From contig OZ320315.1 in the NCBI GenBank assembly GCA_976226885.1, positions 47,988,001 through 48,052,000 of the forward strand: a stretch of DNA of 64,000 nucleotides, written 5' to 3'. Within the stretch, counting starts at the first letter, position 1, and every line of letters starts with the position of its first letter. This document shows positions 1 through 64,000 of this stretch, in pieces. Position numbers and translations under genes: made by a program. The notes under the pieces are model-generated. The model searched no databases. It worked only from the letters and a program-made list of their open reading frames with translations, and was not told where the DNA came from. This stretch comes from Iphione sp. A-MEVVRFRX5 (Eukaryota).

Positions 1-1599
1 GGTTAGTTGATTCCTTACTTTAATTACTTTGATACAAAGAAAAATCGTCAGTCACCCAACGTCTGTCATATTTACTTATCTTGAACAACTGAAGGATATC
101 ATTCGATTCTCCCCCGGATGCTCATGATAGTAAAATTGACAGCCAGGTAACCGACTATTGTCGATCCGGTCTTTCTAGAAGTCGTACCGTACGTAATAAA
201 ACTATTTGGATGTGCGTTCGCCTAATCTCATCTAGTTAATGGACACTACACACGTTAAGGTCACATCTTTTTGGACCGCGCCGTAGCGTTTCCTGTAATC
301 GCAATTCAGCGTACAACTCAAATCTGGAACTGGTACGTTGCCTGCAGATTGATTGGTGATGAAATTCCTCCAGCCGTACCAGATACAGTCGCCCTCTCAA
401 GATTCCAAACTGCACAGTGAGACTGCTTTTCAAAGTGGTATTGCTCGCGTCAGTGGACTAAGAGCCTTCACTCGTGAGGGGAATCTTGCCCAAGAAAGAT
501 TTTCGGGCTTTAACGTGTAGAAATACGCGGGAATCTTGACAGAAGCTTCATTGATTTTCCACCCTTCTCGAACGTGACAATGACACCGCTCTATAGCCCG
601 CACATCGCCGCAGTAATGAGAAACAGAGCCGGCACAAAATTAATTTAATCATGAGTTTCAAAACCGTAGAAATCAGTTCCATTTAAATGGCTCTGTGGAA
701 AGCGCTTGTGATGTGCGGAGAGTTTCATGTGGTGTCGCTTTTTAGTAAAGACTGTCGGTAATCATAATTTGGCTGTAATTAAATATTTGCTTATCATTTA
801 TCATTGCCAATAACCTTCGACTTTAGACGTACATCAGTAAGACATTTTGGTTCAATGTTCACTCATTTCTTTACTTTCCACGAAAGATTATTTGTCTACT
901 GGCAGTTTTGAACTAGTAACTTCAGGCAATTGATTGAAACTTTAATAATAGATAAAAAGTTGCAACGCACCCACTCAAATGAGGAAAGTAACAAAGAGAT
1001 GAAGAACGAGAGCGGCCAAGACCCAGGCGAAGAAGGAGGGGTTAGGGAGAGAGATGACAGACGTTGGAAATGAAAGCAAGCAGGCAGAAGTAGGCAAGGT
1101 GCACGGCAGTACTTTATCGACTATTATTTGATGTATTTATACTACTAAATTGGATGCTCTGTATAGATTTGCTCTCAAGTTTGCACACGTTTTGTTATTG
1201 GAGAGTAGTATGTTCATACACATACATGTACATGGGGTAGTTCACTAAATGTTGGTTCGTGCCAGCATACAAGAGGTCATCTAAATTCACTAAATCGGCG
1301 TTAGCTATGTGATAGCAAAATCTAATACATGTACGTGTATGTGCCTATATCACAATAAACCAATATACAATACTGGTTCCAAAACCAAGGTACAATACTG
1401 TTTTCGTTTGTCTCTCTGAACTCATTAAATTTCCTCAACTGTTAGTAAATTGAAATTTACTTACAATCAAGTGGTGGTCTTTAAGGAAACATAATTACTA
1501 TACCTCGGGCTTCGTATCTGCCCTGTTTACTCATTTCTATCCAGGATCTTATTTATTTTGCTTCTAGTAGATGTGCCCCTAATAATTTTTCTTGTCCCT

Positions 1600-1800
1600 T
1601 CAAACATTTCGACTCCTCTCCAATTAAAACATAGCATATTGTCTCTGTAACACAAGTATACGCTTCATGACTGCAGCGACTGGGAGAAGCGGGTTCCATT
1701 GTTACAAATGTCACATCCGTCCGATAGTAATCACCCGCTGAAATGGAATCAATTGCCGAAAGAACTCTGCCAGACGATCCACTCGAACAAGAACAAGAGA
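1600..1800 (+). mobile_element. Possible decayed 3' end of a CR1/L2-type LINE ORF2
   Basis: TGRSGFHCY...KWNQLPKEL resembles the C-terminal 'GKRTFHY..WNSLP' motif. Short match. Confidence 0.3.
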
Positions 1801-2743
1801 TAACGTTGCTGTGAGAATCAGACGCTTCCTTTCTGTGAATGCCTCTGGAAGCTCAATGTACTGCTATCTGGTGAAATCCCATAAAATGTGTCGGTCGAAA
1901 CCTACCTTATCTGTTCACCAATGCCATGTTACTCATGGGAGGGTGCTGGTGCCTTATCATTTCAGTCTAAGAGGCAGAAGTTTAATGCAGCGTTAACAAA
2001 ATGTCAAGCGTGCAGAAAGGCCTAACTCCTCTGAAGGACAAGGAAGGGTCCTGCTCATCTTAATCTCGCGACTGAGAATAATGAAAGTCGAACTCCATTC
2101 CAGAAGAATCTAATTAGGAAGTTCTAATTCTCTCTACTAGTCAGGACACTGAACAAAATAGTATCAGCATGATAGTATTTCTATACATGTGCAGTTTAAG
2201 AATAGAACCTCCCGATTAACCATCACCAGCAGCGATCCGATTACGTATCCTTCCGTGAATTTGTCTCACCGAGACAAAATCCCATACCGCCCTTCAATGT
2301 ACGAGGCACATTAATTAATTTTCTCTTTTTGCTCGGTCTCGCACGTTGGCAGGCCTATAATGAATAGGTGCCATACCTGCCTTGATGAAAACATAGTCCA
2401 CAGCTTTGTTTTTATAACCATGGTAAAATATGTGCTGAACATGACAAATACTTGAACGCATAAGCTCCAGTGATCTTAGAACAATATCCAATCACTCTTT
2501 CAGTGGGTAAGTTCCTCAAACCGGCGTACAGGCATGCTAATCATAGCTACACAAATGAAGCAACGACATGGTTCTGTTCCACTGAGGCCCCCAAAAGGAT
2601 CTGTGTAGACAGAACACCCATGGATGGATGACTGTATAATATAGTAGAGTCACGTCCTACATATATAAAGGTAAATAAAAGGTAAATTTTAACCGAATGA
2701 TATGTATAAAAACATACATGTGTACATCAAAATACATATATTT

Positions 2744-2795
2744 ATCTGTTGTTTTATATTGCTTGTATTAATCTGTTGTTTTTATATTTCTTGTT
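2744..2795. repeat. Short tandem duplication, about 27-bp period
   Basis: atctgttgttttatattgcttgt followed by atctgttgtttttatatttcttgt. Confidence 0.8.
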
Positions 2796-5700
2796 CCTCC
2801 TGTACAAAGCTAACTATAAATCGCCTGACATGAACCAGAGGTCCTTACGGACAGCAATGTCCACTTCCTATTGCCGGGGTTGACGTCGCACCGTCAACCA
2901 ATTCTTCAGGTCTGTCTCTTTTGTGTTTTCACCGTAGTCTTTGAAGTGTATAGAACACGATCGGGGACGGTAAGGTTATGACAGCCTGAAGTGAGGACAT
3001 TTATAAGCGGTAGCAAACCTGTCTGAATTCACGGTTTTCTCTCGACAAGACCAGCTCCCAGTTTTCAGAACGTTTGGCCGAGCATTCCGGTAATACTAGA
3101 CATCAATGCCAAGCACTGCACGTTAGAGGGTTCTGCACCAAGGAGGGCGACGTACAACGATCGTTCTCAACCAGTAGTGTTTCTTTTTTTTGTATTTAAA
3201 GAAACACATACAAGTACAAGTCTCCTGCTCGATACCGTACACTTGATGATATAAAAAAAACGGTGAATATATGTTGCCTGAAGTCGGTTTTCTAGTTGGG
3301 TGGGTGCACCGTCTGGGAGCTAATGGTGCTGAAAAGAGCATGCGACAGTTCTCCTCGCCGCAAGTAGACGTCAAAGGACGACACCTGTCTCTTGAACAAT
3401 GGTGCTCAGTCTCTATTGTTATTCTTAGAGTGCGCGCAAATAACTCATACTCCATGACCTCGTGCACGATGGTATATGCTGTCTCGTCAGTATATTTCAA
3501 CTGTACCATGTATTAATCAAGTGAAACATTGACGTTTTTTTTTCATTTTATAGAAATGCAGCTCGACATGTTGAGGATACCTGTAGATTTAAGTGATATC
3601 CTGTGGTTTCAAGTCACTCCGTGCCTCTGGGACGATGACATTGAATATGATATACTTTCCATTGTTTTTTGGTTAAACTGGATTCATCCTGGCTTTCAAT
3701 GTGTGTACTCTCTGACCTGGGTGCTAAATATAGCTCAATAACAAGGATGAGCGATAAGTCAGGTAAGAGGGGGAGCCATTGCAGGCGACTTCTAATCAAT
3801 TTCAAGGCTCGGTTCCACGTAGAAAAGGTCAGTTAAATTAAATATAACAGGCAGACGAGTTTTCGGCGCCCTTGCCTCAGCGCCTTTGGTCTTTCATCTG
3901 GGTGTTTCCCAGCTTCCCTCTAGTGCCGGTATCTATAAATAATCACCTCAGATGTCAAGGTTAGATCGGAAGCTATAAACCCGAGCAAGGCGAGCTATAT
4001 CTGTAATTTTGAATAGAAACAGACAAGAATGGTTATGGTTTCGTTGGTCACGTTCTGCTATTGATATTCATAGTAACAAAATTATTCCGATTGTGATGAG
4101 AATATTTATTAGGATACCAATTTGGCGAAAGAACCAATGTATTAAAGAGTAACGCAAAACCCAGTGCGTCTATTTCATCATGAGGAATAGCGATCGAATA
4201 AAATGTAGGTCCATAAAGAGATCAATTTTCAGAAAAAATACCTTTCGTTCAATAGATACCTTCCCTTTTTATACAAAAGCTTCTAAATACCAAGTGATCC
4301 AGACCAACCAATCATTTACCAGGATAAACAGTTCTATCGATATCGATATCTAACAGTGCTCTTTTCTAAAAGCATATTACAAAATACCAAAACAGATGGA
4401 GACCGGGCCACTTGTCTGTCTGGCACGTCTGTACCGGAAAATGAAGCAGTAAATAAGGCCTAATAGATGGGTGAAAATTATATCTTGGCAAGGCAGAGCG
4501 TAGCTCTCGCTTATTTCCTCCACCAATATACAGAAACATTATAAACAAATTGGTGACTGGAATGTTATTCAGATTTGCATTATATACTTTGTATCGTCCC
4601 CAGTTAAGTCTACTAAAGCGTGTTGCTGGTACTATAGGAGTGAGTGCAAGCCTTTCCGACGCGCGTGGTATGACAGTGAAAACAAAGACCTGTTCTACTG
4701 TGACAGCAAAGCCCAAGATGGTGCGCCGAGCCGGTGTGCTCTGTGGGAAGATTGGAGGTGCTCAAGGAGCATAACTTACGACCTGGGGCAATAGAGTTCA
4801 GAGCAGGTGGCCCACATAGTGGGTGCCGCTCACGTGTGCAATAAGGATCCCCCAACCTCAACGCTATGAGTAGATCAGACGGGGATAAAATGAAGGACTC
4901 TATTTTAGGTTTTTCCTACCATGCTGTACCTCATGGTCTTGCCATTTGCCTTAATCCCCTCATCCAACACTTCCAAGGTTGAGATGTACCCGTCCATATG
5001 GCTAGCCACAGTCCCCCATCCCTTAGTATGGTTATTTCTGTTTGAAGTCGCAAAAACGGTATTGCTCGCGGTTATGACTTTTAAATGTGCAAGCCTGGCG
5101 TTTCCTCGAACTAGATCTAAGCACTGGAGTCGATTCAGCATTCTGACTGTAGTCGGAGGGCAATCACCGCTTTAAACTGGTTATTAGATCATTAGCATAC
5201 CGCTTCTAATGCGGCATTATAAACAAGACAGAGCCTGACGTCAAAAGTAAGGCAATTTAATGTTAGCTGTTGTAGTAGTGCCATCCAAAAGAAATTATTC
5301 TTAGATTGACCTTTATTCCCCAGAGGCTAATCTAAGCACGTTTTCGTTAAGGGGGGCAGTTGGCGACATGTCCCGAAATATCTGTTGGCAGTTTTTTAAT
5401 TTGTCGCCAACCTATTGATACGAGCCTAATTCACGACATCCTCTATTGTCTAGCAACAGCCGGCCATGAATGCCGGTGTTCACATGCGTTTTAACTGAAG
5501 TCGAATTGGCCATTCGCAGCCTTCCCGATGTTCTCTGTTGCTCTGATTAAATAAGAGAAAAACTCGTAGATTACGACAGAAAAGAAACCGCCGATAACAA
5601 TTTATCATCTTTGAATTGGTTTTCACTTAAAAACGAAATGACATGTAATCATTTAGACATTTGTAGTTAAACAGCTCGAAGGGACCCCATACGCTTCGGA

Positions 5701-5801
5701 TTTCTGCAAATATGACAAAGATTTGCAACTGAAGAGAGCAACGTTCTGGTCATTACGTTGGTACGGATCTGAATAAGCAGTCCATCCTTACACATTCTCC
5801 A

Positions 5802-5806
<5 letters not shown>

Positions 5807-5858
<52 letters not shown>
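5807..5858. repeat. (TC)26 microsatellite
   Basis: Perfect dinucleotide run read directly. Confidence 0.98.
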
Positions 5859-5862
<4 letters not shown>

Positions 5863-8800
5863 TTTCTATCAGTTTTACACCCTGATCTGCATACAGTGCT
5901 TTGGTATTATCTCCTCTTTTCTAGTGATTATAAGCTTAGCTTCCTATTCCACTAGTTCGAAATTCTGCTTGATATTCAGATTTGCAAGTTCGCAACAATG
6001 ATTTGTCGAGAAGGGAAAACGATTTCTTGAAAAGGGGTCAGGCATAGTAAAAGCATGAGGATCTAAATAGGGGCAAAGTGTCAGAGGTCAGAAAACCAAA
6101 GAAAACAGACCTGATGACACAAAGGAGAAAATTGTTCTTTCTGTCTGACCTGCCTGGTAACAGATGGGAAGGGCTTTCAGTTACGACAAAAGCCTATGAC
6201 AGATTGGAGGGAAGGCTTTCTTGAGATAACTGATGACATACGGCAAGCGCATCTTGAGGTATCCTTGTGCAGGTTGTAATGAAAGAACAGTGACAACATG
6301 CCATCGAGCTTGGGGGACAATGACATGCATCGATAACCATGGGCGAGACGAAGAAGCGAATAAGGGCAAACAGTTCATTACTTTCGCGACCGGCATCATG
6401 GAAAGACTGTCTTCACGAAATAAGAATTTTCCTTTTGGGTGCAAATGTATCAGGCCAGCATTGTCTTTTGGTCGTCAGCTGGTTTGGTTTGCTGGTCCCT
6501 TTTACGTTTTTCTTCGAACATACGTGCCTTTTAACATCTTTTATCGCTATTGTCCTCTTGGTGGCCAGTATATGAGCAGCCATTCAAAAGGCACGAAGCA
6601 TTTTCTTTTACAGAGTTTTTTTTTCTTATTTTTCATATCGATTGGGCCGCATGTGCTACCATATTATGAAAGGTGTTTACGTGATGCTTTATGTATGTAT
6701 GAAGACGTGTGGCTACATTATTAAGATAATGGAGCAATCTCAATCAACTGATATATAATTATAGTATGTTGTGGACGCAGGTCATGGTAATTGCAATACT
6801 AAGATTAAACCGGAATACTCCGGCATTAATGTGTTACTCCTTGTTAGCTTGTCAGATGAAAGGTCCATCAAGCTGTAGGACTACTGGTCTCGCAGTTAAG
6901 TGTGTCGTATAAGAGTTATCGCGGAATATGTAAACATTTCTGTATCACTGTTTAATGCACACAAAATGTTACAAAATTATTGAATGCTGTATATCGTCAA
7001 ATAATGTCTCTCAACTACTAGTGAACAAGTGTATAAAAGGAGCAAGATATATATGTACGTTCATAATATTGTCTCTATTATACCGTATTTTGTACTTAAT
7101 TCATACAATGTAGTGGGACGTTTATCGCTGAATGCGTAGGAAAAGTGTGCTCGATTTTTCATGTGGGAAGCAGGAGTACGTCTACCGAACAAGTGTAAAC
7201 ATCGAAGGAGATTGATAGATGCCTGGAAACCCTACGTATCTGAAGTGTACTTTCGATGATTGTGCCACGTTTTTTTCTGCTCCCGGGAGAGGATCGCACG
7301 CATGAATATCGCGGCTGGGCCCTCTTTTTGGTCTATTCAGAACACAAGAAATCCTTTAGCGCCTTCTTTGCCTATGCCAGCAGTGCGAGCAACAGGCATA
7401 GGCATCTACACTTGGTGATATGAGAACACGTGGGCCCATCAACCTTCAGCCATTAAGCAAGACGACCCTTTCGCCTGGTAAATAGGCCTAGTATGACCAG
7501 TCGTAAATATTGGCACTCGCGACGAGGCCAGAGCGTCCCTGGCCGAGAGCCACATTTACTTGCAAAGTCACGCGTGCGAGTTTGATGTGATCATCAGTAA
7601 ATTAATGCAAGCACTATGAAGTATGAGGATGGCTGGGACGATCAGGCTTCGTCCGTGATACGCTTGGCGCACAAGCGACGGTGATCAATCCAATCCAATC
7701 AGGCTTTCCAATACCTCGCATACAGTACAAGCATATATCATTTTTACTTATTTATTTTTATCACAGGAATTCGACAGTGGAAGCTGCTCCGTGGTAGTGT
7801 TGGTCCATGTCCCATAACGGCTTCTACTTCATGCAGCACACTGAGTTAATGCATATGAAATTAATCAGGTATCACGAGGCGCCTACCACCGAAGAATCAA
7901 TGCGACTGGTTGACTCCAACGTACAGACAATGTTTATGGACCAAGGTATCAATGACCATGCCACTGCTGTGTCCGTCAGGAGATCTACTCCTAGACGCTA
8001 CCTTTGACAAATATTTACCTTAAATCAAGGAGTCTGGATAGGCACCAGCAGCTACAGACCCTAGCGAAAAGGTAATGTTTCCCTCGGAGGTACGAAAAAG
8101 GAGAAGTGACTCATAATCACATTGCTACATGGATGGCAGACACAATAACAAAGGCGCAGAATCAGCGGTCGGACTAAAATCACATTTACACATACGTACA
8201 GACGTACTTATTTCATATGAAGGTGGCACTAATCTTCAAGACGGCAAAAACATTGATAAATGTAAACTCATTTATGTCTGGCCGTGCATGATTATGCGTC
8301 TTCATCGTCTTTTACATTCAGTAATTTGCATGAAAAATATAATTTCACAGAAAATGTTACTCTCCTTGAAAGCCAGCTGAATACATTATCACTAGACCCC
8401 ATTATAAATACACACACGCTCTGTGTCCTTTTATACTTTCCCGTCTTTAAATCTCATATGTAAATCACGCAATCCGTTTCCCTTAGCCTGGATCGTCCAA
8501 GAGGAATGCAATCAAGAATAGCAGATGATTTAACGCCACAAGGTGAAGATATTCTTCATTGGCAAGTTGATCCTTATTACTGCAAGGTGTGTAGTTCATC
8601 TGGTTTCTCTAGGAATGTGTCAAACAATTGTGCAAAAATTACTTGATACAATGGATTATTTTGTTTTAACTTACGTTTGCAAGGATCTCAATTATCAGTT
8701 GGGATAAAGGAAATGTCGAGAAATTTAATTGAAAATTTCTATATACTGTAAATGTTATGGGAAATTATCCTACGCGATTGTACCTGATTTCAATAGTACT

Positions 8801-11599
8801 ACATGTATGATGTCAGGAAAAATAAAATTACAAAATAGGATTATGTGTATCCTCACTCGAATAAACATCTAAGACATTTTTGCATAAAATAAATTGCATG
8901 ATTTTAAAGAAATCTTTACATCAAGACTATTTTCCTGCGTAGCTTTCCTCTGGTGAATAACCATTCCTTTGGAGTTCTAATCTCACGGACTAAAACCTCA
9001 AATACGAAAATCGTCTGGGACGGAAAGGACGGATGTTGTGTTAATGCAGTGCGTCAGTGAGGAATGAAACATCACAACCACTCTTTTTGCGGTGCCACTC
9101 AGAGAGATGTAGTTATGTTTTATAAAGAACACCAATCGCCGTTTCCTGTAAGCATTTAATGATTACAGCTAGACAAAGTTGCCGTCATTTAGGTATCATT
9201 CTGTTGGCTGCTGCCGGTGAGAAAGCTAATGGACCCGAATCAAAAATAAGTTTTGTGAGTCTGTTTTCTGTGTAAGACAACATATGTTATCATTCCGTTG
9301 TGTTTTCTTGTTGAATCCTATCCTGTTAAGGTTTTCATTATAGAGGTCCGTTATCATTCTTTAGTATTATTAGTTAATTCTAATTTAGAAATCTATGAAA
9401 GTTTCATGGTACAAATCTGTAACACCGCTCACTTACCAAACGGCTTTTTGGTAGCTAAACAAAATGCTGAAGGCCATATGTATATGTATATCCTTTTTTA
9501 TCATCACTGTAATTAAATCACTGGACAAACATTAGATGTAAGTCTTCATCCTCTTCCTATGAATTGTCACGGGTATTAAAAGTTTCAAAGTTACTGACAG
9601 TATGAATAATCATTTTGTGCCACATGAAAGGATACTATGTACCGGATAACATATTCAATGGAGTTATCCTTGATTCCTCTATTACAACTGTGGAATCATA
9701 TTATCAAAAGGAAAGTTACCTTGAGTTCCGCGGATGATAAATATTCAAACACCAAGCAGCGATGGGAGGCAGGTTCCCCCATCCTTTGTGAAGCTCTCAA
9801 AGGATGTTAAGATTTTTTCACGTTAAGTCGTGTCTCTCATAAAAGCTCACATTTCCGATACGATCACAGGGCCTTAAATAGTTCTCAACGCTATAGTGAT
9901 GTGTTTCTTTAGTGTAGCCGATCTGATGTCACAACTGCAGGTGAAATCAGCGCCTGCGGTAAATACCTTTTATTGTGGATCTGTTCAAGCCGATTACCTG
10001 ATACCAAAAAGCAGTTCGTTACGGGAAAAGAAACACAGAATCATTTACAAGACACGAATAGCTTACGGGAGATAATACATCCGAACAGGAAACCGCGTGT
10101 TCTTATAACACAATGCTACCCCACACCAAATTAGTTTTTATTCTTGAGCTTAAGCCGCCTGCTACACTTCAGACGCAGAATAATAGCAGATCATTGACAT
10201 TAAGTATTGACACTTAAGTGTGTGTATATGTTCACGGGTATGTATGTACTACTCCGACCACTTATTGTGCAGCCCTCTGCATCCGTCAATCAGCTAAGAA
10301 AGTGCCAGGTGGTCCTTTCCCCAGTGACGCTGGCCACTGCTTTTCATTTAGAGGCAATCCTTCCATGCTGAGCACTTATGTGTATGCACATTGTTTGGTC
10401 CTATCCTGTGACACGTGGTCAATTACGCTGTCGATATTTGCGAACAATTTTGTAATCAACCGACACGAAGATGGTTTGCTTTTTCTGCGCTTTCTGCCTA
10501 ATGGCGCGTTCATATACCTGAACTGATAACTGATCTTAGGCTAGAAGACGAGAGATTGCTTTGACGGTAGGCCGAAGGATACATCAAGGTACACGCCAAA
10601 TAAGGCTTTCATCAAGTTAAATCACTATCTAGCGTTTCTAAGGTCTCAGATCCCTTTGCTTCAGGGTTATATTTGGACTCAAACACCGTGCCGTTGATAA
10701 ACCGCTCCTTTGGAGCACGTTGGGAAATTGTTGATGGATACAAGAAGATAAACACTATACCTCGTAAAAGGGTTCTCTCAGATATTTCAAAGGACAGGTA
10801 CACCTGCAATTCGCATTCGAACGATCACTGATACTGGCGCTTCTAGAACGCACCTGAAAACACAAATCATGGGGAAGTATTTATAGCATGTGTCGTACAA
10901 AATCATTTTCTAACTTAAGTATGAGAAACGCTCTTGTTTGCATTACATCTTTCATGCAGTGTATATTGTAATTGCTACTTCCTCATACAAAATGTATAGA
11001 TGTGGTAATGTAAGATAAATGTTGTGTGATAGGTCAAGCACAGGCGTATCTTTCATGTAATACTTGTATTTATATTTCACGTACGCTGTCATTCCAGTGG
11101 AAATGCAGAATGTACAGTATCACTATTTACCAGATTTTGTATTTATGTATATAATGCTATAGAAATAGCCAGTTGTTTGCAGTGAATTGTCCCTTAAGGG
11201 AAATCTGCAAGCGTCTGTTATCTGTTGTGACATATATACAGCCAGACAGATTTGCAAACAGACAAACACATGCACCTGACCATTGTCAATGCTGGGGACG
11301 TGGTGAGGTAAATACAGAATATTGCCCGTAGAATTTTGCTTAAGAAATCGATTTCCACAATTAAATTAAATTGTAGAAACAAGAGAAACGAAGAAAAAGA
11401 GAAACTGGAACAGAAGAATGGAGAAGACATGGTGATGGGTAATGCGGAGTAGGAGAAATGAGAAATAGCAAAGAGAAGGGAAAGAGCTTTTTATGTATTT
11501 CCAATAAAAAGCAGCTTCAAGTATTTTTAAAATGAAATTTGAGTAAGCAATCTCAGGTATGAAGGGTTTTCATGTACATGTATTTCCAATAAAAACAAT

Positions 11600-11930
11600 A
11601 CCAAAAGTGAAAGGACTTTCGTGTCCATATATTTCTAGTAATATATATCAAGCTCCTAGGGGTTTTCGTGTATCCACACGTGCTGACACCTCACCTATCC
11701 ATGTTCACCCACGCTCAACAACCAAGGAAGGTAAAGGAGATGGGATGGCCCTTTACTGTACACCACTTGACTGCCACTGGTGCCAAAAAGTCTGGCAATG
11801 TGATATCTACATGTCTGCAACCTCCTCTCCTTTACAACTGCTAACTTCCTTGATATCACTCAAATCCACATATATACATATACTTCAATGCTTTCCCTGC
11901 GATATTGCAGATTTGATGACACCCTCTAAC
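11600..11930 (-). mobile_element. Possible highly decayed LINE reverse-transcriptase fragment
   Basis: Minus strand reads GV..ISQG..IYVDLSDIKEVSS..VAD, then KPLGA..ITRNIW, loosely like RT 'GVPQGS..IYINDL..FADD..KLLGV..LSW'. Similarity is weak. Confidence 0.35.
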
Positions 11931-14675
11931 TAGGCCAGCTTCAGCTTACCTTTCAAGTTGCCCCATAAGAGAGTATAGACATGAGGGGAATTAATTTGCG
12001 ACAACCACAGCATATGACAACTGTTCACTTCTAAACAGTTGTTTTTAAATGGTAACCACAAGCCTGTTTCTGTCTTTCTTTGGACAGGTTGATTTTGTCT
12101 TCTGACAGAGAGGGAAGGATAGATAGTAACATCTAATAATGGCCTGGTGCCCTTTCTCCTTCATTTTCTATCTGAGAGAGAAATAATCCATCACGGGAAT
12201 TACAGCACAGGACAACACCTTACTCATAGAGTCGAAACCCGTTTACCAGTATTTTGCACGAAAATTCAGAACTATCGAAAGATTCTTCGAAGTAAGGCAG
12301 TTGTGCCCTCTTGGTATAGTCTATGATAGTATTTATGTTCCATTTCGCTTTAAAAGATGAATCAGGCGTACCGCAACTAGTAAAAGTCAATTGACGTTTT
12401 TTTCAGTGGCTTCAAAGTTTAAAACTGAGAGGTCATCAGCGTCAGCTTATATCAAGCGCTGCCATTTAAAAGCAAATCCACTTAATGCTCTTTGAGTGTC
12501 TTTTTGTCACGTGTTTCCGATCCTCACTTCATCAGATGCCCGTATGGCGGCTTCTTCTTACGTTGCCTTGATCCCGATAGCAAAGAGTTTGTTTTTAAAA
12601 CCCATTTTGTACCAACCTCCCGTCACTCGCCTCTAACATCGTCTCCAATGCAAAAGAAGCGACAGAGGGTGTTCAAAATTTAGGTGGCATTTACTCGTGG
12701 TCAGTGCTGTTCCGCTGACCTTTGTCTGCTAGTCAACAAGGCACCTACCAGCGCAGATCTTTCCAACCGCAGCCTCAGCCAGAGGCAAAATGTCATGCTT
12801 GCTCTCATCGCAAATTGCAGGTAAAACGAGGCCCATTGCCGCTCACCTGCATATTGGCCAGCGTAAACAAAGACTAGTCCTGTGATATGGCCAATATCCG
12901 CGCCATCCAATCCCTTACATCAACTAGGGCCTTATTAACTTGCGCCAGCCCTTTTTTCCCGGGGACTTTCATTACGTTTTCGCCGCCGTTTCAATGCTGC
13001 CAAATATGCGTCCAGACCTTTTATTCCCAATCAACAACAGTAAAATTGTAGCTAATGCGGATGCAAATTCTGAGCGTTGCATTTTTTTGTCAAGTTCATC
13101 GCTGCGATCAGCAAATAGTTTTGGTTTCTAGGCACATTTCTATCCTCTCCACTGCGTATTGTTTCATCTGTCAAAAACGTAGTTTTACATCGCTCTGTCG
13201 ATGAACCAGAATGCCAATACTGAAAAAGACCGTAGTGACACTGATTTTTATGAACAAATCAGTAGTTTCTGTATCACTTGAATATTCTGCATGTGTATTT
13301 CTTAGTGTAGGTTTTAGGAAACCAATATTGTGTTCAGTGTCCATAATCTTTGCCAAGTCGTTATATAAAGTTCCGTTGATAAATGTTTTTGTATATTGGT
13401 AACCGTTGTTCATTGCATGGCTTCTAAATCTGTGTCTCATTTTGTCATTGTGTTTCTGATTTCCTGTCATATTGCATCTTGGTTATCCATCAGAGGCACA
13501 CTTTTTAGACTAACCATAGTATACGGATGCGCCAAATGACTTTCCAGCTATAAATGTCGACATTCGGGGAACCCAGGATGTTTGAGATATAACACACAGA
13601 AAAATAGCAACTTGAATCAAATATTGTTGGCGAAAAATAGGTTCCCGGGTGTATTGTCGCCATGCAACCGAAGATTGAAATCTAAGTGACCTTTGCTAAG
13701 TGAATAACTCGAAACTGCGTCAGAATAAATGATTGGATCCGTCTGCGGAGAATTGCAACAGGAAGAGCCTGTGTCAATACGCTAACGTATAACATTACTC
13801 AACGGCTATTAACAATAGGAGTAATGTTGTCATAGTCATCAGGAAATGAAATTTGTAACACGCAAGAACAGACGGGAGGTCTCACTCAAAACCAGGTATG
13901 ATAATTCAGTGCCTCACAGGTATGGGCTACCGTATCGAATACACACAAAGCTTTGATGTAAAGAGAAACCCTGTTATGGATTCTAAGTAAAAGCACATCG
14001 TTGACGCATTCTGATTAAGTCACACCCTTCTCATCATAAGAGGAAGCACTCTGCCTTCAAGCTTTATTCGCTGGTGGGAGGCAGCAGACCAGGTCTTGTA
14101 CCTGTGGATATAACATCGACAAAAAGGTTACAACCAAAGGAAAAAATTCCATTTAACTGTAGGTGTAATTTATTTATGTCCAGTAAAAAGAGCCTGCTGT
14201 GATATTTTCAAGGATCGTTTGAATGCTAATTAGCACAATATTGGTATTTATTTTAAATGTCAAAAGTCAAAGTCAAAAAGCATTTATTCACATTTGAAAA
14301 TTACATGATAAATGCAATTGGGAACTATGTGAAAATTAAGAAATGTGTTCCTTACATTCTCAGGACATTAGTCCCTATGGTATTTGTTTGCAGATTATCA
14401 AAGCCAAAACAAACACATACAGTACCCTGAGATATGTGTCATGTCATCCGCTTACTTTTGTTACAACCGAAGCCATACTTGCACACCTAAGGCCCTATCC
14501 TCATGTACGCAGGTTTAAAACACACAGCAGATTCAGGTTTGTCCACACCTGCCGTCATAGGTAGTGAATCTCTATCCCCAGGTATGCAGGTTATTTGCAC
14601 TGTTTTACATATGTTAATCTCCCATATGTACACCTTAACATATGTTGATTCTCTAAAACAAATATCTTTGTGTCC

Positions 14676-14745
14676 AAAGTGAGGCATGTTGGTGGAAATT
14701 TGGCACCTTTTTGTTGAAAGTGAGGCATATCAGTGGAAATTTGGC
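14676..14745. repeat. 41-bp-period tandem duplication, followed by ATGCAAAT motifs
   Basis: aaagtgaggcat..gtggaaatttggc starts at 14676 and again at 14717; tatgcaaataatatgcaaatta follows. Confidence 0.8.
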
Positions 14746-17700
14746 CTATTTTATGCAAATAATATGCAAATTACGTTACATTTTAAGAAATGATATTTTT
14801 AAAAAAATGTTTATACTTTTATTTCCCCTGGCTACAAATAAACCCAGGCCATAACAGATAGTAAAGTAAAGTTCATGTTGTTGGTTCCATTAACAAAGAA
14901 AGCAATACTGAATAATCATTACAATAAAATGTATGATTGGATTAACCATAAATATATTGAACTATATGTTAAAGCACTTAACCTATGTTATGTGCCAATT
15001 CATTCCCAGCCTGCATGAAGTGGCAGGGTCCAATCAGCTAGTCTGCCACTGGGAGGGGGGGTGCAGGTCCAGGCAGTCCGTGTACATGGGAACAATGGAG
15101 GGATCGCCAGTAGTAGAAAGAACCCGTTACAGAACTAATGTTTACCGTTATAATAGATAATGTCTGGAAATACAGCAAGCTGATTGGTGAAGATTCTATT
15201 ATGACAAAACAAATAGTGTAAAAACGTAATGGTGTCTGGCGATTTGTCCATTCTATTAAGACACCCTATAGCGGTCTCCCCACTGTCCCTACCACCGGGG
15301 CCAGGTCCCAGTAACCTGCGTCCATGGGGATAGCACCTAAGGAGAACATGGGCATTATTGATGCCATTACCTGAGCCTTTCGTTACGTAGTTCTTGTCTT
15401 GACCGAAAAGTGTTGATTGATATTTTTGGTCATGATACGGCGCACCTTTGGGTAATGTCATTTTCATGTCACTCCGTAAAGACGACCACAAGCATTTAGG
15501 TCCCCTTTACGAGTACAGGATTTCATTGGAAGACTTCTGAAAGGTGATATGTTTTTACACTCTCTTTGTTTTGCTGAATTTACCTGTCCAGGTTACCGTT
15601 TACTTTTGAATGCAAGAAAATAATATCAGACTTGTATACCGTGTTTGTGTAAAGCTGAAACATTCGCGCGTATATCGCATCTTTTAATAATTGGTATTTA
15701 TGTGTCTGTACCTTCGCTTTGATTCGACGCCCCACATGTCTTCCGCATACGACAGGCTAGTACCCCAGTTCAGCGGAAGCTCAGGATTTAATTTCCTGAC
15801 CACAGATAATCAGGTCAAGTGTCTGCATCTCTCTTGACTCCACAATGTCAAGTGCTGTTCTACCACAGACCGGCGTAAAGCATGTGTCTGCCGGAAGCAA
15901 ATGAGAGCCAATTCTGACGGGGAACGTCGATATTACCGCCCAGTTGAGTCGACAGCAAATGGAATCTAACTGGCTCGGGATCGACGCTGGCTTAGCGTTG
16001 ATCCCCTCAGCTGGCGATAGCGGGTTCGAGGAGGCTGCCGATGCTAGCTGTAAAGGCAGCATAAAAGGTGTCGGAGCAGGCGGTGAATGCTGGTCTCGCA
16101 CAGCTTAATTGGCTTTGGTAATGAGTTAAGATGTTCAGTTGATTACAACTTATTTTTGAACAGTAATTCCAAACGACGATAAGAAAATAGGCGGAAAGTG
16201 CGTAGTAATATTTCCAAAAGTCGGCCTTCAAATATAGAACGAGCTGAGTGGTGACTGCCATCCTGGTTATACAAGAAAACCCAATGAAAATCCTCTTTAA
16301 ATGAAGCGAATTCTATCACCATGGCAACTGTATTTGCCTCATTCGGAATACTTAAGATAAATTTGCCATGTGGCTTGTGGTATCCTCCTCTCATTGCTTC
16401 TGCCGTCTGGGATCAAGCCCCGGCACAGCCTGATGTTGGCGGCCTAACAGATCCGCATCTACATTGATATTACCTCAAACTGTGCTGTCATCCTTCACAG
16501 GGTCCCCTTTAGATCCCGTAGGCTCTCTCTCTCCGCGATTCTCTCAGGAAGCATTAGGGTTATGCGCACACTTGCCGACACACAACCAGGTGAATTCATG
16601 CATAACGCCACAAAGGGACAACTTAATGCACGAAAGCCATATTGGCCATTTCTGTCCTTGCCGTAACTTCCGAATGCGATCGTCAACCTATGATTAATGC
16701 CAACCCATATATTTAAAACACGGAACTAGTGGTACAGGATGAAATACGCTTGACACTGGGATGAGACAGGACCACAAGGATGATTAATTATGGAAAGAAT
16801 TTTGCCAGAGGCCAAACGTACATTTTTTCGCCTAAGCAGAAGGGAAATAATGATACCATCATATTTAATCAATACCAACTCTTCTTTTATATGTAGAGCC
16901 TTATGTACGACTCAATGCATCTGTGAATTTTCCTTTGTGATGGTGAGCCTCCACAGAATAAAATACTAAACATAATACATTTTCGCATAGATGTATCCAT
17001 GAAAAGGTTCATCTAAAGAGGATTTTTCGTCTTTTGTTTCCTCCGAACATCTGATGAGATAAATGTCAAGGACGTCGGGAAAAAACCCTTTGATGCCGGT
17101 TTTTGCATTAACCTTTTTTTCATTGCGGTTTTATCCCTGGGCGTGGATCTTTCTGCATCGTTAATACCTGTCGTCGAAAAAGGAAAATTTCAACCTGCCT
17201 TCAAGTACATAAACCTTAAACATAACGTGCACGGAGTGCGTGTATTTCAGTGACCTTGCCAGCACGTTTCTTCCATCAAATTATCGACATAAATGAATTT
17301 GCACTTTCAAGGTTTTTGTCCGACGATGTTAAAAAAAGTAAATTGCAATATTCGTGTTGCAATTTGGGGATTTCACTGGAGGCTCCCAAATAAGTCTTGA
17401 TGGAAGGCAGATTTTGGAGGAATCGATCCGCTGCATCCCGTGCAATTTTTCTAACTGCTGCCCTCCTGCCCACGAATTGTCCCTAGCCAGCAATTCCCGA
17501 GCCAAGATACAATGGGGAGCAGGTTCTCACTGACGAACGATTGTTCGTTTCTGGCACCCCGCCTGCTAGGGCGAGGCAAGGCCATTGCTGAAGAAAGAGG
17601 AGCGAGCGAAAGGAGAGGATGAGGTCCTCCACTGACAGTCCCACCGCCCACGTGGTCTCCGAGGGGTAGTAACTGCCAGGAACAGCTAATCGTACCAGTT

Positions 17701-18050
17701 ACCAGACACAAGCAGAGGCCGTCCCTAATATCGTTCGTAGTTTATGTGTCAGGTGCAGACAGGGCTCTCGCATTTTATAACTTAAATTCAATCATCGATG
17801 TGGAAGTGAAGGGGGAAAATTAATGAAGATACAAGACATGTTGCTTTATGTGTGCACCAAAGGTGAACGTGATTCTATCCCTGGTTGTACAGGTGACATA
17901 ACTCTTAAAGACAAGGTTTAATTTGTTGAACGTATGTTTTTTAATCCTCCTCAAATGACTAAATCGGGTTCTTTGCTTTCCCAAGCAGGTCTCTGAAATT
18001 AGGTTTATATTTCCATATTGTTATTCAACTTATCTTTGTAAGAGCGGATC

Positions 18051-18072
18051 TATATATATATATATATATATA
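18051..18072. repeat. (TA)11 microsatellite
   Basis: Perfect dinucleotide run read directly. Confidence 0.97.
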
Positions 18073-21000
18073 CAAAGCCTGTCGATACAAAGGCCACTGT
18101 GTGTATCAAGACAGCCAGTTGCTGTTTTTATGGAATACTTCAAAGTGATCTTCTCAGGAATAGTCATGGTCTGATATGAATGCGTCCTCCACCTACAGAG
18201 AGCTTGACGCACTTCAAGAGCAGACGTTAAACCTACCCCTCCTTTGCTCCCAGCTTCCACATTTCGCCAAGCTTGTATTGTCAATAGAAGCATCTAGCTC
18301 CTGCTTCCATTAGGGCTGAGTTCAAAGGGTACTAATGGGCATCGCTCACCCTCCTCTGCAGTCTCGAAGAGACGGGCATTTTGAAGGGCCACAGGAGAGG
18401 ATTGTGTATATTCGTTTTATTCAAATCAAATCTTTGTCCTGCGGCATTGCTGGGCAGAACGTGAAAACTAGGGTTTTATAGATACAAGGTGTTTCAATAA
18501 TGGCTTTCGAACGAGGGATGAGGAGCAGATTTACCTCTCGCCACACCCAAATCTTCTTTCAATGCGACAAGATAAGAACGAAGAAAACACTCTGACTTTT
18601 TGCCGAAACCCACCTAGCCATCATCTAAAAGCCGACCAAGCCCTACGCCATCATACAGCGGTCGTGGCATCAAGTCGACCATAGCAAAGTGGCTTCGCTG
18701 CGGTATTGAAGTAGCTCAATGGTTGTAGCGAAGTGGCTTCACGGCCGAGTTTCCTGTCACTGACAGCGCGTGTTAACATGACGTCGAGCTCGCCGCACGA
18801 CTGTTGACGCGGCCAATGATTGGCTGCTCAAGGCCACGTGCGTAGAAAATGTCCCCAGGCATTAAAGGAGGACACAACATCGTCCAACCCAGTAAAACCT
18901 AGATTTAGGTTTATTGACGGCCCAATAGAAAGATGTTGCCGTTACCATTTGCTCTAGAGTCTGATGCACCGGCAACAATTTTATACGAAAAAAGCATAGG
19001 AGGAGACGATGATATTGGTGAATTCTTATCGGTACAGACCGCATTGTAGAGGTGCAAGGCCGACGTGTGCTGATGAAAAACATCTCTATACTGCCTTATT
19101 CACCAGCTGCTTCTACATTTCCTTACGTTCTTTATGGTATGCTAATAAATTATGCACCACATACTATCGTTAGGAGAATGTTGCCAGTGAAGACATCTTC
19201 TAAATGGGAGACGGCGAGGCCGTATGGAGAAGGCCATGCCTTTCTATTATGAATAGTGTTCGTAACGTGGGATTCAGATCAATTACACGGCATACAATGA
19301 AGTACAAGCAGACAATGCTCAGTAAAACTGTCCCTCATCCTCTGGCGACATCCCAATGCACTTTCTTTTTGTGTGTTTACTCTTAGTCTTTAACCTAATA
19401 GTGACGGTAATGTCAAATTGATGTTTCTCACTAGAAGCCAGGGGCTAGGGGTTCTTGTATATCTATAACCATAGAAGACAGGGCCCTATTGAAAAGATTC
19501 CTAGAAACGAAATTTAAACAGAATCATACATCAAGGCACCTATATTTCATGGCATATCAGGTTGAAATTCGAATGAAAAAACGTATCAATACAATATCGC
19601 CTCACATACTGTGAATCTGTCTTACTAGAATGATAGATCATGTCCTGGCCCTGGAAGGTATTGAGGCATTGCATGCTCTTGTTTTGGAATGCCTCAAGGC
19701 ATTACCCGCCCTCATTGGGTTAAGCTGATATCTTATTCTATCATCTGACTAAAAGATATCCCTTATTATTGAAACAGAAGAACATATCTCATTGATAGAT
19801 GTACTCGTTTCGTTTATTATAGTATCGCATCATACAGGCATTTACAAGTAACGCCCACGAAGACTCGAGATGGAAGGCTACGAACTGATGAAATGTATGC
19901 AAAGTAGGAAAGTCGCGATTTACAATCGGATCACTGATTTTCCCATCCATCATCTCTATGTAAAACCATAACCTCTTCCATCTTATTTCATACCGTATGC
20001 TTAGCCCCGTGTAGCTATGAAAGATCAGAGTGCCACACAGATAAGTTGCGTGTTGCGCGAAGAATGTTAATGCAAAAACTGTCAGCGGAAACATTCCAAA
20101 AGTAAAAAGCAACATAACCGTCATTCTTTCATGCGGAGAAGCACCTGAATTTATGCTAAACTGGAATGCAACTGATGAATGTTGTAGTTACATTCTCCTT
20201 TAAACAAGTTCCATTCAGGTCATATCATTTATATTTATTTTCAGATTAATGAATGAATTTGTACTCTTTCAAAATATACTCTTTAAAATGCCAACATCAT
20301 CATTATAGCAGTATATTGTGAGTGATATTTCATCATGTTTCATATGACCCCAGGCAAACTACAATGTCCCGGGATGATAGATACATGTACATTTCTTTTC
20401 AACGGTCTGTCCATTAGGTGGCTTCCATCTGCGTGTGCATCTGTGAGCGGTGTAAGAGTGCATAAAGATAAATGTTATACATGCCTCTGAAACAAGACCG
20501 TGGTGAAATTTCCATCATGACGAATTTCCCAAGCCCTGTTTAGATACGTCTCTCAGTACACATTTATATACGAATCAAAATGTTTCAGACAAAAGCAAAA
20601 TGGCGGAAGGAACCCACACAATCGTCGGCATCAGAATGAATATACATATATTCCACATACATATGCTGTTGGTTAGTCTCTGACACACCTATCACTAGCT
20701 GTTGTTGATATGTCTTAAAGTGGAGAGCTTTAAGTTTCCACAGGAAATACATCAGCCTTTCGTTCCGTCTTTATTTCTTAGAACCTTACTTTACAATGGG
20801 AGGCCGGTTTATTTCAGAACTGATTGTTCTGTATGATTCTAAAGGTAGCACCATTTTAAGCCAATTCCGTCCCCCCAAAATGGGATGGGATTAGCTTCAT
20901 CAATTAAAATTCTTAAAAGTCTGAAGATATTGTACACAATGATACACAATCTTGTGAGAGCAGTTTTAAATAAGATGGATGGTTTCTAGGAAATGGCAGC

Positions 21001-21399
21001 ACCGATATAAAGCGGACTGCCACTTCATTGGTGAATGCGTCACGTGGTCCTAGACGTCCCTCCAGCAACCGAAACACAGTTTCTGATGTTGTCCCAAATG
21101 CATATTGCTATCTCATCAAAACGGCTTTCGATTAAATTGACTGTTCCGGAAAGCCGACACTTAAGTGGGAAAGATCATATGTCAATATAAATAGGATCCA
21201 CACGAACCATTCCGTTTAGAGCCAATGCCTTCAAACATCTGTCAAGAAACATGGTTACGATTCGCAACTTTGAAATTGCGCTATGACGCGACCGATATGT
21301 ATTGGAAATGGATGCCTCAGGTTGATATCTCCGAAACGATTTTCATTTGAGATGGATTTCTCACACCAAGAGGATATAGTCCTTACATTATTTTTGTTT

Positions 21400-21800
21400 C
21401 AATAGGAATTGAAGAGGATTCAAAGAGATTGTTTCCCCTAGTCTCATGTGCGCAACCCGTAGTTTACGTGGAGCATTCCTAGCTAGTTTGAGTGTGATCC
21501 AGGTGGGCATTATAGTTTGTGTGGGGATGTTTTGCCGCGGGTAAGATTAGGATACTGCCGGTGAGATGCGGCGACTTGCTTAAGGCCAGGTGTGTTTGAT
21601 CAGGCAGGTAATGGAGTAGTCCTGTTGTGATCCCCGTAAGCCCGAGAGGAGGCGCCACTGTTTCCCAGAGCCCCATACATTCACAGCGATATCTCCTCAC
21701 ACGCCGGAACTGGGCTCAATCGCTTCGCCCGCTTCTTCCTTTCGGCCAAAATTCCTAAGTGACCTGCCGCCTAATATGCAAAGATGAGATATACTTCACC
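21400..21800 (-). mobile_element. Possible decayed C-terminal fragment of a CR1-like ORF2
   Basis: Minus-strand pieces ILG..QDYS..TPGL..RNAPRKLRVAHMR resemble post-RT regions of CR1-like elements. Frameshifted. Confidence 0.25.
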
Positions 21801-24659
21801 ATACCTCATTGGGAATGCTTTCTTCTCTAACCATTGCTAGAGGCTCGCTCCGGTCAAATACGGGGTCACTAGACATCAAAGTGGAAATCAGCAGCCACGA
21901 GCGAGGTTAAGGGGAGACCCGTTCTCCGGGGAACGTTTTGCTGTGAGGACGACGCGCTTAATAAACTAGCAGCAATTGAAGCACGGCAGGTGTTCGGACG
22001 ACCGCAGACTCGGGGGACTAAATTATAACAGAAAGCAGGCCAGGTTAAGATGGGCAGACGGGAGATCAGGGGTCGGTGAATACAAAATGCAGTAATGATG
22101 ACGTCCGACTCATCGGCTGTCCCTTGGTGACTTATTGCAGACCTGCCAGAGGCACAGTTTCATTCTCAAGAAGGCCAGCTGTCATTTCAATGCCCTCAGA
22201 TGCCAGAGGGAGGTGCAGTGTACTTCTGTCATGTATGCTTGGAGGAAAAACCTCAGACGTCAAGAGTTTATCCTATTAGATGTAGACGGTAAATGGAAGC
22301 CTCTCCTCACTACAATGAATTAACAAAGAACGATGTCGAGTGACTTAATGTAATAAGGACTGCTTCGCAAGGTCATTCTCATTTGTGGCAAAACCCGAGC
22401 TTTCACTGAGCTGAATTCTAATTCGAAAGGCCGATATATTGGCTTAAGGTAGGTAAGTACATGTACATGTAATGTATTACACAGGGCGCACATTCTTCTC
22501 CTGAAAATATGTCTTTGCTGAGGAACGGCTCACTTTGCGCCAGTCTCTGTTGTCGCCGGAAAAAGAAGGATCCCGTAACGCTTCCTCCTCTTCGGTTCCA
22601 AGGTAGATAAGCTTTTAACGCGAGGCCAATATCCTGTTTGTGACGGCGTGACGCCTGCGAGGAGAGCAGTGTGATTACATTTTCGACACCGCGGAGACAA
22701 CGCCACGGGGTACTCAAAGTCTTTTTTAAGGAATCTCTTGATAATGTGCCTTTCTGGTGTACAATGAATCCTCTGTTACGGCATGGTAGTTATTGCATGT
22801 GCGTTCCTCTCGTGTACCATTGATATTCACATACGTCTATAATTGCTGGCTTCGATTTTCTGACGATGGGGTCTACCACTTTGATATGATAAGAGCGATG
22901 TAAGCAAAAGGCAACTCTATCTTCATATACGGATGGAGCGACAGACTATGATTTAAACTTTACACGACTAAGAGACAGTTCCACGGACAACGTATGGCAT
23001 AGTATCTCTACTAAATAGTAAAGTCTCTTGCTGCATTTACTCTCGCTGTTTGCGATTTAGGTTTTCAACTTTTGCTACAGGCTTTTCCTGATGCTATCAA
23101 CTTTCACATTTTGTTCTGCTGACCCGAAGGTTGATAGAAAGCTCTTTTAAACGAATTTGTAATGTCTGCTCCTGTATTTCCCTACAGCATCGGAAAAATA
23201 ATCTTCATTTATTCTGAATGTAATAATATGTGCGTCATTCTATATTTATCTTAGGAAAAACATCAAATAATTCTTAATTTTCAATTTGAATGTACGGCCC
23301 ACGTCTATCACGTTCGTATTTAAAAAAACAGTATACTTTATTGAGGATATTGATCTTTCAAGCGTGCTGATGGGACCTTGGAGCATTTGAGTTCCCCGAT
23401 GAGGTCTTTAGCAACGCATACTGTGTGCATCACTTCCTTTGAAGGGACCGGTCACTGTGGAGTTGTGTTGGTAGCCGGGCTACAGTTCCCTGTGGCATGA
23501 CGCTACTCATAGCATCTTTCCGCCTTTAAAAGAAGCACAATGTATGCTTCATCCATCAGACTGTGCCGGGTTTCAAAGGCTCTCCAACACTGGTATATGG
23601 AAACCAATGGTGACAGACGAGACAGGCGCAGGGGAACGCGATCCATGCTCAGCTATTTCCCCCGCCGCAACAGATGGAGAAATTCCTGCGCTAAGAGTGG
23701 TGTGCTGAGTTACAATGCAGCACAATCTATAGAAAAAAGATATTTTGTATTCCGATGGCTCAGACAAGGGAAGAGAAGCGTCGGCTAGAGGCGGGTGGGG
23801 GTTCATCACAAAGGCCAGGGATACCTAATTGATCGACGGCAAGTTTGGGAATGGATGCGCGTTGAGTTACACGTCGAGACGTACATTTATGGTAATTCTC
23901 TCACGTCTAAAATGTGAAAAGCGACTAGAAACTGTAGCCGAACATTAACACTCATGCGATCCGCTTTAATCTCGGGATTATTGATTAGAATATATATGCA
24001 TAAACCGCCCCCTTTTCACAGCAGTAGGAGCACACGTTTCGCATTTGCAGCATACTTTATGATATAATAGAGGAGAATAGGGAGACAAGTTTAATCTTCA
24101 GGCAAGATGTGTAGCTTTTGCACCATTCATAAGAATGGAGTTCCTAGTTGATATTCAGAGCTGTCCAAATATAGATGTGGGAATATGAAAAACACCATGA
24201 ATATTCACCATATTTTTGCTCAAACGCTGTTAATGAGAGGAAATAACCCTCAACAATAGCTTGGGCCATGATTTATTGCATGCAATACGACAGGAAAGCG
24301 AATCCGACACCAAACGCTTGAAATAAAAGGCCTTGCAACGCGAATGGACATAAATTAATTCTGTATTCAAAACGCCGAATGTAAGCATCACCATCTAATC
24401 ATTCACTGCATAAGCCTTGCGCTTCTTGCCAAGATCCTCTCTCTTTTGTCTATATGTGATGACAACAGCCCACTTTGGCTCTATTTAAGTGATGATACTG
24501 GGAGAATGAAACCTGATTTTACATGAAACATATACATAAGATTAACACATTACTGTGATGAATTCTTTATACTCGTCTATCCAGTCTGCGCTCATCATCT
24601 TTTTCTATTCCTTGTGCCGAAGATATAATACTCATGTGTATGCATTATTTACGTTGCAG

Positions 24660-24770
24660 GACTACTTGCTGGCGAAGCCCAAGGTCCATCCCATTCATGG
24701 AGAGGACATGGTGCGTCACATGAAAAGGGAAATGCACAAAATGCTACAAAAGAAGGTTAAAGCCATCAAG
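24660..24770 (+). CDS. CACNA2D3: alpha2delta exon, 111 nt, phase 0-0 (DYLLAKPK...KKVKAIK)
   Basis: ttgcag|GAC...AAG|gtaaat. Resembles the vertebrate 'EIDGLQLVKKLAKNMEEMFHKKSEAVR' exon. Confidence 0.88.
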
Positions 24771-27700
24771 GTAAATATACACTCTGTATCATCTACTGTC
24801 CTAGCTGTTTTTGGCATTAGGCTCTATGTCCGATCTGAAAAGAAAAATACATGTACATGAATCAATTTTCCCTACACTCTATTTAAAAAAATCATGTTTG
24901 AACCAACTCACACAAAAAAGTTATATAATATTCTGCTTTACTTTTTTAACGTCCAGAGAGCAACTGTACTGTTTTTGTATCTTCTGAAGGAAAATGAAAC
25001 CGTCTTTCATACTGTAATGAGCTTCTAACGTTTGCTGCAACAAACGGCGGATAAGAAATACCATTCATTGAGTGCAATTGCCTCATGAAACAGAAAACAG
25101 CTAAGACAGACCGCAGAATAACGGGCCGTGCAGCATTTATTTATGCTGAAATATTGTGTCCCTACACAGCTAAACCCCTCCTCTATTATTTTAATATGCT
25201 TTCCACGTCTATAAATCTCTATGTTCCGTGCCTTACTCCAGCACGTTGAGTAATTACGTTTTCCCCGTTCAATTACATCGATTCGTTATGACACATACAT
25301 ATAATTTATTACCTTAGCTTTTTCATTTATTGTCTCCACTGTAATAGTTGTTACGAAAGAAAGAAAGAAAAACTCTCTCATGTCTTTTTTTTCATTTGGT
25401 TATCAGTGAAAGCCCATTCTGGTTTGGCTAGGTTATTGCTTTGCCCTTCAAGGTCAATAAAACACATTATGCAAATATATCACAGCGTAAAGATGGGCGA
25501 GTGGCCATACTCACAACACATCGAATTGGCCGCCCTTATGAGATGCTGGCGTCGACCCACGTCAATGGCGGATAGCTTCTGTCGGGGTGCAGGAGACTGT
25601 AGGAGGGATAATCAGAGGGTTGAATGGGGCATCGATCCCAGTTGGAATGAGCATTTGGAGCTTCGGCCAGACGCTGACATGAAGAGAGCCGGACGAAAGC
25701 CCACGGCTGGTGATCGAGGCTCCTGTTGGGTTCGGAGGGGGGGAGGGGAAGGAGGGGAGGGTTGGACACAGTACGGCAAGGTTTGTTACTTTGAAAGATC
25801 CCCTTGGTGGACAAAGGCAATTTCAAGCCCGTGGTATTCTCTGGATGCCATGTATGGTTGAAATGACTGGGTGTCTTCAGAATTCATGCATAACCTGCTC
25901 ATCAGCTTCGACGAAAAGGGTTGTAGTGATCTGTTAAACATCAATAAACGTTTCTCTCTAGCTTGCAGGTTGCCCAGTACATAAAGGCTTAATAATAGCA
26001 ACTGTTATCACCACGCCCTTTCTCGGCATTTATGCTTTTAAGTTCAGGTTTCTGTGGTGTTGTGCGTTGGGATTTCCATTTTTTTCTTTTTATAATGGAC
26101 AATATATCGTCGTACCGCTGACATGTAGAACAGCTGGGACCCTGACAGTTAGTAGTCGTATCTAAAAGCGACTTTCAGAAAATATCCACCGTCAACGTCA
26201 TCCCGAGAGGCTGGTTATTGATTTTCTTGCCACTATTTTGTGATGACTGCAATAGACTAAAACAATTTATGTGGAACCATTACAATACCATGTTTTTCAT
26301 CTACACCTCTTCCTTGAAACCGCCTAAGAAATACGTCATGCTATTAATGGTACGCCGACAGATAGGTAACCGATTAGACTCACTCAACACATATACACGA
26401 CACATGAACGGATTTATGCAAGGTGCTGAGGACCAACGAACGTACCACATCAATAACCTGACGAAAGAAATATCTCTCAAACTACGTTGCCTGCAGTACA
26501 TGTCCAATTTCCATTTCTGTGACCGATGCGACAGGCATCCAGCTGTATAAGAGAATAATCCACGCGCCTGCACATGGCAGCTTGAAGTCCCTGAAGGATT
26601 TTCGTAGTCACCGAGGTAACTGACTGACGTGTCGATATGTCTGGCCGAATAGCAGCTGTACACTTTTTCGTGTAGTCGATACAATGGAAAAGATGCCCGA
26701 ATGTCTTTAATCAGACGAAACCTGACATAAGGTCGCCAAGGAAAGTTACTGTGGAGGAGAAATCCTTGTGTTAATAAACCACCAGGCGTGAGTGGAAATG
26801 AAGTAAATCTCGTGGTGATGCAGTCCTTGGCATTTGCATAGGTGAAATTGATTCCGGCGAAGAGTTGGCATCCTAGCCGATTATGAATAAGATTGTTACA
26901 TCCGGTCGCCTTGATCGGCTTTCATAACTGCTACGGTCGTTCGTAGACTACACTCTCCATAAAATTACGATGTATTCAGCAGATTAGCCAATATACCTGG
27001 ATGTCAAAATAGTCAGCTTTGAAGTAAAGTACATTGTAGGTAGGAAGTGCGGAACCGTATTAAAAGCGAGTTGGCTCTTGATATGTCTTTGTCAGTGTCA
27101 AGTGTCTTGGGAATCTCAAACTAAAACAGCGTGTTGAAAAATGAATTCTTACAGTAAAAATAGGGACGGCTACTTTATATAATATGCTAAGACCGTTTGA
27201 CAACGACGAAATATTTCTACGAAATGCTTCCTCTTATCGGTGACACACTGGCCAATTGTCCGTCATGTGTGCGGTTAAAACGTATAGTTTGGGTCAGCCT
27301 TTTTGGTGGGTTGTGAACTAGATGGCCTTCAGGGCTCCGCCCCTTCAGAGATGTCAGTGACTATGGAAGGTAATGGAGGCTGTCTCAAATCAAATTACAC
27401 CCCGTAGCGACGGAAACAGGCGCTGCTCCTTTCAGTACCTTTCTGAAAGTCGCACGTTCAAGAGCTGCTCTGATGCCGTAAAGCTGTTAAGTCCCGCCTG
27501 ACTTGCTCCCATCCTAATTTGCTCACGATTGGTCCTACTGGACCGTGCCTTCACTCCAGCTACGCCTTCATCGTCAGGGTCACAATTAAATTCTGCGACC
27601 TTCCTTTAAGGTGCTAGTCAAGATGGTTCCTGGAGTGAAGGTCACATATGTATAAGTGTGTTTGGCCAGCGTTCTGTGCGTCTAATGTATTTATCTCCCC

Positions 27701-30700
27701 CTTAAACATTGTAACTTCAGAGCTATAGTTCACCCTCTCTCCACGCGTAACCTTTCAATAGTCAAACCTAGCAACTGCAAATTTGTTTAGGTGAATAGTG
27801 GGTTATAATAGGCTAAATATATGCTATAAATAGCAGTATCATATTCCATACTATCTTGCTTTCTTCGGCAGAACGAAGAGGCTTCCTTTGATACATTTAT
27901 TGAAATGCATACTAGTTATATATATATATGTATTCGCACTGGTATACTTATAAATACAATGTCTTGCATTTATCTGGATCCTGTCTGTTCTTGGACACGT
28001 TTTCCTGCAAGATCTGAAACCACACGTTGTGTTACTGTTGAGGATGTACAGTTAGGCAATGGTTGCCTTTCCATTTGCCGCAGCAGGATATTCCGTCTTC
28101 TTGGAGTTAGGGTTGTCTGTGAAATCTAATGTGTGCCTCTGCGCACTTGCTTGCAGGAGAGTGTCAGATGAGGGGGTTGTCAGGTTGAAAGAGAAGTGCT
28201 GTGAGGGAGGGCGATTACTTTCGCGTGACAGCGAAAACACAAGTCAGCATTGAGCTTCGCTTTCCGTGGCTCTGAGGTGACATGGCTGAAAGCTTGTTGA
28301 CAGAAAGTGTCTTCACCAGTTGCACGAGATGATGATTGTACACATGGTTTTCTTTTGCTTCAACACGTACACACACGCTTTACAGCTGCCTCTTACTCAC
28401 GCCTATGCCTGCGTGACAAAGAACGCTGTCTTCAAGTCGCCCTCTCATGGAGTCAGTGGTCCAGCTCGAGCAATAAGATCACACTGTCCATTACGCTGAC
28501 CCCTGTATCACCTTTCGAGCTCTCCTACATGAGATCACAGCTCTCTGCTCCCGACTTGTCATTCTTCTGCGCAGTGTCCTAGACCGCCATCCGGCACTTT
28601 CGTCATTTTGCAGTCCCAGCTTAATGAGTTCCGAGGGGACATCGGCCATATTGAATTACTTGCTCAGGCCGTCCCAGCAGTTCCAACTGGGAAGGAAGGA
28701 ATGCTGCTGTCCGTACAAGGGCTGTCTGGCCTCCGACCACAGCTCAAATTTTCATTCCATTTGTACGACCATTGAGGAAATCAGTGCTGACAAGGTTAAT
28801 CCTCCACAAAAAAGGATACAGAGAGAATATCCTCGCAGCTACATTGTTAGTGCAGATAACGAACATGGTTTTACACTATATGTATATCATGCTATTTCTC
28901 TACCCCAAATGTTTCGAAACGTACGTTTTTCTTAAATAACCCTAAAGTTGCTTTCACTCTCTCGTTTCATTTCGATTTTATTTTTGGTGTTACCTCTCCA
29001 TATTGGTACAGCGTTTTGCATGTAGACAAAAAAGTGCGGTATATAAGGTAGTACATGTATGTAACATGATGTAAAGTTGAGTATATTGCAGACCCTGACA
29101 AGGCCAATAGTGTATCATAAGATTTTCTTATAACATCTGTGAAAGGTAAAATCTAGCAGTCAGATTGTCCACTAGCATTCGTGCTTCTTGACACGGTTAC
29201 TACACATAACAGACAATGGCACGTCGCTACCATATTCTAGGTCATTAAAGATAGGAAGTCACATTTGAGGCTATAGCCTGTGATAGAGGAATTTAGACAT
29301 GGTTCTGAGTGACGAATTTGTATGAAATAACGTATGCCAATGAGACACACATCTAAATGCCCCTTGCTGAACAGGCCTACTTAGTTCGGTTAGTACATGT
29401 ATACTTGTGCCTTTCAGATATAAATGCCACTTGATTCAGCGAGTGCACCTGAGTGCTGGATGATACAAACATATATCACTTGGCAGCACCTGTTAAGGTG
29501 CACTTGCAAGGAGACCTTCTCCTACCTGTTTACACCATCAACAAGTGTAGCTGGGTACGTCAAGTGCAGGAGCAGTAGTGTTTTCACAAGGGTAACTCGT
29601 ATAAACATAGGGAAGTAACTCTTCACCATGGCAACCCTCAGAGGTGTGTGCCTCACTCGGTTTTGACGATCTTGATGGTGTGCTTAAAGCTCGACCTGTC
29701 AACGACTCTGCACCCCACCAGAAGTGAGGACCATTCCGACTTTAGAGTTATTCCTAGTATCCATAGGTCAAGATTGGTCCCTCTTGTCGACCCCAGAGTG
29801 AACTAAGTGACTTTGTCTAGGCTCTATAATAGCCCCTTATTGTCACACCAGTGATGCACATTGGTGGGATATGTCAGGCAGTAGCTTCATAATCGCAGTA
29901 GGTCTAGGGTTGTAACTATTACCGCTAGGTCGTCTGCATATAGTACAGAGTCTGCCCAATCAGCTAGTGATTGGGGCAGAGAGTTAATCAACAAATCGAA
30001 TGTCAGGAGTCCGAAGACCAATCTTTGCCCTCTCCCTGGCATAGATCAAGTTCAGATGATTCTTCCCCATCAGTCCTGATGAAATGCAGCCTATTCAACA
30101 GATAAGTCTAGTACCATCTGCTGCAAGTGGTGCATTATCAGACTCACCAAGTCAAATTCATTTTTCAAATCTAACACAATTAGGCATGGTTACTTGCTGG
30201 CATTGGCATATTCGAGTAGCTTGCTATCGCGTTTTTCATGCTCTGGTTATTTTGTAGGGTCTGTTTGCTAGTGAGGCGATATTCATATGTTCAAGCTTTT
30301 CGTTCACCCTACCGCACCACCAGTGCTCAAATATGTTGTCTGGTAAAGGTAAAGATGAATGTGGGCAATAGTTGCCTAGCTTGATAGGATCTATGCAATG
30401 AAATCAGGGTGTTGAAAGAACACGTTTGACGACGTTTGTAGGAATGTCTACAACATGCGACGACTTCCTCATATCAGTGAATCGTACAATCTCGCACACG
30501 TCAGAAAAAGGATCGGCAGTTCGATTTCAAATCGGACTGACGGGTCCTGGCCAATGTACATGAGTTGACTGGGGTTTTAGTAAGCTTAGTCACGTGACTG
30601 ACAAAGAAAATGTTCACGGCTGTTGGCAGGTTAATATTTTCATCACATCCCATCATATCTGGATCAGTTAAGGTCATTCCCTTTTACCTAGTCCCCGTCA

Positions 30701-33700
30701 GCTCAGCGATGCTAGGCTTCCCATAGTTTACCCTCCAATTTGCAGAGTTTGTCTTACCAGAACTAGTTCCTCTCTTTAATGCCACTTCACAGATCTATGC
30801 AGAACCTGAAGATGTTTGGGCTATCAGTCCAGTTGCACTTTTTATACCTCTTCCTGTCGTCCATCAACTCATACAGCCCGTCACTTAGAGCATACCTGAC
30901 ACTTCCCGGCCTCTGTCGCCTTTCCTGCATGGGACACATATTGTCAATCTTTCCTCCGAGTCCCGCATCGAAGCGCTCCTGGGCCTCCTGGTGATCACCG
31001 GTCATCGCGATGCTGTCTTTTCGTAGGTCCTCCGCCAGTTCGTCTAGGTCCAATGTACTGCAAGCCCTTGACCGAGTCAGTGTTTTCTTCAGTTTTTTCT
31101 TCATCCCTCCTATTCCCTCCTTTATGTCAACAAACGTCAGCAACTGATTGCCAAAGAACCATCCTACAGTTCCTGTATCCCTAATGCCCTTAAAAGTGAC
31201 CCAAATATGGTCCAGACAATGCGCGTTCCTTATCATGGCTGAGTATTTACGATTTGGGCTAGACGCCTACCTCTTAGCAGATCTGTTAGTGCAAGTATAG
31301 GACACTATTATAAAGTCGATGCAGTCCGATCTACTAAAGTCTCCCATCGTGTCCAGCACCTCCCGAATAGCATTAGGATAGTTTCAACCGGTCCCCAGGT
31401 GGTAGATAGGTCAGAAGTAGTGTGGTCGGTCTCCTTTTTCCAAACGTTAGCTGAAGGGCAAGCAGCTCACAAGACGAGTCAGACTTTACAATGTATCTAA
31501 GCATTACCTCATATATATTCCGAAAAGACTTGAGTATACACACACACACTATTCCACTAGGGTGACTGCTGTCTAGCCTGACAAACTCATACCCATCGAT
31601 GTCATGACTAGCATCGAGGTGCGAGGTATTTAGTCAAGTTCCTATCAGGGACGCAATATCCACACTAAGCTCACTCCCTTAAGATCCCCCAAGCTCACAC
31701 AGGATACTCTTAACAATTATAATTGACAAGGCTCAGTCCCTCATATTCGCTGCATCTAATGAGTCACTAGTAGTGTATAGATTGCAACGATAGATATGTG
31801 ACGTACAGACAAATTCCTGGTCACTAGGCTTTGCGCTGGCATAAAAAATAGCCTACCTTCAAGTTACAGTTTGTGCTGATGTAAATATACCCACCAAGAT
31901 ATGAAAGACCGGCGTTTCAATACGGGTGCATGTCATTCATGGGCATCAATGCAGAAGCAGCTCGTACCCTTTTCGTGAAGCCCTGGAGAAATTGTTTTAT
32001 CAGGCTGGTCCCAACATGCATAATGAGCCCCCTTTCACACAGTTGATGAGTTGTAGATACAGTTCCTCCTTCAATGGTCTTTGGTTCAGTCCTAGATTAG
32101 TCCCTGACGCCCACAATTAGCCTACGACATCAAGCAATGGATGAACCCTGTCACTGGATAATAAACCGTTCAATAATCTGTACAATGCATGATTACACTG
32201 TCGAGATAATGTACATACAAATATCGGTAAATCTCCAACCGCCGTTTCATATACACTGGAGAACTCGTATCATATCAATTGATCAGAAAAAAAACTCAGG
32301 TAACCCAATCGTCCGAGGTCAATAACACATCTCACGGAAGCCAATAGAGTCTACATTATATGCATTCCTAAAACGAGCGATTACGAGATATACGACGTAA
32401 ACATCATCAACCTTGTGAGCATAAGGTTAAATTATGTATCAGTGCAACATAATGCAGACAGCTTGTAGACCGTTGGCATCTTGAGCCTGTAGAGAATTAC
32501 CTTCTGCCCATCAGAAAAGTTTATTGGTAGATCACTTCTAGGTGTTGGAATGTTGTGTATACCGACAGCCGCATGCAGTTTGATTTGCTCGACAAGATCG
32601 ACATACACGGTTGGGAGGTACGCCAGCCTAGGACCAGAGCCCGATGGACCAAGAATGTACCGTCTAAAGCCTCTTAATATAGTACACCAGCCGGCTACTC
32701 TAAGTACACAGGGGCCTTGTCTTCACCGAGCACATGTCATCCTCGATATGAGCTATGTCGTATGCTGTTATCATGAGTAGCACGCTGCCATACGTTGATA
32801 TCTCCACAACCATACGGTTCCTCCACAGCCAACCGTAGCTGGTAGGCCCAGTTTTGATCAGATTGTATGCGCACGGGCGACAGACATTCATGTTGCACGG
32901 TTTTGCGACCCGCCTTGTTTGTTCGCGCGTCATATAACTACTTACCAAATAAAACTGTTTCTATAATTTTATACTGAAATTATCGTTTAAGGTTCACTTA
33001 CTCGGATGTATCTACCCTCATAGTGAACCTACTCAAAATGCATACTGAAGAAGTCGTAGCAAAGGGCATGAGGGTCTTCTATGAGCATAAAGCTACATAA
33101 TTTTGGTACATAATGCGTTTATTTTGAAGCAGTCTGCAGTCCTAGTCATGCACCCAAGACAGCTTGGGAATGCTTGGACTTAGCTACGCTTTGTCTGCCT
33201 ACAGCCCTTTGTCAAATGCACGTAGGCATACAACCATCGAGTTGGCTCAAGATTCAAGCGCCCTTGGTCAAATGGCCAACTCCGATGCCGTTCATCGCCA
33301 CTCGTATCGACGTGTGAGGGGAAATGGCTAACCATGTCAAACATGCCGAGGGCCAGCGTTGCTGATGGATCGAAAATGACTGTTTGCCCTATTGATCAGC
33401 GCCGGTGAAAGCATATAATGTAAGTGCACGGGAGGGTTGGTGGCTGGGCCCCAGCACAGCGCACTGGCTAGCGGTACCAAGGTTCTCTGTCTGCCTGAAC
33501 CGACCATGCATGCTCCCTTTCCGCTCGTGCCTTGCACAGGGGCCTTTGGACGTTGGTTCATTTGTCTAGCTCAGTTGACCGTTGGATAAATGGGCCGGAC
33601 GGGTGTCGGCGAGCTCTTAGGCACAAGCGGTAGTTGTCAGTGCCGCCCTACACAGGAGGACAAGGGGGAATGAATGGTTAGCAAGCGATATCAAGAGAAA

Positions 33701-36700
33701 TGATGACGGGAGCTGTTATCGCCATTTGTTCTCTGCACTGGCAACGTTGCGTTTTAGAGCGTAGACAGTAATGCGTGCAAGAGGAGGCATTTTGTCATGC
33801 AAGCATTAACAATTATATTTACAAAAGCAGAAAATGAGAGAATGAGTCGAATCTATTCCAAGGTTAACTTTGTAAATACGGTATAGTAAAAATGGTCACA
33901 TAAAAATCAAAGAGAAACTTAGGGGATTTGATATAGCCATTTTAGAAAGAGAACGGGTAGATCTGAGTAAACGCTTTATGTCTATGTAGATCCCTGTAGC
34001 ACATCCACATGCTATATGTATTGTCGGAACTTGGTTCGTATTACTTTCTCTGAAACGAATAGCCATTTTTCAGGGCATGACAGGCGAACGTGCGGATTTG
34101 GAATCAAAAGCGAATGTATGAACCATTTGGTAGCTCGATAGATGTCAGGCACAATTACTGATTCTGGACTACAAGTGTTCCACTACCGGTCAGCATGATT
34201 CTTATTCTAAGTGATCCGATCAGGGGATGGAAAAAATTGTCTTAGGAGGAGTAATGCGCTCTGACCCCTTAGCCTCCAACGATAATAAAACCGTATATAT
34301 AGTCCTACATGTACACTAATGTATGTAACGACCTGATATATCCCTGGATATGTAAGGCCTCCGGCCTATACCCAAGTCCATAAATAACTAAACGCATAAA
34401 AAATTGTATAGTATGCGTTACGAGAGAACTAAAACTTTTATTTTCGTTTTACTGTTTTATTTATAAATAATGACATACGTTTCCTTAGCAACTTCCAAAA
34501 AAAACAGAATTTAAGATTGTGTTCGTCTGAAATTTGAGCTGTTTTGCCATCTTTATAAATATTGCTTCTTTATAAACTGTGACACTTACAAATCAGCAGT
34601 TCTGAACGGAATAAAGAATGCTGTTTTCTGTGGACTCCCCAAGAACCCAATCTTGTGACCAGCCAAGGAAAAAGGGTATTCCAGTTTAAACTTATGGAAA
34701 CTAAAGAACACCTTTGGACATCAATTGGTTCAAAGATTGTGTAAATACTCTTTCTAGATCCTGAGATATCTCTATTCAAAGCTGATACAACCAACGTTTC
34801 AAAAGGATGTAATTTAATGCTAAATGCATTCCTTGACATTCTATAGTAGAAACATCCTAGGTGCTGTGAAGTATGTAAATTAATCTTAAATTCTCATTTG
34901 TACACATAATTAGTTCTAGAAAAGATATTTTTGAAAGGGTTTCAGTACTTCAACTTTAATGCATTGAATATCTTTTTTCCCATGGCCGGTCATATGTGAT
35001 GGTGCTAGTCACAAGAAAAGCGTCAGCACATACATGTAAGTCACAAAGGTTGTGGCGAAGAGAAATACTTTACCCATTCTCTAAAAAGCCCCAGGTTTTA
35101 TTGCACATTGTAATATTTCACACATTATTCTTACTCGAAATGCTCTCTTAAAGGTGCCCGTGAGTTAAAGGTTAATCTTACGTCCATTGCTAATCCGATC
35201 CCTTTGGATTACTGGCGCATAACCTGAATGATATTATTGTATTGAATCCACCAACACGCATTACTTTAGTAGTGATACGTTGATATAGCTAGTATGTGTG
35301 CTAAATTATACAAACTTTCTATGAACAAATGTGGTTCTGCTAAAATGGATCTGTATGATTTGTTAAAAAGATGTTTTCCCAATACGCTGTATGTATTTCA
35401 ACTACACTTTTCTCTCTATCTATTCTCATCCTTTGACAAAGTTACTCCGAAGGAGCTGCTTTGTGTAAGATGCAAAACAATACTCTTTGCTCCATCACTA
35501 CGATAAATATTCGCAGTTGTGCGCTAATATTTTCGTTCAACTCGTCAAATATCCGTCCTACTTCCTTACCAGAGCTTCGCCATTCAGTCTTTCATGACCC
35601 TAAATGCGTTGAGGTCGCAGTCCTTTGGAACTTTCATCCCACGTCTTCACGTCAGTCAACACTACCATTTACTTGGGGAAATTAAAGCGAATTGCGAGGG
35701 AAAAACCCGTCCCTTAAGGAAATTGGAATTTTAATAAAAATAGAATTAATGTTCAAGCACCCTCAAGATATTTTAAGGCATTCCTTTTAGTTTTTGTAAA
35801 GAGCAATTAAATGCGTGGTATGAATTGTTTTTATTGCCAACCTTTTCTCAACTACCAGTGTGTGGATATTAAGTGATTTTGAAAATGTACTGAGAGGAGA
35901 ACAGGAAAACCCAATTTGAAGGCGGCGGTCAATAAATGAAAATCAGATATACATGTAATTGTAGTAATCAGTTTGACTAGTATGTACCCCTTTAATGCCA
36001 TGTTGCATTTATATATATATGCATGCTTATACATGTATATTATATTTTTTTAGACGAAATACACAGTATTGATATTGAACAGTAATTTGCCCCTTGAAAA
36101 GACGACGCGTACGTGTCACACGCTATACGATTTTATGTGTCTTACTTCTAAAAGGCAATGACAAATTACAAACAGGTGTTCATTTTTAGTCAAGAAACTC
36201 CCATCTGTGTAATGCGCTCAATATGGAAGCATCGACATAATTTCTATGCATATTGCTGCCGTCTGCAACAGCGCCATCATGGTGCATTACCTCCGGCACA
36301 CAGCTATTGCCTTATAATACCTACGTTGGTCCCAGTGCGGCATACGGCTTATGACCATGTCAACCATTAGACAATATAAGGCTTTGAAATCGCCCCCGAG
36401 ATGTGAGCGAGGCATGCCTGTTTCTGTCTATACCGGCGTAGGCCCGGCGGAGGGAGATACCTACTAGGCCCCATTTTCCCTGTGCTTCGGTGGACGGGCG
36501 GTTGAAAGGGTTGGCAATGGAGCCTGTCCAGGCGGTAATAGATCAAGTTTATGTTTTATTCAGTGTCCGACGGTGGTGAGACAATACCAACACTATCGCC
36601 ATGCGTGAGCGAGATGCCCTGTTTATAAAGTATTCTATGTTCCGTACCGAGCCTTACAGGGCCTCCGGATCGTGATGGAGACTTTATGCCCGCGGAAACG

Positions 36701-39700
36701 GTGTTTCTGGGGAAGAAGATTTCATGCGCCGCCAGGGCCCAGAAATATACCTGCTGTTATACGCACACATACAGCTGCATCCAGGCATCAGAGGGCATCG
36801 CCACTAATGGAATTCGTACTGCATCTCAGATATCTCGGCAGTCATTGTACGCCACACTAAGCAGTCATATTACTCTGCTACACTGTTGACGCAATAGTAA
36901 CTTTGCTTGCAGCAGTCTCGTATGTGGGCATGTCATTGGATTCTGGCCCGCATTCAGCGTCATTTATCTGCAACAAATATAACATAAAGGAAGGGCGATA
37001 TTCGACTTGTGGTTTTTTGTTATACCCAGCGGCTCCCTCGTCCGGTGGGGCCTGCCGTATTATAACCGGTCACCGTCTCCTCCTGCCATCCCGTCCGATA
37101 ACAAGAGACGAGGGATTTATCTACTTTTATCACGCCACTAGCAATGTTGATGAACCACAGTCCAGCGTGACCCTTATTATGGGTTATCCATTTCTGCGGG
37201 GCTGTCCTTTCTTACACCTCCCGGGACACTATTACAAATATGACATGCATACCGCTGCCATGACCATGTAGATTGCATTCGAGCCATTGATATACAGTCA
37301 GTATAACCAGAGTCCACATTTCCTTCGTATCATCCTGATGCCGATAGAAAAAAAAAATTACCACGTAAATTCCCTAAAACGCATACGAACAACATAAAAG
37401 TCTTACTATGCGTTACACATCGATCTGCTGGGCGGAATAATAGTTGGCAGCACAATATGGGTTACTGCTAATTGTAATCACACTGAAAAACATAAATTGG
37501 GCATACTAATATTGTGATATTCACTCGTAGATATTGATTCGAAAGGTATGCGTGTATATGATGCCCACACATAAGATGTCTCCATCTGTCTTAACTCACA
37601 GAGCAGCCGGCAGAAGAACGTGAATCATAGAGAAACACGTGATCGCATAAGGATATTTAGAAGAGAGGGCCATGCCTGTCACGTAGGCCTATGAACTATA
37701 TTTTGATCTTTGAGCACGTTTTGACTTACAACAAGTGATCCTGTATTGATCCGTGATCTGAAAGCCAAATATGATGTTTGATTTCCAAACAGAACAGAAA
37801 GATATTACTACATCGCATATAATTAACATTAAAAGTGATTTACATGCGCATAAACAAATCGTAACGATATTAATATCGGATATTTCAAGCTTGATCTCAA
37901 ATGAACATGTGCTGGGTCCATGTTTATGAAAGCAGGATAACCTACCGCAAACTGAAATGTCTAATAATGACGGTACCACCACACATGAAATGCTTATATT
38001 AAAACTGCCATTCCTTATTACCCTTCTCGAAAATCGTTGCTGACGAAATTTAGGAGAGGAAGACGGAAGGGTTGATGAGGAAAAAAAGAGAGTAAAAATT
38101 ATAATGTGGGTCACACATTGTGTATCTGGTCTTTAATAAACCATGCACATGTACACACTGAGCGTGAGGAGGCCACGATAAAGAACGCAGGACGCAATGC
38201 CAACTCAGCGGCGCTGCTAGTCTACTGGAGTGGCGATTATTAATGAGCCTGCAAGCCAAGGGGAGCAGAAGGACGGTTTGAGTACATAGTAAACAGGATG
38301 ACACAACGCAGACATTGACCACCTAATTATCCTCGCCCAGAGGGGACATATTTTACTCCCCTCTTTGTGGTGTTAGACTCATTAGGACCCTTGTGAGACC
38401 AGTGTCTAGCAAGTACCTTGTTCTTCAGAGTTAGGACAAAGGTGGGATAAGGAGCTTGATTTTCTGTAAGGACCGGCGTAAGCAATTACACCATGTGGTT
38501 TCGTACTAGAGTGCAGAAAGGGTAGGATGAAGGGTGCAATATATTCGCTAACTTTAGAGCCGTGCCTCTGGACATTTATAAGAAGATAAGCTGTGTTATA
38601 CGACACTAGATCAAGGCGATGGCGTTGGCAGTGGTAGTAGTAGTAGTATTAGCTAGTAGCATTAGTACATGCAGTAGTAGTGGTAGTAGTAGCAGTAGCA
38701 ATGGTAGTAGTAGCGAAAACAGACGTTGTATCCAGGTTAGACGACGATCGTGAGAATCTGCATACATGCAGGTAGGTCAGGCGCCAACCACATTAGATTT
38801 CTGATTCATCGACGGTGCTGCCCCTGGTCCCTTTCTACTTCATCATACCTTGCCCGTGCTAGCCGGTGCGGAGCCTTGACAGCAGAAAGACCAATGACTG
38901 CCCGTACCGCGGGCGTCCTTTGTTGCGTCGCCCGCTGCCACTAATCACCATATCCTAGATTAATCAAGCGCAGAGGGCAGTTGTCAGTCAGAGTACTGGA
39001 CCCGGTTACTGTTTACCCGTCATGATGCCGGCGGCCATCATGGGACATTGCTTACGCCGGCCACCGGTTGCCAGGGTAACGAGACGCAGGTGGGCAGCGG
39101 AGATTGATCTCCATGACAACAACACCGGGACACGGGCCGTGGGTGATAGATAAAGTTGCCCTGCTTTGGATCAGGTTGGTTTCTGGTTGGAAAAGCTCAG
39201 AGTGCAAGCGGATAAGCCAGGGCTGAGCGCTGCAAATAACGTCAGTCACCGCCAGGCGAAATGCTCCGATCCCACTCATCACTGTAATGCGATGCAAAGG
39301 TTAATTTCTATTCCAGAAAGATGTGGCTTTTTCGCTGAAAAGAATGAGGGGTGGAGAGCTTCCACGCCACGAGAAATAGAAATAAAAGGATACTGTCCGC
39401 CAATATCATTATTCAACATTATACGCGGGCACTAAGCCGAGGCCTTTGCAATTCTTCATCTTTTCATACCCCCTTCATCCACTATCCGAAGACTATACTA
39501 GCGTGTTTCATTCGAAAAGGTATAGTATGTGTAGTATGTGAGTGTGAGTGGTCACCTGTAACCGAAAAATCGTTGTCCAGACTACAGCAGTCCTAACTGA
39601 ATAAAAACAAAAACAAAACGGACCCCACCAGTGCACGACGGACATAGGAATACGGCACGAGTGGTCGCTTTTGACGATTACGCTTTTGGTGTACAACACC

Positions 39701-42700
39701 ATTGTCAATGGCTAACACTGACAGTTATTGACAACTTGATGGATGGCTGCAATAACGCACTGCGGGGGTCACAATGATGACTCCGGATGCGATATTAGCA
39801 GCCACAGCGAGAAAAGCAGGAGGGTGGGGATCTGAGTAGTAGTTCAGACACATGATGTCGCACGAAGCCTTCAATATAGCGGGCCATTTTGATACATATG
39901 ACACATTATAACCCCCGTAAGCCAACACGAGCCACGTGATCTGCCTTGTCAATTTAACGGCTGTAATCCCCGGATCTGTTTAGAATCGCATCAGATTTCT
40001 CTGTTGTCCCTTTTGGCAGCACTCCTACCTGGTGGGAGGTTTTGGAACGTCGCTTATATTGCTCACGGAACATAAGCCTGAAGCTAATGCAGGATACCAT
40101 GATAAGGGAACCAGTGGAAATTGACCTTGGTCGTGCCATATAATGTATATAGGAGTGAAGCATGTTTCGGGAAATGCATACGGTGTATCAATCTTAGTAC
40201 ATGTATAGCATCCATCATTAAGGCGTTATTACCACAATGTATCTTTATACGCCTAAGATATAAAACTACACGTATCGCTATACATCCTGTATCTAATATT
40301 TAACGACTTTCGTCACTGTGTTAATCTATCATGTCTCTTTTTTGGTCCCATTTTCACTATACTGCCCCCTAATATGACCGCATAAAAATTGAAAGGAGAC
40401 GTGTGTTGTGTAAGTATTCCGTGGTGCCGGTGCCAGTATGGACGTGCGGATATTAGCCCCGTTCTCCTATGTAGGCGGCTTCGGGTGCCCGGGGCATCCG
40501 CCAGGCGTCTATTAAGGAGGCTAGTATTGAGACCAATGCGCAAGATGCATTCCCGAAGGCAGATCGGTACCGCACCTTCTCTCCTCCTCACTCTCACGTT
40601 CCCTCGTTCTCTCCTCGTCTCCTAAACACTCTTACCCCATCTTGCTAACTATTTCTATCCGTTTCTCGTTTTGAACAGTCTCCTTCGATCAATCACTGCG
40701 TGTCCTTTGCCTCCCCATCCTTCGTGCCTCTTCGATCTTTCTTTTTTTTTTAAAGAATGTCTTCTCTCCTGAAATAATTTCCTATCCAGAGCACACAGTT
40801 AGTCTCGGCTCCTCTGGTAAAATAATTATATCATGGTTGACTATGACGTTACGCGAATCTCTGTGGAAATTCGTTTAGTCTTCCTGGAAGGAAATCAATC
40901 TCAACCTATTTCATATTCCATGTCTCTCATAAGACCTCCTGTCGTTGGATATACATATTTATGTGATAACTGTCGTCCGTTTGTATAGAGATACACATAG
41001 GCAAATATGTGATATTTTGTCAAGTTCTGTGCCCTGGGAACCACGCGCTGATCATTCCACTTGGGGATATGAAGTTGCACAAGGTAGACGTCCAATTCTT
41101 CGGCTTCCCCGACCGTCCCTCAAGGAGATTATGAACCGATGTCTATGGTTCCAGCACACACCTCAAGCTGCAGTATTCAATAATTCAATAATTGTCATAT
41201 TTTGACCTGTTGTCCGTGAGGACTTCCTGTATTTTCTCCAGCCTGTTGGCGATGTGTGGCTGGGGACCTGGCCCATATTCAGTTGCATTTGTCTTCCTTT
41301 TCACGCCTGAGAGGGCCCGAGGAGGTCCATGTCACTCAAAATTGATTTCCCTGGCGACCCTTTAATTAACAATATTTTCTTGTCAAACCTATCGGTTCTG
41401 TGAAAGCCTTTTTACGATACAATTACATACATGCGGTGCAACACTTGTACCATGGGATTTAATATACTTATGCAAAAGCATATATAGAGGATGTTTTTCC
41501 TTTATATATAATAAGAAAACATAGGGTAATTAGGTATATAAACGCGTACTTGATCATATACAACACGCAATATAATAGAATTTATCTATATACGTTGATG
41601 CATTTGTATTGAAGTTTGGGGGGGGGGGGGGTCATGTAGAAATTCGGCGTGGAGCTCTCTCCTCCCTCTGCCATTTATTCCGATTAGATTCATGCTTGGC
41701 TGCACCGTGCTTAACTCGCATCAGACCACGTGGCCTCCCCATCTGTCAGGGCGAAAAGAGCGCGACGGAAACGTGTGAAAAGGACGACGTAGACTCGTTG
41801 GCATGGTAACGAAACAGATTGACCACGCCATGCCTCCCCAGCCTCCCCTTGAGCCATTCCATTGACGATTGGCCTTTATCCTTCAGATTTAGCCCCATTT
41901 AGTTGGGCTACAGATTCGACCCTACGCTGTCAGAATCAATGTCGGGCGGTAAAAACAGGATAACCAACTCAAAAGGTCTAATGGAGACTGTCCCCGCCTG
42001 TTGATAAGTTACCCAGGCAACAGTTCTACCTTAGCCGACTGCTTATTTGACATAACACAGTTACGCTTACAACTGCATTAGTAGTCTATTGGGAAATAGC
42101 CAGGGAGAGATGGAGTATTTTCATTGCAATGCATTACTCCCACCTCCCTTCCATTAATAATGCCCGCGTGAGCTGTAGTAACTCTATTACTACGACGCAA
42201 GATCTTAAAAGAACAAGTACATTCTGAGCACGGCTTATTCTATCTCTGTTTCATGTAGTTTCACTGATAGTTCCCCCGAGGGCTCGTTTTGGAAAGCAGG
42301 AAGGAAACAAGCAATGAGCAGACCCTGATGCTTGGGCGTGCTCTGTGGGGACATCATCATCAGAGCACCTCCTGAGCCAATGTTAATCTTTATAATGACC
42401 ATAGATAGTCATGCATAAATGATACAGTGTACCACTGCACATCAGCTTCGAAATGAAAGACTATTGTCGTTGCGCATGCACAGATGTGCCTTCCTGGACT
42501 TTATACCTGTTGACCCTCCATCTTTTTTTAAATTGAAATGGACAACGTATGATATGCCATTCAGAGCGCGTAAACGGTTACTTGATGTAGTTATCGGTCG
42601 AGTAGAAGAAGAGGGAAGGCCCCGTGATCCACCCACCATATAGAGGCGGAGAGCTCTGAAGCGTATATATACGTACCATGTCCAGGGATTTCCCTCTGAG

Positions 42701-45700
42701 GGTACTGAACCATCTGTGCCGTTTCCGTAAGACCAAGGCATCGTAGGAGGTCGTCCCCAGTTGTGGCATAACAAAGGAAAAGGTCAAGATTCCATTTAGA
42801 TACAAGGAATGCCAAACGGTGATGGTTATACGTGGTACGGCAACCATCATCTCCCACCCAACCCCCACAACACGATCCTGAAGGCAGTGATATACGTGTA
42901 CAACAACTGGATGCGACTAGTACCAACTGAACCCCCTGAGCTAGTGATGTAAAATGCCTGTGTGTATGTCTGTCTCTCTCTCTTTTGGCGCACCACTCTT
43001 CACCTTCCCTGGGCCCAAGCGCTTGCGACGCGCCCCTCGAGTGCAGTGCTAAATTAATGTGTCTGATCCGCTGTCGTGTAGGAGCTGCTCGAGTAGAAAA
43101 TTGTTCCGTTCAGGTTAATGGGCGGCTAGAGGAGCCGACCAGGTGTGAGTTGATACTATACGGCATTGCCTAGCGGTTAAGTTAATTATAGGCGCAATAA
43201 ATGATTCAATGACGGCGTTGTTATCTGGAGAGGGAAGTGAAATAAATCTATGAAATACATCTCTGTCTAAAGTGGACGTCGATAGAAACGGGAATCCTTA
43301 GTGCTCCACAAATAAGTACGGTAGAATTAATTTGGTTGTGGATGCTTGTTCTTCTGATTTAAAGATCCATAATTCATATGAGCTGTTAATAAAGAAGCTG
43401 TGCCAAGCATTTATAAACGATGGATGGCAAACACGCGCCATTCACCCTCTAGTGAATCCGGTCCCATTTGGGATATACCCATTTGAATCTCAATTATATC
43501 CGATATAGGGGCACCTTTATCCCACAGCCGTACACCGCCTCCGTCTAGGCATATACATGTACATGTACGTGTGCACTCTATAGCGATCATCAATTCAATT
43601 TCCAAGCGCCTTTAGCTTCCACCATATACCCCCGCTATCTCCGTTATTCCTAATGGGCTTTCCTGCGCCATATTTGACTCTTTGTTGAAGGAAGAGATTA
43701 TTGTTTTGACATTGGAATATTTTCTCCCTCTCGAATTTAGATTTGAGATCGCGTTGCGCAGCGAAGGAGATCACTGCCGTGTCTTATTGCCTCTTGCTGA
43801 TGTCCTTTAAGAGATCAGCCCCTTGCCTCAGCGGCTCTACGTGATCCCTCCCGCAGACTAAACGCAGGGGATAATTGTTCAGATGGTTCCAGTGGAGAAA
43901 GGAACTGTAGCAAAAATGGCACTTTGAATCATGCTCTCATAAAGCTTTTATACGTAGGCGGTAGGGCGAGAAAGTTGCAAGTAGTAAAAATCTATCGGCG
44001 ACAAGTAGTTAACAAAAATAGGACGAGGATCTGGAAATCCTCCTCCATATTATTGTCGTGTCGTTACGGCCTAGCCGTCAACGAACCCCTAAGGTATCGC
44101 ATAATTTAAAGACGTTCCCGGAATGTGACGTCATCACATCGATACGATGTGACCATGACCGCGGTCGAGTCACACTTGACTCGACACCGTCGTAGCACCA
44201 TGTTAATGTAACGGCGACGCCTAAGATAAAAGCTCTCCCCCCTCACAAACCTTCCCCATTTCCCCTTTATCTTCGCAACCTTAATCCGGCCCGCTCCTAA
44301 CGCTCGCCAATCTCATTCATAACCAGCACTCGGCCGTACTTTGTCGTCCATTTTCATCGAGCTAAGCTGTTCGGCCATACATATGGCGGTCGACAATTTG
44401 CAGTAAAAGTCATTCGACTGGGGCGCTGTCATTTGAGACCAGGTCCCGGTCGCGCGTATGCGTAGGGCCCATCGTGCCGATTTACGATCGTTGACAAAAT
44501 GAGTTATATAGGGAATGCATTTTGTCCAGTTTATACTCGCCCATTACGCTCTTTATGGCGCGCTGACGCGAGCGGCGTGAGTTATGGCCCCTTGGCTTCG
44601 GCGCGTCATCAGGGCGTCCGGCGCTAGTCTCGCGGTACTCTCTCCAGCGACGCGAGAACGAGGCTAGAGCCGCTCGACCAAGATGAAGGCGCATTCTGAT
44701 TGTAGGAGACGTGGGCGGTCGCTGCAAGAGTCTTTCCCTCTTTGATGAAAACTATGGCCGATCGAAACGAGCGAGGGGCGTTCAGGATTATAGGCCTCGA
44801 GGAGCGTATTACCCAAAATACAGGTGTCACACACTCCAATGGCTCCTAAATTACTATTTTCTCATCTTACTCGTTATATGAAAGCGATTGACTATTCATA
44901 TGCCTCAGGGTGGTGTATGAACGTCTGGTCCGGCACAAAGGCCATTGCTTTCTTCATTTGGGCTAACATTCGATCCTGATGCCATGGCATTTAGCGACGA
45001 TACATGCACAAAGGTTCCTTTCGGAAAGGTCATAATGGACGCTGTTGTCCGATGCTGTCTGTTACAAGGCGGGCTGCTACCCTTTGCGCAGCGATGTCAT
45101 TTATGTGGCTCTTAAGGGTTCTGTACTACCCGTGGGTATATACACAAGAGGTGTGTTCTGGCTGTAGTGCCTTATCCTACGACGTGACCGCGTGGCGACC
45201 TGGCGTGTCGCCTTACAATAAATAAGACAGCGAAGCATTAGCCTTACGCTCCTGGGCTCTACACACACACCCTACCAATTCCTCCACTCTGACCTCTCCC
45301 TTGGTCGCCTATTGTTTCTCAGAAATTATTTATGGCGTGAGTAGGTAGAACGGGGTAGAACGTCTCGAGACGAGGAAGGTGCGCCTCGGAACATGAACTT
45401 TTAAAAGCCTCAGCTTCCAGATCTCCAAAACGTTTGAGCAGCAAGGGACGTGAATGTCAAATGTCCTTGTATTGATAAGCAAGAGTTATACGGTAACGCA
45501 TGCATATAGCAACATAGAGCGTTTGGGCTCTCTGTTATACATTGGAGGTCATTAATTTAAAAAAAAAAACAGAAAAAGGTAACCTTTATCATATATATAT
45601 TTCTTCGTTTTAATGAAAGGTACTTAGATTCAAGATTCACTGGTTCATTTCACATCTCATCGTTACATATATAGACGTTGAAGTCTTCCAGTGAAACAGA

Positions 45701-48700
45701 AATAGTTTAAATTGAAAAAAATTGTGAGTATGGAGGCAATGGCACAGTGTAGTTGCAATGAGTTCCGTGTACTAATAAATGATTCCACGTAATATATGTT
45801 AAACTAAGTGAGTAATTAATGTTGAACGAACATCTTAAACTAACGTTTACTTTTCTTTTATCTTTCCAGAAATTGGTGCAAGTTGCAGAACAAGCCCACG
45901 CCAACCATATATATGAAAAGAGGCTACAGGTACGTCTGATAAACCTTTACCTTTACCTTAGGTTGACCTGCTTAACTACTGTCTAATACAGAAAACAGAA
46001 ATGGCTATTATCTAGTAAATAGTGATGAAGGATAGAGAAAGTTTTCAATTTTTTTCAACCATTCAACGCTATATTACTGATTTTGTGGGTTTTATTTCAG
46101 CATTGGTATGATCCAAATATGGACCAGTCTGTCAACAGGGAACTTCTACGACGCTACGTATGGATGCATTATTTCATTGACTACTAACCATTGCCTCTTA
46201 ATTTCATTCTCCATTTACCACTTCCTGTGCTTCTGCCACTGGACTCGTCAGTTAGAGTCACATTTCTTTGTACTTACCAAATGCATGACCAACTAAATAT
46301 TTAGATGGATGTCTAAACGGACGGTAATCATATTGGATCTAGTGCGTGACAAATAATCACTCGTCTTTCGCCTTTTATTAGGGGCCATTTCCCAATCGAC
46401 GTTTTGTGATTAACCTAATGCTGATTCGACCAATTTTAACCCCACACATTCGATGACAGAATGAAATGACCACCGCTCTCAGACTGTAGGCATCAAAAGC
46501 ACCACTAGTGAAAAGGCCTCATCCACAGGCGCCAATTTTCGCTCGCCCTTATGTGGAGAGCAGTCTCCAGCGGCACAATACATAGAGCCTGCAATAATGC
46601 TTCATGTTATACCAAACCCTGGCGGGAGGCTTTTAGCGAAGCGGCCGCAGGTTTTCTTGTGTTCTTTGGTTGTGTCATTTTTTGGTTTCCGAGTCAACTC
46701 ACGATTGTTTGTGACACTGCACCTAGCTGAGTGGCAATCTCGACAGCAGCCCTGTGGCGGTATTGACTTTGCCAGGACACAGAGTGTCGGCACATTGCCT
46801 ATGATCGCATAAATACACCAATCACATTTGTTGTTTCATATCAAACGCGCTAATCCCATAATCAGTTTGTGAAATAGAGATATGTTCCTTGTAAGACATT
46901 ATATTAAGTTCCATCATATAATTTCTCTTTCAGTTTTGACGGTCTATGCAACACGAACAATTCACAATATTTTCTCTGGGTATTCATTAATTAGTCTTCT
47001 TCTCTCAAATAAAGACCTGTTTGTATTAACATACACACAAGAAAGAATTCGTATTGCTTTGTCACCATCTTTATTTCCTCGAGATATTGCCCCATGCCGT
47101 GAAATGTATTGTACAATTTATTACCTCGGTTTGACCTCTTGGAGTGCTCATGAAAACTTATGATTTCAGGGGCATCTACTCCCAGACAGATGGCACCTGG
47201 AGCTGCCACCCGACGTCACCCTGGAGATGCTGGTGGAGGCGTGGGTAGGATGAAACCACTAAGACATAAGACCTAACCGCACTTACTACTAAATTTATTA
47301 ATACCATTCTCTTTTTAGATAAGGAAAGAGTGTACAGTTGCAGCTTCACTGCAGGACTTACGTTCTGTTGTATCTTATTATTGTAACGTTCAGTGATTTG
47401 TCCTTTCTTTACCTCCTCCCAACACTTCTATGGGGTAGACCTAAATCAACCTGGCCACTGGACAATCTCAAATATGTCTGAATGGAAATTGCAGCTATCC
47501 CACTCTTTTGCGTTACTAATGTTATTTATTTTAATAAACTAACACATGCAGGAACATCTGAAGATGGACGACAAGTGTCCTCCATGTTGTGCTATGTCTA
47601 TCTACATGTGTGTACGTTTGTCAGAAGAATAAACACGTGACAGCTTATTCATACAAAAAGACAGTGCATTTTTAAAAAAAAAAAAACATTGCACGTTAAT
47701 AGCCTTTCCAACCAAACGCGTGGTTTCCCTAAAATCCTTTAAATATTCAAAGGATTGTCATGCCGGTCTTACCCACGTATGATAATAAACGAGGCGGTAA
47801 ACCTCGCATGGTGTGGAGGCCCTCCATCACGAAGGTAGTCTTGAAACCTTAATGTGCTCAAACGGGACATTTTGATGGGTGAAAGGCCGATCCTTCACAG
47901 CAGATTGTTGCGCCATGAATTTCAGAAACTTCCATTGTGTGGGGTGGAGCATGGAATACGGTCCATGCACACATCGGCTGCTAGCCTTCTACGGGAATAG
48001 TGTTCGCTTCCTTTAGAAACGCTAGGAATAACAGGAACAAAAAAGAGGCCCTAATGGTTTTTACATGTACAAGCTGAAGACGCGAACTGCTTGGCGTTTA
48101 ACGTCGGGATGCAGGCAATATCTCTAGGGTACAGCGACCGACCTGCTCTCCTACACGAGCGCCTCTTAAGACAAATGACCTTAAGCTGACCTTTGCGGGC
48201 TTTGGTGGACGTAATTGAAATGACCACTTGCGTTTACCAATAAGACCCCGTGTTTGCTGTGCCCGCCGGAGCCCCTGACACCAAAAGGAACCGCCGTATG
48301 CCTGATGTCTTATTTGCCTGGCTGATGACCCTCACGGTGTCAAACCCCATACAATCGTTCCCGATGCATCACTTGAATTGAGTTGCTGCTGGGCAGCGAA
48401 GCCTGTTAGGCTCAAGTATGCTTGACAGAATCGGGGTTTGAGGCAAACATTGCAATCCGCTTGGGCACAGAACATGTGCCGTTGCGAACGGACTGATGGT
48501 GTTATCATATACATGTAGGGCCAAGGCCTAAGTGAAAATCGTGTCCGCAGAAAAGAAAGCAAATTTTGTTCATGTTTACGCAGGTCAATTGTATACAAAG
48601 ATAAGATATATATGTATGTTTACTTATGTAACGAATCATCATACTCACACATTTGTATATGTGACCTCTAGATGCTTAGGCTAACAATCGTGATGAAGCT

Positions 48701-51700
48701 ATCTTCTTCAGTTCAGTTGAGGTATTTTTTTAACGTTTATTTATCTGGGCAATCCAAATGGTGCCAGCGTACGCTACTACAATCGTGGCAAGTGAGGATC
48801 CTATGTATAAGAAGGTGTCGATTATTTACAGAGAGACTATATACAAAATATACAAGTATATACAACAAAAGTAATGATGAGATGTGGAATTATAGAAGTG
48901 TGCGAAATAAATAATTATACTATAGTGTTCATTTATTGACTTAGCGAACTCGCCAGTTCCCTTATCCAAAAATGTTCTTTTTGCTTGTGCCATCTAGCTT
49001 CTTATGTCATTATATTTTAGGGCAGGGATGTATCCTACATTAGTCTTTGAATAAATATGATCATTCTAGAAATAGGTGTAGATTATACCCCTGCTAATAG
49101 CCATATCCAGACCTATTTATCTCGCTAAACTGATAACCAAAACAAAGAATCTCGTCTGATATGTCCGTTGTGTATGCTTGTAATTTTACATCTGATACTA
49201 TATGGTTAGTATCGCTTTGCATTGGAAAAGGACAAATTTATTTTAAAGCACAGTTCATGTGTTTCTTAATCAGATCAGCAGGTGGCCGCTGCAAGTTACT
49301 GGGCTGGCTGCGGAGGATTGAGGCCCTGTTGTGGTAGTTCCGCGCCCTTAATGCTGAGTGAAGCCTCAGGAAACAGACCGACACGTTGGCTGCAGGACGG
49401 CGACGGGCCGTCCACACTGGAGCCACTGTTGCCCTCGTCGTCTGCCTAGGAGGCAATCAGTAATATGGCAGGCGGAGGCAATGTTAGCCTGATTGGCATC
49501 TGCTGCCCTGCCAAGCCTCCCAAGCACCGTCACAGCCACAAAAAATACTCGCCTTATGACTTTCTTGTCATTTTTATCTCCTCTAAACAGAGTCACATTG
49601 TCATTCGTGCTAGAGGCTTCTGTGAGATGGTGACCGAGATTTAGATGACACGGAATTAGATTCTAGGCGCGACTTTATTGTTCTGAAAATATTTCTCTCT
49701 AGTGAGTCAGCGCAACCTCCTGGTCAGTTTACTATGGCGGCGGGAGATATCTGCAGGATAATTATGCCTAAAAAGGACAATCCTTCACCAATTCAATGTT
49801 GCCTTATAAATAGATTCCAGCACATCATTGATGTGTTTCTCATGAATTTCATGTACCGACTCGCATCTGCATTCCGCGATTACTAATTATATTCCTCTTT
49901 CAGAGAAGCCAGAAAATGCCAATAGAGATACGTTTTCATACCGGACACATTTGATCTTGCCTTCTCTGAAGAATCTATTTGCTTCAATGTTTATTATCAT
50001 TTGACATTTCAGAAAGATTACCCGAAAGCAAAGAAGCTGAATACGTCGGAATTCACCCTTGTAGAGAACGAGCATTTTAACTACATTCCTGTTAATCTGA
50101 GTATGAGCACCGTCCATGTGCCAACTAATGTCTATGATGAATGTAAGTACCGAAATATGCCGTACAGTTGATGTTAAAGGTTACAAATGACGCCCTTAAA
50201 TAGAAAAAGACTCGCATGATGCATTTGGCTAAAATAAGATTGTCAAGAAGAAAAAGTATCGTTTGAACATCTGTGATATCTTTTTCACCCAAACAGATAA
50301 TATCCCGGATATCTGTGTTTTGCACTTATACGTATAGTTCCTTCACTGTGTGCAAATATATTAACAAATTTTTAGATTCGGTTTAAAATGTCGGTTTGAT
50401 ACCAATGCATTCCATTCATAACAGATACGTCTTGTTGGTTGCCAGGGTATTGGGAGATGCTCAGATGTGTTCGTTTATCAGTACTAAATTAAACTCCTTA
50501 TTTGGCACAAACATATGCAAATGTTGCATGTACACATGTATTTACAGCAAGAGGCACATCTCTGGAGACGAGTTTATTGAGATAAATTTAAGTACATACA
50601 TTTTAAAATACAGATGTTATTTGACACACATGTTCAGCCATAGCCAGCTGATTTATCTGCACAAATGTAGCTACTATAACATAGTAGTAGCCAGCAGACC
50701 CAATCCGTGGCACGGCTAGTAGGAGTCACTCCCAGAAGGTTTAGTCGTAAGTCTTCAACCTCCTCCCTAAGTTTGTTACAAGTCACGGCTCGCATCTTCA
50801 TTGGGCCCTTCAACCAGGAATCACAAACACTAACGAGACAGTCCGAGGCCTGAGCCTGACAGTGTAGAGGCAATCAGCCGATTCGGCGCGGTATAAACAT
50901 ACTTCGCACGCCCGCTCCAGTGCTGCCGAGTAGACCTGATATCAAGTCCTCTCTTAACGACCGTCCTTGCATGATCTCACGCCAAACGCCCACAGACGCC
51001 CGCTGGCATTTCACCGTATCCACGCAATACTTTTTCTGCTAATATTACGCCTCCTCTACTCTGTTTCTGTACCCTTGCCCTAGAGTCCGTCCCATTTTTA
51101 TTCCTGTAAACTCCAACTTCTTAGTATTCTCCCTTTCCCTCCCACCACCCCCACCTCACCATAGCTCTCTTTCTTTGCCCCCCCCCCTCCCCTTTTATCG
51201 TCTCTCTGTTCCAAGCTCTGTCTTCCTCCATAATGTGTCCTTCCTCGAAAAGTGTTGAAATATTGGTACAGTTTAATTGATCGCATCGTTTTAAGCTTTA
51301 CTGTTACATTTTACCATCCCATTCATGAACACAACAATGTAGAATGCTTCTTTGCAAGCAGTAACTCAGTGACAGAAATCTTTAAGCGATCACGTGTTAA
51401 TTATCGCTCTCCCCGAAAATGAGGATTCGCTTCCCTGGAAGTGGCTACAGAAAACTTGCGCTAGGCAACCAACACGTAGCAGGAAGTGGAACTCTTCAAT
51501 CTTTCATTTCTTAGATTGTTATCTCGCATGGAAGGAAGCGATTACGTTTAGCGACTAGCAGCCATAGCGCTCAATGCAAATCACTGCCTGGCAATCGGTC
51601 TGCTCCAATGTTTTTCAAAATACGAGGCACGAAAATGAACTAAACGTATGCAATAGTGACCCGGGATTATTTGATTATATTTCAATAATAGTCCAGTTCA

Positions 51701-54700
51701 CTGGACATGTCCACAATATTGTCGAAGGTAGTGGACATGTAATTCCAAATGTACAATGCTATAGTTGGTGAAGATAATAATTTTATCGTATCTATTCCAT
51801 AACAGTGTGGTTTCAACAATATTATTATTCAAAGAGAGGACCCTAACATAACTGCTGCATTGGTAAGCTTTATCACAGTGGTGGATATCTGAAAGCAATT
51901 GAGATTTTTGATATACGCTGGTACCGTTGAAATATGTACATGCACACAAATGCCGCCCAGATCCGTATACCCAAACGAAAGTAATTTATTTCATAAAGAT
52001 AAAAGTCACTAATATTCTTGGTATTGTTTGCTTCACCGAAGAGGACATGTTACATGGTATCCAAGGTAACCATATCTGGCACTGTATGTAGACTAGCAAG
52101 TTAATGCCCATGCAAATTTACACAAATCTCTAGAGTGTACCGTTCTCACCTTTATAGCTGCCGAAGTTATAAACGGAGTGACCTGGTCTGAGGCCCTCGA
52201 TGAACATTTCCGACAGAACTACGACGATGATGAAACACTTACGTGGCAGTATTTTGGCAGCGCTTCGGGCTTTTTCCGAAACTTCCCAGGTAGGCCTTCT
52301 GGTACCAACAATACTATTGTCTGGCCAGTTTTAATTGAACCACAGTAGTTCTATGTAAAATGTGGTGTTCGAATACTTTTTCTGAAATAATTAGATATTT
52401 TTGTTCATTCTTATAAACCTATATATCTAGTTGATTGTAATCATGTGTACTAAACGTTAAGAAAATATCATGTGTCTAAATGTTCGGTTGATGAATGGTT
52501 CCATATATGGAACGATTTCTAATAGCTATTTGAAAACATGCAATTTAAGATAAAGTGAACTCTTTTGTTTTAAACATAGCCGTTATTAATATTTGTTAAG
52601 CTTACAAGAATGGATGATATTTTTTGTTCTAATTACGTTGATAAAAATAAGGGAACGCTAATGTTTCGTGCAGTGCTATAAATGTACAAATCACATGTGG
52701 ATTGACAATCTTGTCAAATATGCAGTTCACACTAAGTTTTGTTCACATATCATGTAATGATTTTTGACCCACAGAAGCAGTGCCAGTAATGGGTCCTCTT
52801 ATTTGACATTATGTCTGTATGATTTAGTTTTTAAAAATCAACTAAATGCTCAGTTTCTTAACGAATTCCACGAAGGAGTGAAATTCCATTCGACGTTATA
52901 CCTCTAGTTAAAAGCTCGAAGCAGTGGTTACGATAACATGATGTGCGAACTCCGATCGTATATATTTCTTTGCTGCTGTTTTGGCTTTGACAATCGTTTA
53001 TTTCTCGGAGTTGTAATATAAATGCTTGAAAATCGTGTGTTTCTTATCAGTGTCTAAATCATTTGCCAGCCACTTTAAAGTGGATTTCAATGTTTACGTA
53101 TTTCTGGTACGCATGTTCGCTTGACGTCTTCGACAATCTAAACGGAGTGGTGATGGTGCCAGCACTCTCTTTTAAGTGTCAGCGATTTGTGTCACGTTTT
53201 CTATGCCTGAGACTTGCTGTCCTTTGTGTTCAGGCATTCAATGGCCAGGTTCTGGGGTAGATATGTATGACTGTAGAACGCGCGGCTGGTAAGTTATGAG
53301 CAACTAGCTCGTTGAATTCGGGTGATAAGTCGCGCGATTTTATTTACTCCATCGAAAGTCTTTTCATGAGATGTCCCCATTAATAGCCAAAGACAAAATT
53401 CCAGTGGCAAAAAAACTGCCAGTTTGAAATTGCGCAACCTTATGACCCGATATCAAAAAGAGCGTTGCATTGAGAATAGATCCATATCTCCTGGCCCACA
53501 CAATCCACGCACAACACAGTCGTTGAAAGGCTTTACAAATGTTTTTCACCTTCGCCCCACGCTTTTTTGCACACTTCACTTTTTCCCCTTCACCCAGGCA
53601 GTTGAGTTTCTCCACAATGCGTCAACATACCATATTAATATGAATGCGTAGAAACAATACCTTTGTCCTGTTTTACCTATAACCTACCCAGATGTTCCAG
53701 GGTGTCTCTCTGCAACAACAATGCCATTAGGGAGGAAAGACATCATTTTGGAAAAAAACGAGACATTTATCATAAATCTCCAGTCACAAGGAAGCAAAGG
53801 CGGCGTAATACTCTTAAGCTCGTATTTAAAAAGGAAGGAATACGATTAAATTGAATTGGGCTCATATTTTGTGGAACACATCTTTCAGAACATACCATCA
53901 GCGTCATTGCAATGTTAATTCCTTATCCGCCCGCCAGGTCTTTGCGACAAGACTCCTGTAATCGAATGGACTGTCTTTTTCCTACAGCATTTGGTCTCGG
54001 TTCGGCATTTATATCGATAGCTTACTGTGGTGTAGCGTTAACTGATGCGGTTACCTGTTGAAATCGAGAGTAATGCGTCTGAAAGCTTAAAACGAAACGG
54101 TAAATGTCACTAGCATAAAAAAATAAATGCTTGCCAGGAATCTAACGGTCACAAATCCCTAGTCCTTGCAGAATTCTGGAAACAAAACCTTTGGGCTAAA
54201 AAGTTGTCCTCGATTTTAAAATCATCGACGACTGTAATGTACGCAACTGAGACACACTCTGGACATCATATTTTAGGTTCTTCCCAGACATGATGTTTTT
54301 CCTCTTTAAGGTGAATGGAGATTCGATTATTACCAACAGATAACGATGACTAATAAACTATTGATGGAAGCCTGACCAATCAAGTGTCGAGCAACAGGGG
54401 TAACATGTGGTAGATATACATGTCCGTTTGTTGTTGTTGTTGCTGCCCCCCCGGGCTGTCCCCCTTTCTTCTTCTCACAACTTTTCTTGTTAACAACATC
54501 CGCTGAGCAGACAGAATTGTTGCCCGCAGAAAGCTGAGATTAATGGGAGACCCCGACGCCTCGGGTCTCATATTATCATATCAAAACCCTTGAATAGTCA
54601 CTTACAAATGACAGGTTTAGTTGTGACTCGGCCCTCTTACGGACGCCGATAACTCGGCCACAAATGACGTATTTCGTAGAAGTACCACGCGGCATCAATC

Positions 54701-57700
54701 CAGCACCCGACTCGCCATCTGGTGAGGAGACGGTGCTTGTGGCGGAATATGTCACCTCTTACAACCGGTCGAAACCGTTTAGTCTAGGACGGCCCTGCCA
54801 TGTGTATAGGCGGAGGTCACCAGGGATTACATCCTCGGATTATCTCTTGGTCACTTCTAATAAAGCTTTTATGACTGGGTATGATCCAGGAACGTGCTAT
54901 GCCTGAGGAGACTTCCTCGTGTTGCTGGCCTCATAATGTTCGTTCTTTCATCGACACAAATATATATTTCGAGGTAGCAGCACATCAAAATACAAGAGAA
55001 ATTTCTTGTATCACTGCCAAGTATTTTCGTAATTTTTCTTTTTGCTTGTTTTTCGTCATATACCTCAGGCCCATAATTTGTTTCCGGTAGTTCTTGAAAC
55101 ATTTTATTTCATTCTTGTTTTGTATATATCTTCAGAACAAATAATAGAGACATATACAATACACCATTTTGTTGCTTACATCATTAGCTTTCATTTGATA
55201 TACATTTCATAATAATATGAGCAGCAGAACCTATGTTACTATATATCTTTGGGGCTTTGAGTCTTAATTAGCATTGAAAAAAGGAAAAAGAAAAATGAAT
55301 CTGCCTACTGGCCGACTCTCTATTTTTTCAGCATGTTACCAGAAACACACTACTTTTTTATGCCTTACGTATTTTATCAAAACAACGACTTTCACTTGGC
55401 CTATTCAAAATATCTGTGTTTTCGATAACCTGACCTACCCTATTTTCTGGGCTATCGCAACATTTTCTATATTATTGTTTTGCAAATATCTTATCCATGA
55501 GTAAGGCTCATACAATACATTTTGTTCCTTACATCATTAGCTTTCATACGATTCAATTTCAATACAATCCAAGCAGTACTGATATAAGTTATGTACTATC
55601 TAGCTTTTTCAATGGAACATTTGTGTAGTGAAAAAAAAATATCAACCTACCTAATGACCTATTTTCAGCAAGTTTACGGAAACACACATTTTTTAGGTTT
55701 TACTAAGTAGTTAAATGTTAACACTCTATTGTATCAGCGCCATTTGGAACCTCTTAACAATTCAATCCGTAAGATTTCAATATCCCATAAAAGGAAATTG
55801 AGAGTAACTTGACTCTTCAAGAGTTCACTTCTCTGTGTGTCAGCAACTTCCCACGAGTCTTGCTATATGTAGCTCTTCTGAAACGAGCTGGAATAAAGAA
55901 TTTCTATTCTGTAGGTAACCTGCCCTTTGGTTTTGTCGCAATATTATCCCATTTCAGACTATAGCGTATTGTCGATGATTCAAAGGGCATGGTTCCTTTT
56001 GTTTATTTGATAATAACACTGGACACAACACCGCCATGGCTTCCATTTCGCCATACCAAAAGGGCATAATCCTACTCCCATGTCACTGTAGCCCCAGTCC
56101 GGATACACAGCTTTTGGAGTCGCATTTATGCATCGGTATCTCTGGTGATCGAATCTCCAGAACTCCACACTGCTCTCTGGTGTTAGGGACCCGAATGTCA
56201 ATGCAACACGCCACCTGGTGGAAGGCCCTAGTGGCATGGCCATCTAACGCCTGTGTTATTCCCTTCCTTTCCCACCCTCCTCTCCTAGGGACAAACTGGC
56301 GAACTGAAAATTATGAGAAACAAAAGATTGACATGTATGACTGTAGAACAAGGGGCTGGTAAGGATATCTTTTCCCATTTTGTTTCGTGCATACATTCCT
56401 ACAATAGGTGATTTCTCGAGCAACGCACTTTTATCCGTACTTTATATATTGCACATTACACAGTGGTAGAGGTTAAGAAGCATGGACTCTTACCCTTTGA
56501 ATAGATACCTTACCTTCGAATAACGCGTTCTATTTATGCCTTGTATTCATTCTCACTAAGACTTTGATTATAACTTGACGGACGCCAACGACAGTGCTAC
56601 CTGTAGATAAAAGTACGCTATTTGATTATAAATGATTCAAAACTAGTTCGCATAAAACAGAACATTTCGCCAAGTTGAAATAGAATGTATACTGTCACAA
56701 GACAATGCTGTTCTTTGCATAATTGTACAAGCCCATCATCACATGCTTCACAGGTACATTCAGGCTGCGACATCTCCAAAGGACATTGTGATACTTATTG
56801 ACGCCAGTGGAAGTATGACAGGTCTCAGGATGGAAATTGCTAAAGCAACAGTTGAGAAGATATTAGATACTTTGAGTGATGACGACTTTTTCAACATAAT
56901 CAAGGTAATCTCCTATTCTGCTTACAAGTACACATTTTACTCTGCATACCGTGTGTAATAAGGTGGAAATGGAAATATTTGTTATTAAGCTATGTTTATG
57001 TAAGCTATATACGCATAGGCTGTCCGCGTAACTTTAAAATACGTGTATTTTCTGTTTTATCCTTAAGAAGACAGTATTCTCTATGGAAATTCAATGTTTG
57101 TTTTCAGTTTTCCAATGTACCAAGCTATGTAGATGACTGTTTCAATGGAACTTTGGTTCAAGCAAATGCCGACAACAAGAAGGTGCGTTTATTTTCTTTG
57201 ACAGCAGTCTTCTCAAAGCTAACTCTGGATGTTTTGGAAATACATCAAAGAAGAGCTGTTCCTTTCACACCAAGACCTTAAATATCTAGGCACAAGATCA
57301 AAAGATTGTCTACCTTAATGCATGACGCTGATGCGTTCGTTTCCTTTGTATGTACACGCTATACAAAACATTATACGTGAGAGGTCTATGAAATGTCCTT
57401 CGAATCTCAGTTATTAACCATTAGTTAACTTTCAGCGTTTGAAAGAAGCCATACGACATATGTCAACGAAGGAAATCGCTCAGTTTGACGATGCACTCAT
57501 TCAAGCCTTTGACCTACTAGGAGAAGTAAGTCTACGAATTCATATCTAATTACCTGAACTGGCATGCCACAATTGGATCTCACGCGATTTTCGGAGCATG
57601 ATCAAATACATAAACTGTTTTATACCTTCAAAATTATAAATCAACTTCGAAGTGAGAACAAATGTATCATGCCATGTACAACTGAGTGAAATAAGGTAAA

Positions 57701-60700
57701 CCCTCCGACATGTCCCTGTTGTAACGTTCGTACTAAAAGTCACATGACACACTATCACATTTTCCTTAGGTTCCGTCCTTCCCAAATCCGATGCAAATCA
57801 GTTTTAATTTGTTCCTTAACAAATATGGCACTCTCATAATGCGTGTGCGGCAAGAACGGAACATTCTCCTTTCCTGATCCCTCTGTCTTTCAATACACAT
57901 TGGCTACTCAATTTGATGCATGCCACTTTGTCATTATAAGCGTCACATTTCCATACATCAACAAGAAATACATATTACAATGTTTAAATCTTTCCATTTT
58001 CCCATTGTATAGAAACTAAATTAAACAAATAGCCTACAACCTTGGTTTCTTATAGCGCTCAATATTTAATACAACGCATCTGTGTATTTGATAATTTTAG
58101 TGTCCAACGTACTCTCCCTATGAAATAATGGTAATAAGTGTTCTTTTCTTAGATGTACAAACCATATTCATACCGTCCTGCATGTTGAAGTGCATGTAAC
58201 ATCTGTAAAATCTAGTCAAAAATAAACTCTGCTTGAGATCTTGTTTTTAATTATTTGGACGCTACGTTCTTTCACTATCCTTCTTGCAATACACTGTTGA
58301 GCGAACGTTAGTCGATTCCATAGGGCAAAGATCATGCAGATGTTTATTTTATTTAGATTTTACAAAAGACTAACACGCATTGAACAACATAAACATTTTC
58401 ATTTCAACTTTTTCGGCCGAGTGACATTTACCATGGAAGCTAGTCTTACAATGCAAGGATCTTTTAAATATGCGTGGCTTATGACTGGTGTTCCCATGGA
58501 AACTTTACACAGCAAATTTAATGCTATCAAATTTACCAGATTTGGGTAATAATTCATAGTAGTAAAAGAGGCTTTGCATGAATGGTTTGCACATTAGCCT
58601 GTCATGCCTCGATTTGTAAATTTGACTACCTGGTCGATGCTTACGTTCCATGGACATACACACCTTGTTGCCATGCACACTTGGTTACTGTAGCAACAAG
58701 CTTGGTGCACTAAGTTTAGGCAATAATCACTCAGTGTACATGCCATGTGATTTGTTGTCAGAACAAATGTGCGCCGTCGCCTTTGCTGGTAAAATATTTG
58801 ACAAATTGTCTGATAAAATGATCAAAAACTAAAAGCAATAACCGTATAGGCAGTACTTTACATTGAATAAGATATATATTCAAATATTTAAGGTCCAGTG
58901 ATGGTACATGTACAGTTAATTAAAATAATACTAAAATGACAAGAGGATGCCATTTAAGTTCCTTAGATATGTTCCCATTATATAGAGGTGTGTACTCTAT
59001 GTATAAGATACGGTGTCTTTTATAGATGAATCGCACTGGCAAAGGAACCTTATGCAATCGTGCCATCATGCTCATCACAGATGGTGCTCCAGAAACCTAT
59101 GAGAATATTTTCCGGCAATATAACTGGCCGGAGAAGAATGTAAGTCAAATGCCTCTTTCAAAATACCCCCGTAAATGTACATCTGCCTGCTGAGTAACGA
59201 TTTAGACGTTTCTGTTCTAGTTAGAATCAGATAATATCGCCTTTTGATGGTGATTAATGTACTATATACCCTTTCCTTAGGTGAGGGTATTCACATACCT
59301 CATAGGACGAGAAGTAGGCGACTCTAAGCAGGTCAAGTGGATGGCGTGCGCCAATAAAGGTGAGTTCAACAAATGCAAGTATTATTGGTTATCTTGAAGC
59401 TATAGCATATATGACCAATGCCGAAACTTATGAAGTAAGCCACTCCAATGGTTAAAATGAACGGTGGAGGTCGGTTTATCATGAGCAGATACGATCGAGA
59501 ATCGAGAAAAACGAAAAAGCAATTTACAGTGTAATCCAAGGATACATGAAAGCTCAATCCATTCCTTTCTGCGTGTTCTCGAAGGAAGTCATTTAGCTCG
59601 GGTATTTACAACGAGAAAGGAATTCTCTCTGTAATCATGTTATTAATGTAGGATTAGTCAGAATAAATTCAAACGGTGGAGGTATATACAATGGTTACTT
59701 TCCTGAGTTAGTGACTGTATTTCATAATGGGAATAAATTACAATGAGTGTCAATTTTTTAACATCAATGATTATTACTTTAATCAAACATATCGTTTGCA
59801 GGATTCTACTCCCCTATCAGCACTCTGGCAGATGTTCAGGAGAAAGTGCAGGTCCGTCCTTTTACTTATTTGTGCTGTTGTTACCTTATATCAAGCAGTA
59901 ATTTTATTTTATTTTATTTTTGCACAAGTTTTAATGTTTATTGCAAAGGTGTCCATTGTATAAATATATCTTACCGGTTATTAAAGACGCATGACTTCGT
60001 CGTGGCGTGTCTTGTGTTCTCAAGTAATATTAATTCTGTTAAATATAATTTCTATGATTTACGAAAGAAAAACTTACTTAGGTTAAGAAATGATTCTGTT
60101 CATATTCTTCTTCTGATGTCTCATGCAAAACATTTTATTGTGTTCATGAATATTTGTTCAATTGTACATCTCTTCGTTGTGTTCACTGCTGTTTTACGCT
60201 AATTTGTTTACGTATGTTTCGAAAAAAAAGGTTCCTCCATTTAGTCCAAGGATATATTCCAAAGGCATTGGAGGTGGAGCTGTCGACTTTGAATATTTAA
60301 CCACATCTAGTATAGTAGAAAAGAAACCCTCTATCATTGCAGCAGATAATCTGTTTAGAATACCCTTATGTACCCTACTAGCCTTGTCCCTCATTAGGAG
60401 CATCAATATGACCGATTAGAATGAAAACATTGTACCAACCGCTGTTGTAAGCAGCAATAGTAAACGTACTGACATACTAGCCAAGTAGTAGCTTCTTCTT
60501 TTAGGAGTTTTACACCGTAAGTAGAGAAGACAGAAGAGTCAAAAGTAACGAAAAAGAAGAAAAAGAGTCTTTCGTTGAATATTGTGTGACCCCTTTCCAG
60601 GAATACATCCATGTTATCAGCCGTCCGATGGTGATTAAACGTAAATACACTAACACGTGGACAAGTGTATATTCTGATGCAGCGGTAGGTCGCCAAATCA

Positions 60701-61407
60701 CATCACCTCATTTCAATGTGTGTGAGAGACCTAGATTTATGCTAAGTATTTTCTTCTTCTTGCATCTGCTGTCGACGTGTCTGTGTCATCGTGAACATCA
60801 AACCTTTATTTGGACGTGTATGTTTGTGTGCTGTGTGCTTCTTTCAATGCTCCCTTCCGTGGAAAAAAAGCAGGTTCAATCGGGATGATGAGACAACTCT
60901 TCAAACGACAGTTCCAGGGAACATCTGCAGCAGTTGACCATTGCCTGGCTCATTGCTTCTGTCCTTCTGTCTAAGGATGTGTAGTTACAGCAATGAACTT
61001 CCACATGTCCACTGTAACACTTTGATGAAGGCCATCATTTGTCCATCTACAATAGCAAAAGAAATTATCAATTAGAGAGAATATATATTACCTTGTGGAA
61101 GATCGTTGCATGTTAGGTTTTATTCACCACAAGTTTCTCCTTTGTAAGTCATAAGCCAGTTCACAGTTTTCTTTCATTACTGGTCTATGACACAAAGGCA
61201 GTTTGTGTTCATATTACTCACTGGTTAGAGTAGGTGTTTATTTTCTTTTCTGATTAGTTATTTCTTCCTAGATCGCTACATTATCTTGTGTGTAACTTTC
61301 AGAACTATGTGAAAACCGTCAGCAGGCCGATGGTTATAGATAAACCGGACAAAACTATATGGACCCAGGTGTACATGTCCGCCGATTCGGCCGAGGATTC
61401 CGACCAG
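24660..61407 (+). CDS. CACNA2D3: Voltage-dependent calcium channel subunit alpha-2/delta (alpha2delta-3/4-like), multi-exon, partial (5' and 3' exons not in window)
   Basis: Manually spliced GT-AG exons join in frame to [37 protein letters not shown]|[20 protein letters not shown]|[44 protein letters not shown]|[44 protein letters not shown]|[alt exon]..[10 protein letters not shown]|[32 protein letters not shown]|..CFNGTLVQA..|..|..[18 protein letters not shown]|[19 protein letters not shown]|[16 protein letters not shown]|[alt exon]..SRPMVI..WT. The motifs [24 protein letters not shown] and WMACANKG match alpha2delta-3/4 as I recall them. 3 vs 4 cannot be resolved, so read the symbol as '-like'. 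Confidence 0.95.
29620..31700 (-). mobile_element. Decayed non-LTR retrotransposon (CR1/L2-like ORF2: APE endonuclease + reverse transcriptase), antisense in the 21-kb intron
   Basis: Minus-strand translation gives, in the expected order: [11 protein letters not shown] (31603-31571, APE), [20 protein letters not shown] plus the helical linker (ORF 30787-31236), [23 protein letters not shown] (30174-30145), LLINSLP..LYADD (29943-29929), [15 protein letters not shown]. Many stops and frameshifts. Clade assignment is approximate. Confidence 0.8.
38630..38714. repeat. Imperfect (AGT)n trinucleotide repeat
   Basis: gtggtagtagtagtagtattagctagtagc...ggtagtagtagc. Confidence 0.9.
41618..41631. repeat. 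Poly-G tract (G14)
   Basis: Read directly. Confidence 0.95.
45870..45929 (+). CDS. CACNA2D3: alpha2delta exon, 60 nt, phase 0-0 ([20 protein letters not shown])
   Basis: tctttccag|AAA...CAG|gtacgt. Matches vertebrate 'RLVEAAEEAHLKHEFDADLQ' in length and pattern. Not in the ORF track. Confidence 0.9.
50013..50142 (+). CDS. CACNA2D3: alpha2delta exon, 130 nt, phase 0-1 (KDYPKAKK...[10 protein letters not shown])
   Basis: catttcag|AAA...GAA T|gtaagt. [21 protein letters not shown] matches the family motif HF-x-x-x-PVN-x-S-x-S-x-V-x-x-PTN-x-Y. Confidence 0.93.
52158..52289 (+). CDS. CACNA2D3: alpha2delta exon, 132 nt, phase 1-1 ([11 protein letters not shown]...[15 protein letters not shown])
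   Basis: tttatag|CT GCC...CCA G|gtaggc. Contains WQYFGS-x-x-GFFR of the dCache_1 domain. Confidence 0.96.
53234..53288 (+). CDS. CACNA2D3: alpha2delta alternative exon A1, 55 nt, phase 1-2 ([19 protein letters not shown])
   Basis: tgtgttcag|GC ATT...GGC TG|gtaagt. In frame with both neighbouring constitutive exons; homologous to 56289-56358. Confidence 0.88.
55154..55700. repeat. Diverged tandem duplication, about 356-bp period
   Basis: atacaatac..ttttgtt(g/c)cttacatcattagctttcat at 55154 and 55510. The downstream blocks tattttcagca and gaaacacac are also repeated. Confidence 0.75.
56289..56358 (+). CDS. CACNA2D3: alpha2delta alternative exon A2, 70 nt, phase 1-2 ([24 protein letters not shown])
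   Basis: Long pyrimidine tract then ctcctag|GG ACA...GGC TG|gtaagg. In frame with both neighbouring constitutive exons. Confidence 0.9.
56754..56904 (+). CDS. CACNA2D3: alpha2delta exon, 151 nt, start of VWA domain with DASGS MIDAS motif
   Basis: cacag|G TAC ATT CAG...ATC AAG|gtaatc. [50 protein letters not shown]. Confidence 0.98.
57108..57182 (+). CDS. CACNA2D3: alpha2delta exon, 75 nt, VWA ([25 protein letters not shown])
   Basis: ttttcag|TTT...AAG|gtgcgt. C-F/L-NGTLVQA family motif. Confidence 0.96.
57436..57525 (+). CDS. CACNA2D3: alpha2delta exon, 90 nt, VWA ([30 protein letters not shown])
   Basis: aactttcag|CGT...GAA|gtaagt. Phase 0-0; AL-x-x-AF-x-x-L motif. Confidence 0.93.
59026..59139 (+). 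CDS. CACNA2D3: alpha2delta exon, 114 nt, VWA ([38 protein letters not shown])
   Basis: cttttatag|ATG...AAT|gtaagt. AIMLITDG and YNWP motifs. Confidence 0.97.
59281..59359 (+). CDS. CACNA2D3: alpha2delta exon, 79 nt ([27 protein letters not shown])
   Basis: ttccttag|GTG...AAA G|gtgagt. Contains WMACANKG, whose Cys corresponds to the one that disulfide-links alpha2 to delta in vertebrates. Confidence 0.97.
59802..59851 (+). CDS. CACNA2D3: alpha2delta exon, 50 nt ([17 protein letters not shown])
   Basis: tttgcag|GA TTC...CAG|gtccgt. ISTLADVQE motif. Confidence 0.95.
60601..60684 (+). CDS. CACNA2D3: alpha2delta alternative exon B1, 84 nt, phase 0-0 ([28 protein letters not shown])
   Basis: ccctttccag|GAA...GCG|gtaggt. 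Matches family 'EYLHVLSRP..WT-x-x-Y-x-D'. Confidence 0.9.
61303..61407 (+). CDS. CACNA2D3: alpha2delta alternative exon B2, 105 nt, phase 0-0 ([35 protein letters not shown])
   Basis: aactttcag|AAC...CAG|gtttgt. Gapless homology to B1 over 28 residues. The donor is weak, so the 3' end is less certain. Confidence 0.82.
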
Positions 61408-64000
61408 GTTTGTTGTTAGCAGCCGCAGCTTCTTGGTGACGAGGAAGTTCATTTCGTGTGTGGTTTCCTTTGACGTTGGCTCACTTGGGTTGTAGTATTA
61501 CCGGTGTATGCCTGGGAAGCTCCTCTAGCATCCGTTGACTGCACCGCCCTCTTTGAGGTCCCTCGCTATTCCCACCTCGAGTCACGTCACTCTCTATGAC
61601 TTAACGTTACTCTTTCAGGCACTGCAAGGTGGTAGTGGGTTTAGAGGTGTTGACTTCTTGGATAGATAGTCAGCGAACCAACCATTTTATTCCCCGTCTT
61701 CTTCCCATTGTCCTCCCAAAAGAACCTCCTCTTTGCAAAGCCCTCGACTCTAACTAGTTCTTAGCATGGCCACGACGGGTCGTTCTGAAGGGGCAATGGG
61801 TTTTTTTCACCATTACCACTTCCTCACGTTATCGCCCCTTACTATTTCATGCTAATACAAGGTTCAGTTGCCTCTTTGGCCTTTCAGGCCCTGATTCCAT
61901 CATTTAGCCCCCCTTTGAGCACTCTAAGCTGGCGCGATACCTACAGATGGGCAAACACCATCGAGCCTGACCCTCGCCAGGCTACGGTAAGATGCAACCA
62001 AATGTAGGGTTCTTTTCGTAATTGCGTAACCATAGCTCCTATGGTTCCCTAGTCCATGCCTGTGTAACTACTGCACTCTGCATAGCTTGTCCCATGCCTC
62101 ACCGTAGGCCTAGGACCGAAACCCCAAATGACATCGATATATCCATAAATGGAAATGAGGTGCATAATATTAATTGACTTTGTTGCTGTCATCTATGGCA
62201 TAAGGTCTTGTCTTTTTCAGAACTATTCACCTGATTGATTACATTAATTTATAGTGGTATATGGTCTCTATATTGAGCTTTTAAAAGCATGTCTTCAAGG
62301 ATAAAAAGGACATACGTTTCACAATATTTGTATGGAATACCGGAAGGAATATTTTCATATTTACTCTCGACTAAAGTTTCTTTGCTACATTTCCTGTTTG
62401 TAACTATCACTTTTGTGACATGCATTTCCCCCCGTTAATACCTATGCCAAACGCAACCTTTAACAACTTCTTTGAAAACAGGATTGCCTATATCCTCCCT
62501 ATGAACAGCTGTCTTGCTTGTAAGTCTATGAAATCCATAGTTGGCTTCATAAAGTTCTGATGACTACAACAATGTGCCTCCTACTCATAGATATGAAGTA
62601 GAAAATTAGCTTTCCTGTCAATTATCGAGTCCCAATCAAAAGCTGAACAAGTCTTAGAAAACCCATACAGTAAGAAGTTGACGTTTCATCGGTAATAGTA
62701 TATTAGATAGTATTCATTATGATGTTTGTAGCTATTAAGTATGGAACCCCTTATCCCCTTTGAGAATCTCGCTTTATTAGGTGGTCGATCTAATAAATTA
62801 GAATTACACCACGTTTAGAACTTAGCTTCCTAGCAAAGCAGCTTATGGTGTCAGGACGTACATGCGTACTGCACTAGCCTCGATGAATTTAAAATGTTTC
62901 TTCATCGGATACACCCTTTAATAAATGTACCTTACACTGAAGAAATATTATTCGGGTATTACTATTTTCCCGTCCAATTCCTGACACATTCCAATCTCAC
63001 CATAGACAGTTCACATTTCATGCTAACGAGATCATTGTATATTGTATTAAGCAATTAGATATAAAAACTTTTGCCAAAGCCATCACAGGTCATTGCTGCC
63101 ACCAAAGGTTACATTTGCAAAAATTTCATGAAGAAAATTTGCTTCCCGTTTTTCCCATCAAACGTCACACACCGCAAATATTAATGTAACATTCCTTTAT
63201 TCTGTACAGTGACAGTGTGATTGCCATTACTGCATGGGCCATGTTCGAAGCATCTTTACATAGAGACGTCTGCCACAAACAAATGCTAATGTTTACTTTG
63301 AAGGTGGCAGTTTTGAAATGTCCAAGCATGGTCAGAGATCTGTAACAGTGAACGTACTCCTGGACAATCTCACCTATGAGTGAAGTTCGTAATGTCACCA
63401 GTTGCCTATCGACTCGTGCAAAACACCGGCAATTGACAAGGATTGAGCATTTTTCCCCTTTTTGCTTGATATCATTCGGAAGTATTCTGTCACCACAATA
63501 TGGAACGAGATGCAACAAAAGGCATCTATGAAAAACTGTGCCAATCGCTTTTACATTCTGTTCGTAAACTTGTTTTCTTCTCAATGTTACTAAGTGTCAT
63601 TTTATTGCAATATGTTGCTCACTATTGAATTGTATTCGGTCAACATTTCTAGAATGTAAGCTTATCCTTGTTGGGTTATTATTACTTGGTGCCAGTATTA
63701 TTTATAGGCAAACGCTTCTTATGGTAATTTAAAGTAGACGTTATAGCTTCACTCCCATAAAACCTTTCCACTATAAACTTACTTTCATCTAGCCAATATA
63801 TTAAAGGCCAGAGTTTTCTGTTGTTGTTTGGTTGGATAGCTTTTAGGGGGATTTTAAATTGGTGATAGCCCGCAATGTTTGCTAACATTATGTTGATACT
63901 TTCTTTGCACTCCGGATGCTGGTGGTGGTGGTGATGATTCTTCGCCCTCCTCGCATTATTACAGCATGACGCTCAGGTAACAACCGACAGACTGATCTCA

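What the first reader, a model, noticed from the sequence alone, without database searches (positions are those of the whole stretch)
53234..61407. Two duplicated exon pairs either side of the VWA domain could combinatorially remodel the dCache_1 ligand pocket of one alpha2delta gene
Seen: exactly two exon positions in the reconstructed gene exist as homologous tandem duplicates (A1/A2 and B1/B2); I found no duplicate of any other exon. Established: the first dCache_1 domain of alpha2delta is split by the VWA insertion. Its amino-acid/gabapentin pocket uses a YxxxxRxWY motif before the VWA (in alpha2delta-1, the Arg of ..DVRRRPW; R217 mature numbering) and a W-T-x-x-Y-x-D segment after it. Pair A encodes YDCRTRGW and pair B encodes WTxVY. 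Inference: four isoforms (A1B1, A1B2, A2B1, A2B2) could differ in ligand specificity or trafficking, giving by splicing a diversity that vertebrates get from four paralogs. I do not know of a description of this arrangement, but could not search the literature.
Basis: partly seen in the sequence, partly recalled or inferred. Interest (0 to 1): 0.9.

Follow-up and report, generated by a model that had tools for sequence, protein, structure and literature searches.

The report
Two alternative-exon pairs in alpha2delta gene
A worm calcium-channel alpha2delta gene carries two pairs of interchangeable exons, both conserved across worm lineages, that encode the walls of its amino-acid-binding pocket; one pair was already reported in molluscs, the other has not been described in the papers searched.

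Summary
The + strand carries the N-terminal part of an alpha2delta-3/4-like gene. It has two tandem homologous exon pairs: A1 53234-53288 and A2 56289-56358, then B1 60601-60684 and B2 61303-61407.

All four exons have AG/GT splice sites, and all four combinations keep the frame open. A1+A2 together, or neither, gives an early stop. The B exons are multiples of three.

Neither copy is a relic. Both pairs sit in the same order in Capitella and Dimorphilus. Pair B is also in Ridgeia and Lamellibrachia, where B2 has dN/dS about 0.17. Pair A is also on another annelid contig and in Lingula.

RefSeq isoform models swap the A exons in Lingula, and both A and B in Lineus.

Every B2-type exon replaces the residue aligned to pocket-lining Asp454 of alpha2delta-1 with Ser or Ala; every B1 keeps Asp. 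A1 and A2 keep all pocket residues and differ in a 5-residue loop.

The B cluster is not new. Dunn et al. 2018 listed mutually exclusive exons at this position in Aplysia, oyster and octopus. I found no description of pair A or of the pocket link.

No RNA data could be obtained for this species. The effect on ligand binding is inferred.

The parts
24660..24770 (+). upstream coding exon of the alpha2delta gene (N-terminal helix region)
   Evidence: It gives a tblastn match to transcript-derived annelid protein P0170 residues 71-107. The splice sites are read from sequence.
45870..45929 (+). upstream coding exon
   Evidence: tblastn match to P0170. Boundaries are ag|...|gtacgt.
50013..50142 (+). 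VWA_N exon
   Evidence: Pfam VWA_N, 36.4 bits against a cutoff of 34.7. It matches Capitella P0194 at 84%. Boundaries.
52158..52289 (+). constitutive VWA_N exon before pair A. It carries the residues aligned to W207, and a Phe at the alpha2delta-1 Ala217 position.
   Evidence: Pfam VWA_N, 63 bits. Boundaries. The last codon is split and completed by either A exon.
53234..53288 (+). exon A1 (55 nt), short-loop version: W, a 7-residue loop, then YDCRTRG plus two bases of the Trp codon
   Evidence: Splice sites. Orthologues are found in Capitella, Dimorphilus, Ridgeia, Lamellibrachia and contig L004.
56289..56358 (+). exon A2 (70 nt), long-loop version: W, a 12-residue loop (the length in alpha2delta-1), then the same YDCRTRG
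   Evidence: Splice sites. Orthologues with the signature T-x-W-R-T are on L004 and L009 and in transcript-derived P0170. A2-type exons are also in Capitella and Dimorphilus.
56754..56904 (+). first VWA exon (completes the Trp, then [10 protein letters not shown] and the MIDAS DxSxS)
   Evidence: Pfam VWA. In the representative search, 226 proteins score below 1e-10.
57108..57182 (+). VWA exon
   Evidence: tblastn, splice sites.
57436..57525 (+). VWA exon
   Evidence: tblastn, splice sites.
59026..59139 (+). VWA exon
   Evidence: tblastn, splice sites.
59281..59359 (+). VWA exon
   Evidence: tblastn, splice sites.
59802..59851 (+). last exon before pair B ([12 protein letters not shown])
   Evidence: tblastn, splice sites. 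It ends in phase 0.
60601..60684 (+). exon B1 (84 nt), canonical version ending WTSVYSDAA. It keeps the Asp aligned to D454.
   Evidence: Sequence. The exon is 84 nt in all five annelid loci examined. The donor GCG|gtaggt is shared by four of them: window, Capitella, Ridgeia, Lamellibrachia.
61303..61407 (+). exon B2 (105 nt), divergent version ending [16 protein letters not shown]. It has Ser at the D454 position and an acidic 7-residue extension.
   Evidence: Sequence. Orthologues are in Capitella, Dimorphilus, Ridgeia and Lamellibrachia, and four of the five share the donor CAG|gtttgt. dN/dS is 0.17 between Ridgeia and Lamellibrachia.

Best explanation
The window holds the N-terminal part of an annelid alpha2delta-3/4-like calcium-channel subunit gene. 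[quoted passage not shown]

Pair A supplies the strand-loop-strand carrying W225, Y238 and R243 (alpha2delta-1 numbering). A1 and A2 keep these residues. The loop between them is 7 residues in A1 and 12 in A2. Exclusivity of pair A is enforced by the reading frame: 55 and 70 nt, so both or neither gives a premature stop and presumably NMD.

Pair B supplies the strand carrying Y452 and the pocket wall 453-456. B1 keeps the canonical Y-x-D-A. B2 has Y-x-S-A, a different charge pattern before the Trp, and a short extension after the strand. Exclusivity of pair B is not enforced by frame, and its mechanism is unknown.

Shown: both copies of both pairs are intact, orthologous across annelid families and under purifying selection, and relatives have isoform models or transcripts that swap them.

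Inferred: this species makes up to four isoforms, and the swaps, above all B1/B2, retune or switch off binding of a small amino-acid-like ligand in the dCache_1 pocket.
For: Gene identity:
- Window exons hit Pfam VWA_N and VWA above the cutoffs.
- The closest proteins are annelid alpha2delta proteins with VWA_N, VWA, dCache_1 and VGCC_alpha2.
- They align to solved alpha2delta-1 chains at E about 1e-120.

Anatomy: splice sites, phases and open frames for all four combinations, and stops for A1+A2 or no A exon.

Conservation:
- Capitella L001 has A1, A2, B1 and B2 in the same order, although only A1 and B1 are annotated.
- Dimorphilus L007 has all four, and its annotation uses A2 and B1.
- L004 has A1 and A2. 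L009 has A2.
- Ridgeia and Lamellibrachia have B1 and B2.
- Donor motifs are type-specific across four of five annelid loci: B1 GCG|gtaggt, B2 CAG|gtttgt.
- B2 exons cluster apart from their own B1. In 0 of 500 label shuffles was the clustering as tight.

Selection:
- Between Ridgeia and Lamellibrachia, dN/dS is 0.07 for B1 and 0.17 for B2.
- A1 and A2 stay intact between the window and L004, although synonymous sites of neighbouring constitutive exons are saturated (pS 0.93-0.95).

Use one at a time in relatives:
- Lingula X2 versus X1 swap A.
- Lineus X2 swaps A and Lineus X5 swaps B.
- Aplysia transcripts carry three alternative B exons (PMC5818475 supplement).
- Transcript-sized contigs P0170 (A2-type) and P0181 (A1-type) exist.

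Pocket link:
- The pocket residue list is and the AA_motif.
- Alignments place Ser or Ala at D454 in every B2-type exon (window, Capitella, Dimorphilus, Ridgeia, Lamellibrachia, Lineus, Aplysia variant 2) and Asp in every B1.
Against: - There is no transcript evidence for this species. No sequencing run could be listed, so read laying was never used.
- The exon downstream of B2 is outside the window.
- Pair B is in frame both ways. One public gene model (Lamellibrachia P0400) even joins B1 and B2 in tandem, so strict exclusivity of B is not proven in annelids.
- I found no conserved RNA pairing that would explain B exclusivity.
- All AA_motif residues visible in the window are kept in all four isoforms, so the ligand effect could be subtle or absent.
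- No coordinates were available to measure distances. The pocket assignment rests on sequence alignment to alpha2delta-1 and on a published residue list.
- RefSeq X-isoforms are computational models. I could not inspect their RNA support.
Confidence: 0.8

Rival explanations
1. The pairs are real mutually exclusive exons, but what they tune is not the ligand pocket. The target would be another property of the first dCache_1/VWA module, such as contact with the alpha1 subunit, folding and trafficking, or another extracellular partner.
For: - A1 and A2 keep every pocket residue and differ only in a surface-type loop.
- B2 also changes charge before the Trp and adds 3-7 residues after the strand.
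- The gene has the alpha2delta-3/4-type Phe said to restrict the pocket.
- Vertebrate cache-domain splice inserts are discussed in terms of partner choice as well as drug affinity.
Against: The one substitution shared by all B2-type exons across annelids, a nemertean and a mollusc is at a pocket-lining position, D454 to S/A. In some lineages the alternative exon also removes an AA_motif residue: Lineus alternative A has Gln at R243, Aplysia variant 3 has Asn at Y452, and siboglinid B2 has Phe at Y452.
Confidence: 0.3
2. Pair B is not strictly exclusive. B2 is an in-frame cassette that can be included together with B1 or skipped, giving longer or shorter proteins.
For: Both exons are multiples of three, and B1+B2 reads open. 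The 618-nt intron between them imposes no steric block. A Lamellibrachia gene model contains B1 followed by B2.
Against: B1 and B2 encode the same beta-strand with the same Arg-Pro, Trp and aromatic residues, so two copies would not fit one fold. The nine Lineus RefSeq isoforms read here (X1-X9) carry one or the other, never both. Aplysia transcripts likewise carry one. The Lamellibrachia entry is a partial ab initio-style model.
Confidence: 0.1
3. One member of each pair (A2 or A1, and B2) is a decaying duplicate that is no longer spliced in.
For: Public annotations of Capitella use only A1 and B1. B2 is much more divergent than B1. The B2 donor gtttgt is weak.
Against: All copies keep open frames, correct phase and AG/GT sites in species whose synonymous sites are saturated relative to each other. 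B2 has dN/dS of 0.17. A2-type sequence is present in transcript-derived P0170 and in the Dimorphilus model.
Confidence: 0.04

Closest known systems
Mutually exclusive exons of molluscan CaV alpha2delta ('Alternative splice 7' of Aplysia KY705238; also Crassostrea and Octopus), Dunn et al. 2018, Sci Rep 8:3263 (PMC5818475)
   Same: The position in the protein is the same as pair B: the exon after ...VQ that encodes x-Y-[IV]-x-V-L-x-R-P ... W-T-x-x-Y and ends just before G-L-x-M-M. One variant is canonical (Y-E-D). One is longer and lacks the Asp (Y-Y-A), like B2.
   Different: Aplysia has three variants and the window has two. The paper lists them in a table as lying 'between VWA and Cache domains', with no link to the ligand pocket, which was recognised only in 2022. 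It reports no alternative at the A position. Orthology of the mollusc and annelid genes was not tested here.
RefSeq isoform models of Lineus longissimus (XP_0646326xx) and Lingula anatina (XP_0134011xx) alpha2delta-3-like
   Same: They swap homologous exons at the A position in both species, and at the B position in Lineus. The Lingula A exons lie in tandem in the genome.
   Different: These are computational models, not described in any paper I could find. In Lingula the exon order looks reversed relative to annelids, and no B2 was detected. Lineus alternative A loses the motif Arg, which the window's A exons do not.
Vertebrate alpha2delta-1 splice regions A, B and C (Angelotti and Hofmann 1996; Lana et al. 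2014, as reviewed in PMC9901441)
   Same: Alternative splicing inside the cache domains of alpha2delta. At least one variant has altered gabapentin affinity.
   Different: [quoted passage not shown] They are not mutually exclusive duplicated exons, and they do not encode the AA_motif or pocket strands.
Mutually exclusive exon pairs of CaV alpha1 genes (CaV2.2 e37a/b, CaV1.2 e8/8a and e21/22, Drosophila cacophony pairs)
   Same: Tandem duplicated exons in calcium-channel genes, used one at a time to tune function. In invertebrates this is argued to stand in for vertebrate paralogs.
   Different: A different subunit and a different protein fold.

Membership tests
alpha2delta auxiliary subunit of voltage-gated calcium channels | VWA_N region followed by a VWA domain with a DxSxS MIDAS start | tested here: met
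   Window exons score above the Pfam cutoffs: VWA_N at 36.4 and 63 bits (cutoff 34.7) and VWA at 25.1 bits (cutoff 23.8). D-A-S-G-S is present in exon 56754-56904.
alpha2delta auxiliary subunit of voltage-gated calcium channels | dCache_1 and VGCC_alpha2 domains, and a C-terminal delta/GPI part | not testable with these tools
   These parts lie beyond the end of the window. The closest full-length relatives (Capitella, Ridgeia, Dimorphilus) have them.
alpha2delta-3/4 subtype rather than alpha2delta-1/2 | R-x-R rather than R-R-R, and a Phe at the alpha2delta-1 Ala217 position | tested here: met
   The window reads G-F-F-R-N-F-P and C-R-T-R-G-W. The criterion comes from PMC9901441. The best named hits are alpha2delta-3/4-like.
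mutually exclusive exon cluster | tandem homologous exons with the same phase and canonical splice sites | tested here: met
mutually exclusive exon cluster | exactly one exon of the cluster in each mature mRNA | tested here: inconclusive
   No RNA run was listed for this species. In relatives, Lingula and Lineus RefSeq isoforms and Aplysia transcripts carry one per cluster. One Lamellibrachia model joins B1 and B2.
mutually exclusive exon cluster | a mechanism that enforces exclusivity | tested here: inconclusive
   Pair A: the frame does it, since both or neither gives a stop. Pair B: the frame does not, and no conserved intronic pairing was found.
dCache_1AA amino-acid-binding pocket (AA_motif YxxxxRxWY ... 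Y ... D) | the N-terminal part, Y-x4-R-x-W-Y | tested here: met
   Y-D-C-R-T-R-G-W-Y is read with either A1 or A2 joined to exon 56754.
dCache_1AA amino-acid-binding pocket (AA_motif YxxxxRxWY ... Y ... D) | the C-terminal part: Tyr (Y452) and Asp (D493) | tested here: inconclusive
   The Tyr is present in both B1 and B2. The Asp lies in an exon outside the window. Relatives have G-x-D-V-P at that position.
dCache_1AA amino-acid-binding pocket (AA_motif YxxxxRxWY ... Y ... D) | actual binding of an amino acid or gabapentinoid | not testable with these tools
   This needs binding assays.

The most novel reading that the evidence does not exclude
The two clusters are an ancient lophotrochozoan switch on the alpha2delta ligand pocket. 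The B2-type exon always removes the Asp454-equivalent. In some lineages the alternative exon removes an AA_motif residue outright: Arg243 to Gln in Lineus alternative A, and Tyr452 to Asn or Phe in Aplysia and siboglinid variants. One gene would then make ligand-responsive and ligand-blind (or differently tuned) alpha2delta subunits in different cells. That would be a natural experiment on what the endogenous ligand of this pocket does.
Probability: 0.3. Interest if true: 0.75.

Novelty: new variant of a known kind. Interest (0 to 1): 0.55.

Why it matters
The physiological role of the amino-acid/gabapentinoid pocket of alpha2delta is still unclear. Reviews note that bound amino acids had no detectable effect on trafficking by themselves.

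Several invertebrate phyla have kept, presumably since before those lineages split, a splice choice that exchanges exactly the two segments forming this pocket, with a consistent Asp-to-Ser/Ala change in one of them. That argues that the pocket's state matters in vivo.

It also gives ready-made natural variants to compare (B1 versus B2, A1 versus A2).

It extends the single published mention of alpha2delta mutually exclusive exons, in molluscs, to annelids, a nemertean and a brachiopod. It adds a second cluster. It shows that public annotations of Capitella, Ridgeia and Dimorphilus miss one exon of each pair, and that one Lamellibrachia model wrongly joins two.

It is not a new principle. Mutually exclusive exons are common in channel genes, and, judging by other notes of this scan, in this genome.

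Tried and rejected
1. RNA evidence for this species. The look-up of sequencing runs on window:56250-62249 listed no run, and its cap is one search. Read laying could therefore not be used.
2. The exon after B2. A sensitive tblastn of 61300-64000 with ten relatives found nothing convincing. It lies beyond the window.
3. Competing RNA structures as the mechanism for B exclusivity. The window has only 11-bp perfect cores (60704-60722/62144-62162 and 60992-61011/61434-61453). About one such match is expected by chance in 2.7 kb (my estimate). None recurs at homologous places in Ridgeia and Lamellibrachia. Rejected as evidence.
4. Amphioxus 'isoforms' with different A exons (P0099 versus P0153) turned out to be two genes or haplotypes that differ throughout, at 78% identity. 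This is not exon swapping.
5. A tree of B exons has only 31 columns. B2 is clustered but not resolved as one clade, and a single origin is not excluded. I made no tree for the still shorter A exons.
6. Loci that could not be fetched: Lineus (gene range too long), and Owenia P0100, Lingula X2 and Gordionus (not on record).
7. Structure prediction was not run. The tools return no coordinates, so distances to the pocket could not be measured. Residue mapping was done by alignment to solved alpha2delta-1 sequences instead.
8. Rfam gave no match in the window.
9. Literature searches for alpha2delta, CACNA2D, stj or unc-36 together with 'mutually exclusive' found only alpha1-subunit cases, apart from Dunn et al. 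2018.

Full report
**What is in the window**

Reading the flanks gives four exons with canonical AG and GT sites:
- A1 53234-53288, 55 nt.
- A2 56289-56358, 70 nt.
- B1 60601-60684, 84 nt.
- B2 61303-61407, 105 nt.

Guided by tblastn with annelid alpha2delta proteins, I defined the neighbouring constitutive exons: 24660-24770, 45870-45929, 50013-50142, 52158-52289, 56754-56904, 57108-57182, 57436-57525, 59026-59139, 59281-59359 and 59802-59851.

Joined in silico, A1B1, A1B2, A2B1 and A2B2 all read open. A1+A2, or no A exon, runs into a stop within about 25 codons. B1+B2, or no B exon, stays in frame.

The exon that follows B2 is not in the remaining 2.6 kb. The window therefore shows somewhat less than half of the protein. 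Within it, only the A and B exons give double hits.

**What gene it is**

Single exons hit Pfam VWA_N (63 and 36 bits, cutoff 34.7) and VWA. Exon 56754-56904 finds 226 proteins below 1e-10.

Full-length relatives are annotated as alpha2delta-3/4-like and carry VWA_N, VWA, dCache_1 and VGCC_alpha2. The closest are annelids: Capitella, Ridgeia, Dimorphilus and two transcript-sized Logan contigs. Other notes of this scan also place the genome among annelids.

Capitella's protein aligns to solved alpha2delta-1 chains at about 1e-120.

The window has Phe at the position of alpha2delta-1 Ala217, and C-R-T-R rather than R-R-R. That is the alpha2delta-3/4 pattern, which PMC9901441 links to exclusion of bulky ligands.

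**Are both copies functional? Comparative evidence**

- Capitella (L001) has A1-type, A2-type, B1-type and B2-type exons in the same order. All have good splice sites and the right phase, although its annotation uses only A1 and B1.
- Dimorphilus (L007) has all four. Its annotation uses A2 and B1.
- An annelid contig hidden in a metagenome assembly (L004) has A1 and A2. Another such contig (L009) shows A2.
- Ridgeia (L002) and Lamellibrachia (L006) have one A exon but both B exons.
- Owenia has no intron at either position and no duplicates.
- Lingula has two tandem A exons and one B.

The B exons carry type-specific marks. B1 is always 84 nt, with donor GCG|gtaggt in four of five annelids. 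B2 is 93-105 nt, with donor CAG|gtttgt in four of five. The duplication therefore predates these families.

A tree on 31 columns is poorly resolved. Still, B2 exons cluster (0 of 500 shuffles as tight), and none groups with its own B1.

Between Ridgeia and Lamellibrachia, dN/dS is 0.07 for B1 and 0.17 for B2.

Between the window and L004, synonymous sites of constitutive exons are saturated (pS 0.93-0.95), yet A1 and A2 are intact. Their synonymous sites are less changed (pS 0.46 and 0.70), as is often seen in regulated exons. A decaying duplicate is thus excluded for practical purposes.

**Are they used one at a time?**

This species is therefore untested.

In relatives:
- Lingula RefSeq isoform X2 differs from X1 and X3-X6 by exchanging one A exon for the other.
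- Lineus X2 exchanges the A exon and Lineus X5 exchanges the B exon. No isoform has both or neither.
- Transcript-sized contigs carry an A2-type exon (P0170) or an A1-type exon (P0181).
- For molluscs there is published transcript evidence. Dunn et al. 2018 list 'three mutually exclusive exons' of alpha2delta 'between VWA and Cache domains' in Aplysia, conserved in Crassostrea and Octopus. Their supplement shows three versions of exactly the B exon.
- Sampled RefSeq isoform sets of a nematomorph, starfish, hemichordates, amphioxus, lampreys, a chimaera, frogs, a gar and a marmoset show no exchange at A or B. They show only small cassettes just after B.
- Drosophila stj is reported with three isoforms that differ elsewhere.

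In the data sampled, the clusters look lophotrochozoan.

**Relation to the ligand pocket**

The gabapentin structure paper lists the pocket residues W207, V209, Y219, W225, Y238, R243, W245, Y452, D454, A455, L456, T463 and D493.

The universal amino-acid motif is YxxxxRxWY before the VWA, and Y...D after it. That Asp is D493 (rat D491).

By alignment, pair A encodes W225, Y238, R243 and two bases of the W245 codon. Pair B encodes Y452, D454 and A455.

A1 and A2 keep all of these residues. They differ in the loop between W225 and Y238: 7 residues in A1, and 12 in A2, the same length as alpha2delta-1.

B1 reads Y-S-D-A-A. B2 reads Y-M-S-A-D followed by an acidic extension.

The residue at D454 is Asp in every B1-type exon examined. 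It is Ser or Ala in every B2-type exon: window, Capitella, Dimorphilus, Ridgeia, Lamellibrachia, Lineus and Aplysia variant 2.

In some lineages the alternative exon also loses a motif residue:
- Lineus alternative A has Gln at R243.
- Siboglinid B2 has Phe at Y452.
- Aplysia variant 3 has Asn at Y452.

Any effect on binding is inference.

**Mechanism of exclusivity**

For pair A the frame suffices. For pair B I found no explanation. Inverted repeats around B2 are at chance level and are not conserved between Ridgeia and Lamellibrachia.

**Novelty**

The B cluster is a new member of something published in molluscs.

In the searchable library I found no description of the A cluster, of the coexistence of both clusters, of their spread across annelids, a nemertean and a brachiopod, or of the consistent D454 change. 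The isoforms do exist silently in RefSeq.

**Verdict**

- Observation: confirmed.
- Interpretation: partly supported.
- Best explanation: two conserved mutually exclusive exon clusters, with pocket tuning as the leading but unproven function.
- Interest: moderate.

Noticed in passing
L006:12703-13787 (Lamellibrachia satsuma), protein P0400: The public partial gene model joins B1 and B2 in tandem in frame. This is probably an annotation artefact made possible because both exons are multiples of three.
   Followed up: partly
L008:29456-29656 and 32090-32218 (Owenia fusiformis): The A exon is fused with the first VWA exon, and the B exon with the exon before it. There are no introns at these positions and no duplicates, so this early-branching annelid lacks both clusters.
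   Followed up: partly
window 53254-53294 and 56328-56363, versus L004:2099-2139: The 3' halves of A1 and A2, including the first intron bases, are about 90% identical at the DNA level to the A1 exon of a species whose constitutive exons are synonymously saturated. This suggests RNA-level constraint or gene conversion on TATGACTGTAGA...GGCTGgtaag.
   Followed up: partly
proteins P0352-P0362, P0371-P0381 and P0363-P0366 (hemichordates, amphioxus, starfish): The junction right after the B exon is a hot spot for small cassettes and alternative splice sites in deuterostomes (for example +VNE, and a 15-residue insert). Lingula, Ridgeia and Dimorphilus also have short inserts there.
   Followed up: no
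L004 (ENA ERZ23486763 scaffold_21265) and L009 (JGI 3300003944): Annelid nuclear DNA carrying this gene sits in assemblies filed as metagenomes. It is presumably host DNA.
   Followed up: no
protein P0029/P0407 (Gordionus): The single annotated A and B exons of this nematomorph read Y-D-C-R-V-K-D-W and Y-H-T-K-A. Lys is at the motif Arg position and Thr at D454. Its locus could not be fetched.
   Followed up: no
window 24770-45870 and 45929-50013: The gene has very long 5' introns (21 kb and 4 kb). The start codon exon was not located. The window holds no Rfam match.
   Followed up: no
this genome, other windows (scan notes): A word search of the scan's notes for 'mutually exclusive exon' returned 368 notes for this genome. 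They include ion-channel genes (nAChR, KCNQ, RyR), so duplicated alternative exons seem frequent here.
   Followed up: no

What the first reader, a model, noticed from the sequence alone, without database searches (positions are those of the whole stretch)
53234..56358. Mutually exclusive exon pair A (55 nt vs 70 nt) enforced by reading frame
Both exons are phase 1 to phase 2 with canonical sites. They share ATGTATGACTGTAGAAC (17 nt) and GGCTG|GTAAG, but their 5' halves differ (GIQWPGSGV vs [14 protein letters not shown]). Including both (125 nt) or neither shifts the frame, so only one-of-two gives protein. They are 3000 nt apart, too far for steric exclusion, so NMD or long-range RNA pairing would have to select. 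Neither carries a stop or a damaged splice site.
Basis: partly seen in the sequence, partly recalled or inferred. Interest (0 to 1): 0.85.

Follow-up and report, generated by a model that had tools for sequence, protein, structure and literature searches.

The report
Either-or exons in calcium-channel alpha2delta
An annelid-like worm's calcium-channel helper gene (alpha2delta) has two old, intact versions of one short exon, only one of which fits per mRNA; both keep the ligand-contact residues but give a different loop beside the amino-acid (gabapentin-type) pocket, and the same swap is annotated in a lamp shell and an acorn worm.

Summary
Exons A1 (53234-53288, 55 nt) and A2 (56289-56358, 70 nt) lie 3000 nt apart in one intron of an alpha2delta-3-like gene. 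They sit between the last VWA_N exon and the first VWA exon. Both have AG|G acceptors and GTAAG donors and the same phase. Including both, or neither, gives an early stop.

The pair is old and under selection. Two related metagenomic contigs and the Capitella teleta genome carry the same two exon types in the same order, although their introns no longer align. One of the contigs has three copies. All copies have lengths of 1 mod 3. pN/pS is 0.2-0.4 while synonymous sites are saturated.

Spliced mRNAs of other annelids carry either the A1 type or the A2 type. RefSeq isoforms of Lingula anatina and Ptychodera flava swap the homologous tandem exons one for the other.

Both versions keep the W and YxxxxRxW residues that bind the ligand carboxylate in alpha2delta-1. 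They differ in the length of the beta2-alpha3 loop (5 vs 10 residues).

No sequencing run was listed for this species, so its own usage is inferred. I found no support for docking/selector RNA pairing. Reading frame plus NMD is the likeliest safeguard. I found no paper describing this. It is a new member of a known kind. The scan has reported other either-or exon pairs in this genome.

The parts
52157..52289 (+). Upstream constitutive exon, encoding the end of the VWA_N domain (...[18 protein letters not shown], then the first base of a Gly codon). Its donor is CAG|GTAGGC.
   Evidence: Pfam VWA_N E=9e-19. tblastn of annelid orthologues covers 52157-52291. Sequence read. The 5' end of the exon was not determined precisely.
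53234..53288 (+). Alternative exon A1, 55 nt, phase 1 to 2. It encodes (G)[17 protein letters not shown](W), the short-loop version.
   Evidence: Orthologous 55-nt exons are present in L006, L009 and Capitella. A1-type sequence is present in the Capitella, Ridgeia and Paralvinella gene models and in mRNA-derived P0251.
53289..56288 (+). 3000-nt U2-type intron between the two alternative exons (GTAAGT...CCTAG).
   Evidence: It holds no further intact or decayed copy of the exon. It has no conserved block shared with relatives.
56289..56358 (+). Alternative exon A2, 70 nt, phase 1 to 2. It encodes (G)[22 protein letters not shown](W), the long-loop version.
   Evidence: Orthologous exons of 70, 85 and 73 nt are present in L006, L009 and Capitella. 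A2-type sequence (GT.WRT..Y) is present in mRNA-derived P0261, which tblastn maps to 56264-56359.
56754..56904 (+). Downstream constitutive exon, encoding the start of the VWA domain ((W)[23 protein letters not shown]..., with the DxSxS MIDAS motif).
   Evidence: It is 96% identical in protein to related contigs.

Best explanation
A1 and A2 are a tandem-duplicated pair of mutually exclusive coding exons in an alpha2delta-3-like auxiliary subunit gene of voltage-gated calcium channels, in an annelid-like genome. Each mRNA takes one of the two.

Both versions encode the conserved residues of the first dCache1 amino-acid pocket: the Trp equivalent to W225, and the carboxylate signature Y-x4-R-x-W equivalent to Y238, R243 and W245 of alpha2delta-1. 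They differ in the metazoan-specific beta2-alpha3 loop between these residues. That loop has 5 residues (PGSGV) in A1 and 10 ([10 protein letters not shown]) in A2.

The gene therefore makes two proteins with the same pocket core and a different loop beside it. I infer that this tunes ligand access or affinity, or a neighbouring surface.

Mutual exclusivity at the protein level is guaranteed by the reading frame. Both lengths are 1 mod 3, so double inclusion or double skipping creates an early stop. I infer that such transcripts are removed by nonsense-mediated decay. Which exon is chosen is presumably set by trans-acting splicing regulators.

Shown: the anatomy, the frame logic, conservation and purifying selection, and one-or-the-other use in relatives. 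Inferred: use of both exons in this species, the role of NMD, and the functional effect of the loop.
For: Anatomy and frame. Gene identity: VWA_N plus VWA, and the nearest named proteins are annelid alpha2delta (Capitella, Dimorphilus, Ridgeia).

Conservation:
- L006 has a 55-nt and a 70-nt exon.
- L009 has 55-, 55- and 85-nt exons.
- Capitella has a 55-nt exon (annotated) and a 73-nt exon (unannotated).
- All lie in the same order between the same flanking exons, and all have AG/GT sites.
- The window aligns with L006 and L009 only in exons (67-77% nucleotide identity in the constitutive exons), with no intron match.

Selection: pN/pS is 0.22-0.43 for A1 and 0.38 for A2, with pS saturated at 0.8-1.0 in neighbouring exons.

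Type-specific conservation: the variable half of W_A1 scores 0.56-0.67 against the 55-nt A1-type exons of the other annelid genomes and gene models, and 0.41 against the 20-residue form in mRNA P0251, but 0.05 against W_A2. The variable half of W_A2 scores 0.36-0.55 against the A2 exons that carry the WRT motif, and 0.23 against the Capitella second exon.

Use in mRNA: P0261 is 1172 aa on a 4.7-kb Logan contig and carries the A2 type. P0251 is 1216 aa on a 4.2-kb contig and carries the A1 type.

One-or-the-other use: Lingula RefSeq isoforms X1 and X2, and Ptychodera RefSeq isoforms X1 and X2, differ only by swapping the homologous tandem exons.

Pocket mapping: alignment to alpha2delta-1 chains, and the residue list and YxxxxRxW signature in bioRxiv 10.1101/2022.12.05.519047.

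NMD precedent: in C. elegans, 14 of 19 mutually exclusive clusters whose lengths are not 3n depend on NMD (PMC4165533).
Against: There is no RNA evidence from this species. No sequencing run was listed for either query, so junction reads could not be counted. One exon could be used rarely or only in a few cells.

Ridgeia, a compact-genome relative (L008) and the paralogue in this genome have a single exon, so the pair is dispensable in some lineages.

The functional effect of the loop rests on homology to alpha2delta-1 structures, not on a model or an assay of this protein.

Whether the brachiopod and hemichordate pairs share one origin with the annelid pair is unresolved.
Confidence: 0.8

Rival explanations
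1. One of the two exons is constitutive. The other is an unused relic of an exon duplication (a pseudo-exon) that merely still looks intact.
For: No transcript data exist for this species. The Capitella gene model annotates only the first exon. Ridgeia has only one copy.
Against: Introns between these genomes are diverged beyond alignment and synonymous sites are saturated. Even so, both exons keep their open frame, their length class, both splice sites and type-specific residues in four genomes. Both types occur in spliced mRNAs of relatives.
Confidence: 0.04
2. The second exon works mainly as a regulatory 'poison' element. Its inclusion together with the other exon shifts the frame and sends the mRNA to NMD, which sets alpha2delta dosage rather than making a second protein.
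For: Double inclusion gives a stop 5 codons into A2. Unproductive splicing coupled to NMD is a common regulatory device (established knowledge; NMD-dependent mutually exclusive clusters are reported in PMC4165533).
Against: A poison exon needs no conserved protein sequence. Here both exons keep W and YxxxxRxW, and pN/pS is well below 1. Each exon type is found alone in full-length open reading frames of relatives and in RefSeq isoforms.
Confidence: 0.06
3. The choice between A1 and A2 is enforced by competing long-range RNA base pairing: a docking site pairs with one of two selector sequences, as in Dscam exon 6, 14-3-3xi or ATE1. On this reading the frame and NMD only act as a backstop. This concerns the mechanism and is compatible with the best explanation.
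For: The exons arose by tandem duplication, which can create selector pairs (PMC6071210). In the related contig L006, one 24-nt site before the downstream exon (4173-4196) pairs with sites downstream of both exons better than in 25 of 25 shuffles.
Against: In the window, neither tested architecture exceeds the shuffles (4 of 25 and 20 of 25 shuffles reach the observed value). The inverted repeats are short and imperfect, and region-level duplex energies have |z| below 2.5. L009, Lingula and Ptychodera give 1/20, 10/20 and 1/20. No intronic sequence is conserved between the window and its relatives, so covariation cannot be tested.
Confidence: 0.12

Closest known systems
RefSeq isoforms of alpha2delta-3(-like) in Lingula anatina (X1 XP_013401126.1 vs X2 XP_013401127.1) and Ptychodera flava (X1 XP_070573320.1 vs X2 XP_070573321.1)
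   Same: These involve the same exon, between the VWA_N and VWA exons, duplicated in tandem. The lengths are 1 mod 3 (55 and 61 nt; 61 and 64 nt), and the isoforms differ by swapping one copy for the other. The W and the D.[YF]DCR.R.W core are kept and the loop varies.
   Different: These are other phyla, and the loop sequences are not recognisably the annelid A1 and A2 types, so common origin versus repeated duplication is open. They are database predictions. I found no paper that describes them.
Homologous mutually exclusive exon clusters with lengths not divisible by three, policed by NMD (C. elegans survey, PMC4165533)
   Same: These are tandem homologous exons whose downstream frame is preserved only by single inclusion, so multiple inclusion or skipping gives premature stops. 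The intervening intron is too long for steric block and there are no U12 introns.
   Different: NMD dependence was measured there with smg-2 mutants. Here it is only inferred. The alpha2delta gene unc-36 is not named in that paper's text.
Mutually exclusive exons of the pore subunit (CaV2 exon 37a/37b; Drosophila cacophony pairs)
   Same: Isoform switching of a calcium-channel complex component by paired exons (PMC8205089; PMC11828482 and PMC12370356).
   Different: Those lie in the alpha1 subunit. This pair is in the extracellular auxiliary alpha2delta subunit, for which the alternative splicing I know of in vertebrates is of cassette type (from my own knowledge, not checked here).
Docking-site/selector RNA structure systems (Dscam1, 14-3-3xi, ATE1; PMC6071210, PMC7797038)
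   Same: A cluster of tandem-duplicated alternative exons from which exactly one must be chosen.
   Different: No competing complementary intronic elements were detected above chance in the window.
Gabapentin/L-leucine pocket of vertebrate alpha2delta-1 dCache1 (bioRxiv 10.1101/2022.12.05.519047)
   Same: The exon encodes the equivalents of W225, Y238, R243 and W245, with the YxxxxRxW signature intact in both versions.
   Different: The upstream exon has Tyr at the V209 position, as in the gabapentin-insensitive alpha2delta-3 and -4. The alpha2delta-1 chains in the PDB show a single 24-residue form of this segment. I did not check whether vertebrates splice it alternatively.

Membership tests
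Tandem-duplicated mutually exclusive exon (MXE) cluster | Two or more homologous exons adjacent in one intron of the same gene, on the same strand | tested here: met
   A1 and A2 share 26 of their last 30 nt and the peptide [10 protein letters not shown]. They lie 3000 nt apart between the same flanking exons.
Tandem-duplicated mutually exclusive exon (MXE) cluster | Same phase, canonical splice sites, and a frame kept only by including exactly one | tested here: met
   The lengths are 55 and 70 nt, both 1 mod 3. The sites are AG|G and G|GTAAG. Including both or neither gives early stops.
Tandem-duplicated mutually exclusive exon (MXE) cluster | Both copies maintained by selection across species | tested here: met
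   Both types are present in L006, L009 and Capitella, with unalignable introns. pN/pS is 0.2-0.4 with saturated pS, and the variable halves cluster by type.
Tandem-duplicated mutually exclusive exon (MXE) cluster | Mature mRNAs contain one or the other exon, never both or neither | not testable with these tools
   No run was listed for this species, so read laying could not be used. In relatives, mRNA-derived P0261 carries the A2 type and P0251 the A1 type. Lingula and Ptychodera RefSeq isoforms swap the homologous exons.
Steric-hindrance MXE pair | The intron between the exons is too short to be spliced (roughly under 60 nt from donor to branch point) | tested here: not met
   The intron is 3000 nt.
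U2/U12 spliceosome-incompatibility MXE pair | One flanking intron is of U12 type (donor /RTATCCTT) | tested here: not met
   The donors are GTAGGC, GTAAGT and GTAAGG. All acceptors are AG preceded by pyrimidine tracts.
Docking-site/selector (competing RNA structure) MXE cluster | One intronic docking site complementary to a selector next to each alternative exon, conserved across species | tested here: inconclusive
   Nothing exceeds the shuffles in the window. There is one marginal candidate, in L006 only. No alignable introns exist for a covariation test.
Alpha2delta auxiliary subunit of voltage-gated calcium channels | VWA_N followed by a VWA domain with a MIDAS motif (DxSxS), then dCache_1 and VGCC_alpha2 | tested here: met
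   VWA_N scores E=9e-19, and the start of VWA carries DASGS. Further exons in the window match annelid alpha2delta proteins that carry all four Pfam domains. The part beyond the window was not examined.

The most novel reading that the evidence does not exclude
This exon position is an ancient or repeatedly re-invented hotspot in bilaterian alpha2delta genes (annelids, a brachiopod, a hemichordate). On this reading the loop beside the amino-acid-binding pocket is exchanged by either-or splicing. Together with the second duplicated pair on the other side of the VWA domain (pair B, which carries the Y-x-D side of the same pocket), one gene would then make up to four pocket variants with different ligand sensitivity. 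That would make endogenous-ligand control of calcium-channel trafficking or gating tunable by cell type.
Probability: 0.25. Interest if true: 0.7.

Novelty: new member of a known kind. Interest (0 to 1): 0.45.

Why it matters
Alpha2delta subunits control the trafficking and function of calcium channels at synapses. Their dCache1 pocket is the target of gabapentinoid drugs and binds L-leucine.

This pair shows that invertebrates keep two splice-selectable versions of the loop that frames that pocket, over very long evolutionary times and in at least three phyla. It points to a regulated property of the pocket region that has not, to my knowledge, been studied. It also offers natural sequence variants for testing what the metazoan-specific beta2-alpha3 loop does.

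As a splicing phenomenon it is an ordinary, frame-policed mutually exclusive pair.

Tried and rejected
RNA evidence. The look-up of sequencing runs on 52100-57000 (kind rna) and on 56289-56904 (kind any) listed no run.

Fragment search. A search with the spliced 117-aa A2 isoform found no spliced fragment from this species or a near relative. It returned only genomic open frames and distant orthologues.

Further copies. A motif scan and tblastn with six exon peptides found no third intact or decayed copy in the window or in L006. They found no second copy in Ridgeia or in the paralogue at C4:46.17 Mb.

RNA pairing. The inverted-repeat list, region-level duplex energies and a docking-window test of two architectures gave nothing above shuffles in the window. 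A first whole-intron version of the test timed out.

Conserved intronic elements. The window shares none with L006 or L009. A 258-nt block is conserved between L006 and L009 only. It has no Rfam match and no copy in this genome.

Regulator motif. GCATG (Rbfox) shows no consistent position near the exons across six species.

Nucleotide-level constraint on the shared 3' half was rejected. Synonymous positions vary across species, so the 17-nt identity reflects conserved amino acids and shared codon choice.

Literature. Searches for alpha2delta, CACNA2D or straightjacket together with mutually exclusive exons found only alpha1-subunit cases.

Look-ups that failed. Genomic loci for Owenia P0100, Lingula X2 and Ptychodera X2 were not on record. 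The longest isoforms worked instead.
Full report
WHAT IS THERE

The window (G000:C4:47988001-48052000, in a genome of 1.18 Gb) carries a + strand gene. Its exons match alpha2delta auxiliary subunits of voltage-gated calcium channels. The exon ending at 52289 is the end of Pfam VWA_N (E=9e-19), and the exon starting at 56754 is the start of the VWA domain. Further exons from about 24.6 kb to at least 61.4 kb match annelid orthologues. The nearest named proteins are from Capitella teleta, Dimorphilus gyrociliatus and Ridgeia piscesae. The genome is therefore most likely an annelid, which agrees with earlier notes on other parts of this genome.

Two short exons lie between the two constitutive exons. 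A1 is 53234-53288 (55 nt). A2 is 56289-56358 (70 nt). Both have a pyrimidine tract, an AG|G acceptor and a G|GTAAG donor. Both start in phase 1 and end in phase 2.

- With A1 the protein reads ...[34 protein letters not shown]....
- With A2 it reads ...[39 protein letters not shown]....
- With both exons the frame shifts and stops five codons into A2.
- With neither exon it stops 13 codons into the VWA exon.

The shared 17-mer occurs only at these two places in the window, and the sequences flanking the two exons do not align with each other. No other copy exists in any frame of the window.

IS IT MORE THAN A RELIC?

A search with the VWA exon gave genomic open frames from related organisms, and I fetched their contigs.

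- L006 is a metagenomic contig, 96% identical in protein over the VWA exon. It has a 55-nt exon ([19 protein letters not shown]) and a 70-nt exon (GTSWRTKTFLQDKVDIYDCRVRGW), in the same order between the same flanking exons.
- L009 is a 47.7-kb contig of which 20.3 kb were fetched. It has three such exons, of 55, 55 and 85 nt.
- The Capitella teleta genome has the annotated 55-nt exon plus an unannotated 73-nt exon with good splice sites 195 nt downstream of it.

Every copy has a length of 1 mod 3 and canonical sites.

The window aligns with L006 and L009 only in exons. Nucleotide identity is 67-77% in the constitutive exons, and there is no intron match at all. Synonymous differences in the neighbouring exons are saturated, with pS 0.8-1.0. 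An unconstrained stretch of 55 to 70 nt would not be recognisable at that distance.

pN/pS is 0.22-0.43 for A1 and 0.38 for A2. Given the saturation of pS, these are over-estimates of the true ratio.

The variable 5' halves are conserved by type. W_A1 scores 0.56-0.67 against the 55-nt A1-type exons of the other annelid genomes and gene models, 0.41 against the 20-residue form in mRNA P0251, and 0.05 against W_A2. W_A2 scores 0.36-0.55 against the A2 exons that share the motif G-T-x-W-R-T-x-x-[YFW], and 0.23 against the Capitella second exon. The duplication therefore predates the split of these lineages, and each copy has been kept as coding sequence.

IS IT USED ONE-OR-THE-OTHER?

No sequencing run was listed for this species, so I could not count junction reads. 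The evidence comes from relatives.

Two full-length open reading frames sit on short Logan contigs and so derive from spliced mRNA. P0261 (1172 aa on a 4.7-kb contig) carries an A2-type exon, which tblastn maps to 56264-56359. P0251 (1216 aa on a 4.2-kb contig) carries an A1-type exon, as do the Capitella, Ridgeia and Paralvinella gene models.

More directly, the six RefSeq isoforms of Lingula anatina alpha2delta-3 include X1 with GYKWPPPPLGVDLFDCRTREW and X2 with GMKWQYRGIDMFDCRTRGW at exactly this position. The Ptychodera flava isoforms X1 and X2 carry GIKWSPDEKKALDLYDCRNRGW and GVEWETDQNGLDLYDCRNQGW. In both genomes the two versions are tandem exons between the VWA_N and VWA exons, of 55 and 61 nt in Lingula and 61 and 64 nt in Ptychodera.

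Either-or use of this exon is therefore already modelled in public annotation for a brachiopod and a hemichordate. Full-text searches found no paper describing it. All hits concerned alpha1-subunit exons, and the C. elegans survey text does not name the alpha2delta gene unc-36.

WHAT IT ENCODES

The region aligns to the alpha2delta-1 chains of the solved CaV complexes (E about 6e-41). In rabbit numbering:

- the Trp of GIQW / GTNW is W225;
- the Tyr of DMYDC is Y238;
- the second Arg of CRTRGW is R243, the classical gabapentin arginine;
- the final Trp is W245.

The gabapentin-complex paper lists exactly these residues among those lining the pocket. It names YxxxxRxW as the carboxylate-recognition signature of amino-acid-binding dCache domains. 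It places W225 in a long beta2-alpha3 loop that bacterial dCache domains lack.

Both A1 and A2 keep the Trp and YDCRTRGW. They differ in the stretch between them, which is 5 residues (PGSGV) in A1 and 10 charged residues ([10 protein letters not shown]) in A2.

The exon choice therefore leaves the ligand-contact residues in place and changes the loop next to them. I infer, but have not shown, that this alters access to or affinity of the pocket, or a nearby interaction surface. The upstream exon has Tyr at the V209 position, as in the gabapentin-insensitive alpha2delta-3 and -4, so the natural ligand need not resemble gabapentin.

HOW EXCLUSIVITY IS ENFORCED

Steric hindrance is excluded by the 3000-nt intron. 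U2/U12 incompatibility is excluded by the donors GTAGGC, GTAAGT and GTAAGG.

For competing RNA structures I looked in three ways: at inverted repeats, at duplex energies between exon-proximal intron segments, and for a single 24-nt docking window pairing next to both exons in two architectures. In the window nothing exceeded the shuffled controls (4 of 25 and 20 of 25 shuffles reached the observed value). One candidate in L006 (4173-4196 with sites 111 nt after A1 and 28 nt after A2; 0 of 25 shuffles) was not matched in L009, Lingula or Ptychodera. Among eight tests it is weak. Introns cannot be aligned between the window and its relatives, so covariation is untestable.

The one safeguard that the sequence itself shows is the frame. 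All copies in all species are 1 mod 3, so any product other than single inclusion has an early stop. In C. elegans, 14 of 19 clusters with lengths not divisible by three are measurably policed by NMD (PMC4165533). I take frame plus NMD as the likeliest backstop, with the choice itself made by unknown trans-acting factors. GCATG motifs show no conserved placement.

DISTRIBUTION AND LIMITS

Ridgeia, a relative with very short introns (L008), and the paralogous alpha2delta gene 1.8 Mb upstream in this genome each have a single exon at this position. The Lingula and Ptychodera loops do not resemble the annelid types. Whether there was one ancient duplication or several independent ones remains open.

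VERDICT

[quoted passage not shown] It is a new member of a well-known kind of splicing arrangement. It is of moderate interest because of where it sits in the protein and because it recurs across phyla.

Noticed in passing
Both copies match the same residues of annelid orthologues (for example P0261 425-454). The first reads ...WTSVYSDAA... and the second ...WTQVYMSAD.... These appear to correspond to the Y452-x-D454 side of the same pocket; that placement is my inference and I did not align it.
   Followed up: partly
L009:7679-7733: A related contig has a third 55-nt copy of the exon (GHQWDTEKVDTYDCRARPW) between the A1-type and A2-type exons. It has an open frame and a GTAAG donor but a weaker acceptor. 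The cluster size therefore varies among relatives. No trace of this copy is present in the window or in L006.
   Followed up: partly
L006:2760-3015 and L009:8066-8317: A 258-nt non-coding block in the intron before the A2-type exon is 79% identical between the two related contigs, with perfectly conserved runs of 30-40 nt, while the rest of their introns does not align. It has stops in all frames, no Rfam match, and no copy in the window or its genome. It could be a regulatory element or a shared repeat.
   Followed up: partly
L012:3537-3609 (Capitella teleta KB304010.1): An apparently unannotated 73-nt second copy of the exon (GFLWNYTEGMKRNHIDIYDCRGRGW) lies 195 nt after the annotated 55-nt exon. 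Its acceptor is TTTATTTCCTTTAG and its donor is GTATGT.
   Followed up: yes
G000:C4:46168182-46168233 (L005:8182-8233) and C4:46170219-46170365: A paralogous alpha2delta gene lies 1.8 Mb upstream on the same chromosome. It is 57% identical over the VWA exon and has a single 52-nt exon at this position (GIAWPLPNDDFDCRSQRW), with Gln in place of the R243-equivalent arginine.
   Followed up: partly
L006:4173-4196 with L006:2244-2269 and L006:3614-3635: A candidate docking site before the VWA exon of a related contig pairs with sites downstream of both alternative exons (-20.5 and -23.6 kcal/mol; 0 of 25 shuffles reached this). It was not reproduced in the window or in three other species.
   Followed up: partly
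proteins P0189/P0190 and P0154-P0175 (unnamed Logan/JGI/ENA fragments of alpha2delta): Fragments with nearly identical flanks carry loops of 19 to 24 residues at this position. One example is AKIWESKTVDVYDCRKRSW against ALQWQDNDNSENADTYDCRKRSW. The same exon may therefore be alternative, or may evolve very fast, in further lineages.
   Followed up: no

What the first reader, a model, noticed from the sequence alone, without database searches (positions are those of the whole stretch)
60601..61407. Duplicated exon pair B differs at the Y-x-D pocket position and in charge
B1 and B2 align without gaps (12 of 28 residues identical, including SRPMVI and WT-x-VY). B1 keeps WTSVYSD, like vertebrate WTNVYLD and WTEAYID. 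B2 has WTQVYMS, losing the Asp that, as I recall, contacts the ligand amino group in alpha2delta-1. B1 has a basic KRK stretch; B2 has DKPD and a 7-residue-longer acidic tail (ADSAEDSDQ). Both are multiples of 3, so double inclusion would stay in frame and exclusivity needs active regulation.
Basis: partly seen in the sequence, partly recalled or inferred. Interest (0 to 1): 0.82.

Follow-up and report, generated by a model that had tools for sequence, protein, structure and literature searches.

The report
Old alternative pocket exon in worm alpha2delta
A worm calcium-channel helper gene (alpha2delta) has two tandem versions of the small exon that forms one wall of its amino-acid-binding pocket; the second, unannotated version is kept in six annelid genomes and always lacks a near-universal aspartate, so splicing probably makes two pocket variants, but no RNA data could be obtained.

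Summary
Exons B1 (60601-60684, 28 aa) and B2 (61303-61407, 35 aa) are tandem duplicates in an alpha2delta-3/4-like gene. Both have AG/GT splice sites, lengths divisible by 3, and align to the same residues of solved alpha2delta-1 (rabbit 412-455).

The same B1/B2 pair lies between the same flanking exons in five other annelid genomic sequences, including Capitella, Dimorphilus and Ridgeia. It is absent from Owenia and the brachiopod Lingula.

The B2 copies form one clade. Synonymous sites are saturated while replacement sites are conserved, so B2 is a selected coding exon. It is missing from all three annelid gene models checked.

The conserved B1/B2 difference is the Asp two residues after the motif Tyr: Asp in every B1 and in 122 of 123 database alpha2delta proteins, but Ser (Ala in Ridgeia) in B2. 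B2 is also 1-7 residues longer, in a beta-hairpin turn next to the pocket.

The Asp that salt-bridges the ligand amino group is D493, in a later constitutive exon. D454 only lines the pocket. The KRK/acidic-tail contrast is specific to this species.

Mutually exclusive use is inferred, not shown: no sequencing run was listed and no B2 transcript was found.

The parts
52154..52291 (+). Upstream alpha2delta exon for the first pocket strands. Equivalents of rabbit W207, V209, A217 and Y219 read W, Y, F and N here.
   Evidence: phmmer against PDB alpha2delta-1, E 2e-8, chain residues 181-221; tblastn with P0029 and P0052
53234..53288 (+). Exon A1 of the other duplicated pair (context only). It ends in MYDCRTRGW, the carboxylate-binding Y..R.W part of the amino-acid motif.
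56289..56358 (+). Exon A2 of the other duplicated pair (context only). It keeps MYDCRTRGW, with a longer loop before it.
56754..56904 (+). VWA-domain exon with the MIDAS motif DASGSMTG. It shows that the gene is an alpha2delta.
   Evidence: 756 hits in the representative library, the long ones being annotated alpha2delta-3/4-like proteins
59802..59851 (+). Constitutive exon just upstream of the pair ([16 protein letters not shown]). It ends in phase 0.
60601..60684 (+). Exon B1: the canonical version, 28 aa, with the motif Tyr and the near-universal Asp (WTSVYSDAA).
60685..61302 (+). 618-nt intron between B1 and B2. It is long enough to be spliced, and no conserved element was found in it.
61303..61407 (+). 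Exon B2: the divergent version, 35 aa, keeping the motif Tyr but with Ser in place of the Asp (WTQVYMSAD) and a 7-residue acidic tail.
61408..64000 (+). Start of the intron after B2. The next exon (GL.LMTSVAQPVF in relatives) lies beyond the window end.

Best explanation
B1 and B2 are an old tandem exon duplication in an annelid alpha2delta-3/4-like calcium-channel auxiliary subunit gene. Both are functional coding exons, most likely used one at a time.

The exon encodes the end of the last VWA helix, a linker, and the short strand that returns to the first dCache_1 module. That strand carries the motif Tyr (rabbit Y452) that contacts the amino group of a bound amino acid.

Choosing B1 gives the canonical pocket wall (Y-x-D-x-A), followed by a 4-residue hairpin turn. 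Choosing B2 keeps the Tyr, replaces the near-universal Asp with Ser, removes a conserved linker Arg, and lengthens the hairpin turn by 1-7 residues.

The predicted result is two isoforms of one gene whose ligand pocket differs in polarity and in the loop next to it. They would therefore differ in which small amino acid they bind, how tightly they bind it, or how ligand occupancy affects trafficking.

Shown here: the duplication, its age, purifying selection on both copies, the conserved residue differences, and the position of the exon junction in a hairpin turn of a model.

Inferred: exclusive use, expression of B2, and any change in ligand binding.
For: - The pair is real and far beyond chance. 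Both copies map to the same residues of solved alpha2delta-1.
- The same order (upstream exon, B1, B2, exon C) occurs in L001, L002, Capitella L005, Dimorphilus L008 and Ridgeia L007. Every B2 has AG and GT and a length of 87-105 nt divisible by 3. Every B1 is 84 nt.
- A B2 profile finds exactly two B-like segments between the flanking exons in each of the six annelids, and exactly one in Lingula and Owenia.
- The B2 copies form one clade (bootstrap 89, SH-aLRT 99) on a long stem.
- Synonymous differences are saturated (0.7-1.0). Replacement differences are 0.16-0.42 for B2 (Ridgeia 0.42-0.58) and 0.11-0.26 for B1.
- Outside the exons blastn aligns nothing between the window and L001/L002.
- Asp is at this position in 122 of 123 database alpha2delta proteins and in all B1 copies. 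B2 has Ser in five species and Ala in one.
- None of 145 proteins with a B-like segment has two of them.
- The Capitella model (mean pLDDT 72.7) has strand 338-340 (Y-V-D), turn 341-344 and strand 345-355. The B/C exon junction falls at 342|343, inside the turn.
- Chen et al. list Y452, D454, A455 and L456 as lining the pocket, and describe a beta3-beta4 loop that covers it.
Against: - No RNA evidence at all: no sequencing run was listed for this DNA, so junctions could not be read.
- No protein or transcript fragment containing a B2-type exon was found. All three annotated annelid models and two transcript-length Logan proteins use B1.
- Neither reading frame nor intron length enforces exclusivity. 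No conserved intronic pairing element was found.
- The B2 isoform could not be modelled, so the effect on the pocket is inferred from sequence position alone.
- Ridgeia B2 is highly diverged (Phe in place of the motif Tyr) and may be decaying.
Confidence: 0.7

Rival explanations
1. B2 is a little-used or decaying duplicate, a pseudo-exon that the spliceosome normally ignores. On this view the gene makes only the B1 protein.
For: Every annotated or assembled protein seen uses B1. No B2 transcript was found. Ridgeia B2 has lost the motif Tyr and shows the highest replacement divergence.
Against: B2 has kept an open frame, a length divisible by 3 and AG/GT sites in six species whose introns no longer align. 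Replacement differences are 2-5 times lower than the saturated synonymous ones. B2-specific residues are conserved (Ser, Ala, Pro or Gln before V-Y).
Confidence: 0.12
2. B1 and B2 are independent cassette exons rather than a strict either-or pair. Transcripts with both or with neither would then also be made and tolerated, since all combinations stay in frame.
For: Both lengths are multiples of 3 and the flanking phases are 0. The introns between them are 219-1067 nt, so there is no steric block. In L001 the B1-B2 intron is itself in frame and free of stops.
Against: None of 145 alpha2delta proteins carries two B-like segments. Including both would duplicate a helix end plus the pocket strand. 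Skipping both would delete the motif Tyr, which is present in 32 of 33 aligned homologues.
Confidence: 0.13
3. B2 makes an isoform whose change has nothing to do with the ligand pocket. It might, for example, alter the VWA-to-Cache linker or a partner-binding surface.
For: B2 also loses a conserved linker Arg and changes the His at exon position 4, in the last VWA helix. The linker is modelled with low confidence (residues 321-328). The pocket of this protein is already alpha2delta-3/4-like, with Phe at the A217 position.
Against: The most consistent B1/B2 difference is at a residue listed as pocket-lining, and at the hairpin turn next to it.
Confidence: 0.2

Closest known systems
Alternative splice regions A, B and C of vertebrate alpha2delta-1 (and exon 23 of alpha2delta-2)
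   Same: They are splicing changes within the Cache domains of an alpha2delta subunit. One variant (lacking region C) is reported to have lower gabapentin affinity (Page et al. 2023, PMC9901441).
   Different: [quoted passage not shown] They are not a duplicated exon pair and not the strand carrying the motif Tyr.
Tandem-duplicated mutually exclusive exons of ion-channel genes (for example CaV1.2 exons 8/8a and the CaV2 e37a/e37b pair; from my own knowledge, not tested here)
   Same: Adjacent homologous exons of similar length that replace one structural element with a variant.
   Different: This pair is in an auxiliary extracellular subunit and in a ligand pocket. Both exons are in frame, so exclusivity is not enforced by frame. 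Exclusive use has not been shown.
Micro-exon or cassette insertions right after this exon in other phyla
   Same: Branchiostoma isoforms differ by 0-12 residues directly after YMDSS. Lingula and Dimorphilus have a 4-5 residue micro-exon (HLEK, HFTEK), and Gordionus has a 20-residue insert, all at the same hairpin turn.
   Different: Those leave the Y-x-D strand untouched. B2 changes the strand as well as the turn length.
dCache_1 amino-acid sensor motif (YxxxxRxW ... Y ... D) of bacterial chemoreceptors and alpha2delta-1
   Same: The gene keeps Y..R.W (in both A exons) and the motif Tyr (in both B1 and B2). Relatives keep the final Asp.
   Different: The residue that B2 changes is not part of that motif. 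It is an extra pocket-lining Asp that is nearly universal in animal alpha2delta proteins.

Membership tests
alpha2delta (CACNA2D) calcium-channel auxiliary subunit | VWA domain with a MIDAS motif (DxSxS) | tested here: met
   DASGSMTG in exon 56754-56904. The exon hits annotated alpha2delta-3/4-like proteins at 78-82% identity.
alpha2delta (CACNA2D) calcium-channel auxiliary subunit | The VWA domain is inserted into the first dCache_1 domain, with collinear similarity on both sides | tested here: met
   Exons before the VWA domain (52154-52291) and after it (59802-59851 plus B1 or B2) align to PDB alpha2delta-1 residues 181-221 and 412-455. tblastn with full-length homologues is collinear.
alpha2delta (CACNA2D) calcium-channel auxiliary subunit | C-terminal VGCC_alpha2 region and delta peptide | not testable with these tools
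   The gene runs off the window at 64000. Orthologues (Capitella, Dimorphilus, Ridgeia) carry PF08473.
Mutually exclusive tandem exons | Adjacent homologous exons with the same phase, and splice sites on both | tested here: met
Mutually exclusive tandem exons | Both copies are conserved as coding sequence across species | tested here: met
   Six annelid genomes; replacement differences far below synonymous ones; B2 copies form one clade.
Mutually exclusive tandem exons | Mature transcripts hold exactly one of the two | not testable with these tools
   No sequencing run was listed, so read laying could not be used. The only indirect evidence is that none of 145 proteins has two B-like segments.
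dCache_1 amino-acid-binding motif | YxxxxRxW (carboxylate contacts) | tested here: met
   MYDCRTRGW in both A1 and A2.
dCache_1 amino-acid-binding motif | Third Tyr (PctA Y144 / rabbit Y452) | tested here: met
   Tyr is present in both B1 and B2 of the window. It is Phe only in Ridgeia B2.
dCache_1 amino-acid-binding motif | Final Asp (PctA D173 / rabbit D493) | tested here: inconclusive
   The exon is beyond the window end. The Asp is present in L001 and L002 (GVMGTDVP, GVMGTDIP) and invariant in 33 homologues.

The most novel reading that the evidence does not exclude
Annelids have kept, for several hundred million years by the usual dating of the group, a splice-controlled switch that rebuilds the amino-acid pocket of one alpha2delta gene. 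B1 or B2 would set the polarity of one pocket wall and the length of the covering hairpin. Together with the older exon pair A, which varies the loop before the carboxylate-binding motif, this could give four or more pocket variants. On this view ligand sensitivity of calcium-channel trafficking is tuned per cell type by splicing, rather than by gene duplication as in vertebrates.
Probability: 0.3. Interest if true: 0.75.

Novelty: new member of a known kind. Interest (0 to 1): 0.5.

Why it matters
The physiological ligand and purpose of the alpha2delta amino-acid pocket are still unclear, even though it is the gabapentinoid drug site. Here a natural, conserved exon swap keeps the core motif but changes a neighbouring Asp that almost every animal alpha2delta retains, and it resizes the adjacent hairpin. 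This offers a ready-made pair of isoforms for testing what that residue and loop do. It also shows that the Capitella, Dimorphilus and Ridgeia gene models checked here lack a conserved coding exon.

Tried and rejected
- RNA evidence: the look-up of sequencing runs was run on 6 kb (kind any) and on the 807-nt pair (kind rna). Neither listed a run, so read laying could not be used.
- Transcript fragments: a 78-aa spliced query (two upstream exons plus B2) returned only fragments matching the upstream exons. A profile of the six B2 exons returned a single hit, a second genomic contig from the same sample as L002.
- Full-length search: a search around the exon with Lingula P0205 gave 1529 hits. 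The 120 best were read, and all have Y-x-D except Gordionus.
- Exact look-ups of shorter isoforms (P0058, P0100, P0099) found no gene on record, because only the longest product is indexed.
- Mechanism of exclusivity: no 8-mer is shared by 5 or more species in any of the three introns. Inverted repeats flank B2 in the window and in L001, but they are short, imperfect and one among many such pairs, so they were not taken as evidence.
- Modelling the B2 isoform was not attempted.
- The idea that the Asp of S-A-D simply replaces D454 was rejected. It lies four residues after the Tyr rather than two, at the L456 position. It is present in only three of the six B2 exons.
- The weak Ridgeia hit at 28933 was rejected as spurious. 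The real B2 there is at 27749-27841.
Full report
**What is in the window.** The + strand of the last 14 kb carries part of an alpha2delta (CACNA2D-like) gene.
- Exon 56754-56904 encodes the VWA MIDAS motif DASGSMTG. In a search of 1.84 billion representatives it hits 756 proteins. The full-length ones are annotated alpha2delta-3/4-like proteins of Lingula, Branchiostoma, Owenia, Asterias, Tubulanus and Gordionus.
- tblastn with those proteins gives a collinear series of exons: 50052-50141, 52154-52291, 56755-56904, 57090-57218, 57427-57528, 59029-59139, 59282-59361, 59802-59851, then B1 and B2.

**Check of the observation.**
- B1 (60601-60684, 84 nt) and B2 (61303-61407, 105 nt) are each preceded by CAG and followed by GT.
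- They align without gaps at 12 of 28 identities and BLOSUM62 score 64. No shuffle out of 100,000 reaches that, and the next best 28-mer in all six frames of the window scores 26.
- DNA identity by codon position is 15, 18 and 6 of 28. The duplication is therefore old and both copies stayed coding.
- Joined to the upstream exon, which ends in phase 0, each version aligns to the same residues of solved alpha2delta-1 (412-455 in rabbit 7jpk/8fd7 numbering). B1 has Asp opposite D454 and B2 has Ser.
- The next exon is not in the window.

**The pair in other genomes.** Fragments 96% and 93% identical to window exons led to two genomic contigs of other species: L002 (ENA assembly ERZ26695794) and L001 (Logan ERR14986678). 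Both hold the order upstream exon, B1, B2, exon C.

Earlier notes of this scan call the genome an annelid. I therefore fetched the annotated alpha2delta loci of Capitella teleta, Dimorphilus gyrociliatus, Ridgeia piscesae and Owenia fusiformis, plus the brachiopod Lingula anatina.
- Capitella (4759-4851), Dimorphilus (10396-10491) and Ridgeia (27749-27841) each have an unannotated B2-type exon between B1 and exon C. Each has AG and GT and a length divisible by 3.
- Every B1 is 84 nt. B2 is 87-105 nt.
- A profile of the B2 exons finds exactly two B-like segments between the flanking exons in each of the six annelids. It finds exactly one in Owenia and in Lingula, with nothing else above noise.
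- The shared B2 exon independently supports an annelid origin for the window.

**Age and selection.**
- On a tree of 23 exon translations the six B2 exons form one group (bootstrap 89, SH-aLRT 99) on a long stem. This fits one duplication after Owenia branched off. With only 28 columns the tree is otherwise unresolved.
- Synonymous differences between orthologous exons are saturated (0.7-1.0). Replacement differences are 0.16-0.42 for B2 (0.42-0.58 for Ridgeia) and 0.11-0.26 for B1.
- Outside the exons blastn aligns nothing between the window and L001/L002, and no 8-mer is shared by five species in any of the three introns.
- B2 is therefore a selected coding exon, somewhat less constrained than B1.

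**What differs consistently (alignment A1).**
- B1-type exons, including the single exons of Owenia and Lingula, always have Arg at exon position 14, Asp at position 26 (two after the Tyr) and Ala at position 28.
- B2-type exons have Lys, Gln or His at 14. At 26 they have Ser (Ala in Ridgeia). At 27 they have Ala (Asp in Ridgeia). At 28 they have Asp, Ala, Gly or Ser. They are 1-7 residues longer.
- The Asp at 26 is present in 122 of 123 alpha2delta proteins from a database search, and in 30 of 33 aligned full-length homologues.
- The window's KRK, DKPD and acidic tail are not shared by the other species.

**Structural meaning.**
- Chen et al. (bioRxiv 10.1101/2022.12.05.519047) list W207, V209, Y219, W225, Y238, R243, W245, Y452, D454, A455, L456, T463 and D493 as lining the gabapentin/leucine pocket.
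- They state that D493 makes the salt bridge with the ligand amino group. They give the motif as YxxxxRxW plus Y[x27-34]D, that is Y452 and D493.
- Gumerov et al. (PMC8915833) showed that rat D491A abolishes the gabapentin effect, and that the third Tyr and the last Asp contact the amino group.
- Page et al. (PMC9901441) show D454 in the pocket figure but state that it is not part of the motif. A review counts human D452 (rabbit D454) among the residues forming the polar pocket for mirogabalin, and L454 as a hydrophobic contact.
B2 changes a pocket-lining residue, not the salt-bridge residue. The salt-bridge Asp lies in a later exon (GVMGTDVP in L002, GVMGTDIP in L001).
- Both B1 and B2 keep the motif Tyr.
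- A model of the annotated Capitella B1 protein (33-sequence alignment, mean pLDDT 72.7) has the last VWA helix at 306-320, a low-confidence linker at 321-328, and strand 338-340 (Y-V-D). A turn follows at 341-344, then strand 345-355, and strand 367-376 with the final Asp.
- The B/C exon junction (342|343) falls in the hairpin turn, so the extra residues of B2 are inserted there.
- Chen et al. describe a beta3-beta4 loop that covers the pocket and moves in bacterial homologues. That this is the same turn is my inference; the figure is not held.

**Context of the pocket.**
- The exon before the VWA domain exists as pair A (53234-53288 and 56289-56358). Both copies keep MYDCRTRGW.
- At the position of rabbit A217 the window has Phe. 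Page et al. blame this residue for the failure of alpha2delta-3 and -4 to take bulky ligands. The pocket is thus of the alpha2delta-3/4 kind, predicted by those authors to accept only small amino acids.

**How the exons are used.** This could not be tested.
- No sequencing run was listed for this DNA, and no protein or fragment with a B2-type exon was found.
- Exclusive use is inferred for three reasons. The two exons encode the same structural element. None of 145 proteins with such a segment has two. Skipping both would delete a Tyr that is present in 32 of 33 aligned homologues.
- Frame does not enforce exclusivity, and the 219-1067 nt introns rule out steric exclusion. No conserved pairing element was found. 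If exclusivity holds, its mechanism is unknown.

**Comparison with the known.** Alpha2delta-1 has splice regions A, B and C elsewhere in the Cache domains. The papers returned by three full-text searches did not describe a duplicated or mutually exclusive exon in an alpha2delta gene. The site just after this exon is variable in other phyla: Branchiostoma inserts, the Lingula and Dimorphilus micro-exon, and a Gordionus insert.

**Verdict.** This is a new example of a known kind, tandem alternative exons. It is well supported as a conserved coding feature, and its use and effect are untested.

Noticed in passing
window 53234-53288 and 56289-56358; L002 7316-7369, 7684-7734, 8834-8911; L003 51141-51194, 53826-53870; L005 1789-1842, 2054-2110; L008 4462-4512, 5262-5330: The other duplicated exon (pair A, ending in ..DCR.RGW) has two copies in Lingula, Capitella and Dimorphilus and three in L002 and L009. 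Only one was found in Owenia and in Ridgeia. Pair A therefore seems older than pair B, since it is shared with a brachiopod.
   Followed up: partly
L008 10736-10750; L003 64863-64874; L002 12729-12746: A 12-18 nt micro-exon (HFTEK, HLEK, candidate HLVEGK) with AG/GT lies between B2 (or the single B exon) and exon C. It is included in the annotated Dimorphilus protein and in Lingula isoform X6. None was found by this pattern in the window up to 64000, in L001 or in Capitella.
   Followed up: partly
Branchiostoma proteins P0099, P0195-P0201: Predicted amphioxus isoforms differ by inserts of 0, 3, 4 or 12 residues directly after YMDSS, at the same hairpin turn where B2 is longer.
   Followed up: no
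window 52154-52291: At the position of rabbit alpha2delta-1 A217 this protein has Phe, as alpha2delta-3 and -4 do. Y219 is Asn and V209 is Tyr. Gabapentinoid-type bulky ligands are therefore not expected to fit.
   Followed up: partly
L001 1679-1897: In L001 the B1-B2 intron is 219 nt, in frame and free of stop codons. A read-through would stay open. This may be chance (about 3% for 73 codons).
   Followed up: no
L006 32090-32218: In Owenia the upstream exon and the single B exon are fused into one exon, with no intron between them.
   Followed up: no
L007 27749-27841: Ridgeia B2 keeps its splice sites and frame. However, it has Phe for the motif Tyr, Ala-Asp for Ser-Ala, and the highest replacement divergence. 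It may be relaxed or decaying.
   Followed up: partly
L009 (ENA ERZ26695794, second contig): A second contig from the same sample as L002 carries the same B2 exon and the three A copies, with slightly different intron sequence. It is probably the other haplotype or a close relative.
   Followed up: no
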